A DNA stretch of 64,000 nt from Bugula neritina (lineage: Eukaryota; Animalia; Bryozoa). The position numbers and the translations under genes are program-made. Numbering within the stretch: position 1 is the first letter of the stretch; every line of letters starts with the position of its first letter. The notes beneath the pieces were generated by a model that was not told the origin of the DNA, did not search any database, and saw nothing but the letters and a program-made list of their open reading frames with translations. The stretch is from assembly GCA_964035545.1 (NCBI GenBank), contig OZ037772.1:1612001-1676000 (forward strand), written 5' to 3'. This document shows, piece by piece, positions 1 to 64,000 of this stretch.

Positions 1-279
1 CATAGAAAAAATATGTGATATACAGAATAAAAACTAACAGTTTAATATTGATAAAGCTTTTCATTTTCACACAAACATCTTTACAAGGCATTATTGTATA
101 TATAACTATTTGTATTAGAAGAGAGAAACAATATAATTTAGTATGCTCACATGGAACTATAGAAGGAAATGTCAGCTAGAAGAGGAAGGAAATGGAGGTC
201 AAGGCCAGCAACACAATGTCAAGGTCAACTGGAAAAAAAAGTAGTTTTAGGTCACGACTTGTCATTCTCAAATATGGCG

Positions 280-3200
280 GCTAGTTTGAGCACACTTTTG
301 GACTAGAAGAGGAAGGAGGCGAAGAGACCACAGAGCTCTCTGGGGAGGGAGGTAAAACACGCTTCAGCTACAAAGCAAGAGTTGAAAAGAGAACGAATTG
401 GAAAACGTTGAAATTTTACTCAATTCGATCAAAAATGAACAGATATTATTAAAAAAATTCTACAGATTTTAACGCTGATAAGCCAGGACAACTATAGCTT
501 ATTATAATTATATTATCACCTCCATTATATAATAATCATATTACATAATATATTATATTGTTTATATGCCATATTATCATTATATTATATTATAATCATA
601 CTATATTATAAATATGGTATATTGTTATATTATACTATCAATGTACATGACTTGCACCAAGTAGATGCCAAACGTTACCTTTTCTGTGTTGGCAACTTGG
701 GGCACAACTCTTTTGGGTCGGACGTCTAAAATAGATGGGGAAGAGATGATTCACCGCCCCTAGCAGAGGCGTGACTTCAGGAGAAAAATCCGAGACTAAG
801 TTACGACAACTTCTTCTCATGGTGTTGGCGGCTTTGAGAAAGATAGCTCTGTCGTACTTCTTGCCTGAAGACAGGAAACGATCATTGTACTTCCATAAAG
901 GAAACGTACATGAACTGTATCAGAAGCTCAAACTAACGTCTGTTAATAGTAATGGAAGATATAACAATCTTAATGAGAATTAAAGGCTCTATTAATAGTA
1001 ATCATTAGATATCTGAATTTGAATTGTGGGAGGCTAACGCACTCACCCTGAGTAAACATCAGTTTGAACAGAGCACTGAGGTTATCTCCAATACTGTTGA
1101 GACTAGCTATAGCCTGGGAGCACATATCATATTGCAGCCACGGGTCTACCTTAGTGAATTTCATACCTTGCAACTGTAAAAAGACGACAGAGCGAATAAA
1201 AATGAATAACTGAACAGAGAATACATTCAATAACAGGTGGTTGTCAGGTGGGTGATATTCACTACTGCTTCCCTCTGATCGCGTGATGTAACAGTCAAAT
1301 ATGACATCACATGTCGACTCACTCTGCACTGGCTGTGACAAGCAGTGCTCCATACTCAGACCACCCACAGTCCAAGCACCTGGAGCACTGCCCACACATG
1401 GCAACAAGTGACAAGACAAAGTGCTGGGGATAACTAGCAATACAAAGATAATGAACGATCAGAGTATGAAGTTGGTACTCACCAGTTTGAAGGTGTTCTC
1501 AATATCATCTCTATAACTGGTTAGAAAGGATTGCACTTGGTTGAGTACTCTGTTAACAGCACCATAAATATCCTTTTTTGCATAGCAGTTGCCGGCACCT
1601 GCACAACATGAAATAACTACCACCTGCTATCCGTTGACATATGTGAGACCAGTTGCTAGTGACATCAAATGACAGGTACTTGGTTAGCAATTTTATACAA
1701 AGATGAGAGTTCTACTGTCACTTGATCAAAGGTTCTGACACTCTTCGCCTAGTGTGACTCATAAATTATATATGACTTAGGCTAGCAGGTGAGCATGAGC
1801 TCATTTTATAAGCTATGTAGCTCAAAACTATGCAAGCATCCTACCATAAAATGTCAACCATTGGAGAATCTTCTGGCTCTATAAGTTTGTATAATGAGGA
1901 TATATTTAATACGATGTTACGTGATTATATGGAGTTAACATCACAATACAAAATAGTGATAGTTTTGAGCAACAAGTCTTATATTATTATATGAACTTAT
2001 TGAGAAACAGCATCTTGGGAACATAGGCTTTACATTACTACATTAAAATACACACATGTATAACAGAAGTTGAACAAAATACTTTTATATTCTTATCCTA
2101 AAAATTTCAATATTTTTTAAGTCAGTTGGGTTCTACCTTTTATATGTACACTGTTCAGTGGAATGCTTTTTTTAAACAAAGAAAGTGTTATTTACACTCA
2201 TTAATTTTAGTTGCCAAGGGAGCTAAAGTTGCAGATAGTTCCTTTCCTTTCAGATAAAATGTGTTACATATGCATATGAATATGTTCAACTGATGATAGC
2301 AATTAAAATACAAATACCTTGCAACATAAAATAACACAACACCTGCAAAATACTGCTTACAATCGAATTTGCAGCTCTAACTGTAATATTGAGTCTACCC
2401 TGTGGTGTAATGGTAGCACGCTGGCGGGTGGGAAAGTTTTTAATTGAGTTCTGGGTTTGAAATGAAATTAGGACTCACCTGCTGACGCTGCCTTGTAGCT
2501 CTCCAGAATGCTGCCAGCAGAGATTCTACACAACTCACACTGCTGCAGTATGCAGTCAAACACCCTCCTGCTCCCTACATTGGTTGCTATAAACAGTACA
2601 GAGCTACACGTATGAGATAAGAGTGGACTAACAGAGTAGTCTCTGAGAATATATACGAGGTATATGACCAGAGAGGAGATTATTCCAAAACAGCCGAAAC
2701 TAGGTTGGTGTGAAAATAATCCGACTTAATTAATGACTTTAGTAGCAATGACTTCATTAGCAATGATTCAATTAGCAATGACTCAATTAGTAATGACTTA
2801 AATAGTAATGACTTAAATAGTAATGACTTAATTAGTGACGACTGCAACTTATATAGTAATGGCAGTATTAGCAATGATTTAATTAGTAACAGCAGTAATA
2901 GCAATGACTTCTGCTTTGGTAATTTAATTTTTTGTAAAAAGGGTGACAAACAATTGAGTGAAGACAAAAAAACAGAAACATAACCAGTACCTTTATTTTT
3001 TTGTAAACTGTAGGAGATGAAATATTTGCACATGGAGAACATGGTACTGGAAGACATGAGCTTTGACCTTGACCTGCCTCTGACCTTCATAGATGGAGAC
3101 TGCTGATTGGCTGAAGCAGAGGTAAAGACTAACTCTACAGAGGTGAGTTTATTCTCAGAGCTAAGGCTCTCGCTCAGACTGTCAATAGAGAAACACAGAG

Positions 3201-6200
3201 ATAGAGCTGCTGTACTCATACGTGGTGGAAGTTGATAAATGTCAAATTAATACCAAAATATTACACTCATTTGTACTGGAAATCGAATGAATTCATTAGA
3301 AAGTAAATGAGATATTTGAATTATCAAATAGCAAGGAGGTTATGTTGTTGGCAATTTAATTAACTATTTTCTCAAATCAATGTTATAAAATATAAAACAT
3401 AGTCCCAGAAAAACTCCACTGACAAAAATTGAACTTAAATTGGTGAACGAGCCAGTCCTAACATGTAAACACTAGATTTATCCCAGTGATCAGGCAAACA
3501 AAACTAAACTATAAGATTCTTAGGCAGATGCGAGGAGTAGTTAGTGGAACTGTTATAGTGCAGACCATACTTAGCCTTAGTAGCTAGATTACCTGGTAAC
3601 CTGCTGATTGAGGGGGGTCAAGGAACTCTTCCAACTGTCACCTGGGTTGGAGAAGACAGCCAGACACTCATGAGGTGTGTTACTGTGAAGTAACTCTCGC
3701 ATGTCTGCTAGTCTCTCCTCAAACTTGGACACAGTGAAGTGTGCGTATCTAGTGTGTTGTTTATCCGTTACCTTGACAACCATAACATTGTCCACTTCTT
3801 CCTGTTCAAATACCTAGAACAGACAGACACATGGAGTGTAACGCAATTACACATATATTTATAAATTTATATAAATAAATAAACAAGTGTATGTGAGTGT
3901 ATGTGTGTGTGTGGTGCGTGTGTGGTCTGCGTGTACGTGCATGTATCTGTGTGTATTATTGACACAATCAAAGGCAAAATTCAACCTAAACAATTATATC
4001 AATAGCTGGCTAGAAAGTACGGATCACATAATTTTTGTGAAAAAAAAACTTCTACACACGATAATTAAAAAACTAAAATAAAAATGCATATTTTTAATAT
4101 CATCTGGTACATGCTTTAATTATGGCAGACACAAAGCATGCACAGAGAAAAATAATTTCTTAAGTAGATACTGTGGGTAATGTTGATGTGGACTCTATGA
4201 ACAATGCAAGTATTATATAGGAGTTGTGTACTCTTTAAAAACGGATAACTTGCTGTAGGCATTGACTTTGGTTGACTCAGTTTATTGCCTTCCCTTATAA
4301 AAAGAGCGACCTTATAAAGGTCAGTTTTACCCCGCTCTACAAAAAATAGGAGTAAATTAGACTAACATTATACTGGGTTATTTTATCATGTAGTTTTCTT
4401 ATCATATACAATACAACTCATTAGGATCTGGTAGTAAGAAAATATAAAACAGATATTTTAATTTAGGAGGAAAAACTGAAAAGTTACCAAAACCGAAGAT
4501 GAGGTCTAGCGGAATAATAAGAAACTTCTCACAACAAAGTAATTCGCAATGAAGGGTCAGAGGTCAAGCATACACCAAATCTAGCAAATTTATTATCTTC
4601 AACAGCCTCTCAATGAAACCATGCCATGCCTAGTTCACCTCATAGCAATATACCACTGACAGGGTGGGGGGGGGGAGCATGACTAGCAGAGTCTTAGCAA
4701 TTATAAACTGGAAAAAGCTCTCAAAAACACAATCAAAATAAGCATATAGACAAACTATACCCTTTCTCCTATAATATATATAAATTAACAACATAAACTA
4801 TAACTGCAGTCAGGAGAACATAACTCTGAAAATAAAACAATGAGTTGTGTAATTCTGTATGTTGATTCCCCAGATACAGCAGGTGTAGAGCTCAAAGGAT
4901 TACCAAGTGACTGATATTAATTTTTAATATCGATATAGAATGTAATATTAAGTTTTAAAGGCAGTCATAAAAATAAAAAAGAAATAAAAGTAATGGCGCT
5001 GTGATAAATACAAATAATTAAAGCTGAAACTTCTTTTTTTTTAAAACCTCACTATGAGAGACTACGCCGCCGTTGCAATCAACAATCGTAAATAAATGTT
5101 GTAAAAACTCATATTTATTTTTAATCGCTTCCACAACAATGCTTAAAGAGATGAAGACTATGAGTGAAAACAACACAACCCTTTCTCTCTGACAGATCTA
5201 GATTGAGTGTAGATTCACCATAATTCATTAGTGGGTGTCGAGACACCAAATTACCGACCCCTACTAACTGAAGCTCACCACTAGGAACTGAAGCTAGGCT
5301 TTTCACAGCCACTTCCTCTTTGCCTCCTTTTAGGTGTTCGAGTCCCGCAGAGAGGAAGCGCTGGGCCGAGGAGATGGTAGGTAAAGAGTCCGTCAGCACG
5401 GCAATATGTGTGCGCTGCTTTACCTACAACGGAGTATTTAGAAATATTCCCAGCAAAGACATTTCAATCACTGACTGTGTAGTTACAGTGAAAGTATAAT
5501 AATACCATAATATATAAGTCATCATAACATTGAAGTATACAATGATCACTAAACATATATGCCGAGTGATGACCAATGTGCCTGGGAACATTAATAAATA
5601 CACATCGAATGACCAATATGCTTGGGGAATACTAATGGAGACATGACTGTACACAAAAAACAGGCTTACCGATCATTCTGCGCTTCCTCAATCTCAGTTT
5701 TGGCAAACAGGAAGTCCTTAGGAATGCTGGAGGACTTGCGTTTAGATGGGTCAACGCCGGCGGGGTGATTAAAGCGGAAATAGTGATCACCACCGATAAT
5801 AACTCGGTCTCCCTACAGACATGATAACAGGAAATGATTCAATATTGAAAATATTACGCTAAACAAGCATAGTAAATAAACTACCAAACAATAATCTATC
5901 AGTTTCATAAACAATTTCATCACTAATGTGATTGGATAGAATCAAGTAGAGTTTGTCTCCTAATGCATTTCACAATTGCTATAAAATCAAAAATACTACG
6001 CTGTAGCAATTTAGTAAGTAAATTAGAAATGTTAATTGACAAGTTTCATACACGATTGCATCACACATGTAACTAAAAAGAATTTAGCATGAGCGAGTGC
6101 ATTCCACAATTTCTTACAGGTTATTCTAATACTTAAACACCACAAAGTTAATATAATTATACAGTATAAGTAATGCAGTCATACAGTGTCATTAGATACA

Positions 6201-6381
6201 CATAGCTAGCAGAATCTGGCCACACAGTAAGCTGGCAGGTTCATAGTCAGTGAGGTTACAGTTCACACGTCTTACATGGTTCAGTGTCATTGAGTCCACA
6301 ATCTACTCTCCGATCACAAAAGTGGGAGCTTCCTTATCAATAGGAGTTATCACCACCTGGTTATCTTTATGCACCAACAGA
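280..6381 (-). pseudogene. KIF14: Partial, decayed KIF14-like kinesin-3 copy (FHA domain and C-terminal exons; no motor domain seen)
   Basis: AG/GT-bounded exons 6381-6276 (LLVHKDNQVVITPIDKEAPTFVIGE*IVDSMTLNH), 5812-5670 (GDRVIIGGDHYFRFNHP...PKDFLFAKTEIEEAQ, resembling KIF14 GDRVILGGDHYFRFNHP...PKDFEFAKNEL) and 3813-3593 (..FTVSKFEERLADMREL..VFSNPGDSW). Further probable exons lie near 3200-2985, 2590-2478, 1598-1481, 1172-1047, 938-679 and 370-280. In-frame TAG at 6305-6303, phase mismatch between 5670 and 3813, and an in-frame TGA near 920. Confidence 0.65.
2725..2910. repeat. Degenerate 15-bp tandem repeat (TAGYAATGACTTAAT-like)
   Basis: Visible periodicity; gives LLIKS/LLFKS repeats in ORF 2680..3219. 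Confidence 0.7.
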
Positions 6382-6765
6382 CTGTAACAAGGACACTACA
6401 TCTACTTTTATGACCATTTTATATAACAGCAATGTGAATAACAAATGATGAATGTATATGCATTTCTATGGCCTTATAGCTGTATATTTCTTGATGACTG
6501 TATTTAGTAGTAAACTATCTCTTTGTTCATGATATAATATCTATTGAGCAAACTTTCTATTACACATCAGGTCTACTCTGACAGTAGCCTGTATACGTAT
6601 AGATATCATTTACTGACTGGATGTTTTTCCTAACATCGCCTATAGCCTTTTTCGTGGCTCGAACCTATTATTTTGTGTTTACTAGGCAAACCCTCGAACC
6701 CCTAGACCATGTCTGCCACATGTTATTTATTTATATGGGTGTCAGTGTGAAGTTCCGGTTTGTAG

Positions 6766-6836
6766 GAGAACCTGGTAAAATTGGACCACAGGGACCCAGT
6801 GGACGAGATGGAGAAGATGGAGCTCCTGGTTTACAG
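6766..6836 (+). other. Orphan collagen-like exon (8 Gly-X-Y triplets)
   Basis: tgtag|GAGAA...TTACAG|gtattt encoding GEPGKIGPQGPSGRDGEDGAPGLQ; no other collagen exons found in the window. Confidence 0.55.
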
Positions 6837-7280
6837 GTATTTCACAAACTATTCTGAAACTCATACTTTTATTGTTCATTGTCTATGTATTCTCCACCAT
6901 GTTTTTACTAGGAGTAAACTTTATTTCAGTAATGAGTTTAAAATAAGTTTTTTTTTCATATTTTGCTATTTATTATTGCTTGAATATTGTTATGAGAGTA
7001 TTGACTGGCTTGACAATATCAGTGCAGTGATGTGATTGGCTTGACAGTATCAGTGCAGCGATGTGATTGGCTATTCTGTTCTGAAAGAGATAATACACCC
7101 GGGATTTTACAGAACTGAAGGAGAAAAAAGTTCACCCGATGTTGATGGCCTGCCTGATATATCGTTCCTATATAGTAACGTGTTGGTTTCCTGTATGGAT
7201 GTTGCTAGTCACCAGATACTAGTCCTCTACTATGTTGCTAGTCACTTGATAATCTGAACAATCTCTGGCTTCTTCTTAAG

Positions 7281-7459
7281 CTGAGCGAGTTGTTGGTATG
7301 ACTATTCCTTTTGTCGATTGTAGATGTATAAACTCAGTGGCAGTAGAAGACGCATTCCGTAGGAAGAATAAGTCAGTCATTTTATATACAGCTGGTGATA
7401 AAGAATACACAGTAACAGTCAGCAGGTTCCAATCTTTCGTGCTGCAGGTTGATTGCAAG
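7281..7459 (+). other. Orphan exon-like segment, weak WWE-domain resemblance
   Basis: ttaag|...TGCAAG|gtatgt, open frame ..SVAVEDAFRRKNKSVILYTAGDKEYTVTVSRFQ..; the resemblance is by eye only. Confidence 0.3.
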
Positions 7460-7469
7460 GTATGTAAAT

Positions 7470-7700
7470 CTAACCTTTATATAGTGTAAATAAGACCTAT
7501 ATACTGTTAATCTGACCTATATAATATAAATCTGACCTATATAATGTAAATCTGACCTATACAGTGTAAACCTGACCTATATAGTGTAAACCTGACCTAT
7601 ATAGTGTAAATCTGACCTATATAGTGTAAACCTGACCTATATAGTGTAAATCTGACCTATAAAGTGTAAATATAACTTATATAGTGTAAATTCGACCTGC
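7470..7700. repeat. 20-bp minisatellite (ATAGTGTAAATCTGACCTAT), about 11 copies
   Basis: Direct tandem periodicity. Confidence 0.9.
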
Positions 7701-8724
7701 ATGTGAACGTGATTGCGATAGTTGCATCTTTTTTTCTATTAAGGTACAATAAAGCTTGCCTTTGAGGCTTTTCAACAACCACTTATGAGTTCAACCCAAA
7801 AGCACTTTGATTTCTGTGCAAGTTTAGAGTTTTGAGTTTGCCCTCTGCCATTTTGTAGTATTCCAAAAACCATCAGAAGCTCTGACAGTGATTGAGATTG
7901 ACACCAAGACCCCCACCCACTTGCCTATTATTGACATAGCTCCTGGTGACATCGGGACCACTCACAAAGAGTTTGGGGTTCAGCTTGGAGAAGTCTGCTT
8001 TTCATAGACTCATATCTAACAACAGTGTTATTTTGCTGATTTTTTAAAACTGTCCCTGATAAGATAATTAGTGGCCAATCAGAGAGTGCACTCAATGTTT
8101 GGTTGGCTGAGACCAGCGGTCTGATTTTTATATAACCTAAGTTTTAACTAAAATATTTGATTACTCTAAATAAATTTATCCGAGACTTCTGAGGCAGTGA
8201 TGGTGATTTTTGTACATATAAATTTGAAGGAGTTTAGCTATAGGGTTTATGCTGTTTTTATTAATTATTCCACCATAACCTTAGATTGTGAGTAGTAATT
8301 CTAGAATGAGGTAGGCAGGGTGTTATGCCTCTCCCTATGACTTTATGTATTTAGAAACTGTTGTTGATTTAGTAATTCTGTTGGTGCTACATCTTGGAAT
8401 TTATTTAATTCAATCATTTCTCTAATGTTGCAAAATATATTTTACCATACAGCACTACACAACTTATTTCTCAGCTTGTAAATTTCATCATCAAAATTAT
8501 TATAGTACTAAAGTTGGTCGCAGATTTCTGATAAGCTGCAGTTTTCAGATCTGATTATTTAACCTATTCATCCTGAAATGAGACATTGTTAGTTTAAAAT
8601 AGAATTTAACATATGTTTTAGTTACTTAGTTCCAACTGTGTGGACCATATCAACATGTTAAATTTTACTTTGGCTGCTATGAAGTATATAAGCAAATGGC
8701 ATTAAGTTATTAATATATAATAAG

Positions 8725-9056
8725 GTTTGCAAAGACTTGATATACCAAGCAACTGTGACAAGACATGACAATAACTCCAGCCAATCATACATAGGACTTT
8801 GTTCAACTACCTTCAAAGCCAGACTCAGCAACCATAAAGCCTCTTTCCTACATGCAGATAAAGCCAACAACACACAACTCAGCAGACACATCCGGGAATT
8901 AGAACAAAAATAACACGAAATTCAGCCTAAAATGGATCCTTTTAAAAATTTGTAAATCATACTCAAACCTAATCAACAGCTTTAACTTATGTAGCTATGA
9001 GAAATATGTAATTTTTAAACAACGGGAGTTATCCACTCTCAACAAACGCAAAGAGT
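8725..9056 (+). mobile_element. Degenerate Penelope-like element fragment (GIY-YIG endonuclease end)
   Basis: Translates IYQATVTRHDNNSSQSYIGLCSTTFKARLSNHKASF..TQLSRHI, followed by frame-broken NLC.YEK..LNKRKE motifs typical of Penelope-like ORF C-termini. Confidence 0.7.
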
Positions 9057-9257
9057 GAAGTGTGAGAATTCCATGCTAGTGACCTGCCACACGCAGTGCG
9101 TGTGTTGCGAGTGCAAAATATTATTAGCAAATGATGTTAGCGTTAAACTTTACTGCTCACCTACAGACGTTTGTTTTTAAACAGCGTCACCGGGCAAAGT
9201 AATTTGGATATTATAAAAGCAGAAATGCAAAATATATAAAACTGTTTTAATTCAGCT

Positions 9258-9785
9258 CAGTATATTATGTTATACAGTATACTATGTTATACAGTATACT
9301 ATGTTATACAGTATACTATGTTATACAGTATATTATGTTATACAGTATACTATGTTATACAGTATACTATGTTATACAGTATACTATGTTATACAGTATA
9401 CTATGTTATACAGTATATTATGTTATACAGTATACTATGTTATACAGTATACTATGTTATACAGTATATTATGTTATACAGTATACTATGTTATATAGTA
9501 TACTATGTTATACAGTATACTATGTTATACAGTATACTATGTTATACAGTATATTATGTTATACAGTATACTATGTTATACAGTATACTATGTTATACAG
9601 TATATTATGTTATACAGTATACTATGTTATACAGTATATTATGTTATACAGTATACTATGTTATACAGTATACTATGTTATACAGTATACTATGTTATAC
9701 AGTATACTATGTTATACAGTATACTATGTTATACAGTATATTATGTTATACAGTATACTATGTTAAACAGTATATTATGTTATAT
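9258..9785. repeat. 17-bp minisatellite (TATGTTATACAGTATAY), about 31 copies
   Basis: Direct tandem periodicity; explains ORFs 9267-9897. Confidence 0.95.
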
Positions 9786-10778
9786 TAATCAACATACAAA
9801 TAAGATGCTCTTGTCAGTCTATTATTATACACTGGAACTGGGTTACTCTCTCACCTCCCCTCACTGCGGCTCAGCTAGACCAGTGCTTCCCAAGTGATGA
9901 ATTTGGGCTTTTTTAGGGAAGATTTTTATTTCTAAAAATTTCACAGTTTGTTACCAGCCCTATTGAGCTCTTGCCTTATTTTCAAGATTACATGTACTGT
10001 ATATGTATAACTATAACTCATTCATTTTATGTAGTTCATATATTTATCCACACTACACACTACAATCTAAGTTTACTTCTACATCCATGTGTCTATTATT
10101 CACTCTACTTTAGCTGCTATACCTGTCCTACTATGAATGAAGGTTTGGAAGTTGGAATTGGAAGCAAAACCAACAGGAAGTTTAAGCAGCAATGCAAGCT
10201 CATTTCTATAAACTATACACACTGCATACATATAGTGGATATATTTCCTGTGTTCCAGTGCAATCATCACATCATCGCTCTTCATTATAGCAGCATCAAT
10301 CCTTTCAAACCTGAACTCAAGTTGTGACCTTGACATAATTCTATGATACAACTATCCTCACACTCAATAAATTATTAGAAAAAGAACCTGTTTCAGAGAT
10401 ATCTTTCAAAAAGCATTTCTGCGAATATATTTGAACTTTTAACATTATTCAACAGTATTTCCCTGAGCTACCTTCATAAGAGAGTTACATGGGAGTGTCA
10501 TTGAGCTGGTTTACAGTGAAGGATGATTTGCTGAATTCTGTGTTTCCACAAGCAAACTCTACCCACACATTGCTGACAATACACTAACAGTTTTAGTGCC
10601 ATTCAGCACCACGTTTTTATATAAGATAAGATTCCTTCAATTAATATGCTAATGGTTAGGAATCAGCAAATGAAGTGCCTTGACCTGCAAATTGTGACCT
10701 ACAATGTACAGCTTGTCAAAACCCAAGTCAGACTTAAGTAAGCTGCAGCACAAATTCACCAGCTTCAGCCATCATATT

Positions 10779-10966
10779 TGTTATGTTTAAAGAATTGTAT
10801 ACTAGAGTTATGTCCCCTATTGTAGTTCGTATTTTGAAATTATCATCGTTTGTGTATGACGTCATTATGATGAGTCGCCATTACTACTCTATCGAAATAT
10901 TAATAGCATGTTTAACTGAATTTATTAAATATCAATAAAAGTTATAAAACTAGATTGAACACAACA
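10779..10966 (+). repeat. Gypsy-A 5' LTR
   Basis: Direct repeat of 15363-15550; starts TGTT, ends AACA; contains AATAAA. Confidence 0.95.
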
Positions 10967-10968
10967 TC

Positions 10969-10981
10969 TGGCGACGAGGAT
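10969..10981 (+). promoter_or_regulatory. Primer-binding site, tRNA-Ser(GCT)-type
   Basis: TGGCGACGAGGAT is complementary to the ...ATCCTCGTCGCCA 3' end of metazoan tRNA-Ser(GCT). Confidence 0.8.
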
Positions 10982-10998
10982 TGGTTGTGATACTGAAT

Positions 10999-13900
10999 AT
11001 GGCTTCAAATATTGGTTCAGTTGGCGAGTTTGATGTCAGTAAACCCAAAGATTGGTCTACATGGAAACTGAGATTCAAGGCATGGCTGGCTGTCAACAAG
11101 ATTGATAATGACGATAAAATTAATGCTCTGTTGGCTGTAGCAGGTGGTGACATGGTAGACCTTCTGGTGAGTTTATGTCATCCTGCAGATGTTACTACTA
11201 AAGACTTTGATGTATTAATGAAATTGATCGACGATCATTATGGAGCAGGCAGGAATGAAATTGCTGAAAGCTACATGTTTGACTGCAGATCGCAAAATGA
11301 CACTGAGTCGGTAGCAGATTATGTGGTAGCTCTAAGAAAGCTATCTGTGTATTGTAATTTTGGAAGCCAGTGGGAACAAAGAATGCGTAATAGACTTGTG
11401 TCTGGTGTTAAGAATGATAAAATAAGAACTAGATTGTTATCTGAGGGCGCTAAATTAACATGGGAGAGAGCAGTAGAAATTGCAATCACAGCTGATGTAC
11501 AAAATAATTACACTGACACGAGTAGAGCAGCAAAAGTTGGCAATGGTGGTATGAGCGTACAGAGGATTGGCAATGACCGTAACAGGGGCAGTGTCATGAC
11601 AAGGTCAAGGCCAAATTTCAAGTGTTTTAGGTGTTTGGGCACCAATCATCAGTCACATCAATGTAAGTTCAAGGACTCGAATTGCCATCATTGCAATATG
11701 AAGGGGCATATTAAAAGAGCTTGTAGGCAACTACAAAAAGTGCAGGGAGTAGAAGAAGATCGCCAACAGCTGATGCCAACACCACAAAGCCAAAGCAGGG
11801 CGCCTAGTGCTAGCGGATATCCTTCCACACTTGATCAATATTACGCTAACCAGAACAGGAGAGACTCTGAGCAGCTTAACTCTCAATGCTTTTCATCAAA
11901 TCCAAATAATGACTGCCTGTCAGTACGATGTGTTTCAGGACCGCACAATCAACAGATTACGGTGAATGTTGACATTGAGGGCGTGACAATGGCCATGGAA
12001 GTTGATACTGGTTCCTGCATTACGTTAATTACTAGTGCAGACTATGATAGATATTTTTCCAGAATACCTTTAAAACCTTGTGGTCTTACATTTAGGAGCG
12101 CGTCTGGTGACAGCGTCGCGATTTTGGGAAAATTTGAGGTACGCGCACAATATGGCGACCAGGTACATAGACTATGTTTGCGAGTAGCGCGTGGTCACTC
12201 TAGGTTGTTAGGTAGAGATTGGTTAAGTGTGATTCGTTTAAAGTGGGCTGAAATCGGAGCCCAACTACATGGTAACAAAATGGTTAATGGTATTAATTTT
12301 GACAGGATTCAGGCCATTAAGCAATTAAAGCAAAAGCACACTGAAGTGTTCAAGAAAGAGCTAGGTACCCTGAAAGGTATACAGGCAAGGCTCAGGCTGA
12401 AAGAAAGGACCATCCCTAAGACCACTAAGCCATATAGAGTCCCATTAGCTATGAGGACCAAGGTTGAAAGTGAGTATGAGAGACTAGAATCACTAGGTAT
12501 CCTTGAAAAGGTAAGTGCATCTGAGTGGTCAACAGGTGTAGTGGCAGTACCCAAACCTGATGGCTCAGTAAGGATATGTGGTAACTACAAAACCACGGTA
12601 AACCCAGCATTAATGCCTGTAGCACCTCCTCAAATAAATGTTGACGGCATTCTGGCAAACCTGAATGTAGATGGTAAGTCGAAATATTTTACCACACTAG
12701 ATCTGGCGCAGGCCTACAACCAGATGATTGTCAGTAAGGAATCCAGACCACTTTTGGCTCTAGCTACGCACAAGGGTTTGTATGCCTACACCAGATTAGC
12801 TTTTGGGATCAGTGTGGCACCAGCCTTGTGGCAAAATGCTATGGAACAAGTTCTGATGGGTATTGAGAGGGTACAGGTATACTATGATGACATCTTAATA
12901 GCTGGAAGAACAGAGGAGGAGCATGTCAAACTTCTAGATCAGGTAATGACTAGATTGGAGGAGTATGGCCTGCGACTAAATGAGCAGAAATGTATGTTCT
13001 TTAGAGAGTCAGTAGAGTACCTAGGTATGGTCATTGATCAGAATGGAATCGCACCGATCCCCAGTAAGATAGAGAAAGTTGTGAGCACTCCAAAGCCTAA
13101 AGATGTAACACAATTGAGATCTTATGTGAGTATGCTTAGCTACTACCGTAGATATCTAAAAAATCTGGCACAAGAAATAGCCCCACTGACCAACATGCTT
13201 GCAGGTAAGAAAACACAGCTAGATTGGAGTAAAGAGGCTGAGGAGGCTTTCGCAAGATCTAAAAGCATGCTAAAGAGCTCCGGACTTCTCATTCACTTTG
13301 ACCCTAAGCTGAAAACCAGGGTAACCTGTGATGCCTCAAGAGATGGCATAGCAGCAATATTGTCCCACATTGGAGAGGACGGGCAAGATCGACTAGTGCA
13401 ATTTTCTTCAAGAGCTCTAACACCGACGGAGAGACTCTACCGACAACTAGAGAGAGAAGCTCTAGCAATTGTTTATGGGTTAGAAAAGTTCTACTACTAT
13501 ATCTATGGGAGACGCTTTACCCTAGTGACTGATAACCAGCCACTAACATGGATTTTCCATCCGAACAAGAGTCTACCTATAATGACAGCGGAGAAGATCC
13601 AAAGATGGGCCCTATATGTAAGTCAGTTTGACTATGAAATTGAGTTCAAGCGAGGCCAAGACAACAATGCTGATTACTTCTCAAGGATGCCGGTGGACCC
13701 AGCGCCCGTGGATAATGTAAACATTTCAGAGGTAGGGTATGTGTTTAGCGTGACTGAAGAGGTGTTGCCAGTCACAGCAGAGGTCATTGCAAAGTATACT
13801 TTGAGTGACCCTACATTGCTTGGTGTAATGAAATATTCTAGAGTTGGATGGCCGAAGCACTTGAAAGGAGATGAGGAATTCCTTAGACCATACTATGCTA

Positions 13901-15153
13901 GAAGAGATGAGATTGGAGTTGAAAGAGTTTGCATCCTGATGGGGTTGCGCCTAGTTATACCTGAGCAACTACGCAAGCAAATTTTGGTGGAGATTCACAC
14001 AGGTCATCAAGGGATAGTCAAGTCTAAGGCTATCGCAAGAAGCTACGTATGGTGGCCGGGACTGGATAAGGACATCGAGGAAGTTTGTAAAACATGTGAA
14101 GCATGTCAGAAAGACAAACCCAACCCCCCAATAGCAGGAACGCACCCTTGGATCCCTGCTCAAAAACCTTGGGAGAGGATTCATGTAGATTACGCGGGAC
14201 CAGTAGAAGGACACATGTTTTTGATTGTGGTAGACGCATATGCCAAATGGCCAGAAATTCTTATGACATCTACATCGACAACATCGGTGACATGCCACGC
14301 GTTGAGGGGGCTGTTTGCGAGACATGGCTTGCCAAATGTTTTGGTACCAGACAATGGACCATGTTTCACATCAGCAGACTTTAAGGAGTTCACTCAAAGT
14401 TATGGGATAATCCATAAGTTCTCCCCGCCCTATCACCCCGTCACCAATGGCCAGGCAGAGCGCTTTGTACGCTCATTTAAGGAAGGTATGAAGAAAGGAA
14501 GGGGCGCAATACAAGTAAAACTCGACAAATGGCTACTGGCATATTGAACTGCTCCTCATAGTGTGACAGGCATTTCACCAGCTAGCAGATTCCTGGGACG
14601 GACACTGAAAACAAGGCTGGATTTGCTGTTTCCTAGTCAAAACGCTGAAAGGTCTAGATTTACTGAGTTGAAAACTAGGCAGTTTGAGGTAGGTGATTTA
14701 GTGTGGGCAAGGGATTATATGTCCTCTGACTTCTGGAGAAAAGGTAAGGTAGTTGAGGTAACGGGACCGCTAACATACGTAGTACAAGTTCAAGGGAAAG
14801 GTGAGTGGAGAAGGCATATTGACCAAATGCGTCTAAGAGTGGAGAGTCGTGACTCAGTGTTAAATGGTCAAGGCACAGGTATGCGTAGGTGGCCAACACA
14901 AAATGTAACACCATATACCAAAATCTACCCAAATCAGGAAAGTAATAATGACCCTGATGAACTCGCGAGTGACCACGCAGGCTCGGCTAGACATCAGCCA
15001 TTTGCAGAGGGGGGCGATAACACTTTGGGTAATGGAAACGACCCGGTTGTGCCTCAGGCGTCGTCGGCATCGAGCGCAGCACTGTCACCAGACGCGATTC
15101 CAGTCCGCCGGTCCTCACGGATCAAGAAAGCACCTGTTAGATTGAATTTGTAA
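10999..15153 (+). pseudogene. Gypsy-A gag-pol polyprotein with one nonsense codon (TGA 14545-14547)
   Basis: Two CCHC knuckles, protease VDTGS, RT YYDD, RNase H CDAS, integrase HHCC + HVDYAGP/DNG/AERFV. AY*TAPH in place of the usual AYRTTPH; ORF 14563..15153 continues in the same frame. Confidence 0.92.
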
Positions 15154-15362
15154 CTTTTTTGTATTATTGTAATTGTGTTTCAATTATAACATTCTTTACC
15201 AAGTTTAGTATATCTGTTTTCCATACAGTAGCAGTATCTTTATGTAATGGTTTTACAGTACAATGCGACCTAACATTTGTTAATTATAATTACAGCTTTT
15301 TATGTTTTGTTTATTTTGCTTTGAACGTCAATGTGGAAGTTCTTCTTTAGAAACCGGAGAGT

Positions 15363-15550
15363 TGTTATGTTTATAGAATTGTATACTAGAGTTATGTCCC
15401 CTATTGTAGTTCGTATTTTGAAATTATCATCGTTTGTGTATGACGTCATTATGATGAGTCGCCATTACTACTCTATCGGAATATTAATAGCATGTTTAAC
15501 TGAATTCATTAAATATCAATAAAAGTTATAAAACTAGATTGAACACAACA
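15363..15550 (+). repeat. Gypsy-A 3' LTR
   Basis: Direct repeat of 10779-10966, preceded by purine-rich AGAAACCGGAGAG. Confidence 0.95.
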
Positions 15551-15669
15551 ATATTAATAATTGAACTGCTCTGTGTTTTTTACATGCACAATATAATAAT
15601 CAAATATACTAGAACAAATATAGACTTCTATTGTATATTATGCCTATCATTCATAAATTGCACTTTTAG

Positions 15670-15900
15670 AAAGAGGGGAACTTAATAGTAAACAGTTATG
15701 GAAGTGGAGATGGTGGTATGAAGAAGGTTTGGAACCACTGAGCTAGAAGAATGTACTAGAACAAATACAGACCTATACTGTGTAATATCATGTTCATAAT
15801 ATATATAAATTGTACTTTTAGAAAGAGGGGAACTTAATAGTAAACAGTTATGGAAGGGGAGATGATATGGTATGAAAAAGGTTAGGAACCACTGAGCTAG
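15670..15900. mobile_element. Tandemly duplicated end of a non-autonomous hAT-like element
   Basis: Two copies of ..GGGGAACTTAATAGTAAACAGTTATGGAAG..GGTATGAARAAGGTT.GGAACCACTG; terminus resembles the elements at 19507 and 21781. Confidence 0.45.
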
Positions 15901-18518
15901 AGGAACCACCATACCTCTACCATAGCATCACATCCCTCTGCCATCTTGATTGCAGCCTGCCAGTTAAGAAAATTCAGGATTAATCAGATGTTCAGTGATG
16001 TCGCTGAATATGCTAGTACTAAACAGCTCAACTCAAACATAATAAAAATATTTTACATAATGAAAGTACAAACAAAAAGATGCAAGTGCTAGCTGACACT
16101 GAAGACTACTAATAAGAGACAAAGTCCTTGTAAATATTTTGCTACTAAAAAGGACATAGATGTTATCGGTATTTTTGTAATTTGAAAATATACAGGACTA
16201 GGATTAAACATTCTAAAATAGCTCAATTGAAAAACATGCACACCTGGTGCCCTGGATAATTTTTTAGATTTCAACCTAAGAGTTGTCTCTCTTCGACGCT
16301 AAAATATAGCGCTCCGCTCAATAAATGCAACATTTCTTTCACGTGATTATTATAGAGTAGTTGAGTGACGTGTAATAATCCTTCTGCGCGCAGAACTTCC
16401 TCGTTATTTTGGTTTTATACATATTGTGCCTTTTCTCAGTTACTACTTACTAGTTACCATGTTTCTTACCAGTTTACAGACTGACACTATTGACTCTCGT
16501 GAGGTGAGAACAGTTTGAGTCATCTCATCATTTCTCAAATTAATCAGGTACCCGTACTTTGATACTTGCAGTTAGATTTACTATTTTAGTATTTACTATT
16601 TACTATTTAGTATTTTACTATTTTAATTCTAGATTTACTTTTACTTTTAGTTTTAGTTTTACTTTTAGCCTTTAGGCTTTAGGTTTAAGTCTAGGCTTAT
16701 AACTTATATAATACCAATATAAGATCAAGCTTGAGACTAAGTTATATTTAAATTATAAGTTATATAAATTAAAATTCTTACAGTTATTGTTAATGTTATA
16801 ATAATAATATTAATTAAATATAATTATTTCTCTTTGAGTCTTTGATTTGAAATTTACAATAGACATAGTAATACCATAGCCCATAGGCATATGATCTATA
16901 ATTAATTAATTATAATGATTTATCGAATAATATAAATATGAATATCGTATTAATGATATTAAATTTATTATTATTATAAAAAATTTAATCGACTTCAGGT
17001 TTAGGTTCAAGTTTTAATACTGAAAAATTGATCTACTAGTAGTAGTACTAGTATTACTACTAGTACTACTACGTCTACAGTAGTAGTAGTGGTAGTAGCC
17101 TATGATTACAGATTACTATTACGTACTACAAGTATTAGTCTATTCGTTATACATGTACTATTAGATTACTCTTAGTATTGCTATTCGATTTACTGTTGGT
17201 ATAACTATATAGGAATTAAGACTTAGTATTTCAGTTTCGCACTATTTTGTTTATATAAATATTTGTATTAACTTCAAGTATTACTATTAGTAATCACAAT
17301 TAGTATTGATATTGCATCTCCTATTAGGATTACTGCTATTAATATTAGTATTGTTGTATGAGTAATTACTAATTAGTATTAGTAATTTTTACTCATTGCA
17401 TTACATTTACTATAAGTATAACTATAAAGTGTAAGTTACTATTATTGCTCTACTATAACTATCAGTATTAGATTTAGTGTTGCAGTTGGTTTTACTGCCA
17501 GGTCCCCTACCATCATTAAATTTATACATAATGATAATCTTGGTGATTATCACCCAATATTGACTCATATGACTAGGTTAGCCATATTTATATGATCTAC
17601 TATTGTTGTAAACATAAAAATATGAGGTTAGTGTTAATAAATCATTTGCTAGGTAAGAGTGTAGAATAAATAATTGGCTAGAGATGAGTGTAGAAGCTGC
17701 CAACTCATGAAACAACTACACCTGACCTAACAGAAGCACAAACATGTTAAATTAGTATGTTTCACACCTCCATAGTTTCTATTAAATGATTTAATAGCAA
17801 ACTAGCGGTTGATGGCTTTTTCCCTGGCTGGTGGAAGAGTGAATCTAAGTAACATATTAAATCATGCATCACCAACACTGCAGAAATGTTGAAATGAATT
17901 TTGTCATTTAGGTTATGGAGAAAACAAAGTATTTTCAACACCCAGCACAAAATATTTCATGAAACTATGTTTTCTCCCACTGCTATGTTTCCCCCTATTT
18001 TGTGTCTTAGCGTGAGCCCACGCAATGTATCTAGCCCAAAAATGGCTGATATCTTTGAATGAGAGGATAAGCAGCTGAGCCCAATTGTGCTGTTTGTTCA
18101 TAAAAGTAATACATAACTCACTGGTATTCATGTTTCACTTCTCCTCTATATATTAGAAACACTTGGTTAGTGATGTTCAATAGAAGTAGAATAATAGTGT
18201 TCACTGGAGCACACAGCATTGCTTCATATTTATTGTATAAGGAGTTTGAGTCACTAGCAAAAACCTATTCAGTGATTACAATGGAAACAATACAGCCTTT
18301 GTTAGAGAGTTAAAGCTGTGAGCTCAGCATGTTGTAGCTGGCTATCATGTATACCAGTTTTATTAACTGCCTTTGTTTAACATTATTTTTCACTTTATTT
18401 TGTATGGTTTGTTGTTAATGGTTGAGTCTTTGATTTGGAAACCTTCACAGATGTAGTGTGAAATGTTATGCTAAGAGTATGTGTATCTTTTACAGGATTT
18501 CCTTATCATATAACCAAG

Positions 18519-21500
18519 ATGGCAGAATCCAGAGTTGTGAAAAAGAGACTAAACAATTCGTATCGCTGTGGGTACTGCTCGCAGTACTTCAACAAACTTG
18601 AAGATCCCAGAACTCTGCCCTGTCTCCATGTCTACTGCATGAGATGTTTGAAGACTGACATCGGTGGTAGGAAGGATCATATCAAATGTGCTTATTGTAG
18701 GTGAGTTACAGTACATAACACAATATATCATGTCATAGGCTTGCGTATGATTTTCTCACTATCATCTAGGAGTTGTCTGATCTGTGTCTATGAAAAGCAA
18801 ACAATACTGTATATTCTATGTGAACTCTGGTTACTAACTTGTGGAGTGTGTGGATACCTTTTCATCAGGTAGAGAAAGTAACTGTTATGTAGATTGCACC
18901 ATCAGCTGTCCTCTCTTGTTGAATTGTGGTGCTGTTGGATGCCATGGGATTGGGGTTGTCTCCTCATTATATTACTTTGTTCTCATACAGTACAAGACTT
19001 GATAGACCAACCTTTTTCATACCATTCCCACTTTCATACATGTTTACTATTAAGTCCCCTCCCTTTTGTCAATCTGAAATTTTTATGACGGACATGATGA
19101 TAATATAAATTACAATGCAATATTTTTTCTCTTACATTTGAATATAATATAATTATTTCTAATAATTATATTATGCATGTGTAAAACACAGAGCAGTTCA
19201 ATTAATGATATTATGGCTGCAGCTGATGACATTGTGTCAGCTTGCTTTCAAACCTCCCACCCCAACCCTTAAACCCCAACCCCAATATTGTAATTAAAAC
19301 ACATTCATGTAGAAGTAGACTGAGATGACAGAATTGGTTAAATAGATAAGCTAAGATGAATGCTTATAGATATACATGTGCATGTAACTTGCAAGAGCTC
19401 AAAAGTCTTTAACAAACTGCTTGAAATTTTTTAATCGAAATCCCAGCTCCCCCTAAAAAGCCCAAGTTTCCTCCTATAGGGGGATTCTCCCAGCTTGGGA
19501 ACCACTGTGTTGGATTGACTTGTGTTTACTATCTCCTTTCCTGTGATTAGAAACATGTATGATGTTCTCATGGCAACACAGTTGCTGTGGCACAAAGTAC
19601 AGTTTACTAGTATGTAGTGATTGTGTAGTGAGAGTGGAGTGTCTGGTTATTGTCCATGGTTATATGTAATCTGTAAGGAATAGAATTATATTATTTTAAT
19701 ATAATGTTGAGAGAGGTACTTTTATAATGGCAGTTTGCTCAATAGCTTTAGTTCTAATGCGATAGACTCATAGCTCTGGAGTCTAGCAGCTGCTACTATT
19801 ACCACCAGCTGTTCAAAATTCGGCCAACATCCGGGCTGCCAAAGTGTAATAGCCATTGACATTAAGGCCAAGCAGTCACTGGGAAATTATTTGACTAAAG
19901 AGCAGGTCTTATGACAATTAGTAGTCAGCCCCTTAGACAGGAATCAGTGATTCTGTGACCTATTTAGTTAAATCCAATGCTGACCTTTTGATTGATTATT
20001 AGATAGCCATCACAATTTTATTTGGTACAATATAATATTATGGGGTGCCAATCAGTGTCTAATATTCACTGCGTTTCCATTATCGCATTATGCGAATGGA
20101 TTTTTTCATTCGCCTAATGGAAACAGTTACATCGGATGAAACCGCAACTATAAGGTAATGCAAACCACAAACCACAAATAATCCGTACGAAGCATTCATT
20201 CGCATTATGGCAGTCATGGAAACGCAGTGATAATCTGTGAATTGAGTCATGAATAGTGTTGAGGATTTGGGCCTATATTATGCCACCCCCCCCTCTCTGA
20301 CTTAGACTGAGACCCAACCTGCTGCACATACATAGCAGTACTACACTGAAGATAGTTAACATGTGTATGTGTCATCCTACTAGTAATGGATTACTAACTA
20401 CAACTTATCCTACGACTCCCTCTTTTTATGCTAGCTGCACGAGATAGGCAACTCACAAGTGACACGCACTCACAGTGCACTAGCTCTTGACACATTGCCA
20501 AGGATGATGAAATGACATTTTCGCGCCACTCCTAGCAGTTAGAGTGGCAGGGAATAGTTGTAGTATGTTGTAGTATTGGCTCCTCAGAATTCACCCCTCA
20601 GTAATTAGTTGCATTGCACAAATTTGCAACAATAGTGAATAATTATTGACAATATTGCCTCCACTCAGTAGTTAACTAGTAATTTGTCTTGTCATTTTAC
20701 AATACAAGTTACAGTTGAGTCTATTTGTTGAGTAGCAGTTCTTTGTCATGAGTGACTATTTTACAGCATATTAAGTACATAATATAGTCAAGTGTGTTTG
20801 TGTGATAGCCTGTGGTCTATATAATGAATGTGTGTTGATGAGTGATGAGTATTTATATGAGTATTTGTCAAGGACATAGCTGTGTGTGTGGATGGAGTAT
20901 TTCATTACTTGAGATATACTAAACACAGCTAACACAGGTAACATACTGATTGCTATATATTGTAGGAAAGATCACTATGACATAACAGATCCCACAACAC
21001 TACCAGTAGCTCAGCATGGAGACCCCTTAGAATACAAGTCTCCACCCAAACCTGCACCCATTCACTGCGATGTGTGTAAAGGTGGAACACAAGCTGCTGT
21101 GTTCTGTGTCGACAGTCAAAAAAAGTTGTGTCAGCAGCATCAAGAAGTGAGTCCTTCTTATGTCATTTCTCAAGATGAGTTACTAAACCAGTTCTGTGTT
21201 GTGTGTAGAATATTATTGAAAAGAAATGTTGAGTCTGTGTGACTTTTTATACTAAACTCACAGTTTCACAGTGCAGTGAGTCAACTATGACAGACTTGTT
21301 GGTGAAAATACAACCAACTAAACTTTTATTATACAGAATCACAGAGAGCTGATGGGAGATAGACATCAGTTTATTGACATTGAGGTCTACAGAGCTTCTC
21401 CCCAAAGATATACTATAGCTGAATGTGAACATCATAAACAGGAACAGCTGACAGAAGTGTGTTCCAAGTGTCACCAGATATTCTGTATGAGATGTGATAT

Positions 21501-24500
21501 GAGGACTGGCTGTAAGGATAAGACAGGTATTTACTTGCTGTTTCTATTTCTGTAGAAAGAAACTGAGGAATATTACAAGAACCTGTTATTTATTATTTTA
21601 TTATTAAAGTGAGTTATGTAGCAGTAAAAGAGGAAGTAAGTTTGTCAGCATTAAGGTTTGTGTGAGACAGAAGTGGATAGTGCAGGAGTTTATATTTTCA
21701 CTGTTATGTTGAATATTTAGTATATTTCATCCTTCAAGTGTCTGTTTCCTTGATAAGATGGTATAGGCATAGCTTTAACTCAGTGGTGTCCCACCTTTTT
21801 CATACCATCCCCCTTTTTATAAATATTTTCTTTTAAGTTTCCCCTTTTAAAAAATTGTAATTTCATTTATAAAGAAAATCTGGGACGGCTTGTTTTCCTA
21901 ATAATTCATTGAGTGTAGAAAAAAGCACTTTGTATTTAACATGAACCAGTGTCTGCCACAACTTCAGTTCAGCTTTGAAAGCAGTGAGTTGATGATTATG
22001 CTTCTTTATTTTAGGTTCAGATTTTTTAGTACAGCAAATATATCTACTGGGTATGAAGTAAATAGTTTATAGAGGTCAGTTCGACTGACTGCAAAAACTT
22101 GCTGTTAGTTTTCTACTTTCAAGAAACTTGTTAACCTCCATTCGCAGCTAGGGTAAAGTGAATATTAGACACATGAATGTAGAAGTAAACTTAGATTGTA
22201 AAATGTAGTGTGGATAAATAAATGAACTACATAAAATGAAGGAGTTGTAGTTATACATATACAGTACATGTAAACTTGAAACCAAGGCAACAGCTCAAAG
22301 AGCTGGTAACAAACTGTGTGAAACGAAACCCCCTAAAAAGCCCACATTTCCTGCAAGGGGAATTCCTCCAAGGTTGGAGCTACTGCTTTAATTTTTTCAA
22401 TTATGTCATTCCAAGTGCAAGCAGGGAATAATGAGCTAAACATGTGACATCTTTCTAGAATGTTCCTTTGTGTGAATCACTGCTAGAGAAGGTTGAGCTA
22501 TGATTAACTCAGATAGCAATACTTGAGGCAGGGTCTAACTGTTTAGTTATTACATAGTATGTGTATAGTGATACATCATCTACCTGTAGGACTTTACAGG
22601 TAGTAGGTGTAGGATAAGTACAATGTCATATCTGAAATGCTTTTATAAATAGTGTGATTTTATGTATACAGAGGAGACAGTAGCATCCCATGACTTGGCA
22701 TCTTTGAGTGATTTGTCTTGTGAGTTACGAGAAAGTCTGACTGGTGGAATAGAGACTCTGTCTGAGAAAGTTGCAGAGCTGAATGACATCTCAAAGGATG
22801 CCTGGAAAGAACTGAGTAAAATAGAAGATGAAGTGAAGAAGATGGTTGCCAGAGTAAACTCTGTAGCTGATGCTGAGGTATACTGACATGATGATGTCAT
22901 CTAATGTATTTCTGTTTGTCTAAAATTAGGTTTTACATCTGGTCTTTGAGTTTTAATCAGAAATGAATTTCATTTGCCACTAGAATTAACTGGCCATTAA
23001 AGCATTATCATTCTGTGTACAAGTAGCAGTAGTCATTCATCACATGTTACTCAGTGCAGAGGAACCTGTCAATACAGATGACTCACTCATCCTTCTGCAA
23101 CTGTCAGTCACTTACACAGAGAGGTTGGCTGTGTGAGTGATTGACAAGTGTCAGGAGGAGGAGACTAGTCACGTGATGGACTAGCTCTCTGCTGTGTATG
23201 GAGTGTCACGTGACTGAGTCATTGTCCACTCAGTGGGTGATCTGTCACTTTCATTTCAAGTGTAGAGGTTGTGAGGTGCAGAGGTGGTTACACTGTGTTA
23301 CTATTTATTAGATAGAAGAGATTAGAAAGAGAGCTACAAACCTGAGGCTAGAAATATATGGATATTTGAAGAGCTGCACACAGATAGTGGATAATTATAG
23401 AATAAAGCTGGCCTTGAGTAAAGTTGCGTTTATACCTTCACGATTTTCGGTCAAAATTTTAATTTGGCCGGGTTGAAATTTCTCCGAGTTGCATTGCATT
23501 GTAAAAGCCACCCGTTGAAATTTTTGTACTGTGATAACTTAATCGGCCAAATTGACCAATGATGTTGCTTACATGATTACCTGCGGCGTATTCCATTTCG
23601 CAGACGTTTACATTAGTAACGGACACACCCCTTTTCTCTTTTCTACCACGGCAAGTAGCAGCACGATTTTACACTCTAACTACTATATTTTTTTAACTAA
23701 ATTTTTATTCACATATATTTATAATAATAGATAAAATGGCAACACAAAAAATTAATGAAAACGATGTATTAAATTTTATTTCTGAAATTGAAAGTCGTCC
23801 AAACATTTGGAACTACAAGATCAAAGGTTCCTACAAAACCAAGAACAAGGAATTGGCTGAAATAGCCAAAGCTTTTAACGTTTCAAGTAAGTAATTTTTA
23901 CATGTTTTAGTTTTAGTACTTGCTACTTTGCCAATGTTGATGTGATTTATTTAATAAAGTGATGATCATTTTAAAATAATAAAGTTACCACAATTGATTT
24001 TTGTAGCCAAAACAGCGACAAAAAAGTGGCAAAATCTGCGTGATTATTTTAAAGATATTTTGAAAAGACAAAAAAATAGTACACCCTCATCTGGTGCAAG
24101 TGCACAAGAAGTTCTTGAACCAACGTGGGTGTATTGGAAAAACATGAAATTCCTATTATCTGTTGAGACCCAAATATGCGAAGAAAGCCACTCATCTCTC
24201 GATGAAACTGTGAGTTTCCAAGTTCTCTTCTATGTTACTCTATTTTTATTCCTAGTAAGTATGCTACGTTTCAGTTGCATGCTATCAATATTTTAGATAG
24301 CTTTACCGAGTACAAGCTCAATCAATGGAGATGAAAAAGAACAAACAAGAAAAAGAAAGTATGATGACTCAATGACTAGGGCATTGAATACGGCTTCCAA
24401 TATGCTTGATAAGATTGCTGGAAAATTAAGCGATAGCAATGCACCTGCGTCTAAGTACCCACATTTGGACTATTTTTTTAAAGGACTTAGTGAACAAATT

Positions 24501-27500
24501 AAATCATTACCAGCAAGCTGCCATGGAGTAGCCATGCTGAGGCTACAGGAGTGCGTTAATGACTTGGTGACTGAGCATACTGAACAGGACAGTAGTTACC
24601 CTACTTACTTTGAGCTTTGAAAAGTTATGTTGTGTTATTGCTATGTTTTATTGTTGACTTTTTTATTTAGGCTATTGTTATATTTGTTTTGTTACATTGT
24701 TCGAATTGAAAAAATTGAATAACAAAAAATAACTAAAAAGACACAGTTATGTATGCTATTTTGTATCAATTCATCTGTAAGACATACACAAAGAAGAAAA
24801 CTTACAAACTTAACAGAAATAACCTAAAAATTCATTAAAATGGTAATAAACTAGAAAACTAGGAATATAAAATTGGATTTCTCACAACATAATCTTTGAA
24901 TCTATCACGTATTTTGATAGCTGTATTTGTACCACGGACTTGCGGCTCACTAAGCCTACCAAAACTTGTCTGCTCTAAGGAAATCTGTGGCTCTAATGCT
25001 GCTCCAGTTGGAGGCTGTCTGTTTTGTCTTATGATGTTGTGCAAAATACAACAGGCGAGAGTTAGCACTTTCACCTTGTGTGGTTCTAGATCTATAGGCC
25101 TGAAAAATATCCTCCAAGTATTTGCAAGAATTCCAAATGCATTTTCTATAAGCCTTCTTGCTCTAGAAAGTCTTGCATTATGTACCTGCAAATAAAAAAT
25201 AAAAAATAAGCAATATTTTTAAATGACAAAATATTAAAGATATTCTATGTTGATCACCTCTTCATCAGGAGGCAGCACCCTGGAGTGTGGTTTGGAGAAA
25301 GGCCTCATCAAAAATGGTCTCAGAGGAAATGCTTCATCGCCAACTATGACAAAGGGTAAGAGCTCTGTGCCTTGCTCTGGAACTTCTGGCAGTGGAAAAT
25401 AAATGGTTCCATTTTCAATGTGTTGCAATAGCTTTGAAGACCGAAAAACTCCCCCATCAGAATGGCGCCCTTCTGCTCCACATTCCACATATGTGAACCT
25501 GTAACAACAAGAAGTTTAAATTACATTCCCTCTTAAACTAGAGAAAAGCTATTAATATGTATTCAAGTGTACATACTTGTAGTTATGATCGCACATAGCA
25601 AGCAGGATAATTGACTCAAATCCTTTGTAATTGTGGTATTGAGATCCAGCGTGGTATGGCTTGTTCATAGTGATATTGTTATAATTTTCAGATTTAGGGT
25701 TGATATGCTATCCAGAGAGTCTATTTATCTAGTATAGAACTGCACCAGGCTAAGTCGAGTGAACGAGTATATTTTATTCACAACTATACATCATAAAAAC
25801 ACGATACATTATTTCTAACAAGTTACACATCTAATCTATTTCACACTCTAGCTTCGACTGACTTAGCAGCGGGAAACTACAATTGCTGCTAACTATCAAC
25901 TACGCTAATTGGCTATCCATTGTTCCGGGTCAATTACGCGACCCTACATGTTGTGCTGCTGGTAGTTCCACGAACCACCACACCGCCCCCACCAGCAGAA
26001 AGCCATCTTTCTGATATATATAAAAAAAACATTCAATAGTAATTGCATACATCAGTGGACAAAAATAATACATAATATACAGGAAGAGACATAATAATAA
26101 TAATCAGAGTCGTTATAACGATCCGTTGCATACAATTGGCCAGCTGTAGATAGACGAGGAATACTAGCTAGCTGTGGTATTAGACAAGGAATAACCTGTC
26201 TAGCAGTTAAGCATTTACACGAGTTTGGTTCTTCACCAAATGTGGAGTATTCTGGGTAGCATACTAGAGTCCTTGTTGGGCACGCCGGTGCTTGGCTTGG
26301 CATGTACGCAGTTTCCGTTTCATACGGCATACGGATCCCTTCAGCTGGAAGAGTCCTGTGGTAGTGTTGAGTAGATCTGGCGCCAGCTGGGTGAACTCTT
26401 CTTGTAATCGTAGGAGGCGTTCTTCTACTGTGGCTAGTCGTACTGGGTCTGGGGACGGTGTCCGTCTGCGGCGTAATGGTGGACTGGGGGATCTGGTCCG
26501 TCTCTTCGCCGGGGTAGGGGAGATCTCTCCTTCTTCTGGATATGTAGTTTCCTCGGGGGTGTAGGTAATTGGAGGGCGGTCAGACACCAACGGGGATTGT
26601 TGGCGGGCGTTGTCTAACACACTTTGGAACCCCGAGGATAGAACGGCTAGTAGCATGGCCTTCTTTACCAGAGGTCGTATATATGTGAGGAACTCCGGGT
26701 ACAGCTTAGCGTCGACCACATAGTTTTCTCCAGGGAAACAGCCCGCCGCTCTGTGTCTGGTGACGGGGTAGGGATACACATCATTGTACCCGCAGGGGCA
26801 GAAGGTCAGTAGGAGATGAGCATTGACGTGTAGTTTAAGGGAGCGGTGAGAGGCGCAATCTTCACCACAGATCTGGCATCTCGTCCGTCCTCTGGACCCC
26901 CAGGCTGTTTCTATTTCTTCTTCGGTTTGTGGAGACACCCACCGCCAACGGCGGCGTAGTGGCTCAGGCCGGTCACCACTAGCATAGTCCTCCGGATACG
27001 GAGCGGGAAGTGTTCTATCCCGTACCCTGGTTGTAGCGGGTCGAGTGTAATCTGAAAAAGTTTCAACAGTGTTAGCACATTACACTGCTGTGTTGTCAGC
27101 TTGAACAGCTTGGCAACTCCTAATTCAGTTACCTCGTAGAGATTAATGATAGTGAATAGTCAGATAGAACCGTATTGCAATGAGATTATAAAAATCTCTA
27201 AGTCAAACTAAGTTCTTACTACGGTATTTCACTAACCTATCTCCAGCTCGATTGACTCAGTGAGTCAGAGCTGAGCGATGCAATCTAGTTTCGTATTAAG
27301 ATATAGTTAACTCACCCCACGATCTGTTGTCGTAAGACATACTGAATATGTGAAATGGTTTGAACTACTGCTTAGAAACACGTCTACTCTTGACTGCATC
27401 AGCGTATGAAAAGATCGAGCAACGTGGTTGGGGTGCGTGATTAAGACTTTGTGCACCCGGCGGATGAATTTTGTTCCTACTTCCGCCGATACAAAAGTTG

Positions 27501-30500
27501 ATATTTCCGTGGTGTTGACAACTCCCACGTTTGCTCGATTCTTTTCTCGTACGGTTTTCCCCTAGACTTTCATGTGTGCCGCTTTTAACGCAGTCACATA
27601 CGAAGTCCTTCAAGTATGCGGGGGGTTGCCTCGTACGCTGTCCCCTTTCTAGGGGGGGTGACACGCTTGCCGGTTCGTTAGTAGGGGCCTCTAATGGCGT
27701 CTCTACTTCACCGTCAGCTGTCACCTCTTCTTGTTCTCCGGATGGAGCCCCTCCCTCCGTGGGGGTTTGCACTTCTGGAACCGGCTCGGTTTCTGGAAGT
27801 GATGGAATTAAACTTGGCGGTGGCGGACACGCTTCTGTTGCCAGAAGCTGCCGCTCCTCTCTCACCAAGTTTTCTTCCCGCGGTATGACCACTTCGTATT
27901 CAGGTCCATGCCGCCGTCGCCCGCGCGTTGTTGTCTGCCTCCTGGGCTCTAACAACGGGGGGGCTTCTCCCACTCCGCCGGGGCTAGCCCAATACGGTTT
28001 CAAGCGAGACTCATTCTGGATAGACACCTGTCCTGAGCGCTCAATCTTGTACGTATGATTGGGCATAGCCTCGACGACCACGTAGGGACCTACGAACTTA
28101 GGCTTCAGCTTATCAGCCTGTCCGCGGCGCCTACGGTAATTGACCATCCACACCTTATCTCCTCTTTGATAGAGGGGTGGTTCATCGGAATCTTCGTGCC
28201 GCACCTTCCACTGCTGTTGACGCAGTATCTCGTGTGCGGCCTTCATCCGTTCCACTAGTTCACTGGCATACTCGTGGACTGAGTTATCTTGCTCTGGAAC
28301 GTGATAGGTGAGATGGTCAGGGACACGAGTCTCTCTCCCGAGCATCAAGAGGTTTGGGGTCTCACCAGTACTGGTGTGTGTGGTGCTACGGTATGCACGC
28401 ATGACTTGCGGCAACACCGTATCCCATTCCTCTTGACCTCGTCCAAGGAGGAGACTCCGGAGCGCATCACCTAACATCCGGTTGTTGCGCTCCACCACCC
28501 CGTTACCTTGAGGGTGGTAGGGGGTGGTCCTGCTCTGATTTACTCCCCAGAGGTGGCAAAGGTCGCTCATCAGTTGAGACTGGAATTGAGCGCCTTGATC
28601 AGAGTGTATCTGTTCGGGAAGCCCAAAATAACAGAATACGTGTTGGTCTAGTGCCCTGGCCACTGTTGGGGCTGATGCATCTGGGATAGCCAGAGCATCC
28701 GCCCACCTAGTAAAGTGGTCGGTTAGTACTAGGATCCAATTATTGCCTCTGGGGGTCAGGGGCATGGGTCCGACCAGGTCTACAGCGACTACCTGCCAGG
28801 GCCTACCAGCATATAGCCTCCGCCGTCCTGCTTCACCAGGGGGGCGGCTATGCTTACTGGCCTGGCAGATCTCACACTGTTTGACTCTGAGCCGGACGTC
28901 ACGCTCCATCTGTGGCCAATACCACCGGAGTCGTAATTTGGATATCACTCGCTTGACCCCTGCGTGGGCCTGCTTGTGAGTATCCCAAATCAACTCACGG
29001 CGGATGGCTGTGGGGCAGACTACCCTCTTCCTTTCCGGGTGTCTGCCGCTGGCAGCTAGAGAGATGGTTAGCAACCCATCCTGCCCGATCCGCAGCGAGT
29101 CCCAACGCTGACAGTATAGCCGGAATTCGGCGCATCCCTGTCTTATGCGTTCCTCGCTGGGTCGTCGCCCTTCCCTTTTGGCCCGGTAGATGTCTGCCAC
29201 GACTCCAGACAGCTCTTCTTGGAGCTTCTTCAGCTCTCGAACATTACCGGCCAGTACAGGGTTGGCGCGGAGGTTTTGTATATCCTCCGGGGACTCATCA
29301 ACTCTTTGCCTGAGTTGACCTTGATCCCAGTCAAACGGTGCTCCGTGATGAGCCAGCGTCTCCAACTCGCATCGAGGGGGACCTCCATCCCTCCTCTCGA
29401 TGTTGAGACACTGTTTGCAACCTCCGTCAGGTCGGCGGCTCAACCCATCCGCATTGCTGTGTCTCTTGCCCGGTCGGTGTTCGATCCGGTACGAGAATTC
29501 AGCTAGGATTTCGAGCCACCGGGCGACCTGACTAGAGGGCTCTGCTCTCCTGCACAACCAGATCAGCGAGGCATGATCCGTACGCAGCCGGAACTTCCTG
29601 CCATATAGGTATGGTCTGAAGTGCTTCACTGACTTGATTACTGCCAGCAGCTCCTTGCGGGTAGTGCAGTAATTTCGTTCAGCGGGAGAGAGAGACTTGC
29701 TGTAGTAGGCTACTACTACTTCTCGGCCTTCCTGCACTTGTGACAGCACAGCGCCAACATTCTGGTCACTGGCGTCCGTGTCTAGGATGTACTCCAGAGT
29801 GGGGTCTGGGTAGGCCAAGATGGGCGCCGTTAGGAGGCAGCCCTTGAGGCGGTCGAACGCTTCTTGTTCGACTAGAGTCCACTGCCACGTCACTCCCTTT
29901 GCGGTAAGCCGGTTTAACGGCTTGGCTATGCCCGCAAAGTCTGGTATGTATTGCCTGTAATACCCTACCAGCCCCAAGAAAGCCCGGAGTCCGGTCAAGT
30001 CTTGAGGGGTGACCCAGTCTTCTACTGCCCGTACCTTTTCGGGATCCGTTGCCACGCCGTTTCGACCGACAACGTGCCCCAGGTACTTGACCTCCGGCTG
30101 CAACAGAGCGCACTTGGAAGGTTTGAGCTTAAGACCGGCACCTCGGAGTCTCTCGAAAACCTCCTGCAGACGACTGACATGTGTCTCGAAGTCTGGAGAG
30201 ATTACGATGACATCATCGAGGTAGACCAGCAGTGTCTTCCAATGGAGTCCGCTAAGGACTTGTTCCATCAGCCTCTGGAAGGTGGCTGGGGCGGAGGTTA
30301 ACCCGAAGGGCAGCACCTTCCACTTCCACAAACCGTCCCGTGTGATAAACGCCGCTTTCTCTTGGGCGTCGGGACTCAGAGGAACCTGCCAATAGCCGCT
30401 TAGCAAGTCTAACGTACTGAAGTACTTGCTGCCGGCTAGGGCGTCCAATGACTCGTCAATACGAGGTAGAGGGTAGGCGTCCTGTATGGTTACGCTATTG

Positions 30501-33500
30501 AGTTTGCGGTAGTCCACACAGAACCGCCAACTGCCGTCTTTCTTCCGGACCAGTACGACTGGCGAGCTCCACGCACTATGGGCGGGCTCTATCAGTCCCC
30601 GGTCCAGAAGATCCCGTACTTGTCGGCTAACCTCCTTCTCTTTCTCCGGCCCCAGCCTGCGTGTGGGCTGCCGGACAGGGACTGTCCCTGCAGTCAGCGG
30701 TATTTCGTGTCTGACAATTCCAGTCAGTCCCACGTCATGCTCTCCGCTGCTGAACACATCACCGTAGTCGCGTAGTAACTTGGCCATAGCTTGGCGCTCT
30801 CTGTTACTCGCGCAGCCACCACTGGCCGTCTCGTATAACTCCCGGAGATGTGTTGGGACTGCCCCTCGTCCCTGAATAGGGTGTCGAGGGGGGGCCTCTG
30901 TCGCATCACTCAGCGACGGGCCTACGTCTCCCTCTTGAACAGAGTGAAAACGGCCTAGCATCGACCCAGCCGGAAGCTTGATAGGCTCGGTAAAGGGGTT
31001 GACGCACTGCACTAAGATCTCCCCTTGCTCAGTCAGCTGATTCAGACTGCTGGCAAGTTGGATCTTTTCGTGCGCGCCTTCAACCACCCCGAGTCCAGAG
31101 ATCCGGCTACTATTCACCCTGCAGTGAATGGTAGCCCGGGAGCGGCCTGGTATGGTACGGTTGCGTACCACTTGCACACCTCCCACTAAAGGGCAGCCGA
31201 ACTTGTCGACGCAGGCGAGTTCCCGCCCGGACATCATCATTGCAGATCTGCTAAAATCTATGTGACATCCGTGCCGTTTAAGGAACGGCATCCCGAGGAT
31301 AGCATCCTCCTTGAGCTGACTGACGATGAACGTCTCTTGGATCGTTTGATCGCGGACTCGTCCCGTCAGCTCAATTATACCATAGAAGGGAAGGCACGAC
31401 CCGTCAGCTAGGGTGCCGTATTCCCCTTCGTATGCTTCCATCTCGCCCCTGACCCTAGCACTGAGGGTGTCGAAGAGTTGGCGGCTTAAGAGGTTCGTGG
31501 TACAGCCCGAATCAATGAGAAAAGTAACAGCTTTGCCTTCCAGTTTACCGGGCAAGAAATAGCTGTTCCCATGGGGCTGCACCTGAACTCTCCCTTCAGG
31601 CCTGACTCTCGCAGGGAGTACCTCCCTCGCTTTGGGTCGCGAAGGAGGTCTGTTGGGGCGGTGATAGGTAGGCCTCGGGGGTGCCGAGGCTGGTTTCTCA
31701 GCTACCTTTGTGTGCTCCCATCCAGATTCTTGGACTTGTAGCCCTGTGAATCTGTTGTGAAGGGGCATAGAAAAGGCAGCCGCGGGGCGAAGCCCCTTGC
31801 TGGTCCGTCGCGGCTGTTGCCACTGTTGGTTGCCAGTACGCGGTGCCCGTCTGGGTGACCTGCGTTTCTTCTTCCCTAGAGGTTTCGTCGACCCGCGGAA
31901 GGTGGGAACATCTGCGGGCCGCGGTAGTTTAACCCCTGATTTAGGAAGGGACAATATCGGCGGAAATGTCCTTGATTTCCGCACTCCCAGCAAAAACTGA
32001 CTGTTTCTCCCTGTGGCGGCGCCAATGGCCGCATGGGCTCAGGGGCGGTACTCACTGGGTTTTGTGGGGTCAGTGTTGCTATCAGCTTGGCTAGCATGTC
32101 CGTCAGTTGAGTGACTTTTGATGCCGTCGCCAACTGGGACACGGCAGCCGCGGCGGGGGTTTCCTCCCCTTGTCCCGCGGCCGTGTCTGCGCAGTCTATC
32201 TCCACTTGGCGGGAGCTTCCGCGACTTTTATGCATTTGGTTAGCTAGGAGGTAAGCTTCCCCCTCAGTCAGAGCATCTTCAACGGTGGTGACTCCCCTAG
32301 CTAGAAACTGGTGGTGGAGACCCAGATCGTCGACAGATGCTATGAAAGCGTCGAGGGTGTACCTCTCGCGGTTGACTGGGGGCAAGTCGCTGTATGCGAT
32401 CTGTGCCAGCTTCATGACCGCGGTGGCATGCTCCCGCAGCGGGGTGCGGGGATCACGCCGCAACCTCTGTAATCGGGCCCTGGCATCTGTAGTCGAGAGG
32501 CCAAAACGGGCCCGCAGAGAAGCAAAGATATTATCAATGTCTACGCCCAGCCCATAGGGCTTGGCTTTGTCCATCAATGCCATTCTAAGCTTCAGCAGCG
32601 CCACCCTAGGGGGCCACTGAGCGACGTCCATTACGTCGCTAAACTCTTGAATAAATTGTTCCACCTCCTCTTCACCCGTGAAGGTGGGCGCCTTTAACCT
32701 GTAGCGGTCTTCAGCTAGTTCTCGCGGAACCCTTCGCTCTTCTACTACATGGTTAACAGGCATTGTCTCTACAGCATTGTCTCTACGCTCACCTTCGATT
32801 GCCGGTGGTTGAGTTTCAGCATTTTCAGTCTCCATCTTGGATGCACTATCCCACTGCTGCCACCACTGTTATAATTTTCAGATTTAGGGTTGATATGCTA
32901 TCCAGAGAGTCTATTTATCTAGTATAGAACTGCACCAGGCTAAGTCGAGTGAACGAGTATATTTTATTCACAACTATACATCATAAAAACACGATACATT
33001 ATTTCTAACAAGTTACACATCTAATCTATTTCACACTCTAGCTTCGACTGACTTAGCAGCGGGAAACTACAATTGCTGCTAACTATCAACTACGCTAATT
33101 GGCTATCCATTGTTCCGGGTCAATTACGCGACCCTACATGTTGTGCTGCTGGTAGTTCCACGAACCACCACAATATGTTTGCCATCCAGTGCTCCTAATA
33201 ATAATAATAATACAAAAATGATTTAAATAAATGAGTTACTCAAATAAAATAATTTTTAAATTCAAAACTATTGAATATTGTTTTTACCTAAACAATTAGG
33301 GTAGTTCCATTTCTTGAAGCCTTCTGCCACTTCCTTCCATTCTGTTACCGTAGTTGGTGTTTTTAGCCATTGCCCTTGTAAGCTACTGATAATTGAAATG
33401 CACACGTCCATTACAATATTAGATATCGTTGCTAATCCAATATTCCATTCATAATGAAGAGACGTCATACTTTGACCGGTAGCTAAATATCTTATGGTAA

Positions 33501-36500
33501 CCTAAAAAAGATAAATTTATGTAAAATCTAAAAAAGTGAATTATCAGAATAAATACTTTTGTAAAATCTTAACACAATACAAATTGATGACCATTAATCT
33601 TTCTTCGGCAGATATTGGGACTGATGTAGATCCAGCTTTTTCTATCTTTGAGCTAATAGAATGCAACACATAATTGAACTCATCTCTGGACATCCTGAAA
33701 AAATTTTTGAATGTGCCCAACCGATTCTCTGCCAAAAGATTACGGCCAAGTGATTCTAAAAAACAACACAATAATGAAAGTAACAAAATAATACTTTTAA
33801 TACTAATAGTATTACTATTAGTAATACTAATAGTAATACTATTACTATTACTAATAGTAAGACTAATAGCAATAAAGTAATTCTCATAGTAATACTAATA
33901 CTAGTAGTAATACTAATAACCAAACTCAAAGTGATTACGGCCAAGTGATTCTAAAAAACAACACAATAATGAGCGTAACAAAATTGTAACATTCACAATT
34001 ATAAATAGCACAGTAAAAGTAACAATAATAGTAATAATACTTTCAATACTATTAGTTATACTATTAGTAATACTAATAGTAATAGCCAAACTCAAAGTGA
34101 TAAAAGTAAAGAATACATTTACATAAATGCTACTAATATAATTATAATAGCGATAAACGCATTGAATGCTCTTTACCACATTAAATTAATTTTCAAATTA
34201 ATTTCAGTGAATTCTTTTACAACAATACTAAAATTATAACTATGTTGAATTCCAACCTTCGCTCATATCTACTAGGAGTCTGTTGACGGTAGTGTAATAT
34301 GCTCCTTCTAATTTTCTGTTTCTTGTTACAGTTCCTGATCCATTTCTTCCACTTCGTTTATCCATAGTTTTACATTTTAAAATTGTCAGTATCAAACTAC
34401 ATAACGTTAGTGCAGAAGCACACAAAAACTCTTCTTCTGAATTCATTGTGATTGTCAAAACGAAATAAAGGTTACAGCTTAACTATAGAAAGCAACTTGT
34501 TTATATTATCTGGACGACAGTAGTAACAATTTTGGCAGCGAGTCAAGCTAAGTAAATAATTGCATTTCTTGGCTTTCTGTACATCTAGCGAATTGCACTT
34601 TTACTTTTGTACTACTTTTCCTGTAATTTTAACGATTTTAAGTTTGACTATAAAGGGGTACCCGGAAAAGCGATTTTAACCTAAACTCGGTACTTTTTTC
34701 AGCAGAGGTATAAACGCAACTTAAGACAATGGGCAGACAGTCTCTGCTGGACACAGTACAACATGCAGTTGATAAGTTCAATGATGCAGGGATTGTGAGA
34801 GACTACAAAGAGATGAGTGAGAAGATGGAAAAGGCTACAGATATTGGTGTAATAGAGAAGTGTGTACTTCCAGACAGCATCTTGGTACCAACATGTAGGT
34901 GGAGTCTATAAATAGTAACACTAACTATAAATAACTTTCTGCTTGTAATCATGTGAGTTGCTTTCACTGAATATTTTAATAGTAAAATAAGTAGATAGAG
35001 TTTATTTATTAGAGATTGAGTTTTGTTCTACTCTCACATTATGAGACATTTCTGCAGTGTTTCAGAGTTTATGGTGTATAAGTGAGCTGCTAAACTGTGT
35101 TATGCTGACTACCTGCTGTCAGTATTAACAAGATATTCTCACTTAGACCTGTGCATCACGTAGCAACTTGTAGTAACTACAGACTGCTTGTATTTAAACA
35201 TCTTTTAGTTTTAAGTTTGAAAAGCTGTTCCCACCTCCTCAGGTGATGAGATTCTCAAGTTATAGAATTGTTATTTTGTTGTTGCAGACAGTGAAGACAG
35301 TCTGGGACTGAAGCTGCTGCAGCCACCATCTTCTCTCCAGTCTGATGGACTTCCTGTACGTGACTTGTGTATCTCAGTAAACATCTCAGCTGATGGACAT
35401 CTCATGTGTCGGACACGAGAAGGTGTAGAAGTAATAAATAGAGACACTCTGGATACTATCAGCTCAGTGAAACACACCAACACTACATGGTGGGGGGAGA
35501 TAATCCAACCTGAAGGGGTGATGGTTGGCAGTTGGTATAACAGAGAGGAGAAAACAGCTGAAGTCGCACTTCTTGATCCGAACTCCTTTGAGAAGACTCG
35601 CTCTCTCTTCAAGCAGTCAGTAGATGTACCCTACACTTACTATAGAATAGCTCAGCACGACTCACTGCTCTATATTGTAGACAGGAGAGAGAACCAGCTG
35701 GTAGTCTGTAATCTAGTTGACAATAAAATACAGAAGTTCCCACTTCCTGAGATGAAGATCCCTCACCCTGTATGCATCCTCCCAGACTCAACTCTCCTCA
35801 TAGGAGACTGTGCTGCAGATGGTAAAGTGAGAAGATATAAAGTGGAGAACACAACTCTCTCTCTAATGTGGGAGTTTCCTCACATCTCACGACCAACTGG
35901 TATTTCCTTTGATCCAACATCTGAACTGATTCACATCTGTACAAGGGAAGGACCTCTCCTCATCCTCTCACTTGAAGGTAAATACTCTGTTTATTATAGT
36001 AATTTTAGTTACTTTATATATAATTATGTTGTAGTAAATAACATAATATTTTAATAATTAACAGTAAACAACTTCCACTCATAAGATATATTATGATATT
36101 GTTAGTATTTATCAAGTCACTGATATTATTTTTAGCTAAAAGTTATGTAATAAAGACTGTAACATGCTAATAGTAGATGTTATGTTCTTCATCACATGAC
36201 TTGTAGCTAATAATAATATTAGTGAATAATACTGTCTCCCTGCAATAAGTTTATTTCCAGCTGCAGTAACATGCAGGATGTAAGCACAGGTAAAAGTGTA
36301 TACTATATTGTATAGGTTTAATGTGTACTCTGTGTAGTGTGCAGTGAGCTCTTAGTAAACTCTCTATTCAGTCTTCCTTTCCAAGGGTTCACCTGGTAGA
36401 GTAGAGGATAGGGACTCCACACTGCTGAGTGAGTTGGTGCTGCAAGGGGTTCAAACCCACCTATCAGCATGTCTAGTTAGTATACTATGCAAGTGTTTTA

Positions 36501-37114
36501 CAGTAATTTTAGAGGTGCTCAGTCTAACAACTGTACAGACTGCCAGCTACACATGAGTTATGAGTTGTAGTTTGACTTCAGTCTAGTGCTGCTGTTGTTT
36601 TGGTCATCAGATTATATAAATGTAAATAATTTGATACTTTCTGACTGCCATTACTGAGACTATGTAATTTGATGGTGGCTGGTAGAGCAGTGTTTGCTGG
36701 TGGGACTCAGGTGGCTGTGGTTGGTTCTTGTCAAGTATTTAATATGTGATAATGTTGGAGTAGCTGCAGTGGTATTAGAAGTAGACATGTGGGTGTGTTC
36801 TTGCTCAGAGCCACAGGCTAAGTTTGTGGGTCAAGGTCAATATTGTTGTATAATGAGACACTATTTTCCATTTGAGTATTTACTTCATGCATGTAACCTG
36901 CTTAGTTGCATCTTTAAAGGCAGTCTGTCTGTTTCTCTCAATACACAGCAACTGATACAATATGATGCTATTATTTACAGGTCAACTGGTGCTTACTGTT
37001 CCCAGAGAAAGTCTTGGTGTGAGTGGCTGGGTGTATGACATTGCTGTGTATAACAGAGACACAGTGTTTCTAGCATGTGAAGATGGTCTGAGGAGATACA
37101 CAATAAAATACTAA
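18519..37114 (+). CDS. TRIM family E3 ligase (RING, B-box1, B-box2, coiled coil, NHL-like beta-propeller); this allele is disrupted by a transposon insertion
   Basis: Phase-consistent GT-AG exons: 18519-18700 (RING CGYC..LPCLHVYCMRC..CAYC), 20966-21146 (B-box CDVC..FCVDS..LC..H), 21337-21526 (CEHH..CSKC..FCMRC), 22672-22877, 23312-23421 + 34725-34894 (one exon split by the Harbinger), 35288-35977, 36981-37114 (stop TAA); AATAAA at 37292. Confidence 0.9.
19000..19507. mobile_element. Degenerate hAT-like non-autonomous element (same family as 21781-22385)
   Basis: Shares CCTTTTTCATACCAT.CCC, CATGTAGAAGTA.AC and CCCTAAAAAGCCCA; ends TTGGGAACCACTG. Confidence 0.5.
20066..20230. mobile_element. 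Small MITE-like element with 15-bp terminal inverted repeats
   Basis: TCACTGCGTTTCCAT (20066-20080) / ATGGAAACGCAGTGA (20216-20230); no clean TSD. Confidence 0.5.
21781..22385. mobile_element. Non-autonomous hAT-like element
   Basis: Imperfect TIRs CAGTGGTGTCCCACCTT / AAGGTTGGAGCTACTG; 8-bp TSD CTTTAACT / CTTTAATT. Confidence 0.65.
23736..24620 (+). CDS. Harbinger Myb/SANT-like (MADF) DNA-binding protein with BESS-like C-terminus
   Basis: Exons 23736-23886, 24007-24209, 24297-24620, phase-consistent; FISEIESRPNIWN..KKWQNLRDYF..WVYWKNMKFL (MADF); DYFFKGLSEQIKSLP..LRLQECVNDLV (BESS-like); intact. Confidence 0.88.
25677..25982 (-). repeat. Gypsy-B 3' LTR
   Basis: Direct repeat of 32867-33172. 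Confidence 0.95.
26264..27051 (-). CDS. Gypsy-B ORF3 (predicted second exon): C2H2 + CxC-H-C zinc-finger, basic/Pro-rich linker, coiled-coil protein
   Basis: CQIC-x12-HVNAH, FCPC-x12-H-x4-C, PAKRRTRSPSPPLRRRR, heptad C-terminus. Frame is open from about 27078 with no in-frame ATG before the fingers; acceptor ctaacact..actttttcag| before 27051; homologous to 60025-60818. Confidence 0.85.
27365..31933 (-). CDS. pol: Gypsy-B pol (protease-RT-RNase H-integrase), -1 frame relative to gag
   Basis: LIDSGC, WRFCVDYRKLN, YLDD, DTDASD, HHCC, VDLVGP/HSDQG/VERNN, GPY; uninterrupted. Confidence 0.95.
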   Translation of the reverse strand, partial: VKLPRPADVPTFRGSTKPLGKKKRRSPRRAPRTGNQQWQQPRRTSKGLRPAAAFSMPLHNRFTGLQVQESGWEHTKVAEKPASAPPRPTYHRPNRPPSRPKAREVLPARVRPEGRVQVQPHGNSYFLPGKLEGKAVTFLIDSGCTTNLLSRQLFDTLSARVRGEMEAYEGEYGTLADGSCLPFYGIIELTGRVRDQTIQETFIVSQLKEDAILGMPFLKRHGCHIDFSRSAMMMSGRELACVDKFGCPLVGGVQVVRNRTIPGRSRATIHCRVNSSRISGLGVVEGAHEKIQLASSLNQLTEQGEILVQCVNPFTEPIKLPAGSMLGRFHSVQEGDVGPSLSDATEAPPRHPIQGRGAVPTHLRELYETASGGCASNRERQAMAKLLRDYGDVFSSGEHDVGLTGIVRHEIPLTAGTVPVRQPTRRLGPEKEKEVSRQVRDLLDRGLIEPAHSAWSSPVVLVRKKDGSWRFCVDYRKLNSVTIQDAYPLPRIDESLDALAGSKYFSTLDLLSGYWQVPLSPDAQEKAAFITRDGLWKWKVLPFGLTSAPATFQRLMEQVLSGLHWKTLLVYLDDVIVISPDFETHVSRLQEVFERLRGAGLKLKPSKCALLQPEVKYLGHVVGRNGVATDPEKVRAVEDWVTPQDLTGLRAFLGLVGYYRQYIPDFAGIAKPLNRLTAKGVTWQWTLVEQEAFDRLKGCLLTAPILAYPDPTLEYILDTDASDQNVGAVLSQVQEGREVVVAYYSKSLSPAERNYCTTRKELLAVIKSVKHFRPYLYGRKFRLRTDHASLIWLCRRAEPSSQVARWLEILAEFSYRIEHRPGKRHSNADGLSRRPDGGCKQCLNIERRDGGPPRCELETLAHHGAPFDWDQGQLRQRVDESPEDIQNLRANPVLAGNVRELKKLQEELSGVVADIYRAKREGRRPSEERIRQGCAEFRLYCQRWDSLRIGQDGLLTISLAASGRHPERKRVVCPTAIRRELIWDTHKQAHAGVKRVISKLRLRWYWPQMERDVRLRVKQCEICQASKHSRPPGEAGRRRLYAGRPWQVVAVDLVGPMPLTPRGNNWILVLTDHFTRWADALAIPDASAPTVARALDQHVFCYFGLPEQIHSDQGAQFQSQLMSDLCHLWGVNQSRTTPYHPQGNGVVERNNRMLGDALRSLLLGRGQEEWDTVLPQVMRAYRSTTHTSTGETPNLLMLGRETRVPDHLTYHVPEQDNSVHEYASELVERMKAAHEILRQQQWKVRHEDSDEPPLYQRGDKVWMVNYRRRRGQADKLKPKFVGPYVVVEAMPNHTYKIERSGQVSIQNESRLKPYWASPGGVGEAPPLLEPRRQTTTRGRRRHGPEYEVVIPREENLVREERQLLATEACPPPPSLIPSLPETEPVPEVQTPTEGGAPSGEQEEVTADGEVETPLEAPTNEPASVSPPLERGQRTRQPPAYLKDFVCDCVKSGTHESLGENRTRKESSKRGSCQHHGNINFCIGGSRNKIHPPGAQSLNHAPQPRCSIFSYADAVKSRRVSKQ
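31876..32835 (-). CDS. gag: Gypsy-B gag
   Basis: ATG just downstream of the PBS; KAPTFTG capsid-like region; CWECGNQGHFRRYC knuckle. Confidence 0.92.
   Translation of the reverse strand: METENAETQPPAIEGERRDNAVETMPVNHVVEERRVPRELAEDRYRLKAPTFTGEEEVEQFIQEFSDVMDVAQWPPRVALLKLRMALMDKAKPYGLGVDIDNIFASLRARFGLSTTDARARLQRLRRDPRTPLREHATAVMKLAQIAYSDLPPVNRERYTLDAFIASVDDLGLHHQFLARGVTTVEDALTEGEAYLLANQMHKSRGSSRQVEIDCADTAAGQGEETPAAAAVSQLATASKVTQLTDMLAKLIATLTPQNPVSTAPEPMRPLAPPQGETVSFCWECGNQGHFRRYCPFLNQGLNYRGPQMFPPSAGRRNL
32867..33172 (-). repeat. Gypsy-B 5' LTR
   Basis: Followed on the - strand by the PBS at 32865-32848. Confidence 0.95.
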
Positions 37115-37844
37115 ACTTATCAGCTACAGTTTACTAATAATCAGCTCAGTGAGGTACTGAGAGATAAACTACATAATATTTGTCATCAACATAGTTATAT
37201 TCATCACAATTCATCAATACACACACTCTGTAATTATAGTTGGATATGAGATGTTTTACTGTATCAAATATATGTTGCTATTTTACCATCTAATAAAGTT
37301 TATTTGTTAGTGAAAACATAGTCTGTTTTCATGCCTCTTTAGCTTTAGTTCAAGTTGAGTTCGGTTAGTAAAAATAATCTATACTGGAGCAGTAACTGTA
37401 AATGACTTGTTTGTGGGAGAATTTATTCACTGAATTGACATGCAGGTGCAAGTCATTCCAACATGACTAAGTAAATTTATTCCAACCATTCATAATAATA
37501 TACATTCCATTTCTGTGTACAACAGCGTTGAGTAGCCAATCAAATTGTTTCTTGTCATGCAATCTGATAAATGATACATAAGTCAATCAACTAAATATAA
37601 ACACTGTTTTACTCTACACATGAGCTGTCTGTGATACAGCTGTTTTGTAAACTGTGTGTAATTTGATGAGTTTAGTTCAATTGGTTGCAGTTTAATTATG
37701 ACATGTTCCCCATTCATCTGGTAGAAATACCTTGTGTGCACAGACAAGTTGTAATGACTAACAGAAACTTTTTCAGTAGGTTCCAGTTCATCTTGAATAT
37801 AATAGTACAGCTTGTTGTCATTTGGTCTCCATAGTATTGATGAT

Positions 37845-38360
37845 ACACTACCTTGTTTTGGCTTCAATAGTATTGATAGTATACTACCTTGTTTGGCCTC
37901 AATAGTATTGATGGTATACTACCTTGTTTGGCCTCAATAGTATTGATAGTATACTACCTTGTTTGGCCTCAATAGTATTGATGGTAGACCACCTTGTTTA
38001 GCCTCACTAGCATTGATGGTGCACTACCTTGTCTGGCCTTAATATTATAGATGGTACATTACCTTGTTTGGCCTCAATAGTATTGATGGTATACTACCTT
38101 GTTTGGCCTCAATAGTATTGGTGGTAGACTACCTTGTTTAGCCTCAATAGTATTGATGGTATACTACCTTGTTTGGCCTCAATAGTATTGATGGTATACT
38201 ACTTTGTTTGGCCTCAATAGTGTTGATGGTAGACTACCTTGTTTAGCCTCAATAGTATAGATGGTACACTACCTTGTTTGGCCTCAATAGTATTGATGGT
38301 ATACTACTTTGTTTGGCCCCAATAGTATAGATGGTACACTACCTTGTTTGGCCTCAATAG
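37845..38360. repeat. 35-bp minisatellite (CTTGTTTGGCCTCAATAGTATTGATGGTATACTAC), about 15 copies
   Basis: Direct tandem periodicity of 35 bp. Confidence 0.92.
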
Positions 38361-40114
38361 TCTTGCTAACAGCACAACTTACAAGATTCAACTAATTTAA
38401 CTTGTTGAGATTTACATGAATATAATACATGTGAAATGTGAAAATAGCATTAAAAATCAAGCAAGGAATTCACATTTTGACACAATTATATACTTTCACT
38501 TGAAGGTAAGCTTGATGAACCAATATGAACTGTTCACAGAGTTTACTGTGTAGGATTTGCACCTAGAATATTTAGTTACATCAGAGCTAAGTGAAAAATC
38601 TAACAGTTGATTTATTCTGTTGAAAGTAAATGTGTTGAGTATTGATCTTATTACCCAACTTCACCCTTTTTACTGTAGAGTTTGTTGATGTAAATTCACT
38701 TAATTAAACTACCCTCATGCAAGGGGTGGGGGTGGAATATTATTGTGAATTTATGCTTTACTTGTTATTATAGGGTCTATTTAGGCAAAGCTATTTCACC
38801 AGGTTTGTGATTGCTAACACTTTATTCTATTTATTTCAAGATACTAATAAAACTGTACAACTATCAAAAACACGTTCCATAATAAGAGAGAGAATATACA
38901 AGACTTTACAATAACAATTCCAAGTGCTCTCTGCCTGCTAGTCAAATAGACTAGGGCCGACTACAAGTATTCAGCTCCGCCTACTACTAATTATTAACAA
39001 TCACTGATTGGCCATCACGATGGCACCATCACACTAGTTGATCTGCATGCTGCAAAATGCATCATGTCCTCTAGTTAAAGTGTGTGCATGGAGTTGTCCT
39101 TTCGATATAATAACATAATGTACAAAATCTCTGCAATATGCCATCTGGGATATCTGTATGATAAACTTAACCAATCAACTAGCAGCATCTTCACTATTCA
39201 ATGAAATTATCAAACTATATTATTTAACTGTAACATTATCCTAGTGAAACCTCTTAACTGTTCCTCCTATTCACTAATCATCAAATTATTCTCCTCTACC
39301 AAATCAATACATTGTGCAGACTCCATATTCAATCTCCTCTACATACAGTTTATATTTCAGCTATCAGAGTCATGATTCTACATCACATGAATGTTCTCTA
39401 CTTTAACAAGAGAATAGCCAACTATAAAAACCTGCTATAGCACACAATATAGCAACCTGTTATAACATGACATACAGTACATCAATATTCATTCACTACA
39501 CAAAATATCTCAATACACATAACAACTGGAGCTGCTGAAGTTCAATGGCTTATACAAGTTGAATTGAACAAAACACTACGTTGTTCTTCAGCATATCAAC
39601 TAGTATGAGTAGTGTGGAGAGATCTTTTATATATATAAAAACTTGTGTTTGAAGGAAATATTAAATTATATTATTCCTCTTAGCATCACATGTAGCATGA
39701 ATATCAACTTATAGTTAGTGAGTTACTAGAAGTTTCTTTGTAACGGAAACCAGTCCGGGTTCCCCTGCAGTTCCATCTCAACGAGTCTGGCCTGAGCTGA
39801 GGTCACTGCATGATGACATCATTCACTAGGTTTTTCTTGGTGTCTGGAAATTTTCCACCAGTTACTCCAGTGACTGAAAATGAAGTACTAATACCAGTGA
39901 CTCGGTCTCAAACTTACTTACTGAGTCATTGTGATTATTAGTTGATGACTTAATGTTTTAGTGAAGTTATAGTTATAGTTAACTTAAAGTCCTACTGATA
40001 CTGATAGCTAATGTGCCATTCAGTCTCATCTTCATTCTCAGTAATTGTAATACTGATATTAAGACTAACTAACGCCTAATGCTAAGTTCAACTACTAATT
40101 ATTACACTTTTAGT

Positions 40115-40130
40115 ACTAGTAGTAGTAGCA

Positions 40131-40161
<31 letters not shown>

Positions 40162-40284
40162 TAGTAATAGCAGTAGCAGACACTAGTAGTAGTAGTATTA
40201 GTAGTAGTAGTAGTAGTACCAGTAGCAGTAGTAGTAGTAGTACCAGTAGCAGTAGTAGTAGTAGTGGTAGTAGTAGTAGTAGTG

Positions 40285-40339
<55 letters not shown>

Positions 40340-40355
40340 CAGTAGTAGTAGTAGA
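40115..40355. repeat. (AGT/AGC)n microsatellite
   Basis: Trinucleotide run; explains the poly-Leu ORF 40088..40402. Confidence 0.95.
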
Positions 40356-40480
40356 TGGAGGTTACCAATTCTGTCACTCTTGCATGTCAACATACAACCC
40401 AACAGGAAACTAAAGACAACAGAACGGGGCTGACAAAATCAACCAATCAAATTATAAATAAAGAGGAATTCATGACTCAC

Positions 40481-47010
<6,530 letters not shown>

Positions 47011-49320
47011 CTACAAAATACACCCACACATATCTAGAACTACCCTCTATATTCACTAAACAGAGTTCCTCAGTCTATTCAGCATGATAGGACAAACCCA
47101 GCAGGAAACAAACTCAAGGCTAAAACAGTTATCTGACTGCGAATCACAAATTTTATGTTTCCACATTGAAGAACACATTTAACCAGCACACACTAGGCTA
47201 ACTACAATCAGCTAGTCTCATGGTTCTCTCTCATACTACAGAGAGCTAAGTCTATCTAACTGGTGGCCAGCTATAAAGTTCTGAGTATTTATATAGTGTG
47301 CCCATGAATTGTTAACAGGGTGGACTCAACTTCTTTAACCCCTTCGTCTCCAACTCTCTGTATAATACTTATATTATGGGGCGCAGTAGATATGTATTTT
47401 GTAAATTGAAAAAAAGTATTTAAATATACTCCAGTTGCAGTTTTATAATAGATTAGGAGACAACTAGCTAATATTTAAATGAAAACATTTAATGGCCTAC
47501 ACCAAGCTTGAAAATAATTAGATATAAGCCCACCCCTTGTGCTAGTCACATATTCATATTCATAGCTTAAGTGAGCTGAAGCGCACATCACAGTGGCTGA
47601 TCATCACCACACACATTCTCACACTGTTCTCATAAACTGCAGAGTCGTAAATATGCTCTCCTTCACATTGGTACTCGAACTCGTACTGAAAGTGTTGCAC
47701 ATAACTGTTCATATTGACACTGACATTATGAAGTTAATAGTGATATTTCATTTTCAATAGTAGGGCTTTTAGATGGTATTGATTCATCCACAATGAGAAA
47801 TACTTGCAAATGTTGATAAATTATTTTATGATTGAATTGGTGAGTTATAATGTGTATCATTCAAATGTGAATATTGAACATGATCTGGTCGCCTTGATTA
47901 CCTCATATTGATTCATCGCAATTGTCAGTATAATTGTGCCATAGAGAATTCTAATAAGTTTGAAAATTGACATACAGTTTCACATTGCTCATTCACTTTC
48001 AGTGATCCATGCTTAGTGTCACATTGGCCTTTAGGCTTAAAGCAACGAAATCTAACAGTAACACTATCTATAAGTATATTTATATTATTATCAAGTATTA
48101 GCATTATGACATAAAATTAAACTTAAAGCCTGTCAGTTATAGTGTCTATGAAATTAAATTCCAAAAATAAAAAAAACAAAAATAACTTTTATTCACGCTT
48201 CAACTTTCAAAACGAAGACTAGGTTCAACCCAACGAGGTAAGAGATGATCATTTAATCAGTTAATCACAATGCCTAGTATGCTATCACATTCACGCAAGC
48301 TTTCACTGTGAATCACAATGATTATGAGTATGATTTAATGAGTATGGCAATCCCAACGACAATAAGTATAACTGTGAGTGTGAGTGACTGACTGAGTGTG
48401 ACTGATAAGAGCCAGGCTAATGCCAGGGGCAATCGCAATCACAATCGGTATGACTGAATCACTATCAGTATAAGTATTACAATCACAAAGTCAAATGACA
48501 ATGCCAATAGCACTATCAATATCATATTGATATTGAATTGAATTTTGAATGCGAATATCAAATAGCACCCTCTTACCATTACTATTAGTATCAGTATGAG
48601 TATGAGTATTACTATTAGTATTACTTACAACTTGTTTATGCAAGAGAATTAAATCTTTAAAGCGTAGCATCCTTTTCAAGCAAAATAAGGACAATAAGTT
48701 TCGTCAAATTGAGTTAAAAACTACAACTTATAAGTCACAAGTATAAAGCAACTCATGCTCAGTCATCACTAATCCTAATCAAGCATATAGCATAATTTAT
48801 TTTACAATGCTACAAGATTATCTAGACGGTGCGCTTACGCCTCTCATTGTACTTAAGCAATATCCAATTGTATGGTTTTTATGACTTTAAAATCCGTTTT
48901 TGAGAAGCAAGGCTAGATAGAAATTAATGATCGATATTGACTCGCTAAGAGTACTCATGTAAACCCGCAAACTACAACTTTTAACTTGACCGCAAAGCTG
49001 GAAGTACGATAAGCGTTGCCGTATTGATTTCAGGCGAATTTTAGTTGATTTCTTTCAAACTGCTGAGAAGTAATATTTGCTTCCATTTTATGTCTGTATC
49101 AGCCATCAGGGCTATCGCGATACAATTATAAATGTTCTTAATTCAATCAATATTATGAAATAATTAATGTAGGAAATTCAATTTTGACTATATAGAATAA
49201 TCTCAATCTGAATAAGTATTTTTTATTTATTGTAACACTTGCACTTCGTCTTACACTTACTCTTAGTGAGATAACATAGTACATACTCATACTCAATCCC
49301 ATACTCAATCCCATACTGAT

Positions 49321-52300
49321 TGTTTTATGTTGATTTGTGATATTATTTCAGCTATCGTGAAAAGACAGAACGTGCTCGAGTTAGTTGATAAACGTAAGAG
49401 GCCGAAGCCGTGATTTATTACCACAATATATATATACGAAAATACTAAAACTATTACAATAAGTGATACAATTAATTATTAAGATTATGACAAAAAATAG
49501 TAAAATAATAAAATAACAAATTAGAAATAAATGTTTACATGAACACCGAACATCTCCCACAGAATAGAAAAAAAGCTATTTAGATATGATTGTTTTAAGA
49601 GGGCACATAGTCTGCCATCCAACTAGGTGGCTTCCGTTCTCTGGTTGAACGTCTTAGATTGTCGCTATGATTGGCGCTCTCGGTGGTGTCAACCTGGGTA
49701 CTACTAGCGTTTTGTTTAGGATCCTTTGGTGTCTCAGGACTCGCTGGCTCCGTGACGAGTGGTCTGATGTCTCGCCGGTTTCTCCGAAAGAGGTTGTTGT
49801 TAAGTTGTATGGCATAGGCTCTGCTACTCAATTGTTTGTTAATTTGCGCCTCCTGCCATTTTCTCCGGTGCTGACTCCAGTCTCGAACCAAAACTGGTTG
49901 CCCTTCTTTCAGCACTGCCAAATCTCTTGCACCGTCATTGCATCTCTGCTGCAGTTTTTCATTGCGGCCCTGCTTTTCCCACCAACCTTGGTTGTTCTCT
50001 GTTTCTGGCCGAACTTGTGGGAGTACTGACCTGGTGGGTCTTCCGATAAGTTGCTGAATTGGGCTGGCCGTCAGGCCTTCTTTGGTGGTGTTGAGATGTT
50101 CCAGTAACGCAAGTTCGGGCTCTTCACATCTGCGGAGTATACGTTTGGCTATCTTCACAGCAGACTCTGCCTTCCCATTGGACTGAGGATGATATGGAGA
50201 GCTGGTGGTGTGTGTGAAATTCCATGATTGGCTGAAAGTGGAAAACTGGTGCGAGGTAAACTGTGGTCCGTTGTCAGTGTGAACCTGTCTGGGTATTCCC
50301 AGGCGTCCAAAACAGCGCTTTATGGAGTTGATAACAGCCTCTGCTGTTTGGTTGTCCAGTCGGTCATATTCAAGGTAGTCAGTCGTATAGTCAACAATAG
50401 TAATGTAGTGAGTGTGATTGTATTCAAACAAGTCAATTCCTACTTTGGTCCAGGGTTGTTGGGGAACTGTGTGGAGTAAAAGTGTTTCCTTCTGTTGCCG
50501 GGGAGCATCCAGTTGACATTGTCGACAGTTAGCAATATTGTTTTTGATGTCCTTGGTGATGCCAAGCCAAAACACTGTGTGGCGGGCACGTCTTAGTGTG
50601 GAGTTAATCCCATTATGGCCGGTGTGAAGTAGTTGGAGAAACTTTCTCTGGAGTGTCTTTGGAATAATGGCTCGTAGTCCTTTGTAAACAATGCCATTGT
50701 CAATAGATAGTTCGTCCTGAAAGTGTTTGTACTTGTCGTGAGTTGTGCAGTTGGCAATGTTCCAGTCATGTTTAATAAGGTTTGTCAGTGTCATAAGTTC
50801 ATTGTCCTGTGCAGTAGCAGTCCTAATGTTGTCAATTAAGTCGTCACAAACAGGAGCATCATTATTTTGAGAGTCAATGTGAAAAATGTGTTCTGGTAGT
50901 TGTTGATAGTTGGGGGAGTCAAAGTATGAGTCTCTTGAGAGTAAGTCAGCCGTGATTTGTTCAGCACCCTTTTGCCAAGTTACCTTAATGTTGGGGTATC
51001 TTTGTAAGTGAAGAAGCATAGCCTGCAACCTCCGAGATGCCTTATGAATGGATTTCCTGAAAATAGATACAAGGGGTTTGTGGTCAGTTTGGATAGTGAC
51101 AGCATGGTGACCAAAGATATACTGGTCAAAGCGTTCAGTGCCAAACACTATGGCAAGGCACTCAAGCTCTAGTGGCACATAGTTCTGTTCCGATTTTGTT
51201 AAACTGCGAGATGCATATGCTACAGGCTTGCCTCCTTGCATGAGTGTTGCACCCACACCAGCATTTGAAGCGTCAGTTTGTATAGTTACTGGCTTGTTGC
51301 AGTCAAAGTATTGTAGAGTTTCTGAGTCAGTTAGTAAGGTCTTCAGTCTATTAAAAGCGTTCATTTGGTCGTCAGTCCAGTGAAAGTCTTGAGCATTGTC
51401 TTGTGTCAGTAAACGTCGTAATGGTTCAGATTCCGATGCTAGGTTGCTAATAAATTTTGACATGTATGTGATGTGACCAAGGAATCGTTTTACTCCCTGT
51501 GGAGATGAGGGAGGTTTCATCTTAAGAATGGCTTTTACTTTGTTAGGATCTGGTTTAAGTCCATTAGTTGTCAGTATGTGTCCAATGTAAGGTAGTTCGT
51601 CCTGAAGGAAGCGGGATTTTTCCTTGTTCAGTCTCAGTCCTGTCTGTCGAGCACGTTTGAAGAGCGCTTCAAGGTTTCTATCATGCTCTTTCCTTGTGCT
51701 TCCAAAAATTAGGATGTCATCTGCAACTATGGTGATGCCATCAAGACCAGCAAGATTTTCCGTGAGCCTTCTCTGAAACTCCTCCGGCGCTGATGCAATT
51801 CCAAAGGGTAGCCTTAGGTACTTGTACTTTCCTATGGGAGTCCAGAAAGTTGTCAAGTCTGTAGATTCCTCAGCTAGGGGAATTTGATAGAAACCTTCTT
51901 TGGCGTCACACAAGGAGAAAAACTTGGCACCGTTGAGTTGTGGCAAAACATCTTCCAATGTTGGCATGACAGCGTGGTTTCGTTTAATTGCTTGATTGAG
52001 ATTTTGCGGATCTATGCAGATGCGTATCTTTCCATTAGGCTTGCGCACTGGTTGTAGATGGCTTATCCAGTCTGTAGGTGCTTCTACCTTAGCGATAATT
52101 TGACGTTGTTCTAGTTCAAGAATAGTCTTGATGAGATCTGATTTCATCGACAAGGGCACCTTCCGCGGTCGGACTTGCACTGGTACAGCTTCAGGTCTTA
52201 GCTCTATCCTATATTCCTGTTCAAACTTTCCAAGTCCGGTAAATATGTCATCAAAGTTAGTCAGTAAAGTCTGAAGGTCTGGGTCAGTAGTGGCAAAGTT

Positions 52301-53821
52301 TACATTCTCGCTTTTGGTGCTGGGCATTTGTAATAAATCCAGGTGCAAACATGATTTCCATGACAGCAAGCTATGTTGGGTGGTTTCCACAACTAGGAAT
52401 TTTAATGTAGTGTAACATCCTTGCTTGTTTAGTATCTGTATCCGTGTCCACCCTAGTGGTGCACACTTGCTCTGGTCATATAAAGTTAGTACAGTATCAG
52501 TCGGTGTAAGTTTCGGTTTACCTAGCTTGTCGTAGTCGATCGTATTCAAAGTATTGCATGATGCACCAGTGTCAAGTTGGAATTCAATGTCATAAATAGT
52601 ATCTGCTTGCTTAGCAGTGAGCATCGCTAATAATTTACGATCTCGTACAGTAGTGGAGATAGTACTTACATGTTGAGAGTCACTGTCTGAAGAGTAATTC
52701 CAGGTGACTTGATTGGCTGTTTCGGTTGAGTCGCGATAATGATGCATGCGTGACCTGCAGTATGTAGCAAAGTGGTTAAATTTCTTGCAATGATTGCACT
52801 GTTTCCCATATGCTGGGCATGCTCGAGGTGGGTGATTGCCTCCACAGTTTCCACACCTAGAAGCACCAACTGATTTTCTGACGTTGGGCTGAGAGTGAGT
52901 GTGTGAAAGTTGTCCTCTGTGTTTATCAGTGTTACGAGTGTCATTAGAGTGATATTGATGAGTCGGAGGTCTATGTTTTACCAAGTTCACTTGTTCGAGT
53001 CCATATGTGTTATCCTTAGTCATAGTCTTGTAGTCAATAGCCGATGCTTCTTCTCGTCTGCAGAGTTCAATTGCTTTGTCAAAGTCAGTCAAGTCAAACA
53101 GTTTCTTTCTAATCTTGTCACTTTCAATTCCCAGTATCAGTGCTTGTAGTATCAGTCGGTTGTACATGTCTTTTAAGTCACATAGTCCTGCAATGGTATG
53201 TAGTTCAGTCAAAAATTCGTCAATAGTTCTATTTCCTTGCTTACAAGTCAGTAGTGAGTGAGTCTTAGCCACTAAGTTTATTCTTGGTTTGCAGTAGTCA
53301 TCAAACTGCGTCACAACTTTGTCATAGTCAGTTTTGTCATTGTTGTCAGTCCAGTTGAAAGAGTCGTATATTTGGTTGCCTCGGCGACCGATAGTTCTAA
53401 GTAGGTATGCAGTTTTCACTTTGCCTTCGGCTGTATCTTTCGATGTGGCAGTTAAAAAAAGTTCGAAGTCACGTTTAAAAATCTTCCATTCCTCAGGTAA
53501 ATTCGGTCCATCTGCTAATGGTTTTGGCGCTAGTAATTGCTCCATGTTATTTCAGTGTAATATTAATAATAATTAGACTCGGGGCACCATGTTTTATGTT
53601 GATTTGTGATATTATTTCAGCTATCGTGAAAAGACAGAACGTGCTCGAGTTAGTTGATAAACGTAAGAGGCCGAAGCCGTGATTTATTACCACAATATAT
53701 ATATACGAAAATACTAAAACTATTACAATAAGTGATACAATTAATTATTAAGATTATGACAAAAAATAGTAAAATAATAAAATAACAAATTAGAAATAAA
53801 TGTTTACATGAACACCGAACA
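49321..53821 (-). mobile_element. Gypsy-C: full-length intact Ty3/Gypsy (Mag-like) LTR retrotransposon
   Basis: 232-bp LTRs 53590-53821 (5') and 49321-49552 (3'), apparently identical; 5-bp TSD CTGAT; PBS TGGTGCCCCG (elongator tRNA-Met-type). Confidence 0.97.
49595..53545 (-). CDS. Gypsy-C single gag-pol polyprotein (1316 aa)
   Basis: CGNCGGNH..C and CNHCKKFNH..C knuckles, LDTGAS, IRICIDP, IVADD, TDASN, HHCC, GIDLF/HTDNGPQF/KAESAVK; no disablements. Confidence 0.95.
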   Translation of the reverse strand: MEQLLAPKPLADGPNLPEEWKIFKRDFELFLTATSKDTAEGKVKTAYLLRTIGRRGNQIYDSFNWTDNNDKTDYDKVVTQFDDYCKPRINLVAKTHSLLTCKQGNRTIDEFLTELHTIAGLCDLKDMYNRLILQALILGIESDKIRKKLFDLTDFDKAIELCRREEASAIDYKTMTKDNTYGLEQVNLVKHRPPTHQYHSNDTRNTDKHRGQLSHTHSQPNVRKSVGASRCGNCGGNHPPRACPAYGKQCNHCKKFNHFATYCRSRMHHYRDSTETANQVTWNYSSDSDSQHVSTISTTVRDRKLLAMLTAKQADTIYDIEFQLDTGASCNTLNTIDYDKLGKPKLTPTDTVLTLYDQSKCAPLGWTRIQILNKQGCYTTLKFLVVETTQHSLLSWKSCLHLDLLQMPSTKSENVNFATTDPDLQTLLTNFDDIFTGLGKFEQEYRIELRPEAVPVQVRPRKVPLSMKSDLIKTILELEQRQIIAKVEAPTDWISHLQPVRKPNGKIRICIDPQNLNQAIKRNHAVMPTLEDVLPQLNGAKFFSLCDAKEGFYQIPLAEESTDLTTFWTPIGKYKYLRLPFGIASAPEEFQRRLTENLAGLDGITIVADDILIFGSTRKEHDRNLEALFKRARQTGLRLNKEKSRFLQDELPYIGHILTTNGLKPDPNKVKAILKMKPPSSPQGVKRFLGHITYMSKFISNLASESEPLRRLLTQDNAQDFHWTDDQMNAFNRLKTLLTDSETLQYFDCNKPVTIQTDASNAGVGATLMQGGKPVAYASRSLTKSEQNYVPLELECLAIVFGTERFDQYIFGHHAVTIQTDHKPLVSIFRKSIHKASRRLQAMLLHLQRYPNIKVTWQKGAEQITADLLSRDSYFDSPNYQQLPEHIFHIDSQNNDAPVCDDLIDNIRTATAQDNELMTLTNLIKHDWNIANCTTHDKYKHFQDELSIDNGIVYKGLRAIIPKTLQRKFLQLLHTGHNGINSTLRRARHTVFWLGITKDIKNNIANCRQCQLDAPRQQKETLLLHTVPQQPWTKVGIDLFEYNHTHYITIVDYTTDYLEYDRLDNQTAEAVINSIKRCFGRLGIPRQVHTDNGPQFTSHQFSTFSQSWNFTHTTSSPYHPQSNGKAESAVKIAKRILRRCEEPELALLEHLNTTKEGLTASPIQQLIGRPTRSVLPQVRPETENNQGWWEKQGRNEKLQQRCNDGARDLAVLKEGQPVLVRDWSQHRRKWQEAQINKQLSSRAYAIQLNNNLFRRNRRDIRPLVTEPASPETPKDPKQNASSTQVDTTESANHSDNLRRSTRERKPPSWMADYVPS

Positions 53822-54253
53822 CTGATACTCAATCTCATACTGAGTCTGATACTCGTAGTCATAGTGATAGTCTTTGCCAGATTATTGTTAGATAATTTAG
53901 GCTAGTACTAGTACTACTACTAGTAGTACTACTACTAGTACTAATAGTGTGGTGGCTCGTGGAGCTACCAGCAACACAATACGCAAGGTTGCGTATTGAC
54001 CCGGAACAATGTATTAGCCAATTAGCTAAGCTGTTTGATAAGTAATAGTAGCCGCTTCGCGCTACTAGCTCAGTTGAGGATAGTGCTGTAAATTAAATAG
54101 ACGTGCGTATCATTACTGTTGTACATTGGATTTTTATTATGTATTCTTGTATTAAATATAACGGTATCTACTCGACTTAACCGGTGAAGTTTCTCTAGTG
54201 TTAAATAGACTCTCTTGGTGGCACATCAACCCTAAATCTGAAAACTATAACAG

Positions 54254-54271
54254 TGGTGGCAGCGGTGGGAT
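54254..54271 (+). promoter_or_regulatory. Primer-binding site, tRNA-Leu-type
   Basis: TGGTGGCAGCGGTGGGAT, 18 nt complementary to the ..ATCCCACCGCTGCCACCA 3' end of metazoan tRNA-Leu(AAG). Confidence 0.85.
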
Positions 54272-54285
54272 AGTGTATATCAAAG

Positions 54286-55152
54286 ATGGAGACTGAAAAC
54301 GCTAGAATGCAACCACCCCCAGTAGAAGGTGAGCGTAGAAATGCTGTTAATCCTGTGAATCATGAAGGAGAAGAAGCTTATAGACATTGCTTGAAAGCTC
54401 CCACCTTTACTGGGTCGGAAGATGTCGAACAATTTATACAAGAATTTAGAGAGGTAATGGAAGTTGCTCAATGGCCGCATAGAGTGGCCCTCATTCAATT
54501 GCGGAGAGCGGTGACGGAACAAGCCAAGCCGTACGGAGTGGGAACGGACGTAGACGGCATACTGGCTGCGCTGCGGGCCCGTTTTGGCACCTCCGTCATA
54601 GACGCTAGGACCAAGCTGGAGAGATTGTGCCGCACCCCGCGGACCTCGCTGCAAGAACATGCCGCGACGGTGAAGAAGCTGGCGCAGATTGCATATAGCG
54701 ATCTGCCAGCACAACACCAAGAGCGTTACACCTATGACGCCTTTGTCCAGTCCCTAAACGACCTGGGCCTAGACCATCACCTACGAGCTAAAGGGATAAC
54801 CAGAATAGAGGATGCCCTGAAGGCTGGAGAAGCTTACCTGTTGGCTACCCAAATGCATCGAGCACAACGGAACCCACCAGTAGTTGGAGTCAGCGCTGCT
54901 CGGGCTACGACAGGCTCCGAAGCCCTCCCGCTGGAAGCCGAAGTGGACCGTATGGTAGAGATGTTGGGACAATTGGTAACCATTCTGGCCGGTGCTGGCC
55001 CCGGTCAGGCCTTGCGGATGCCCCCAACACCTGTGGGGCAAGGCTGGAGTAGCGCTGATCAGGACCAGGGACAGAAAGGACGACCCCAATACCAGGGGGC
55101 GTTAAACTGTCACGGCCCGCGGACACTCTCCCTCCCCGCGGGCCGCAACTAA
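54286..55152 (+). CDS. gag: Gypsy-D gag (no CCHC knuckle)
   Basis: Aligns with Gypsy-B gag (METENA..KAPTFTG..VEQFIQEF..VAQWP..LAQIAYSDLP..GEAYLLA). Confidence 0.92.
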   Translation: METENARMQPPPVEGERRNAVNPVNHEGEEAYRHCLKAPTFTGSEDVEQFIQEFREVMEVAQWPHRVALIQLRRAVTEQAKPYGVGTDVDGILAALRARFGTSVIDARTKLERLCRTPRTSLQEHAATVKKLAQIAYSDLPAQHQERYTYDAFVQSLNDLGLDHHLRAKGITRIEDALKAGEAYLLATQMHRAQRNPPVVGVSAARATTGSEALPLEAEVDRMVEMLGQLVTILAGAGPGQALRMPPTPVGQGWSSADQDQGQKGRPQYQGALNCHGPRTLSLPAGRN

Positions 55153-55158
55153 AGGAGT
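55101..55158 (+). promoter_or_regulatory. Predicted -1 ribosomal frameshift signal
   Basis: G_TTA_AAC, 5-nt spacer, perfect 10-bp stem CGGCCCGCGG/CCGCGGGCCG; equivalent in Gypsy-B at 31933-31871. Confidence 0.75.
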
Positions 55159-58100
55159 ATGGTGGAACACGCCGTCGTCTGTCCGTACGGACACGGCGGA
55201 ACATTCCACCCGAGTGGCAGGTACCACGCAGGACTAGTAGGCCCGCACAACGGCCCAGTACCTTCTCCCTGCCACTCGCTAACCGGTTTCACCGGTTACC
55301 TCGGGAAGAGGAGCCCGCCACTGAAATGGAGCCAGAAGGCCCAGTGGAGAGGCCCAAACCCCGCCGGCACCAACCTCGCCGCCGGAAGCCCCGTAAACCA
55401 CGGGTGAAACCCCCGCCGTCCTGTCAAACCAGGACAGCACATGCGGGGGGGGGTGAAAGTACAACCACATGGAGAGAGCTATTTCCTACCCGGAAAGGTG
55501 GCCGGCAACGCCGTCACTTTCCTGCTCGACTCCGGTTGTACTACCAACCTTCTCAGTCGTAGAGTCTTTGAGGCACTGCCCCGCCGGGACAGGGATAGAG
55601 TACGACCGTATACTGGAGAACATGGCACCCTGGCAGACGGGTCATGTATCCCCTTTTATGGTATTATCGAGCTCCCTGGGCGTGTCCGAGATCAGGCTGT
55701 ACAGGAGACCTTTATCATAGGTCAACTGGAAGAAGATGCTATCCTCGGAATGCCCTTCTTGAAGCAGCACCAGTGCCGAATAGATTTCAGTAAGTCGGTG
55801 GTGCTGATGGGCGGGCGAGAACTCGCCTGTGTGGATAAGTTTGGGCGTCCCCTGGTGGGCGGTGTTCAGGTAGTTCGAAACTGCACCGTACCCGGACGCT
55901 CCAGAGCTACTATCCACTGCCGAGTGAACAGCAACCGGATAGCCAGGCTCGGGGTCGTTGAAAGCGCGCACGAAAAGATCCAACTCGCCAGTAGTTTAAA
56001 CCGACTGACTGAGCGAGGGGAGGTCTTAGTGCAGTGCGTCAACCCCTTTACCGAGCCCATTGAGCTCCCAGCTGGGTCAATGCTGGGCCGGTTCCATTCC
56101 GTCCAGGAAGAGGACGTGGGCCCGTCGCTGGGTGACGCGACGGAGGCACCCCCTCGACACCCTATTCAGGGACGAGGGGCAGTCCCAACACATCTCCGGG
56201 AGTTATACGAAACAGCCAGTGGCGGCTGCGCGAGTAACAGAGAACGCCAAGCTATGGCCAAGTTACTACGCGACTACGGTGATGTGTTCAGCAGCGGAGA
56301 GCATGATGTGGGACTGACTGGAATTGTCAGACACGAAATACCGCTGACTGCAGGGACAGTCCCTGTCCGGCAGCCCACGCGCAGGCTGGGGCCGGAGAAA
56401 GAGAAGGAGGTTAGCCGACAAGTACGGGATCTTCTGGACCGGGGACTGATAGAGCCCGCCCATAGTGCGTGGAGCTCGCCAGTCGTACTGGTCCGGAAGA
56501 AAGACGGCAGTTGGCGGTTCTGTGTGGACTACCGCAAACTCAATAGCGTAACCATACAGGACGCCTACCCTCTACCTCGTATTGACGAGTCATTGGACGC
56601 CCTAGCCGGCAGCAAGTACTTCAGTACGTTAGACTTGCTAAGCGGCTATTGGCAGGTTCCTCTGAGTCCCGACGCCCAAGAGAAAGCGGCGTTTATCACA
56701 CGGGACGGTTTGTGGAAGTGGAAGGTGCTGCCCTTCGGGTTAACCTCCGCCCCAGCCACCTTCCAGAGGCTGATGGAACAAGTCCTTAGCGGACTCCATT
56801 GGAAGACACTGCTGGTCTACCTCGATGATGTCATCGTAATCTCTCCAGACTTCGAGACACATGTCAGTCGTCTGCAGGAGGTTTTCGAGAGACTCCGAGG
56901 TGCCGGTCTTAAGCTCAAACCTTCCAAGTGCGCTCTGTTGCAGCCGGAGGTCAAGTACCTGGGGCACGTTGTCGGTCGAAACGGCGTGGCAACGGATCCC
57001 GAAAAGGTACGGGCAGTAGAAGACTGGGTCACCCCCCAAGACTTGACCGGACTCCGGGCTTTCTTGGGGCTGGTAGGGTATTACAGGCAATACATACCAG
57101 ACTTTGCGGGCATAGCCCAGCCGTTAAACCGGCTTACCGCAAAGGGAGTGACGTGGCAGTGGACTCCAGTCGAACAAGAAGCGTTCGACCGCCTCAAGGG
57201 CTGCCTCCTAACGGCGCCCATCTTGGCCTACCCAGACCCCACTCTGGAGTACATCCTAGACACGGACGCCAGTGACCAGAATGTTGGCGCTGTGCTGTCA
57301 CAAGTGCAGGAAGGCCGAGAAGTAGTAGTAGCCTACTACAGCAAGTCTCTCTCTCCCGCTGAACGAAATTACTGCACTACCCGCAAGGAGCTGCTGGCAG
57401 TAATCAAGTCAGTGAAGCACTTCAGACCATACCTATATGGCAGGAAGTTCCGGCTGCGTACGGATCATGCCTCGCTGATCTGGTTGTGCAGGAGAGCAGA
57501 GCCCTCCAGTCAGGTCGCCCGGTGGCTCGAAATCCTAGCTGAATTCTCGTACCGGATCGAACACCGACCGGGCAAGAGACACAGCAATGCGGATGGGTTG
57601 AGTCGCCGACCTGACGGAGGTTGCAAACAGTGTCTCAACATCGAGAGGAGGGATGGAGGTCCCCCACGATGCGAGCTGGAGACGCTGGCTCATCACGGAG
57701 CACCGTTTGACTGGGATCAAGGTCAACTCAGGCAAAGAGTTGATGAGTCCCCGGAGGATGTACAAAACCTCCGCGCCAACCCTGTACTGGCCGGTAATGT
57801 TCGAGAGCTGAAGAAGCTCCAAGAGGAGCTGCCTGGAGTCGTGGCAGACATCTACCGGGCCAAAAGGGAAGGGCGACGACCCAGCGAGGAACGCATACGA
57901 CAGGGATGCGCCGAGTTCCGGCTATACTGTCAGCGTTGGGACTCGCTGCGGATCGGGCAGGTTGAGTTGCTAACCTTCTCTCTAGCTGCCAGCGGCAGAC
58001 ACCCGGAAAGGAAGAGGGTAGTCTGCCCCACAGCCATCCGCCGTGAGTTGATTTGGGATACTCACAAGCAGGCCCACGCAGGGGTCAAGCGAGTGATATC

Positions 58101-59727
58101 CAAATTACGACTCCGGTGGTATTGGCCGCAGATGAAGCGTGACGTCCGGCTCAGAGTCAAACAGTGTGAGATCTGCCAGGCCAGTAAGCATAGCCGCCCC
58201 CCTGGTGAAGCGGGACGGCGGAGGCTATATGCTGGTAGGCCCTGGCAAGTAGTCGCTGTAGACCTGGTCGGACCCATGCCCCTGACCCCCAGAGGCAATA
58301 ATTGGATCCTAGTACTAACCGACCACTTTACTAGGTGGGCGGATGCTCTGGCTATCCCAGATGCATCAGCCCCAACAGTGGCCAGGGCACTAGACCAACA
58401 TGTATTCTGTTATTTTGGGCTTCCCGAACAGATACACTCTGATCAAGGCGCTCAATTCCAGTCTCAACTGATGAGCGACCTTTGCCACCTCTGGGGAGTA
58501 AATCAGAGCAGGACCACCCCCTACCACCCTCAAGGTAACGGGGTGGTGGAGCGCAACAACCGGATGCTAGGTGATGCGCTCCGGAGTCTCCTCCTTGGAC
58601 GAGGTCAAGAGGAATGGGATACGGTGTTGCCGCAAGTCATGCGTGCATACCGTAGCACCCCACACACCAGTACTGGTGAGACCCCAAACCTCTTGATGCT
58701 CGGGAGAGAGACTCGTGTCCCTGACCATCTCACCTATCACGTTCCAGAGCAGGATAACTCAGTCCACGAGTATGCCAGTGAACTAGTGGAACGGATGAAG
58801 GCCGCACACGAGATACTGCGTCAACAGCAGTGGAAGGTGCGGCACGAAGATTCCGATGAACCACCCCTCTATCAAAGAGGAGATAAGGTGTGGATGGTCA
58901 ATTACCGTAGGCGCCGCGGACAGGCTGATAAGCTGAAGCCTAAGTTCGTAGGCCCCTACGTGGTCGTCGAGGCTATGCCCAATCATACGTACAAGATTGA
59001 GCGCTCAGGACAGGTGTCTATCCAGAATGAGTCTCGCTTGAAACCGCATTGGGCTAGCCCTGACGGAGTGGGAGAAGCCCCCCCGTTGTTAGAGCCCAGG
59101 AGGCAGACAACGATGCGCGGGCGACGGCGGCATGGACCTGAATACGAAGTGGTCATACCGCGGGAGGAAAACTTGGTGAGAGAGGAGCGGCAGCTTTTGT
59201 CAACAGAAGCGTGTCCGCCACCGCCAAGTCTAATTCCATCACTTCCAGAAACCGAGCCGGTTCCGGAAGTGCAAACCCCCACGGAGGGAGGGGCTCCATC
59301 CGGAGAACAAGAAGAGGTGACCACTAACGGTGAAGTAGAGACGCCATTTGAGGCCCCTACTAACGAACCGGCAAGCGTGTCACCCCCCCTAGAAAGGGGA
59401 CAGCGTACGAGGAAACCCCCACCGTATTTGAAAGACTTCATATGTGACTGCATTAGAAGCGGCGCATATGAAAGTCTAGGGGAAAAACGTACGATAAAAT
59501 GTTGGAGTTGTGAACCCCACGCAAATATCAACTTTTGCGAGGGCGGAATAGTGGGAGGAATTAATGCGCGTAAAGCAAATAGTTCCGACCTCGTGCCTCA
59601 GAAACGATGCTCAGCCTTTTCTTATGCTGACATCGCCAAAGGCAGACGTATCCCACAACCAGCTCCAACCTTACCAAGAACGTTGAGTATGGACATTAAT
59701 ACCGAGTTCCCAGGTAAGCCAGTATAA
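55101..59727 (+). CDS. pol: Gypsy-D pol (protease-RT-RNase H-integrase); 1-nt frame break at the G9 run 55445-55453
   Basis: The -1 frame from 55101 is homologous to the Gypsy-B pol N-terminus; the main ORF 55441..59727 carries all catalytic motifs. Confidence 0.92.
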
Positions 59728-59744
59728 GTCTTGTATTCCTATTC

Positions 59745-60818
59745 ATGGAAACGGGCTCGATGCCAGTAAATTCTGAACTAATTCAGCAGATTGAATCAGA
59801 ATTACTGGGAACCACGTTTCATGTGAATGACGATGAAGACACTGTAATGGCCGACGGTCTGTTAGACCTGGAGCTAGACACTGTTCTTGGTCAGTCCACA
59901 CATGATTCATCAGTTCCTCGAGTGCATTCCAAAAGCTGTGACTCTCAGGCTAGCAACGGTCGACAGTCACTAGAATTATGTTGTAAAGATCCACCGCGAT
60001 CTAACACTAATTCTACTTTTGTAGACACACTCGCACCCGTCTCTACGGACATGCCTTCTCTAGAGATGGCATGGGACCCAGAGCCGGCCCCAACGACTCC
60101 TACCACCAGGCAACTACCACCCCAGTTGGAAGCAACCTCCAACTGGATTACCCCTGCCACAGAGAGAGAAATCAGGACCCATCAAGGAGGTGAGAGTAAT
60201 CGTGAATGCAACCTCTGCCAGCAGCGATTCACAACCCACCGCAGACTAAAGGTGCACTTGCCGCAGCACTACATCACCACTTTCTGCCCTTGCGGAGAAT
60301 ATAGCTATAACCGTGATTACCTACTGCGGCACCAACGTACTATGCAGTGCTATCAAGGACATGTCTATGAAGTAGACGAATCATCATATCCTGCCTTTCT
60401 CAACGCCATCAAACCACTCATCACTGACTCAGCTCGGCTATCTCGCCTGGAGCAAGGCTTCCCTTCCCCGCGACCTATCATCTCTGGAGCCGCAGATAAA
60501 CCTACACAGTCTGCTAACTCTCCACCTCACAGTCCTATACGCATGCCGCATACCTTTCCTCGTGTCGTACTACAGAGAGTAGACACAAACGCGTATACAC
60601 TCCCTCCTCCTCTTCCATCCTCAGAGCGGAAACGACACAGGCAACCAACTTCCTCTCGCTCGTCCCCCTGGGCCCGTAACCTACGTGAGGTAGAAGCTAG
60701 GGCGCATGACTTGGAGCAAGAAGTGTACAGGCTGGCCCCACGAATACAGGCAGCCTCCAGTGAACTCAAATACTTACAGGAGTCGATTAAACGCATGAAG
60801 CGTGCGGCACGCAGCTAA
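59745..60818 (+). CDS. Gypsy-D ORF3: C2H2 + CxC-H-C zinc-finger/coiled-coil protein (predicted spliced exon starts at 60025)
   Basis: CNLC-QQRFTTHRRLKV-HLPQH, FCPC-x12-H-x5-C, ERKRHR, heptad C-terminus; homologous to Gypsy-B ORF3; lies between pol and the 3' LTR. Confidence 0.88.
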   Translation: METGSMPVNSELIQQIESELLGTTFHVNDDEDTVMADGLLDLELDTVLGQSTHDSSVPRVHSKSCDSQASNGRQSLELCCKDPPRSNTNSTFVDTLAPVSTDMPSLEMAWDPEPAPTTPTTRQLPPQLEATSNWITPATEREIRTHQGGESNRECNLCQQRFTTHRRLKVHLPQHYITTFCPCGEYSYNRDYLLRHQRTMQCYQGHVYEVDESSYPAFLNAIKPLITDSARLSRLEQGFPSPRPIISGAADKPTQSANSPPHSPIRMPHTFPRVVLQRVDTNAYTLPPPLPSSERKRHRQPTSSRSSPWARNLREVEARAHDLEQEVYRLAPRIQAASSELKYLQESIKRMKRAARS

Positions 60819-62189
60819 CTCGAGTCTACCTACCACTCCCTACTACTCATTCCCCTACCTCTCTGTGGCATTCCCTACCGTAATGGTGGCACGTACTCTA
60901 TATGTAGATAGGACCTTCTCTTGCTTATTACTTAGTGCACGATATATATACCTGTATATTTTTTACCAGTTGTTGTTTTTTATATACTTTTATGCTGTTC
61001 TCTTACCCCCCAACGAAGTTTACGTTTTTTTATGTGAATCTTATTTTATCAGAAAGTGGGCTTTCTGCTGGAGGGGGCAGTGTGGTGGCTCGTGGAGCTA
61101 CCAGCAACACAATACGCAAGGTTGCGTATTGACCCGGAACAATGTATTAGCCAATTAGCTAAGCTGTTTGATAAGTAATAGTAGCCGCTTCGCGCTACTA
61201 GCTCAGTTCAGGATAGTGCTGTAAATTAAATAGACGTGCGTATCATTACTGTTGTACATTGGATTTTTATTATGTATTCTTGTATTAAATATAACGGTAT
61301 CTACTCCACTTAACCGGTGAAGTTTCTCTAGTGTTAAATAGACTCTCTTGGTGGCACATCAACCCTAAATCTGAAAACTATAACAATAGTAATAATCACA
61401 GTACTAATAGTTATAGTATTAGTAATTAGAGTAATACTAATAGTAATACTACCACTAGTAGTAGCAGTAGTGCTAGTAGTAGTAGGCTACATGATGATGA
61501 TCATTATGATTATGATTATGAAGATGGTTATTACTATAACTATTACGGTATGAGTATAACTATAACTGTATTGGTATTTGATTTTATTTTGCATTGCTAA
61601 TTGAAGACCATGCGTTAAAATTAGCTGTTTCTCTCTTTTCTAAGTTACATTTCAAGTTGCACACTAATAGACATATATGCTTTCAATTTTTTTGGTCTAT
61701 CTTTAAGTTGTGAAACTTGACCAGTATGACTACGACTAACTGTAACTAGAATAAAATATTGGATGATAGAGAAGTTCCATACCGTTACACCTCCTTTGAC
61801 TTGTGCTACCGTCGGTAGTGCTAAAAGAGTGGAGCCAAAGAAAAGCATAATCACAGAATTCACAGCCTGCTGGTTTGAGATTTTTGTGGTCTAGAGATTG
61901 TACTGGGTTACAGAGATCTTTTTCCCCGTCTGTGAATTTTTGATCCCTGCGGTTGTTTCTGACTGTGGGTAGTTGGAGGTGTTGAGGGAGTGGGCTCACT
62001 GGGTAGGCTATATTATTGTAATCATATTAACCAACTTGACAGTTTACTAATTCATTGTCTAACTCTGTCTGTCTTTGTCTAGTAACACTATTTATTTATT
62101 TATTTACTTATTAATTTATTTATTTGACTAAATCTTGTCTGTCTTTGTCTAGTAACACTATTTATTTATTTACTTACTTATTAATTTAA

Positions 62190-64000
62190 TTAAATTACTA
62201 GTTTATATTACCAAGTTATATTACTAGTTTATGTTACCAAATTAAATTACTAGTTTATATTACCAAGTTATATTACCAAGTTGTATTACCAGTTTATGTT
62301 ACCAAGTTATATTACTAGTTAATGTTACCAAGTTAAATTGCTAGTTTATATTACCAAGTTATATTACCAAGTTGTATTACTAGTTTATATTACCGAATTA
62401 TATTACTAGTTAATGTTACCAAGTTATATTAACAGTTAATGTTACCAAGTTAAATTACTAGTTTATATTACCAAGTTATATTACCAGTTTATATTACCAA
62501 GTTATATTACCAGTTTATGTTACCAAGTTATCTTACTAGTTTATATTACCAAGTTATATTGTCAGTTTATATTACCAAGTTATCTTACTAGTTTATATTA
62601 CCAAGTTATATTACTAGTTTATATTACCAAGTTATATTACTAGTTAATGCTACCAAGTTGTATTACCAGTTTATGTTACCAAGTTATCTTACTAGTTTAT
62701 ATTACCAAGTTATATTACTAGTTTATGTTACCAAATTAAATTACTAGTTTATATTACCAAGTTATATTACCAAGTTGTATTACCAGTTTATGTTACCAAG
62801 TTATATTACTAGTTAATGTTACCAAGTTAAATTACTAGTTTATATTACCAACTTATATTACCAAGTTGTATTACTAGTTTATATTACCGAATTATATTAC
62901 TAGTTAATGTTACCAAGTTATATTACTAGTTAATGTTACCAAGTTATATTACCAGTTTATGTTACCAAGTTATATCACTAGTTTATGTTACCAAATTAAA
63001 TTACTAGTTTATATTACCAAGTTATATTACCAAGTTGTATTACCAGTTTATATTACCGAATTATATTACTAGTTAATGTTACCAAGTTATATTACTAGTT
63101 AATGTTACCAAGTTATATTACCAGTTTATGTTACCAAGTTATATCACTAGTTTATGTTACCAAATTAAATTACTAGTTTATATTACTAAGTTATATTACC
63201 AAGTTATATTACCAAGTTGTATTACCAGTTTATGTTACCAAGTTATATTACTAGTTAATGTTACCAAGTTAAATTACTAGTTTATATTACCAAGTTATAA
63301 TACCAGTTTATATTACCAAGTTATATTACCAGTTTATGTTACCAAGTTATATCACTAGTTTATGTTACCAAATTAAATTACTAGTTTATGTTACCAAGTT
63401 ATATTACTAGTTAATGTTACCAAGTTAAATTACTAGTTTATATTACCAAGTTATATTACCAGTTTATATTACCAAGTTATATTACCAGTTTATGTTACCA
63501 AGTTATCTTACTAGTTTATATTACCAAGTTGTATTACCAGTTTATGTTACCAAGTTATATTACTAGTTTATATTACCAAGTTATATTACCAGTTTATATT
63601 ACCAAGTTAAATTACTAGTTTATATTACCAAGTTATATTACCAAGTTATATTGCCAGTTTATATCACCAAGCTATATTACTAGCTTATGTTACCAAGTTA
63701 TATTAACAGTTAATGTTACCAAGTTAAATTACTAGTTTATATTACCAAGTTATATTACCAGTTTATATTACCAAGTTATATTACCAGTTTATGTTACCAA
63801 GTTATCTTACTAGTTTATATTACCAAGTTATATTGTCAGTTTATATTACCAAGTTATCTTACTAGTTTATATTACCAAGTTATATTACTAGTTTATATTA
63901 CCAAGTTATATTACTAGTTAATGCTACCAAGTTGTATTACCAGTTTATGTTACCAAGTTATCTTACTAGTTTATATTACCAAGTTATATTACTAGTTTAT
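62190..64000. repeat. Satellite of alternating 13-bp subunits (TTACCAAGTTATA / TTACYAGTTTATR; 26-bp unit) running off the window
   Basis: Direct periodicity. Confidence 0.95.

Follow-up and report, generated by a model that had tools for sequence, protein, structure and literature searches.

Extra genes are common in LTR retrotransposons and almost never understood, and the mobile elements of bryozoans are barely described. Complex retroviruses encode regulators such as Tax/Rex, Tat/Rev, Tas, and Rem in small extra 3' genes; these are nuclear, oligomerising proteins that act in transcription or RNA export and carry arginine-rich and leucine-rich motifs. The extra ORFs of plant Ty3/Gypsy elements are mostly of unknown function. 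Orchid elements, for example, carry an extra ORF with a demethylase domain (PMC9289625). The closest described system, and the one animal case that has been studied well, is CERV, encoded by the Ty3/Gypsy element Cer1 of C. elegans, a nuclear regulator that occupies the env slot and stabilises/exports unspliced genomic RNA (PMC10309623). CERV is a 517-aa protein translated from a spliced mRNA of five exons that shares the start of gag, and its features include a helix resembling a leucine zipper, a candidate NLS, and a putative, Cys-rich zinc finger of the C4 type; homologues are reported to be absent outside nematodes (PMC10309623). The env-carrying elements so far reported from bryozoans have a gag-env-pol order and a gB-type env (PMC13524379).

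The window analysed here, the whole stretch of 64,000 nt from Bugula neritina, contains two Gypsy elements, Gypsy-D and Gypsy-B, each with a third gene (ORF3) that lies past pol and ahead of the 3' LTR. ORF3 is a conserved gene from a large undescribed family and probably encodes a nucleic-acid-binding regulator, a function proposed from the architecture of the protein.

Two Gypsy elements and their third reading frame

The two elements are composed as follows.

53948..61385, + strand: Gypsy-D, whole element from LTR to LTR; LTR pair 99.35% identical, target-site duplication (TSD) ATAG
53948..54252, + strand: Gypsy-D 5' LTR
54286..59727, + strand: Gypsy-D gag-pol region, a single part; pol PR-RT-RNaseH-IN (Pfam)
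59745..60818, + strand: ORF3-D, 357 aa, intact, ATG start
61081..61385, + strand: Gypsy-D 3' LTR, with a purine-rich tract before it
25677..33172, - strand: Gypsy-B, whole element; LTR pair 100% identical over 306 bp, TSD ATAT
32867..33172, - strand: Gypsy-B 5' LTR
31876..32835, - strand: Gypsy-B gag, 319 aa, with one CCHC knuckle
27365..31993, - strand: Gypsy-B pol open frame, PR-RT-RNaseH-IN, overlapping gag in a different frame
27316..27340, - strand: candidate first exon of ORF3-B, 25 nt with an ATG, GTGAGT directly after
27052..27315, - strand: candidate intron of ORF3-B, 264 nt, GT..CTAAC..Y-tract..CAG, phase-compatible with the downstream frame
26264..27051, - strand: conserved frame of ORF3-B, about 261-262 codons (leader, core, linker, heptad helix, basic tail)
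25677..25982, - strand: Gypsy-B 3' LTR

Both are young Gypsy retrotransposons and genuine insertions: each has TG..CA LTRs (305 bp in Gypsy-D, 306 bp in Gypsy-B), a 4-bp target duplication, a PBS, and a PPT. Their pol proteins have the Ty3/Gypsy domain order, with Pfam matches to RVT_1, RT_RNaseH, Integrase_H2C2, rve, and SH3_Tf2-1; the same Pfam searches found no chromodomain in either. The gag-pol region of Gypsy-D is one frame with two in-frame stops and has no CCHC knuckle in any frame, whereas Gypsy-B gag has one. In Gypsy-B, gag and pol overlap in separate frames, an arrangement that resembles a programmed frameshift. The pol genes of the two elements are 93.7% identical in nucleotide sequence over 4.1 kb and the LTRs differ by 25%. 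Two sharply different ORF3 types sit on nearly identical pol backbones. Both insertions lie in AT-rich, satellite-rich DNA, and their target duplications are AT-rich. Neither Rfam nor tRNA scans gave any hit in the window.

ORF3-D begins 17 nt past the pol stop, and about 260 nt separate its end from the 3' LTR. With an ATG and 357 codons, it is the intact sense-strand third ORF, located after pol and ahead of the 3' LTR, that the earlier note had described. The same description of ORF3-B stands only in part: the frame is open from 27049 to 26264, but no ATG precedes the conserved part in the continuous frame, the upstream end of which is bounded by an in-frame stop. ORF3-B is therefore intact only under a non-ATG or spliced start. 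Position 27051, where the earlier note placed the start of ORF3-B, is the first base past an acceptor-like CAG. The candidate first exon starts 24 nt past the pol stop and recurs in the relative L014 with the same bases except for two substitutions. The candidate intron signals are likewise common to ORF3-B and L014, and the stretch between them has indels that are not multiples of three. Given this sharing of splice signals, ORF3-B may start in the small upstream exon. This exon and intron were read from the letters, no prediction tool having called the intron. Both elements conserve a donor-like motif within gag.

The ORF3 protein and its family

ORF3-D and ORF3-B are homologous though very divergent (31% identity over 249 residues, E 1e-30), as had been claimed from their shared motifs. 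Those motifs hold in both proteins: W-[IV]-[TS]-P-x-T-E-x-E-I, the C-x2-C-x12-H-x3-H finger, the C-P-C-x12-H-x4/5-C finger, Y-x-V-D-x3-Y-P-x-F-L-x2-I-[KR]-P-L, a Pro/Ser-rich linker with a basic patch, and a C-terminal heptad helix with an RMKR end. ORF3-B has a short leader and no counterpart of the acidic N-terminus seen in D-type proteins. ORF3-D divides into four parts.

59745..60104, + strand: acidic N-terminal region, aa 1-120, 21 D/E against 5 K/R
60105..60464, + strand: core domain, aa 121-240, AF2 pLDDT 95.1, pTM 0.86
60465..60659, + strand: Pro/Ser/Thr-rich basic linker, aa 241-305, predicted to be disordered; contains a K/R cluster and SP dipeptides
60660..60815, + strand: long C-terminal helix, aa 306-357, in a continuous heptad register

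Within residues 1-120, predicted disorder is broken only by a short helix (aa 10-20). This acidic N-terminus is conserved among D-type relatives, and its synonymous divergence is unusually low. RNAalifold was run on the 5' third of D-type ORF3 with the aim of explaining that low divergence, and returned a covariation term of +1.32, which is unsupportive of a conserved RNA structure.

The AF2 models place N-terminal helices, a C2H2 finger, a C2HC finger, and a beta-alpha-alpha extension in that order along the core. In ORF3-D the putative ligands are C155, C158, H171, and H175 in the first finger and C181, C183, H196, and C202 in the second. Across 72 diverse members the ligands are 94-100% conserved, apart from the last cysteine (82%). 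Finger 1 is a classical C2H2 finger by its full signature (C-x2-C-x3-F-x5-L-x2-H-x3-H, present in D and B), by its strand-strand-helix fold in AF2, and by the match of its profile to solved DNA-binding C2H2 fingers (HIC2 at E 2e-8, SALL3/4, and ZBTB17). The Pfam zf-C2H2 score is only 15.6 bits, below the cut-off of 25.2, and Pfam searches of both ORF3 proteins and 13 relatives returned nothing beyond sub-threshold zf-C2H2 hits and coiled-coil noise. Foldseek gave no match at E<=0.001 for the full-length model against PDB and BFVD or for the core model against PDB. The nearest whole-domain neighbours are non-significant (E>=0.2, TM<=0.4), the best being DNA-bound tandem fingers. The two-finger part overlays the fingers of ZNF217 and BCL11A at about 2.9 Å over 50-52 columns. 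The spacer between the fingers is 5 residues long against the canonical 7, and in the AF2 model both fingers pack into one globule. As modelled, the ORF3 core, about 120 residues long and with two predicted zinc sites, is a double zinc-finger domain of a new kind. That no described family would be recognised in it, as had been suggested, is borne out by the lack of any Pfam family or of a PDB/BFVD fold match at E<=0.001.

The C-terminal helix is modelled at residues 308-356 with a pLDDT of 88-97, and L/I/V/M occupy 10 of 15 a/d positions in one register only. K/R clusters are present in the tails of 12 of 14 D-type and 16 of 17 B-type proteins, and of 12 of 23 distant family members. The motifs, the AF2 model, and the heptad register together support the earlier note's view of two zinc fingers and a coiled-coil helix. 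Its observation of no visible signal peptide or clear transmembrane segment also agrees with the hydropathy of the proteins, the maximum 19-residue Kyte-Doolittle mean being 0.56 in D and 1.36 in B. A membrane segment or signal-like N-terminus was found in none of 11 members, nine relatives reaching at most 1.25. The models therefore predict a soluble protein with a compact core, a disordered basic linker, and an amphipathic heptad helix of 50 residues.

Two familiar architectures were considered and rejected. A tandem C2H2 DNA-reading array is at odds with the 5-residue spacer, the C-x-C arrangement of finger 2, the single globule, and the lack of a significant whole-domain match. For a bZIP protein, the matches to C/EBP beta are weak (E about 0.05), and the basic patch lies in the disordered linker, apart from the helix.

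ORF3 is maintained by purifying selection while the elements diversify. The dN/dS of ORF3 is 0.154 for D against L001, 0.094-0.099 for L010 against L011, 0.17 for L012 against L013, and 0.153-0.155 for L010 against L012; the bootstrap upper bounds do not exceed 0.25. These values (0.09-0.17 between copies) are as low as those of pol (0.20) and gag (0.18), and bear out the earlier claim of a selected gene instead of one with dN/dS near 1. The core alone gives 0.05-0.08. Pol shows low synonymous divergence, and in gag and the 3' portion of ORF3 this divergence is saturated. The contrast between pol and ORF3 appears to be better explained by recombination than by an arms race.

The ORF3 profile covers 371 protein clusters (at 50% identity). 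In look-ups for 30 diverse members, the named ones were only bryozoan, from Bugula neritina and Watersipora subatra. The order pol then ORF3 recurs in the independent loci L001, L002, L009, L010, L012, L013, and L014, and ORF3 keeps this position in element lineages with a core identity of only about 30-35%. When the query was the 72-sequence core alignment, the matches listed were D-type proteins only, all without names; with a 13-sequence alignment as query, 0 of 125 pattern matches on metagenome contigs were confirmed. An apparent tandem duplication of ORF3 in L002 was discarded, as the adjoining 330-aa gene is unrelated and outside the element. Literature on Gypsy elements with zinc-finger extra ORFs and on bryozoan retrotransposons yielded no description of the ORF3 gene.

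Some relatives look like genes, having no gag, pol, or LTRs; they stand in tandem in Bugula neritina, and one is a Watersipora gene model. The possibility that the best hits would be a recently captured host gene is thus answered in two parts: gene-like relatives do exist in Bugula and Watersipora, but recent capture is disfavoured because their cores are at most 42% identical to anything else. Given such paralogues, an old capture or a domestication of an ORF3-type gene is possible.

Proposed function and rival explanations

We tentatively propose, at a little under an even chance, that ORF3 is a functional non-env gene of a bryozoan Ty3/Gypsy lineage and encodes a self-acting nucleic-acid-binding regulator. 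Its description as a selected, non-env, zinc-finger/coiled-coil gene is supported; its role as a nuclear regulator is plausible from the architecture only. The C-terminal helix would mediate dimerisation or higher-order oligomerisation, the basic patch would bring the protein into the nucleus, and the finger domain would bind nucleic acid, so that ORF3 would act on the DNA or RNA of its own element and raise expression. It would probably be expressed from a subgenomic, spliced mRNA. ORF3 might activate the LTR, with the acidic region as activation domain, or it might stabilise and export unspliced genomic RNA in the manner of Cer1 CERV and Rev/Rex-type proteins. In favour of the regulator are the position of the gene and the integrity of both elements, the homology of the two copies, the recurrent pol-ORF3 order, purifying selection, ligand conservation, the AF2 models, the match to DNA-binding fingers, the lack of a membrane segment, the acidic N-terminus, the heptad register, and the K/R clusters, together with the splice-like signals upstream of ORF3-B, the donor-like motif in gag, and the CERV precedent. 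The presence of the K/R cluster in only 12 of 23 distant members was counted against it.

The sequences also bear on how such a regulator could work. Because the B type lacks the acidic N-terminus, an activation-domain role cannot, on the proteins compared, be the common function of the family. The finger 1 helix residues that would read bases hardly vary among family members, whereas the B and D LTRs are 25% different, which argues against LTR-specific DNA recognition. The 5-residue spacer and single globule make the predicted domain unlike beads-on-a-string DNA readers, and binding of RNA or protein would be equally compatible with it. In a further reading, which is possible but doubtful, a widespread bryozoan Ty3/Gypsy lineage would be a 'complex' retrotransposon that makes by splicing a trans-acting regulator with a novel two-zinc domain, directed at the RNA or LTR of the element itself, and the host would have domesticated copies of this gene. 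Were this true, the tandem paralogues common to Bugula and Watersipora would be cellular regulators or repressors of the elements.

It is rather unlikely that oligomeric ORF3 instead coats or anneals element RNA in the cytoplasm and enters the virus-like particle, as a chaperone or packaging protein comparable in function to the ORF1 proteins of LINEs or to an additional nucleocapsid. The combination of a coiled coil, a nucleic-acid-binding module, and basic disordered segments would suit this role, as would the family-constant finger residues if binding were sequence-independent. Gypsy-D keeps ORF3 with a gag lacking a CCHC knuckle in any frame, but that gag may be simply defective, Gypsy-B with its normal CCHC gag still has ORF3, and no similarity was seen to the RRM/CTD modules of LINE ORF1 or to any nucleocapsid. 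A tether for integration, in which the fingers would bind chromosomal DNA or a chromatin feature and the coiled coil or linker would bring the integrase complex to safe sites, would take the role that chromodomains or host-factor contacts have elsewhere among Ty3/Gypsy and Ty elements. Pfam gave no chromodomain match in the pol proteins, the finger resembles DNA-binding C2H2 fingers, and both insertions, with their AT-rich duplications, are in AT-rich, satellite-rich DNA. Against this, the insertion sites seen number two, nothing points to an integrase contact, and a separate ORF in place of an integrase fusion would be unusual; we consider tethering quite unlikely.

A counter-defence factor, neutralising a host silencing component (small-RNA or chromatin repression), would account for the divergent types as an arms race: ORF3 is 31% identical between them and pol 94% at the nucleotide level, short motifs are conserved in the disordered regions, and the host-gene-like paralogues might be decoys or repressors. 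This is very unlikely given that all dN/dS estimates are low, none suggesting positive selection, and that recombination explains the contrast with pol better. Nor does ORF3 behave like a passenger, that is, a captured host zinc-finger gene or chance ORF useless to the element. The tandem gene-like relatives of Bugula neritina and the Watersipora gene model, free of gag, pol, and LTRs, fit a passenger, but purifying selection between copies equals that on gag and pol, the gene holds the same place in lineages with cores only about 30-35% identical, and the 42% ceiling on the identity of its gene-like relatives speaks against recent capture, making this reading highly improbable. A degenerate or unconventional envelope or fusion protein is almost certainly the wrong reading. 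It is favoured by the position in the element only; a signal peptide or membrane segment was found in 0 of 11 members, no glycoprotein family or fold was matched, and the described bryozoan env elements are gB-type with gag-env-pol order (PMC13524379). The earlier assertion that ORF3 is not a membrane env is upheld on the same evidence.

The ORF3 family makes it possible to ask, by descriptive means, in what way retrotransposons come by their regulators, how elements exchange modules, and whether genes of this kind are domesticated by hosts. It combines strong purifying selection, a very confident model of a fold without a solved relative, two types, and apparent cellular paralogues, and its core, as an uncharacterised putative zinc-binding domain, deserves a family definition.

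Comparison with known systems

An env of the errantivirus type, whether F-type or herpesvirus gB-type, has a signal peptide, an anchor, and a glycoprotein fold, all of which ORF3 lacks; no similarity to an F-type or gB-type fusion glycoprotein was found in Pfam, PDB, or the viral structure library. Like the extra ORFs of plant Ogre/Tat-type elements, ORF3 is a lineage-specific extra gene fixed in an LTR retrotransposon, but the plant proteins are unrelated, belong to another host kingdom, and are often encoded in another position or orientation.

LINE ORF1 proteins share with ORF3 a coiled-coil oligomerisation helix and a nucleic-acid-binding module. They differ in having the opposite domain order, in their RRM/CTD modules, to which ORF3 has no similarity, and in the class of element. 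A chaperone layout of the LINE ORF1p type was rejected on this reversed order and on the lack of any RRM/CTD match in Pfam or by fold. Among the classical C2H2 proteins (HIC2, SALL3/4, ZBTB7A, and ZNF217), finger 1 is alike, whereas finger 2 of ORF3 is of the form C-x-C..H..C and, in the model, extra helices and strands embed the fingers in a globule. The likeness to Tax/Rex, Tat/Rev, Tas, and Rem is in architecture only, and neither PDB nor the viral structure library yielded a complex-retrovirus regulator matching ORF3 at E<=0.001.

ORF3 and Cer1 CERV are both non-env genes located where a Ty3/Gypsy element would carry env. Compared by description only, CERV differs in length, exon layout, and finger type, and no nematode or named CERV protein was among the named matches of the ORF3 searches. 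The novelty that the earlier note had claimed is therefore upheld for the ORF3 family, which is undescribed, but not for the idea of a regulator in the env slot, for which Cer1 CERV is a precedent (PMC10309623). By analogy, CERV may be the best guide to how ORF3 works, and the ORF3 family, with its 371 clusters, would stand beside it as a second, independent, and much larger case.

The ORF3 proteins and their predicted fold

Two LTR elements in the window, Gypsy-D and Gypsy-B, carry a third ORF (ORF3) after pol and ahead of the 3' LTR:

53948-54252 and 61081-61385, plus strand: LTRs of Gypsy-D, 99.35% identical, target duplication ATAG
59745-60818, plus strand: ORF3-D, the third ORF of Gypsy-D
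25677-25982 and 32867-33172, minus strand: LTRs of Gypsy-B, 100% identical, target duplication ATAT
26264-27051, minus strand: ORF3-B, the third ORF of Gypsy-B

ORF3-D encodes 357 residues from an ATG 17 nt past the pol stop. The two proteins share 31% identity over 249 residues (BLASTP, E 1e-30), and their alignment contains every motif that the earlier note had listed as common to both. That note had also described both genes as intact, which is correct for ORF3-D; ORF3-B is a continuous minus-strand frame, open from 27049 to a stop at 26264, with no ATG ahead of its conserved part. The longest conventional ORF in ORF3-B has a GTG start and 224 aa and would begin within the first conserved motif. 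Relatives of the B type (about 245 aa) have an ATG just ahead of the conserved part. No other ORF3-type protein was found in the window, including in its other two LTR elements.

An AlphaFold model of full-length ORF3-D, built from a 50-sequence alignment, has an acidic N-terminus that is disordered save for a short helix (10-20), a confident core (residues 121-240), a disordered linker and a single long helix (308-356). Modelled alone from 72 diverse sequences, the core reaches a pLDDT of 95.1 and a pTM of 0.86. It is predicted to open with two short helices, to continue with two successive beta-beta-alpha fingers and to close with a strand and two helices. The predicted zinc ligands (C155, C158, H171 and H175 of finger 1; C181, C183, H196 and C202 of finger 2) are conserved respectively in 99, 100, 97, 97, 100, 99, 94 and 82% of the 72 members; W134, V210 and P224 are each conserved in 93%. 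Finger 1 has the textbook C2H2 form, and the core profile matches solved fingers of HIC2 (E 2e-8), Aart, SALL3 and ZBTB17. Since the inter-finger spacer is only five residues long and finger 2 opens with C-x-C, the two fingers are predicted to pack as one globule rather than as a flexible array. Taken whole, the core matches no PDB structure significantly (best E 0.2, TM 0.4 or less).

Pro, Ser and Thr abound in the basic linker, and 12 of 14 tails of the D type and 16 of 17 of the B type have a K/R cluster. In the C-terminal helix, L, I, V or M occupies 10 of 15 a/d positions in one register and at most five in any other. This heptad helix accounts for weak profile matches to C/EBP bZIP helices (E about 0.05), and membership of the bZIP family was rejected.

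Structure of the host elements

The window is AT-rich (about 35% GC) and has many short-period satellites, and the LTR elements inserted in it are of 50-58% GC. Tandem satellites lie at 33738-34118, 37821-38365, 40801-43520, 44956-45950 and 62055-64000, with periods of about 12, 35, 21, 30 and 13 bp; strand skew is strong in some (GC skew -0.41 at 42-44 kb and +0.35 at 44-46 kb). LTR pairs were found by self-comparison of the window and then trimmed to their TG..CA ends. The two further elements, at 49321-53821 (minus strand) and 10778-15550 (plus strand), have LTR pairs of 232 bp (100% identical) and 189 bp (98.4%), and their pol proteins are only 25-33% identical to those of Gypsy-B and Gypsy-D. 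The former lies about 125 bp from the Gypsy-D insertion.

Gypsy-B and Gypsy-D are young, genuine Ty3/Gypsy insertions of an ordinary element class. In both, the PBS opens TGGTGGCAGC, one base past the 5' LTR, and a purine tract precedes the 3' LTR. Both pol proteins carry the Pfam order protease, RT, RNase H, integrase zinc domain, integrase core and Tf2-type SH3, with no Pfam chromodomain. The gag of Gypsy-B has one CCHC knuckle and is overlapped by pol in a different frame, and neither gene has an internal stop. In Gypsy-D, a single frame runs through the gag-to-pol region (54286-59727) and is interrupted by two in-frame stops, and none of the frames encodes a CCHC knuckle; the gag of this element may therefore be defective, although the LTRs are 99.3% identical.

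The pol segments compared (27481-31582 in Gypsy-B, 55459-59548 in Gypsy-D) are 93.7% identical over 4.1 kb of nucleotide sequence (dS 0.21), whereas the LTRs are about 75% identical, the gag proteins 48% (dS about 2) and the ORF3 proteins 31%. This discrepancy suggests that both elements are mosaics, recombination having moved a pol segment between diverged elements. The first 120 codons of D-type ORF3 (59745-60104 and their counterparts in the related loci L001, L010, L012 and L013) have a pS of 0.14-0.30, against 0.45-0.77 downstream, in every pair, which is a two- to four-fold reduction in synonymous divergence, and they include invariant nucleotide blocks. Either a pol-linked recombination tract or a cis-acting element could account for this; RNAalifold gave no covariation support in this 5' part.

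Inspection of Gypsy-B also revealed a candidate intron. An ATG lies 24 nt past the pol stop and is followed after 25 nt by GTGAGT; 264 nt beyond this are CTAAC, a pyrimidine tract and a CAG directly before base 27051, in compatible phase. Locus L014, whose protein is 76% identical to ORF3-B, keeps the ATG and the donor, branch and acceptor motifs, while the sequence between them differs by several indels with lengths that are not multiples of three. Both elements also carry an identical donor-like AAG/GTGAGC at gag codon 14/15 (54327-54334, plus strand; 32787-32794, minus strand), in the phase of the acceptor-like site ahead of the ORF3-B conserved frame. Given this phase match, the gag motif may serve as donor for a subgenomic mRNA; the donor-like pattern occurs nine times in the window against 3.9 expected.

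A selected protein family with gene-like relatives

A search with the D protein found 48 unnamed proteins at 44-73% identity and one at 34%, and a search with the B protein found 72, among them the JGI metagenome protein P0211, essentially identical to ORF3-B. A profile search without length limits returned 371 clusters (50% identity) at E<=0.001, 170 of them at E<=1e-10; the part common to the 371 is the core. The nearest relatives of the two ORF3 proteins are from JGI metagenome samples. Those relatives that have names come from the annotations of Bugula neritina and Watersipora subatra. Two architectures occur in one host: a D type of about 360 aa with a conserved acidic N-terminus, and a B type of about 245-270 aa without it. 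Distant members (300-550 aa) keep the core and often a C-terminal helical region, and P0050, P0194 (Watersipora subatra XP_067940964.1, XP_067940963.1) and P0079 have two cores in one protein. The earlier note recognised no described family for this gene, and we likewise found no Pfam family covering the core, no significant neighbour in a viral structure library and no description in the searchable literature.

The related loci L001-L014 lie on genomic or metagenomic bryozoan contigs and hold copies or relatives of ORF3. Pol is followed by ORF3 in L001, L002, L009, L010, L012, L013 and L014. L009, from a different JGI sample, has an intact 1087-aa pol ahead of ORF3, and the core encoded there shares only about 35% identity with that of ORF3-D. 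In L002, ORF3 lies between a fragmented pol and the 3' LTR of an element whose LTRs are about 87% identical (85-89%); this older element (4185-11454) has a much fragmented pol and a 330-aa ORF3 that is still open. In L011, the gag-pol of another element comes next after ORF3. Locus L008 (2132-6564, ENA ERZ650156) has a gag-like gene and then one 1208-aa ORF that opens with a protease and carries an ORF3 core near the end. As this ORF has no similarity to RT, RNase H or integrase, L008 may be a non-autonomous derivative.

That ORF3 is under selection, as earlier proposed, is borne out by dN/dS values of 0.094-0.17 between copies, none of them near 1 (Nei-Gojobori, codon alignments of natural, uninterrupted copies). 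For comparison, Gypsy-B against Gypsy-D gives 0.20 for pol and 0.18 for gag.

Table. dN/dS between ORF3 copies of Gypsy-D and related loci
D and L001: 0.154 (95% bootstrap interval 0.11-0.20)
L010 and L011: 0.094-0.099
L012 and L013: 0.17
L010 and L012: 0.153-0.155
L010 and L013: 0.162-0.165

By region, the core is the most tightly constrained (0.05-0.08); values are 0.08-0.26 for the linker and helix and 0.19-0.63 for the acidic N-terminus. The related loci were retrieved via intact proteins, which biases ORF3 intactness among them, including the open ORF3 beside fragmented pol in L001, L002, L012 and L013; on disablement in young copies, the analysis covers the two in the window.

The core also exists in a gene-like setting. 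Two neighbouring multi-exon models on a Bugula neritina scaffold (L006) both contain it, with no gag, pol or LTR within 26 kb:

2362-4972 and 10001-16169 of L006 (VXIV02000093.1): tandem core-bearing gene models, KAF6040922.1 and KAF6040923.1

An N-terminal motif is common to these two and to XP_067944745.1 of Watersipora subatra (L007, OY755165.1), so that it spans two bryozoan genera. XP_067944745.1 is an isoform from a 52-kb gene; the remaining isoforms of that gene are ordinary C2H2 proteins. These gene-like models are at most 42% identical in the core to any other member, which rules out recent capture of a host gene. They could represent domestication or an ancestral host source of ORF3, that is, an old capture.

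Possible function and precedent

From its architecture we tentatively propose that ORF3 regulates the expression of its own element, a reading we place just short of an even chance. In this scheme the C-terminal heptad helix would mediate oligomerisation, the K/R cluster nuclear import and the finger domain nucleic acid binding, and the protein would act in expression of the element that encodes it. Across the family, the positions at which finger 1 would contact bases hardly vary despite a 25% difference between the Gypsy-B and Gypsy-D LTRs, which argues against LTR-specific DNA recognition, and the acidic region, the would-be activation domain, is absent from the B type. We therefore favour an RNA-level or sequence-independent role. 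The Arg/Ser-Pro-rich linker would fit a factor handling intron-containing element RNA, as would the splice-like signals in the gene and upstream of it.

Other roles have to be weighed against regulation. That ORF3 is a particle-associated chaperone seems unlikely, an integration tether is a weaker candidate, and a counter-defence factor is marginally weaker again. A passenger gene is improbable. Finally, it is scarcely credible that ORF3 is an env: hydropathy of the D and B proteins and nine relatives excludes a signal peptide or membrane anchor, in line with the earlier note, in which no clear transmembrane segment was visible.

LTR retrotransposons with extra ORFs are already known; what is new here is the ORF3 protein family, its size, its two architectures and its gene-like paralogs. 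Bryozoan Gypsy elements carrying an env have been documented, with a gB-type env in the order gag-env-pol (PMC13524379), whereas ORF3 is a non-membrane gene located after pol. The closest functional precedent is CERV, from the C. elegans Ty3/Gypsy element Cer1: a spliced gene that is not an env yet stands in the env slot, a position that ORF3 likewise occupies. CERV is nuclear and export of unspliced genomic RNA depends on it; the paper on it describes a helix like a leucine zipper, a candidate NLS and a putative finger rich in Cys (PMC10309623).
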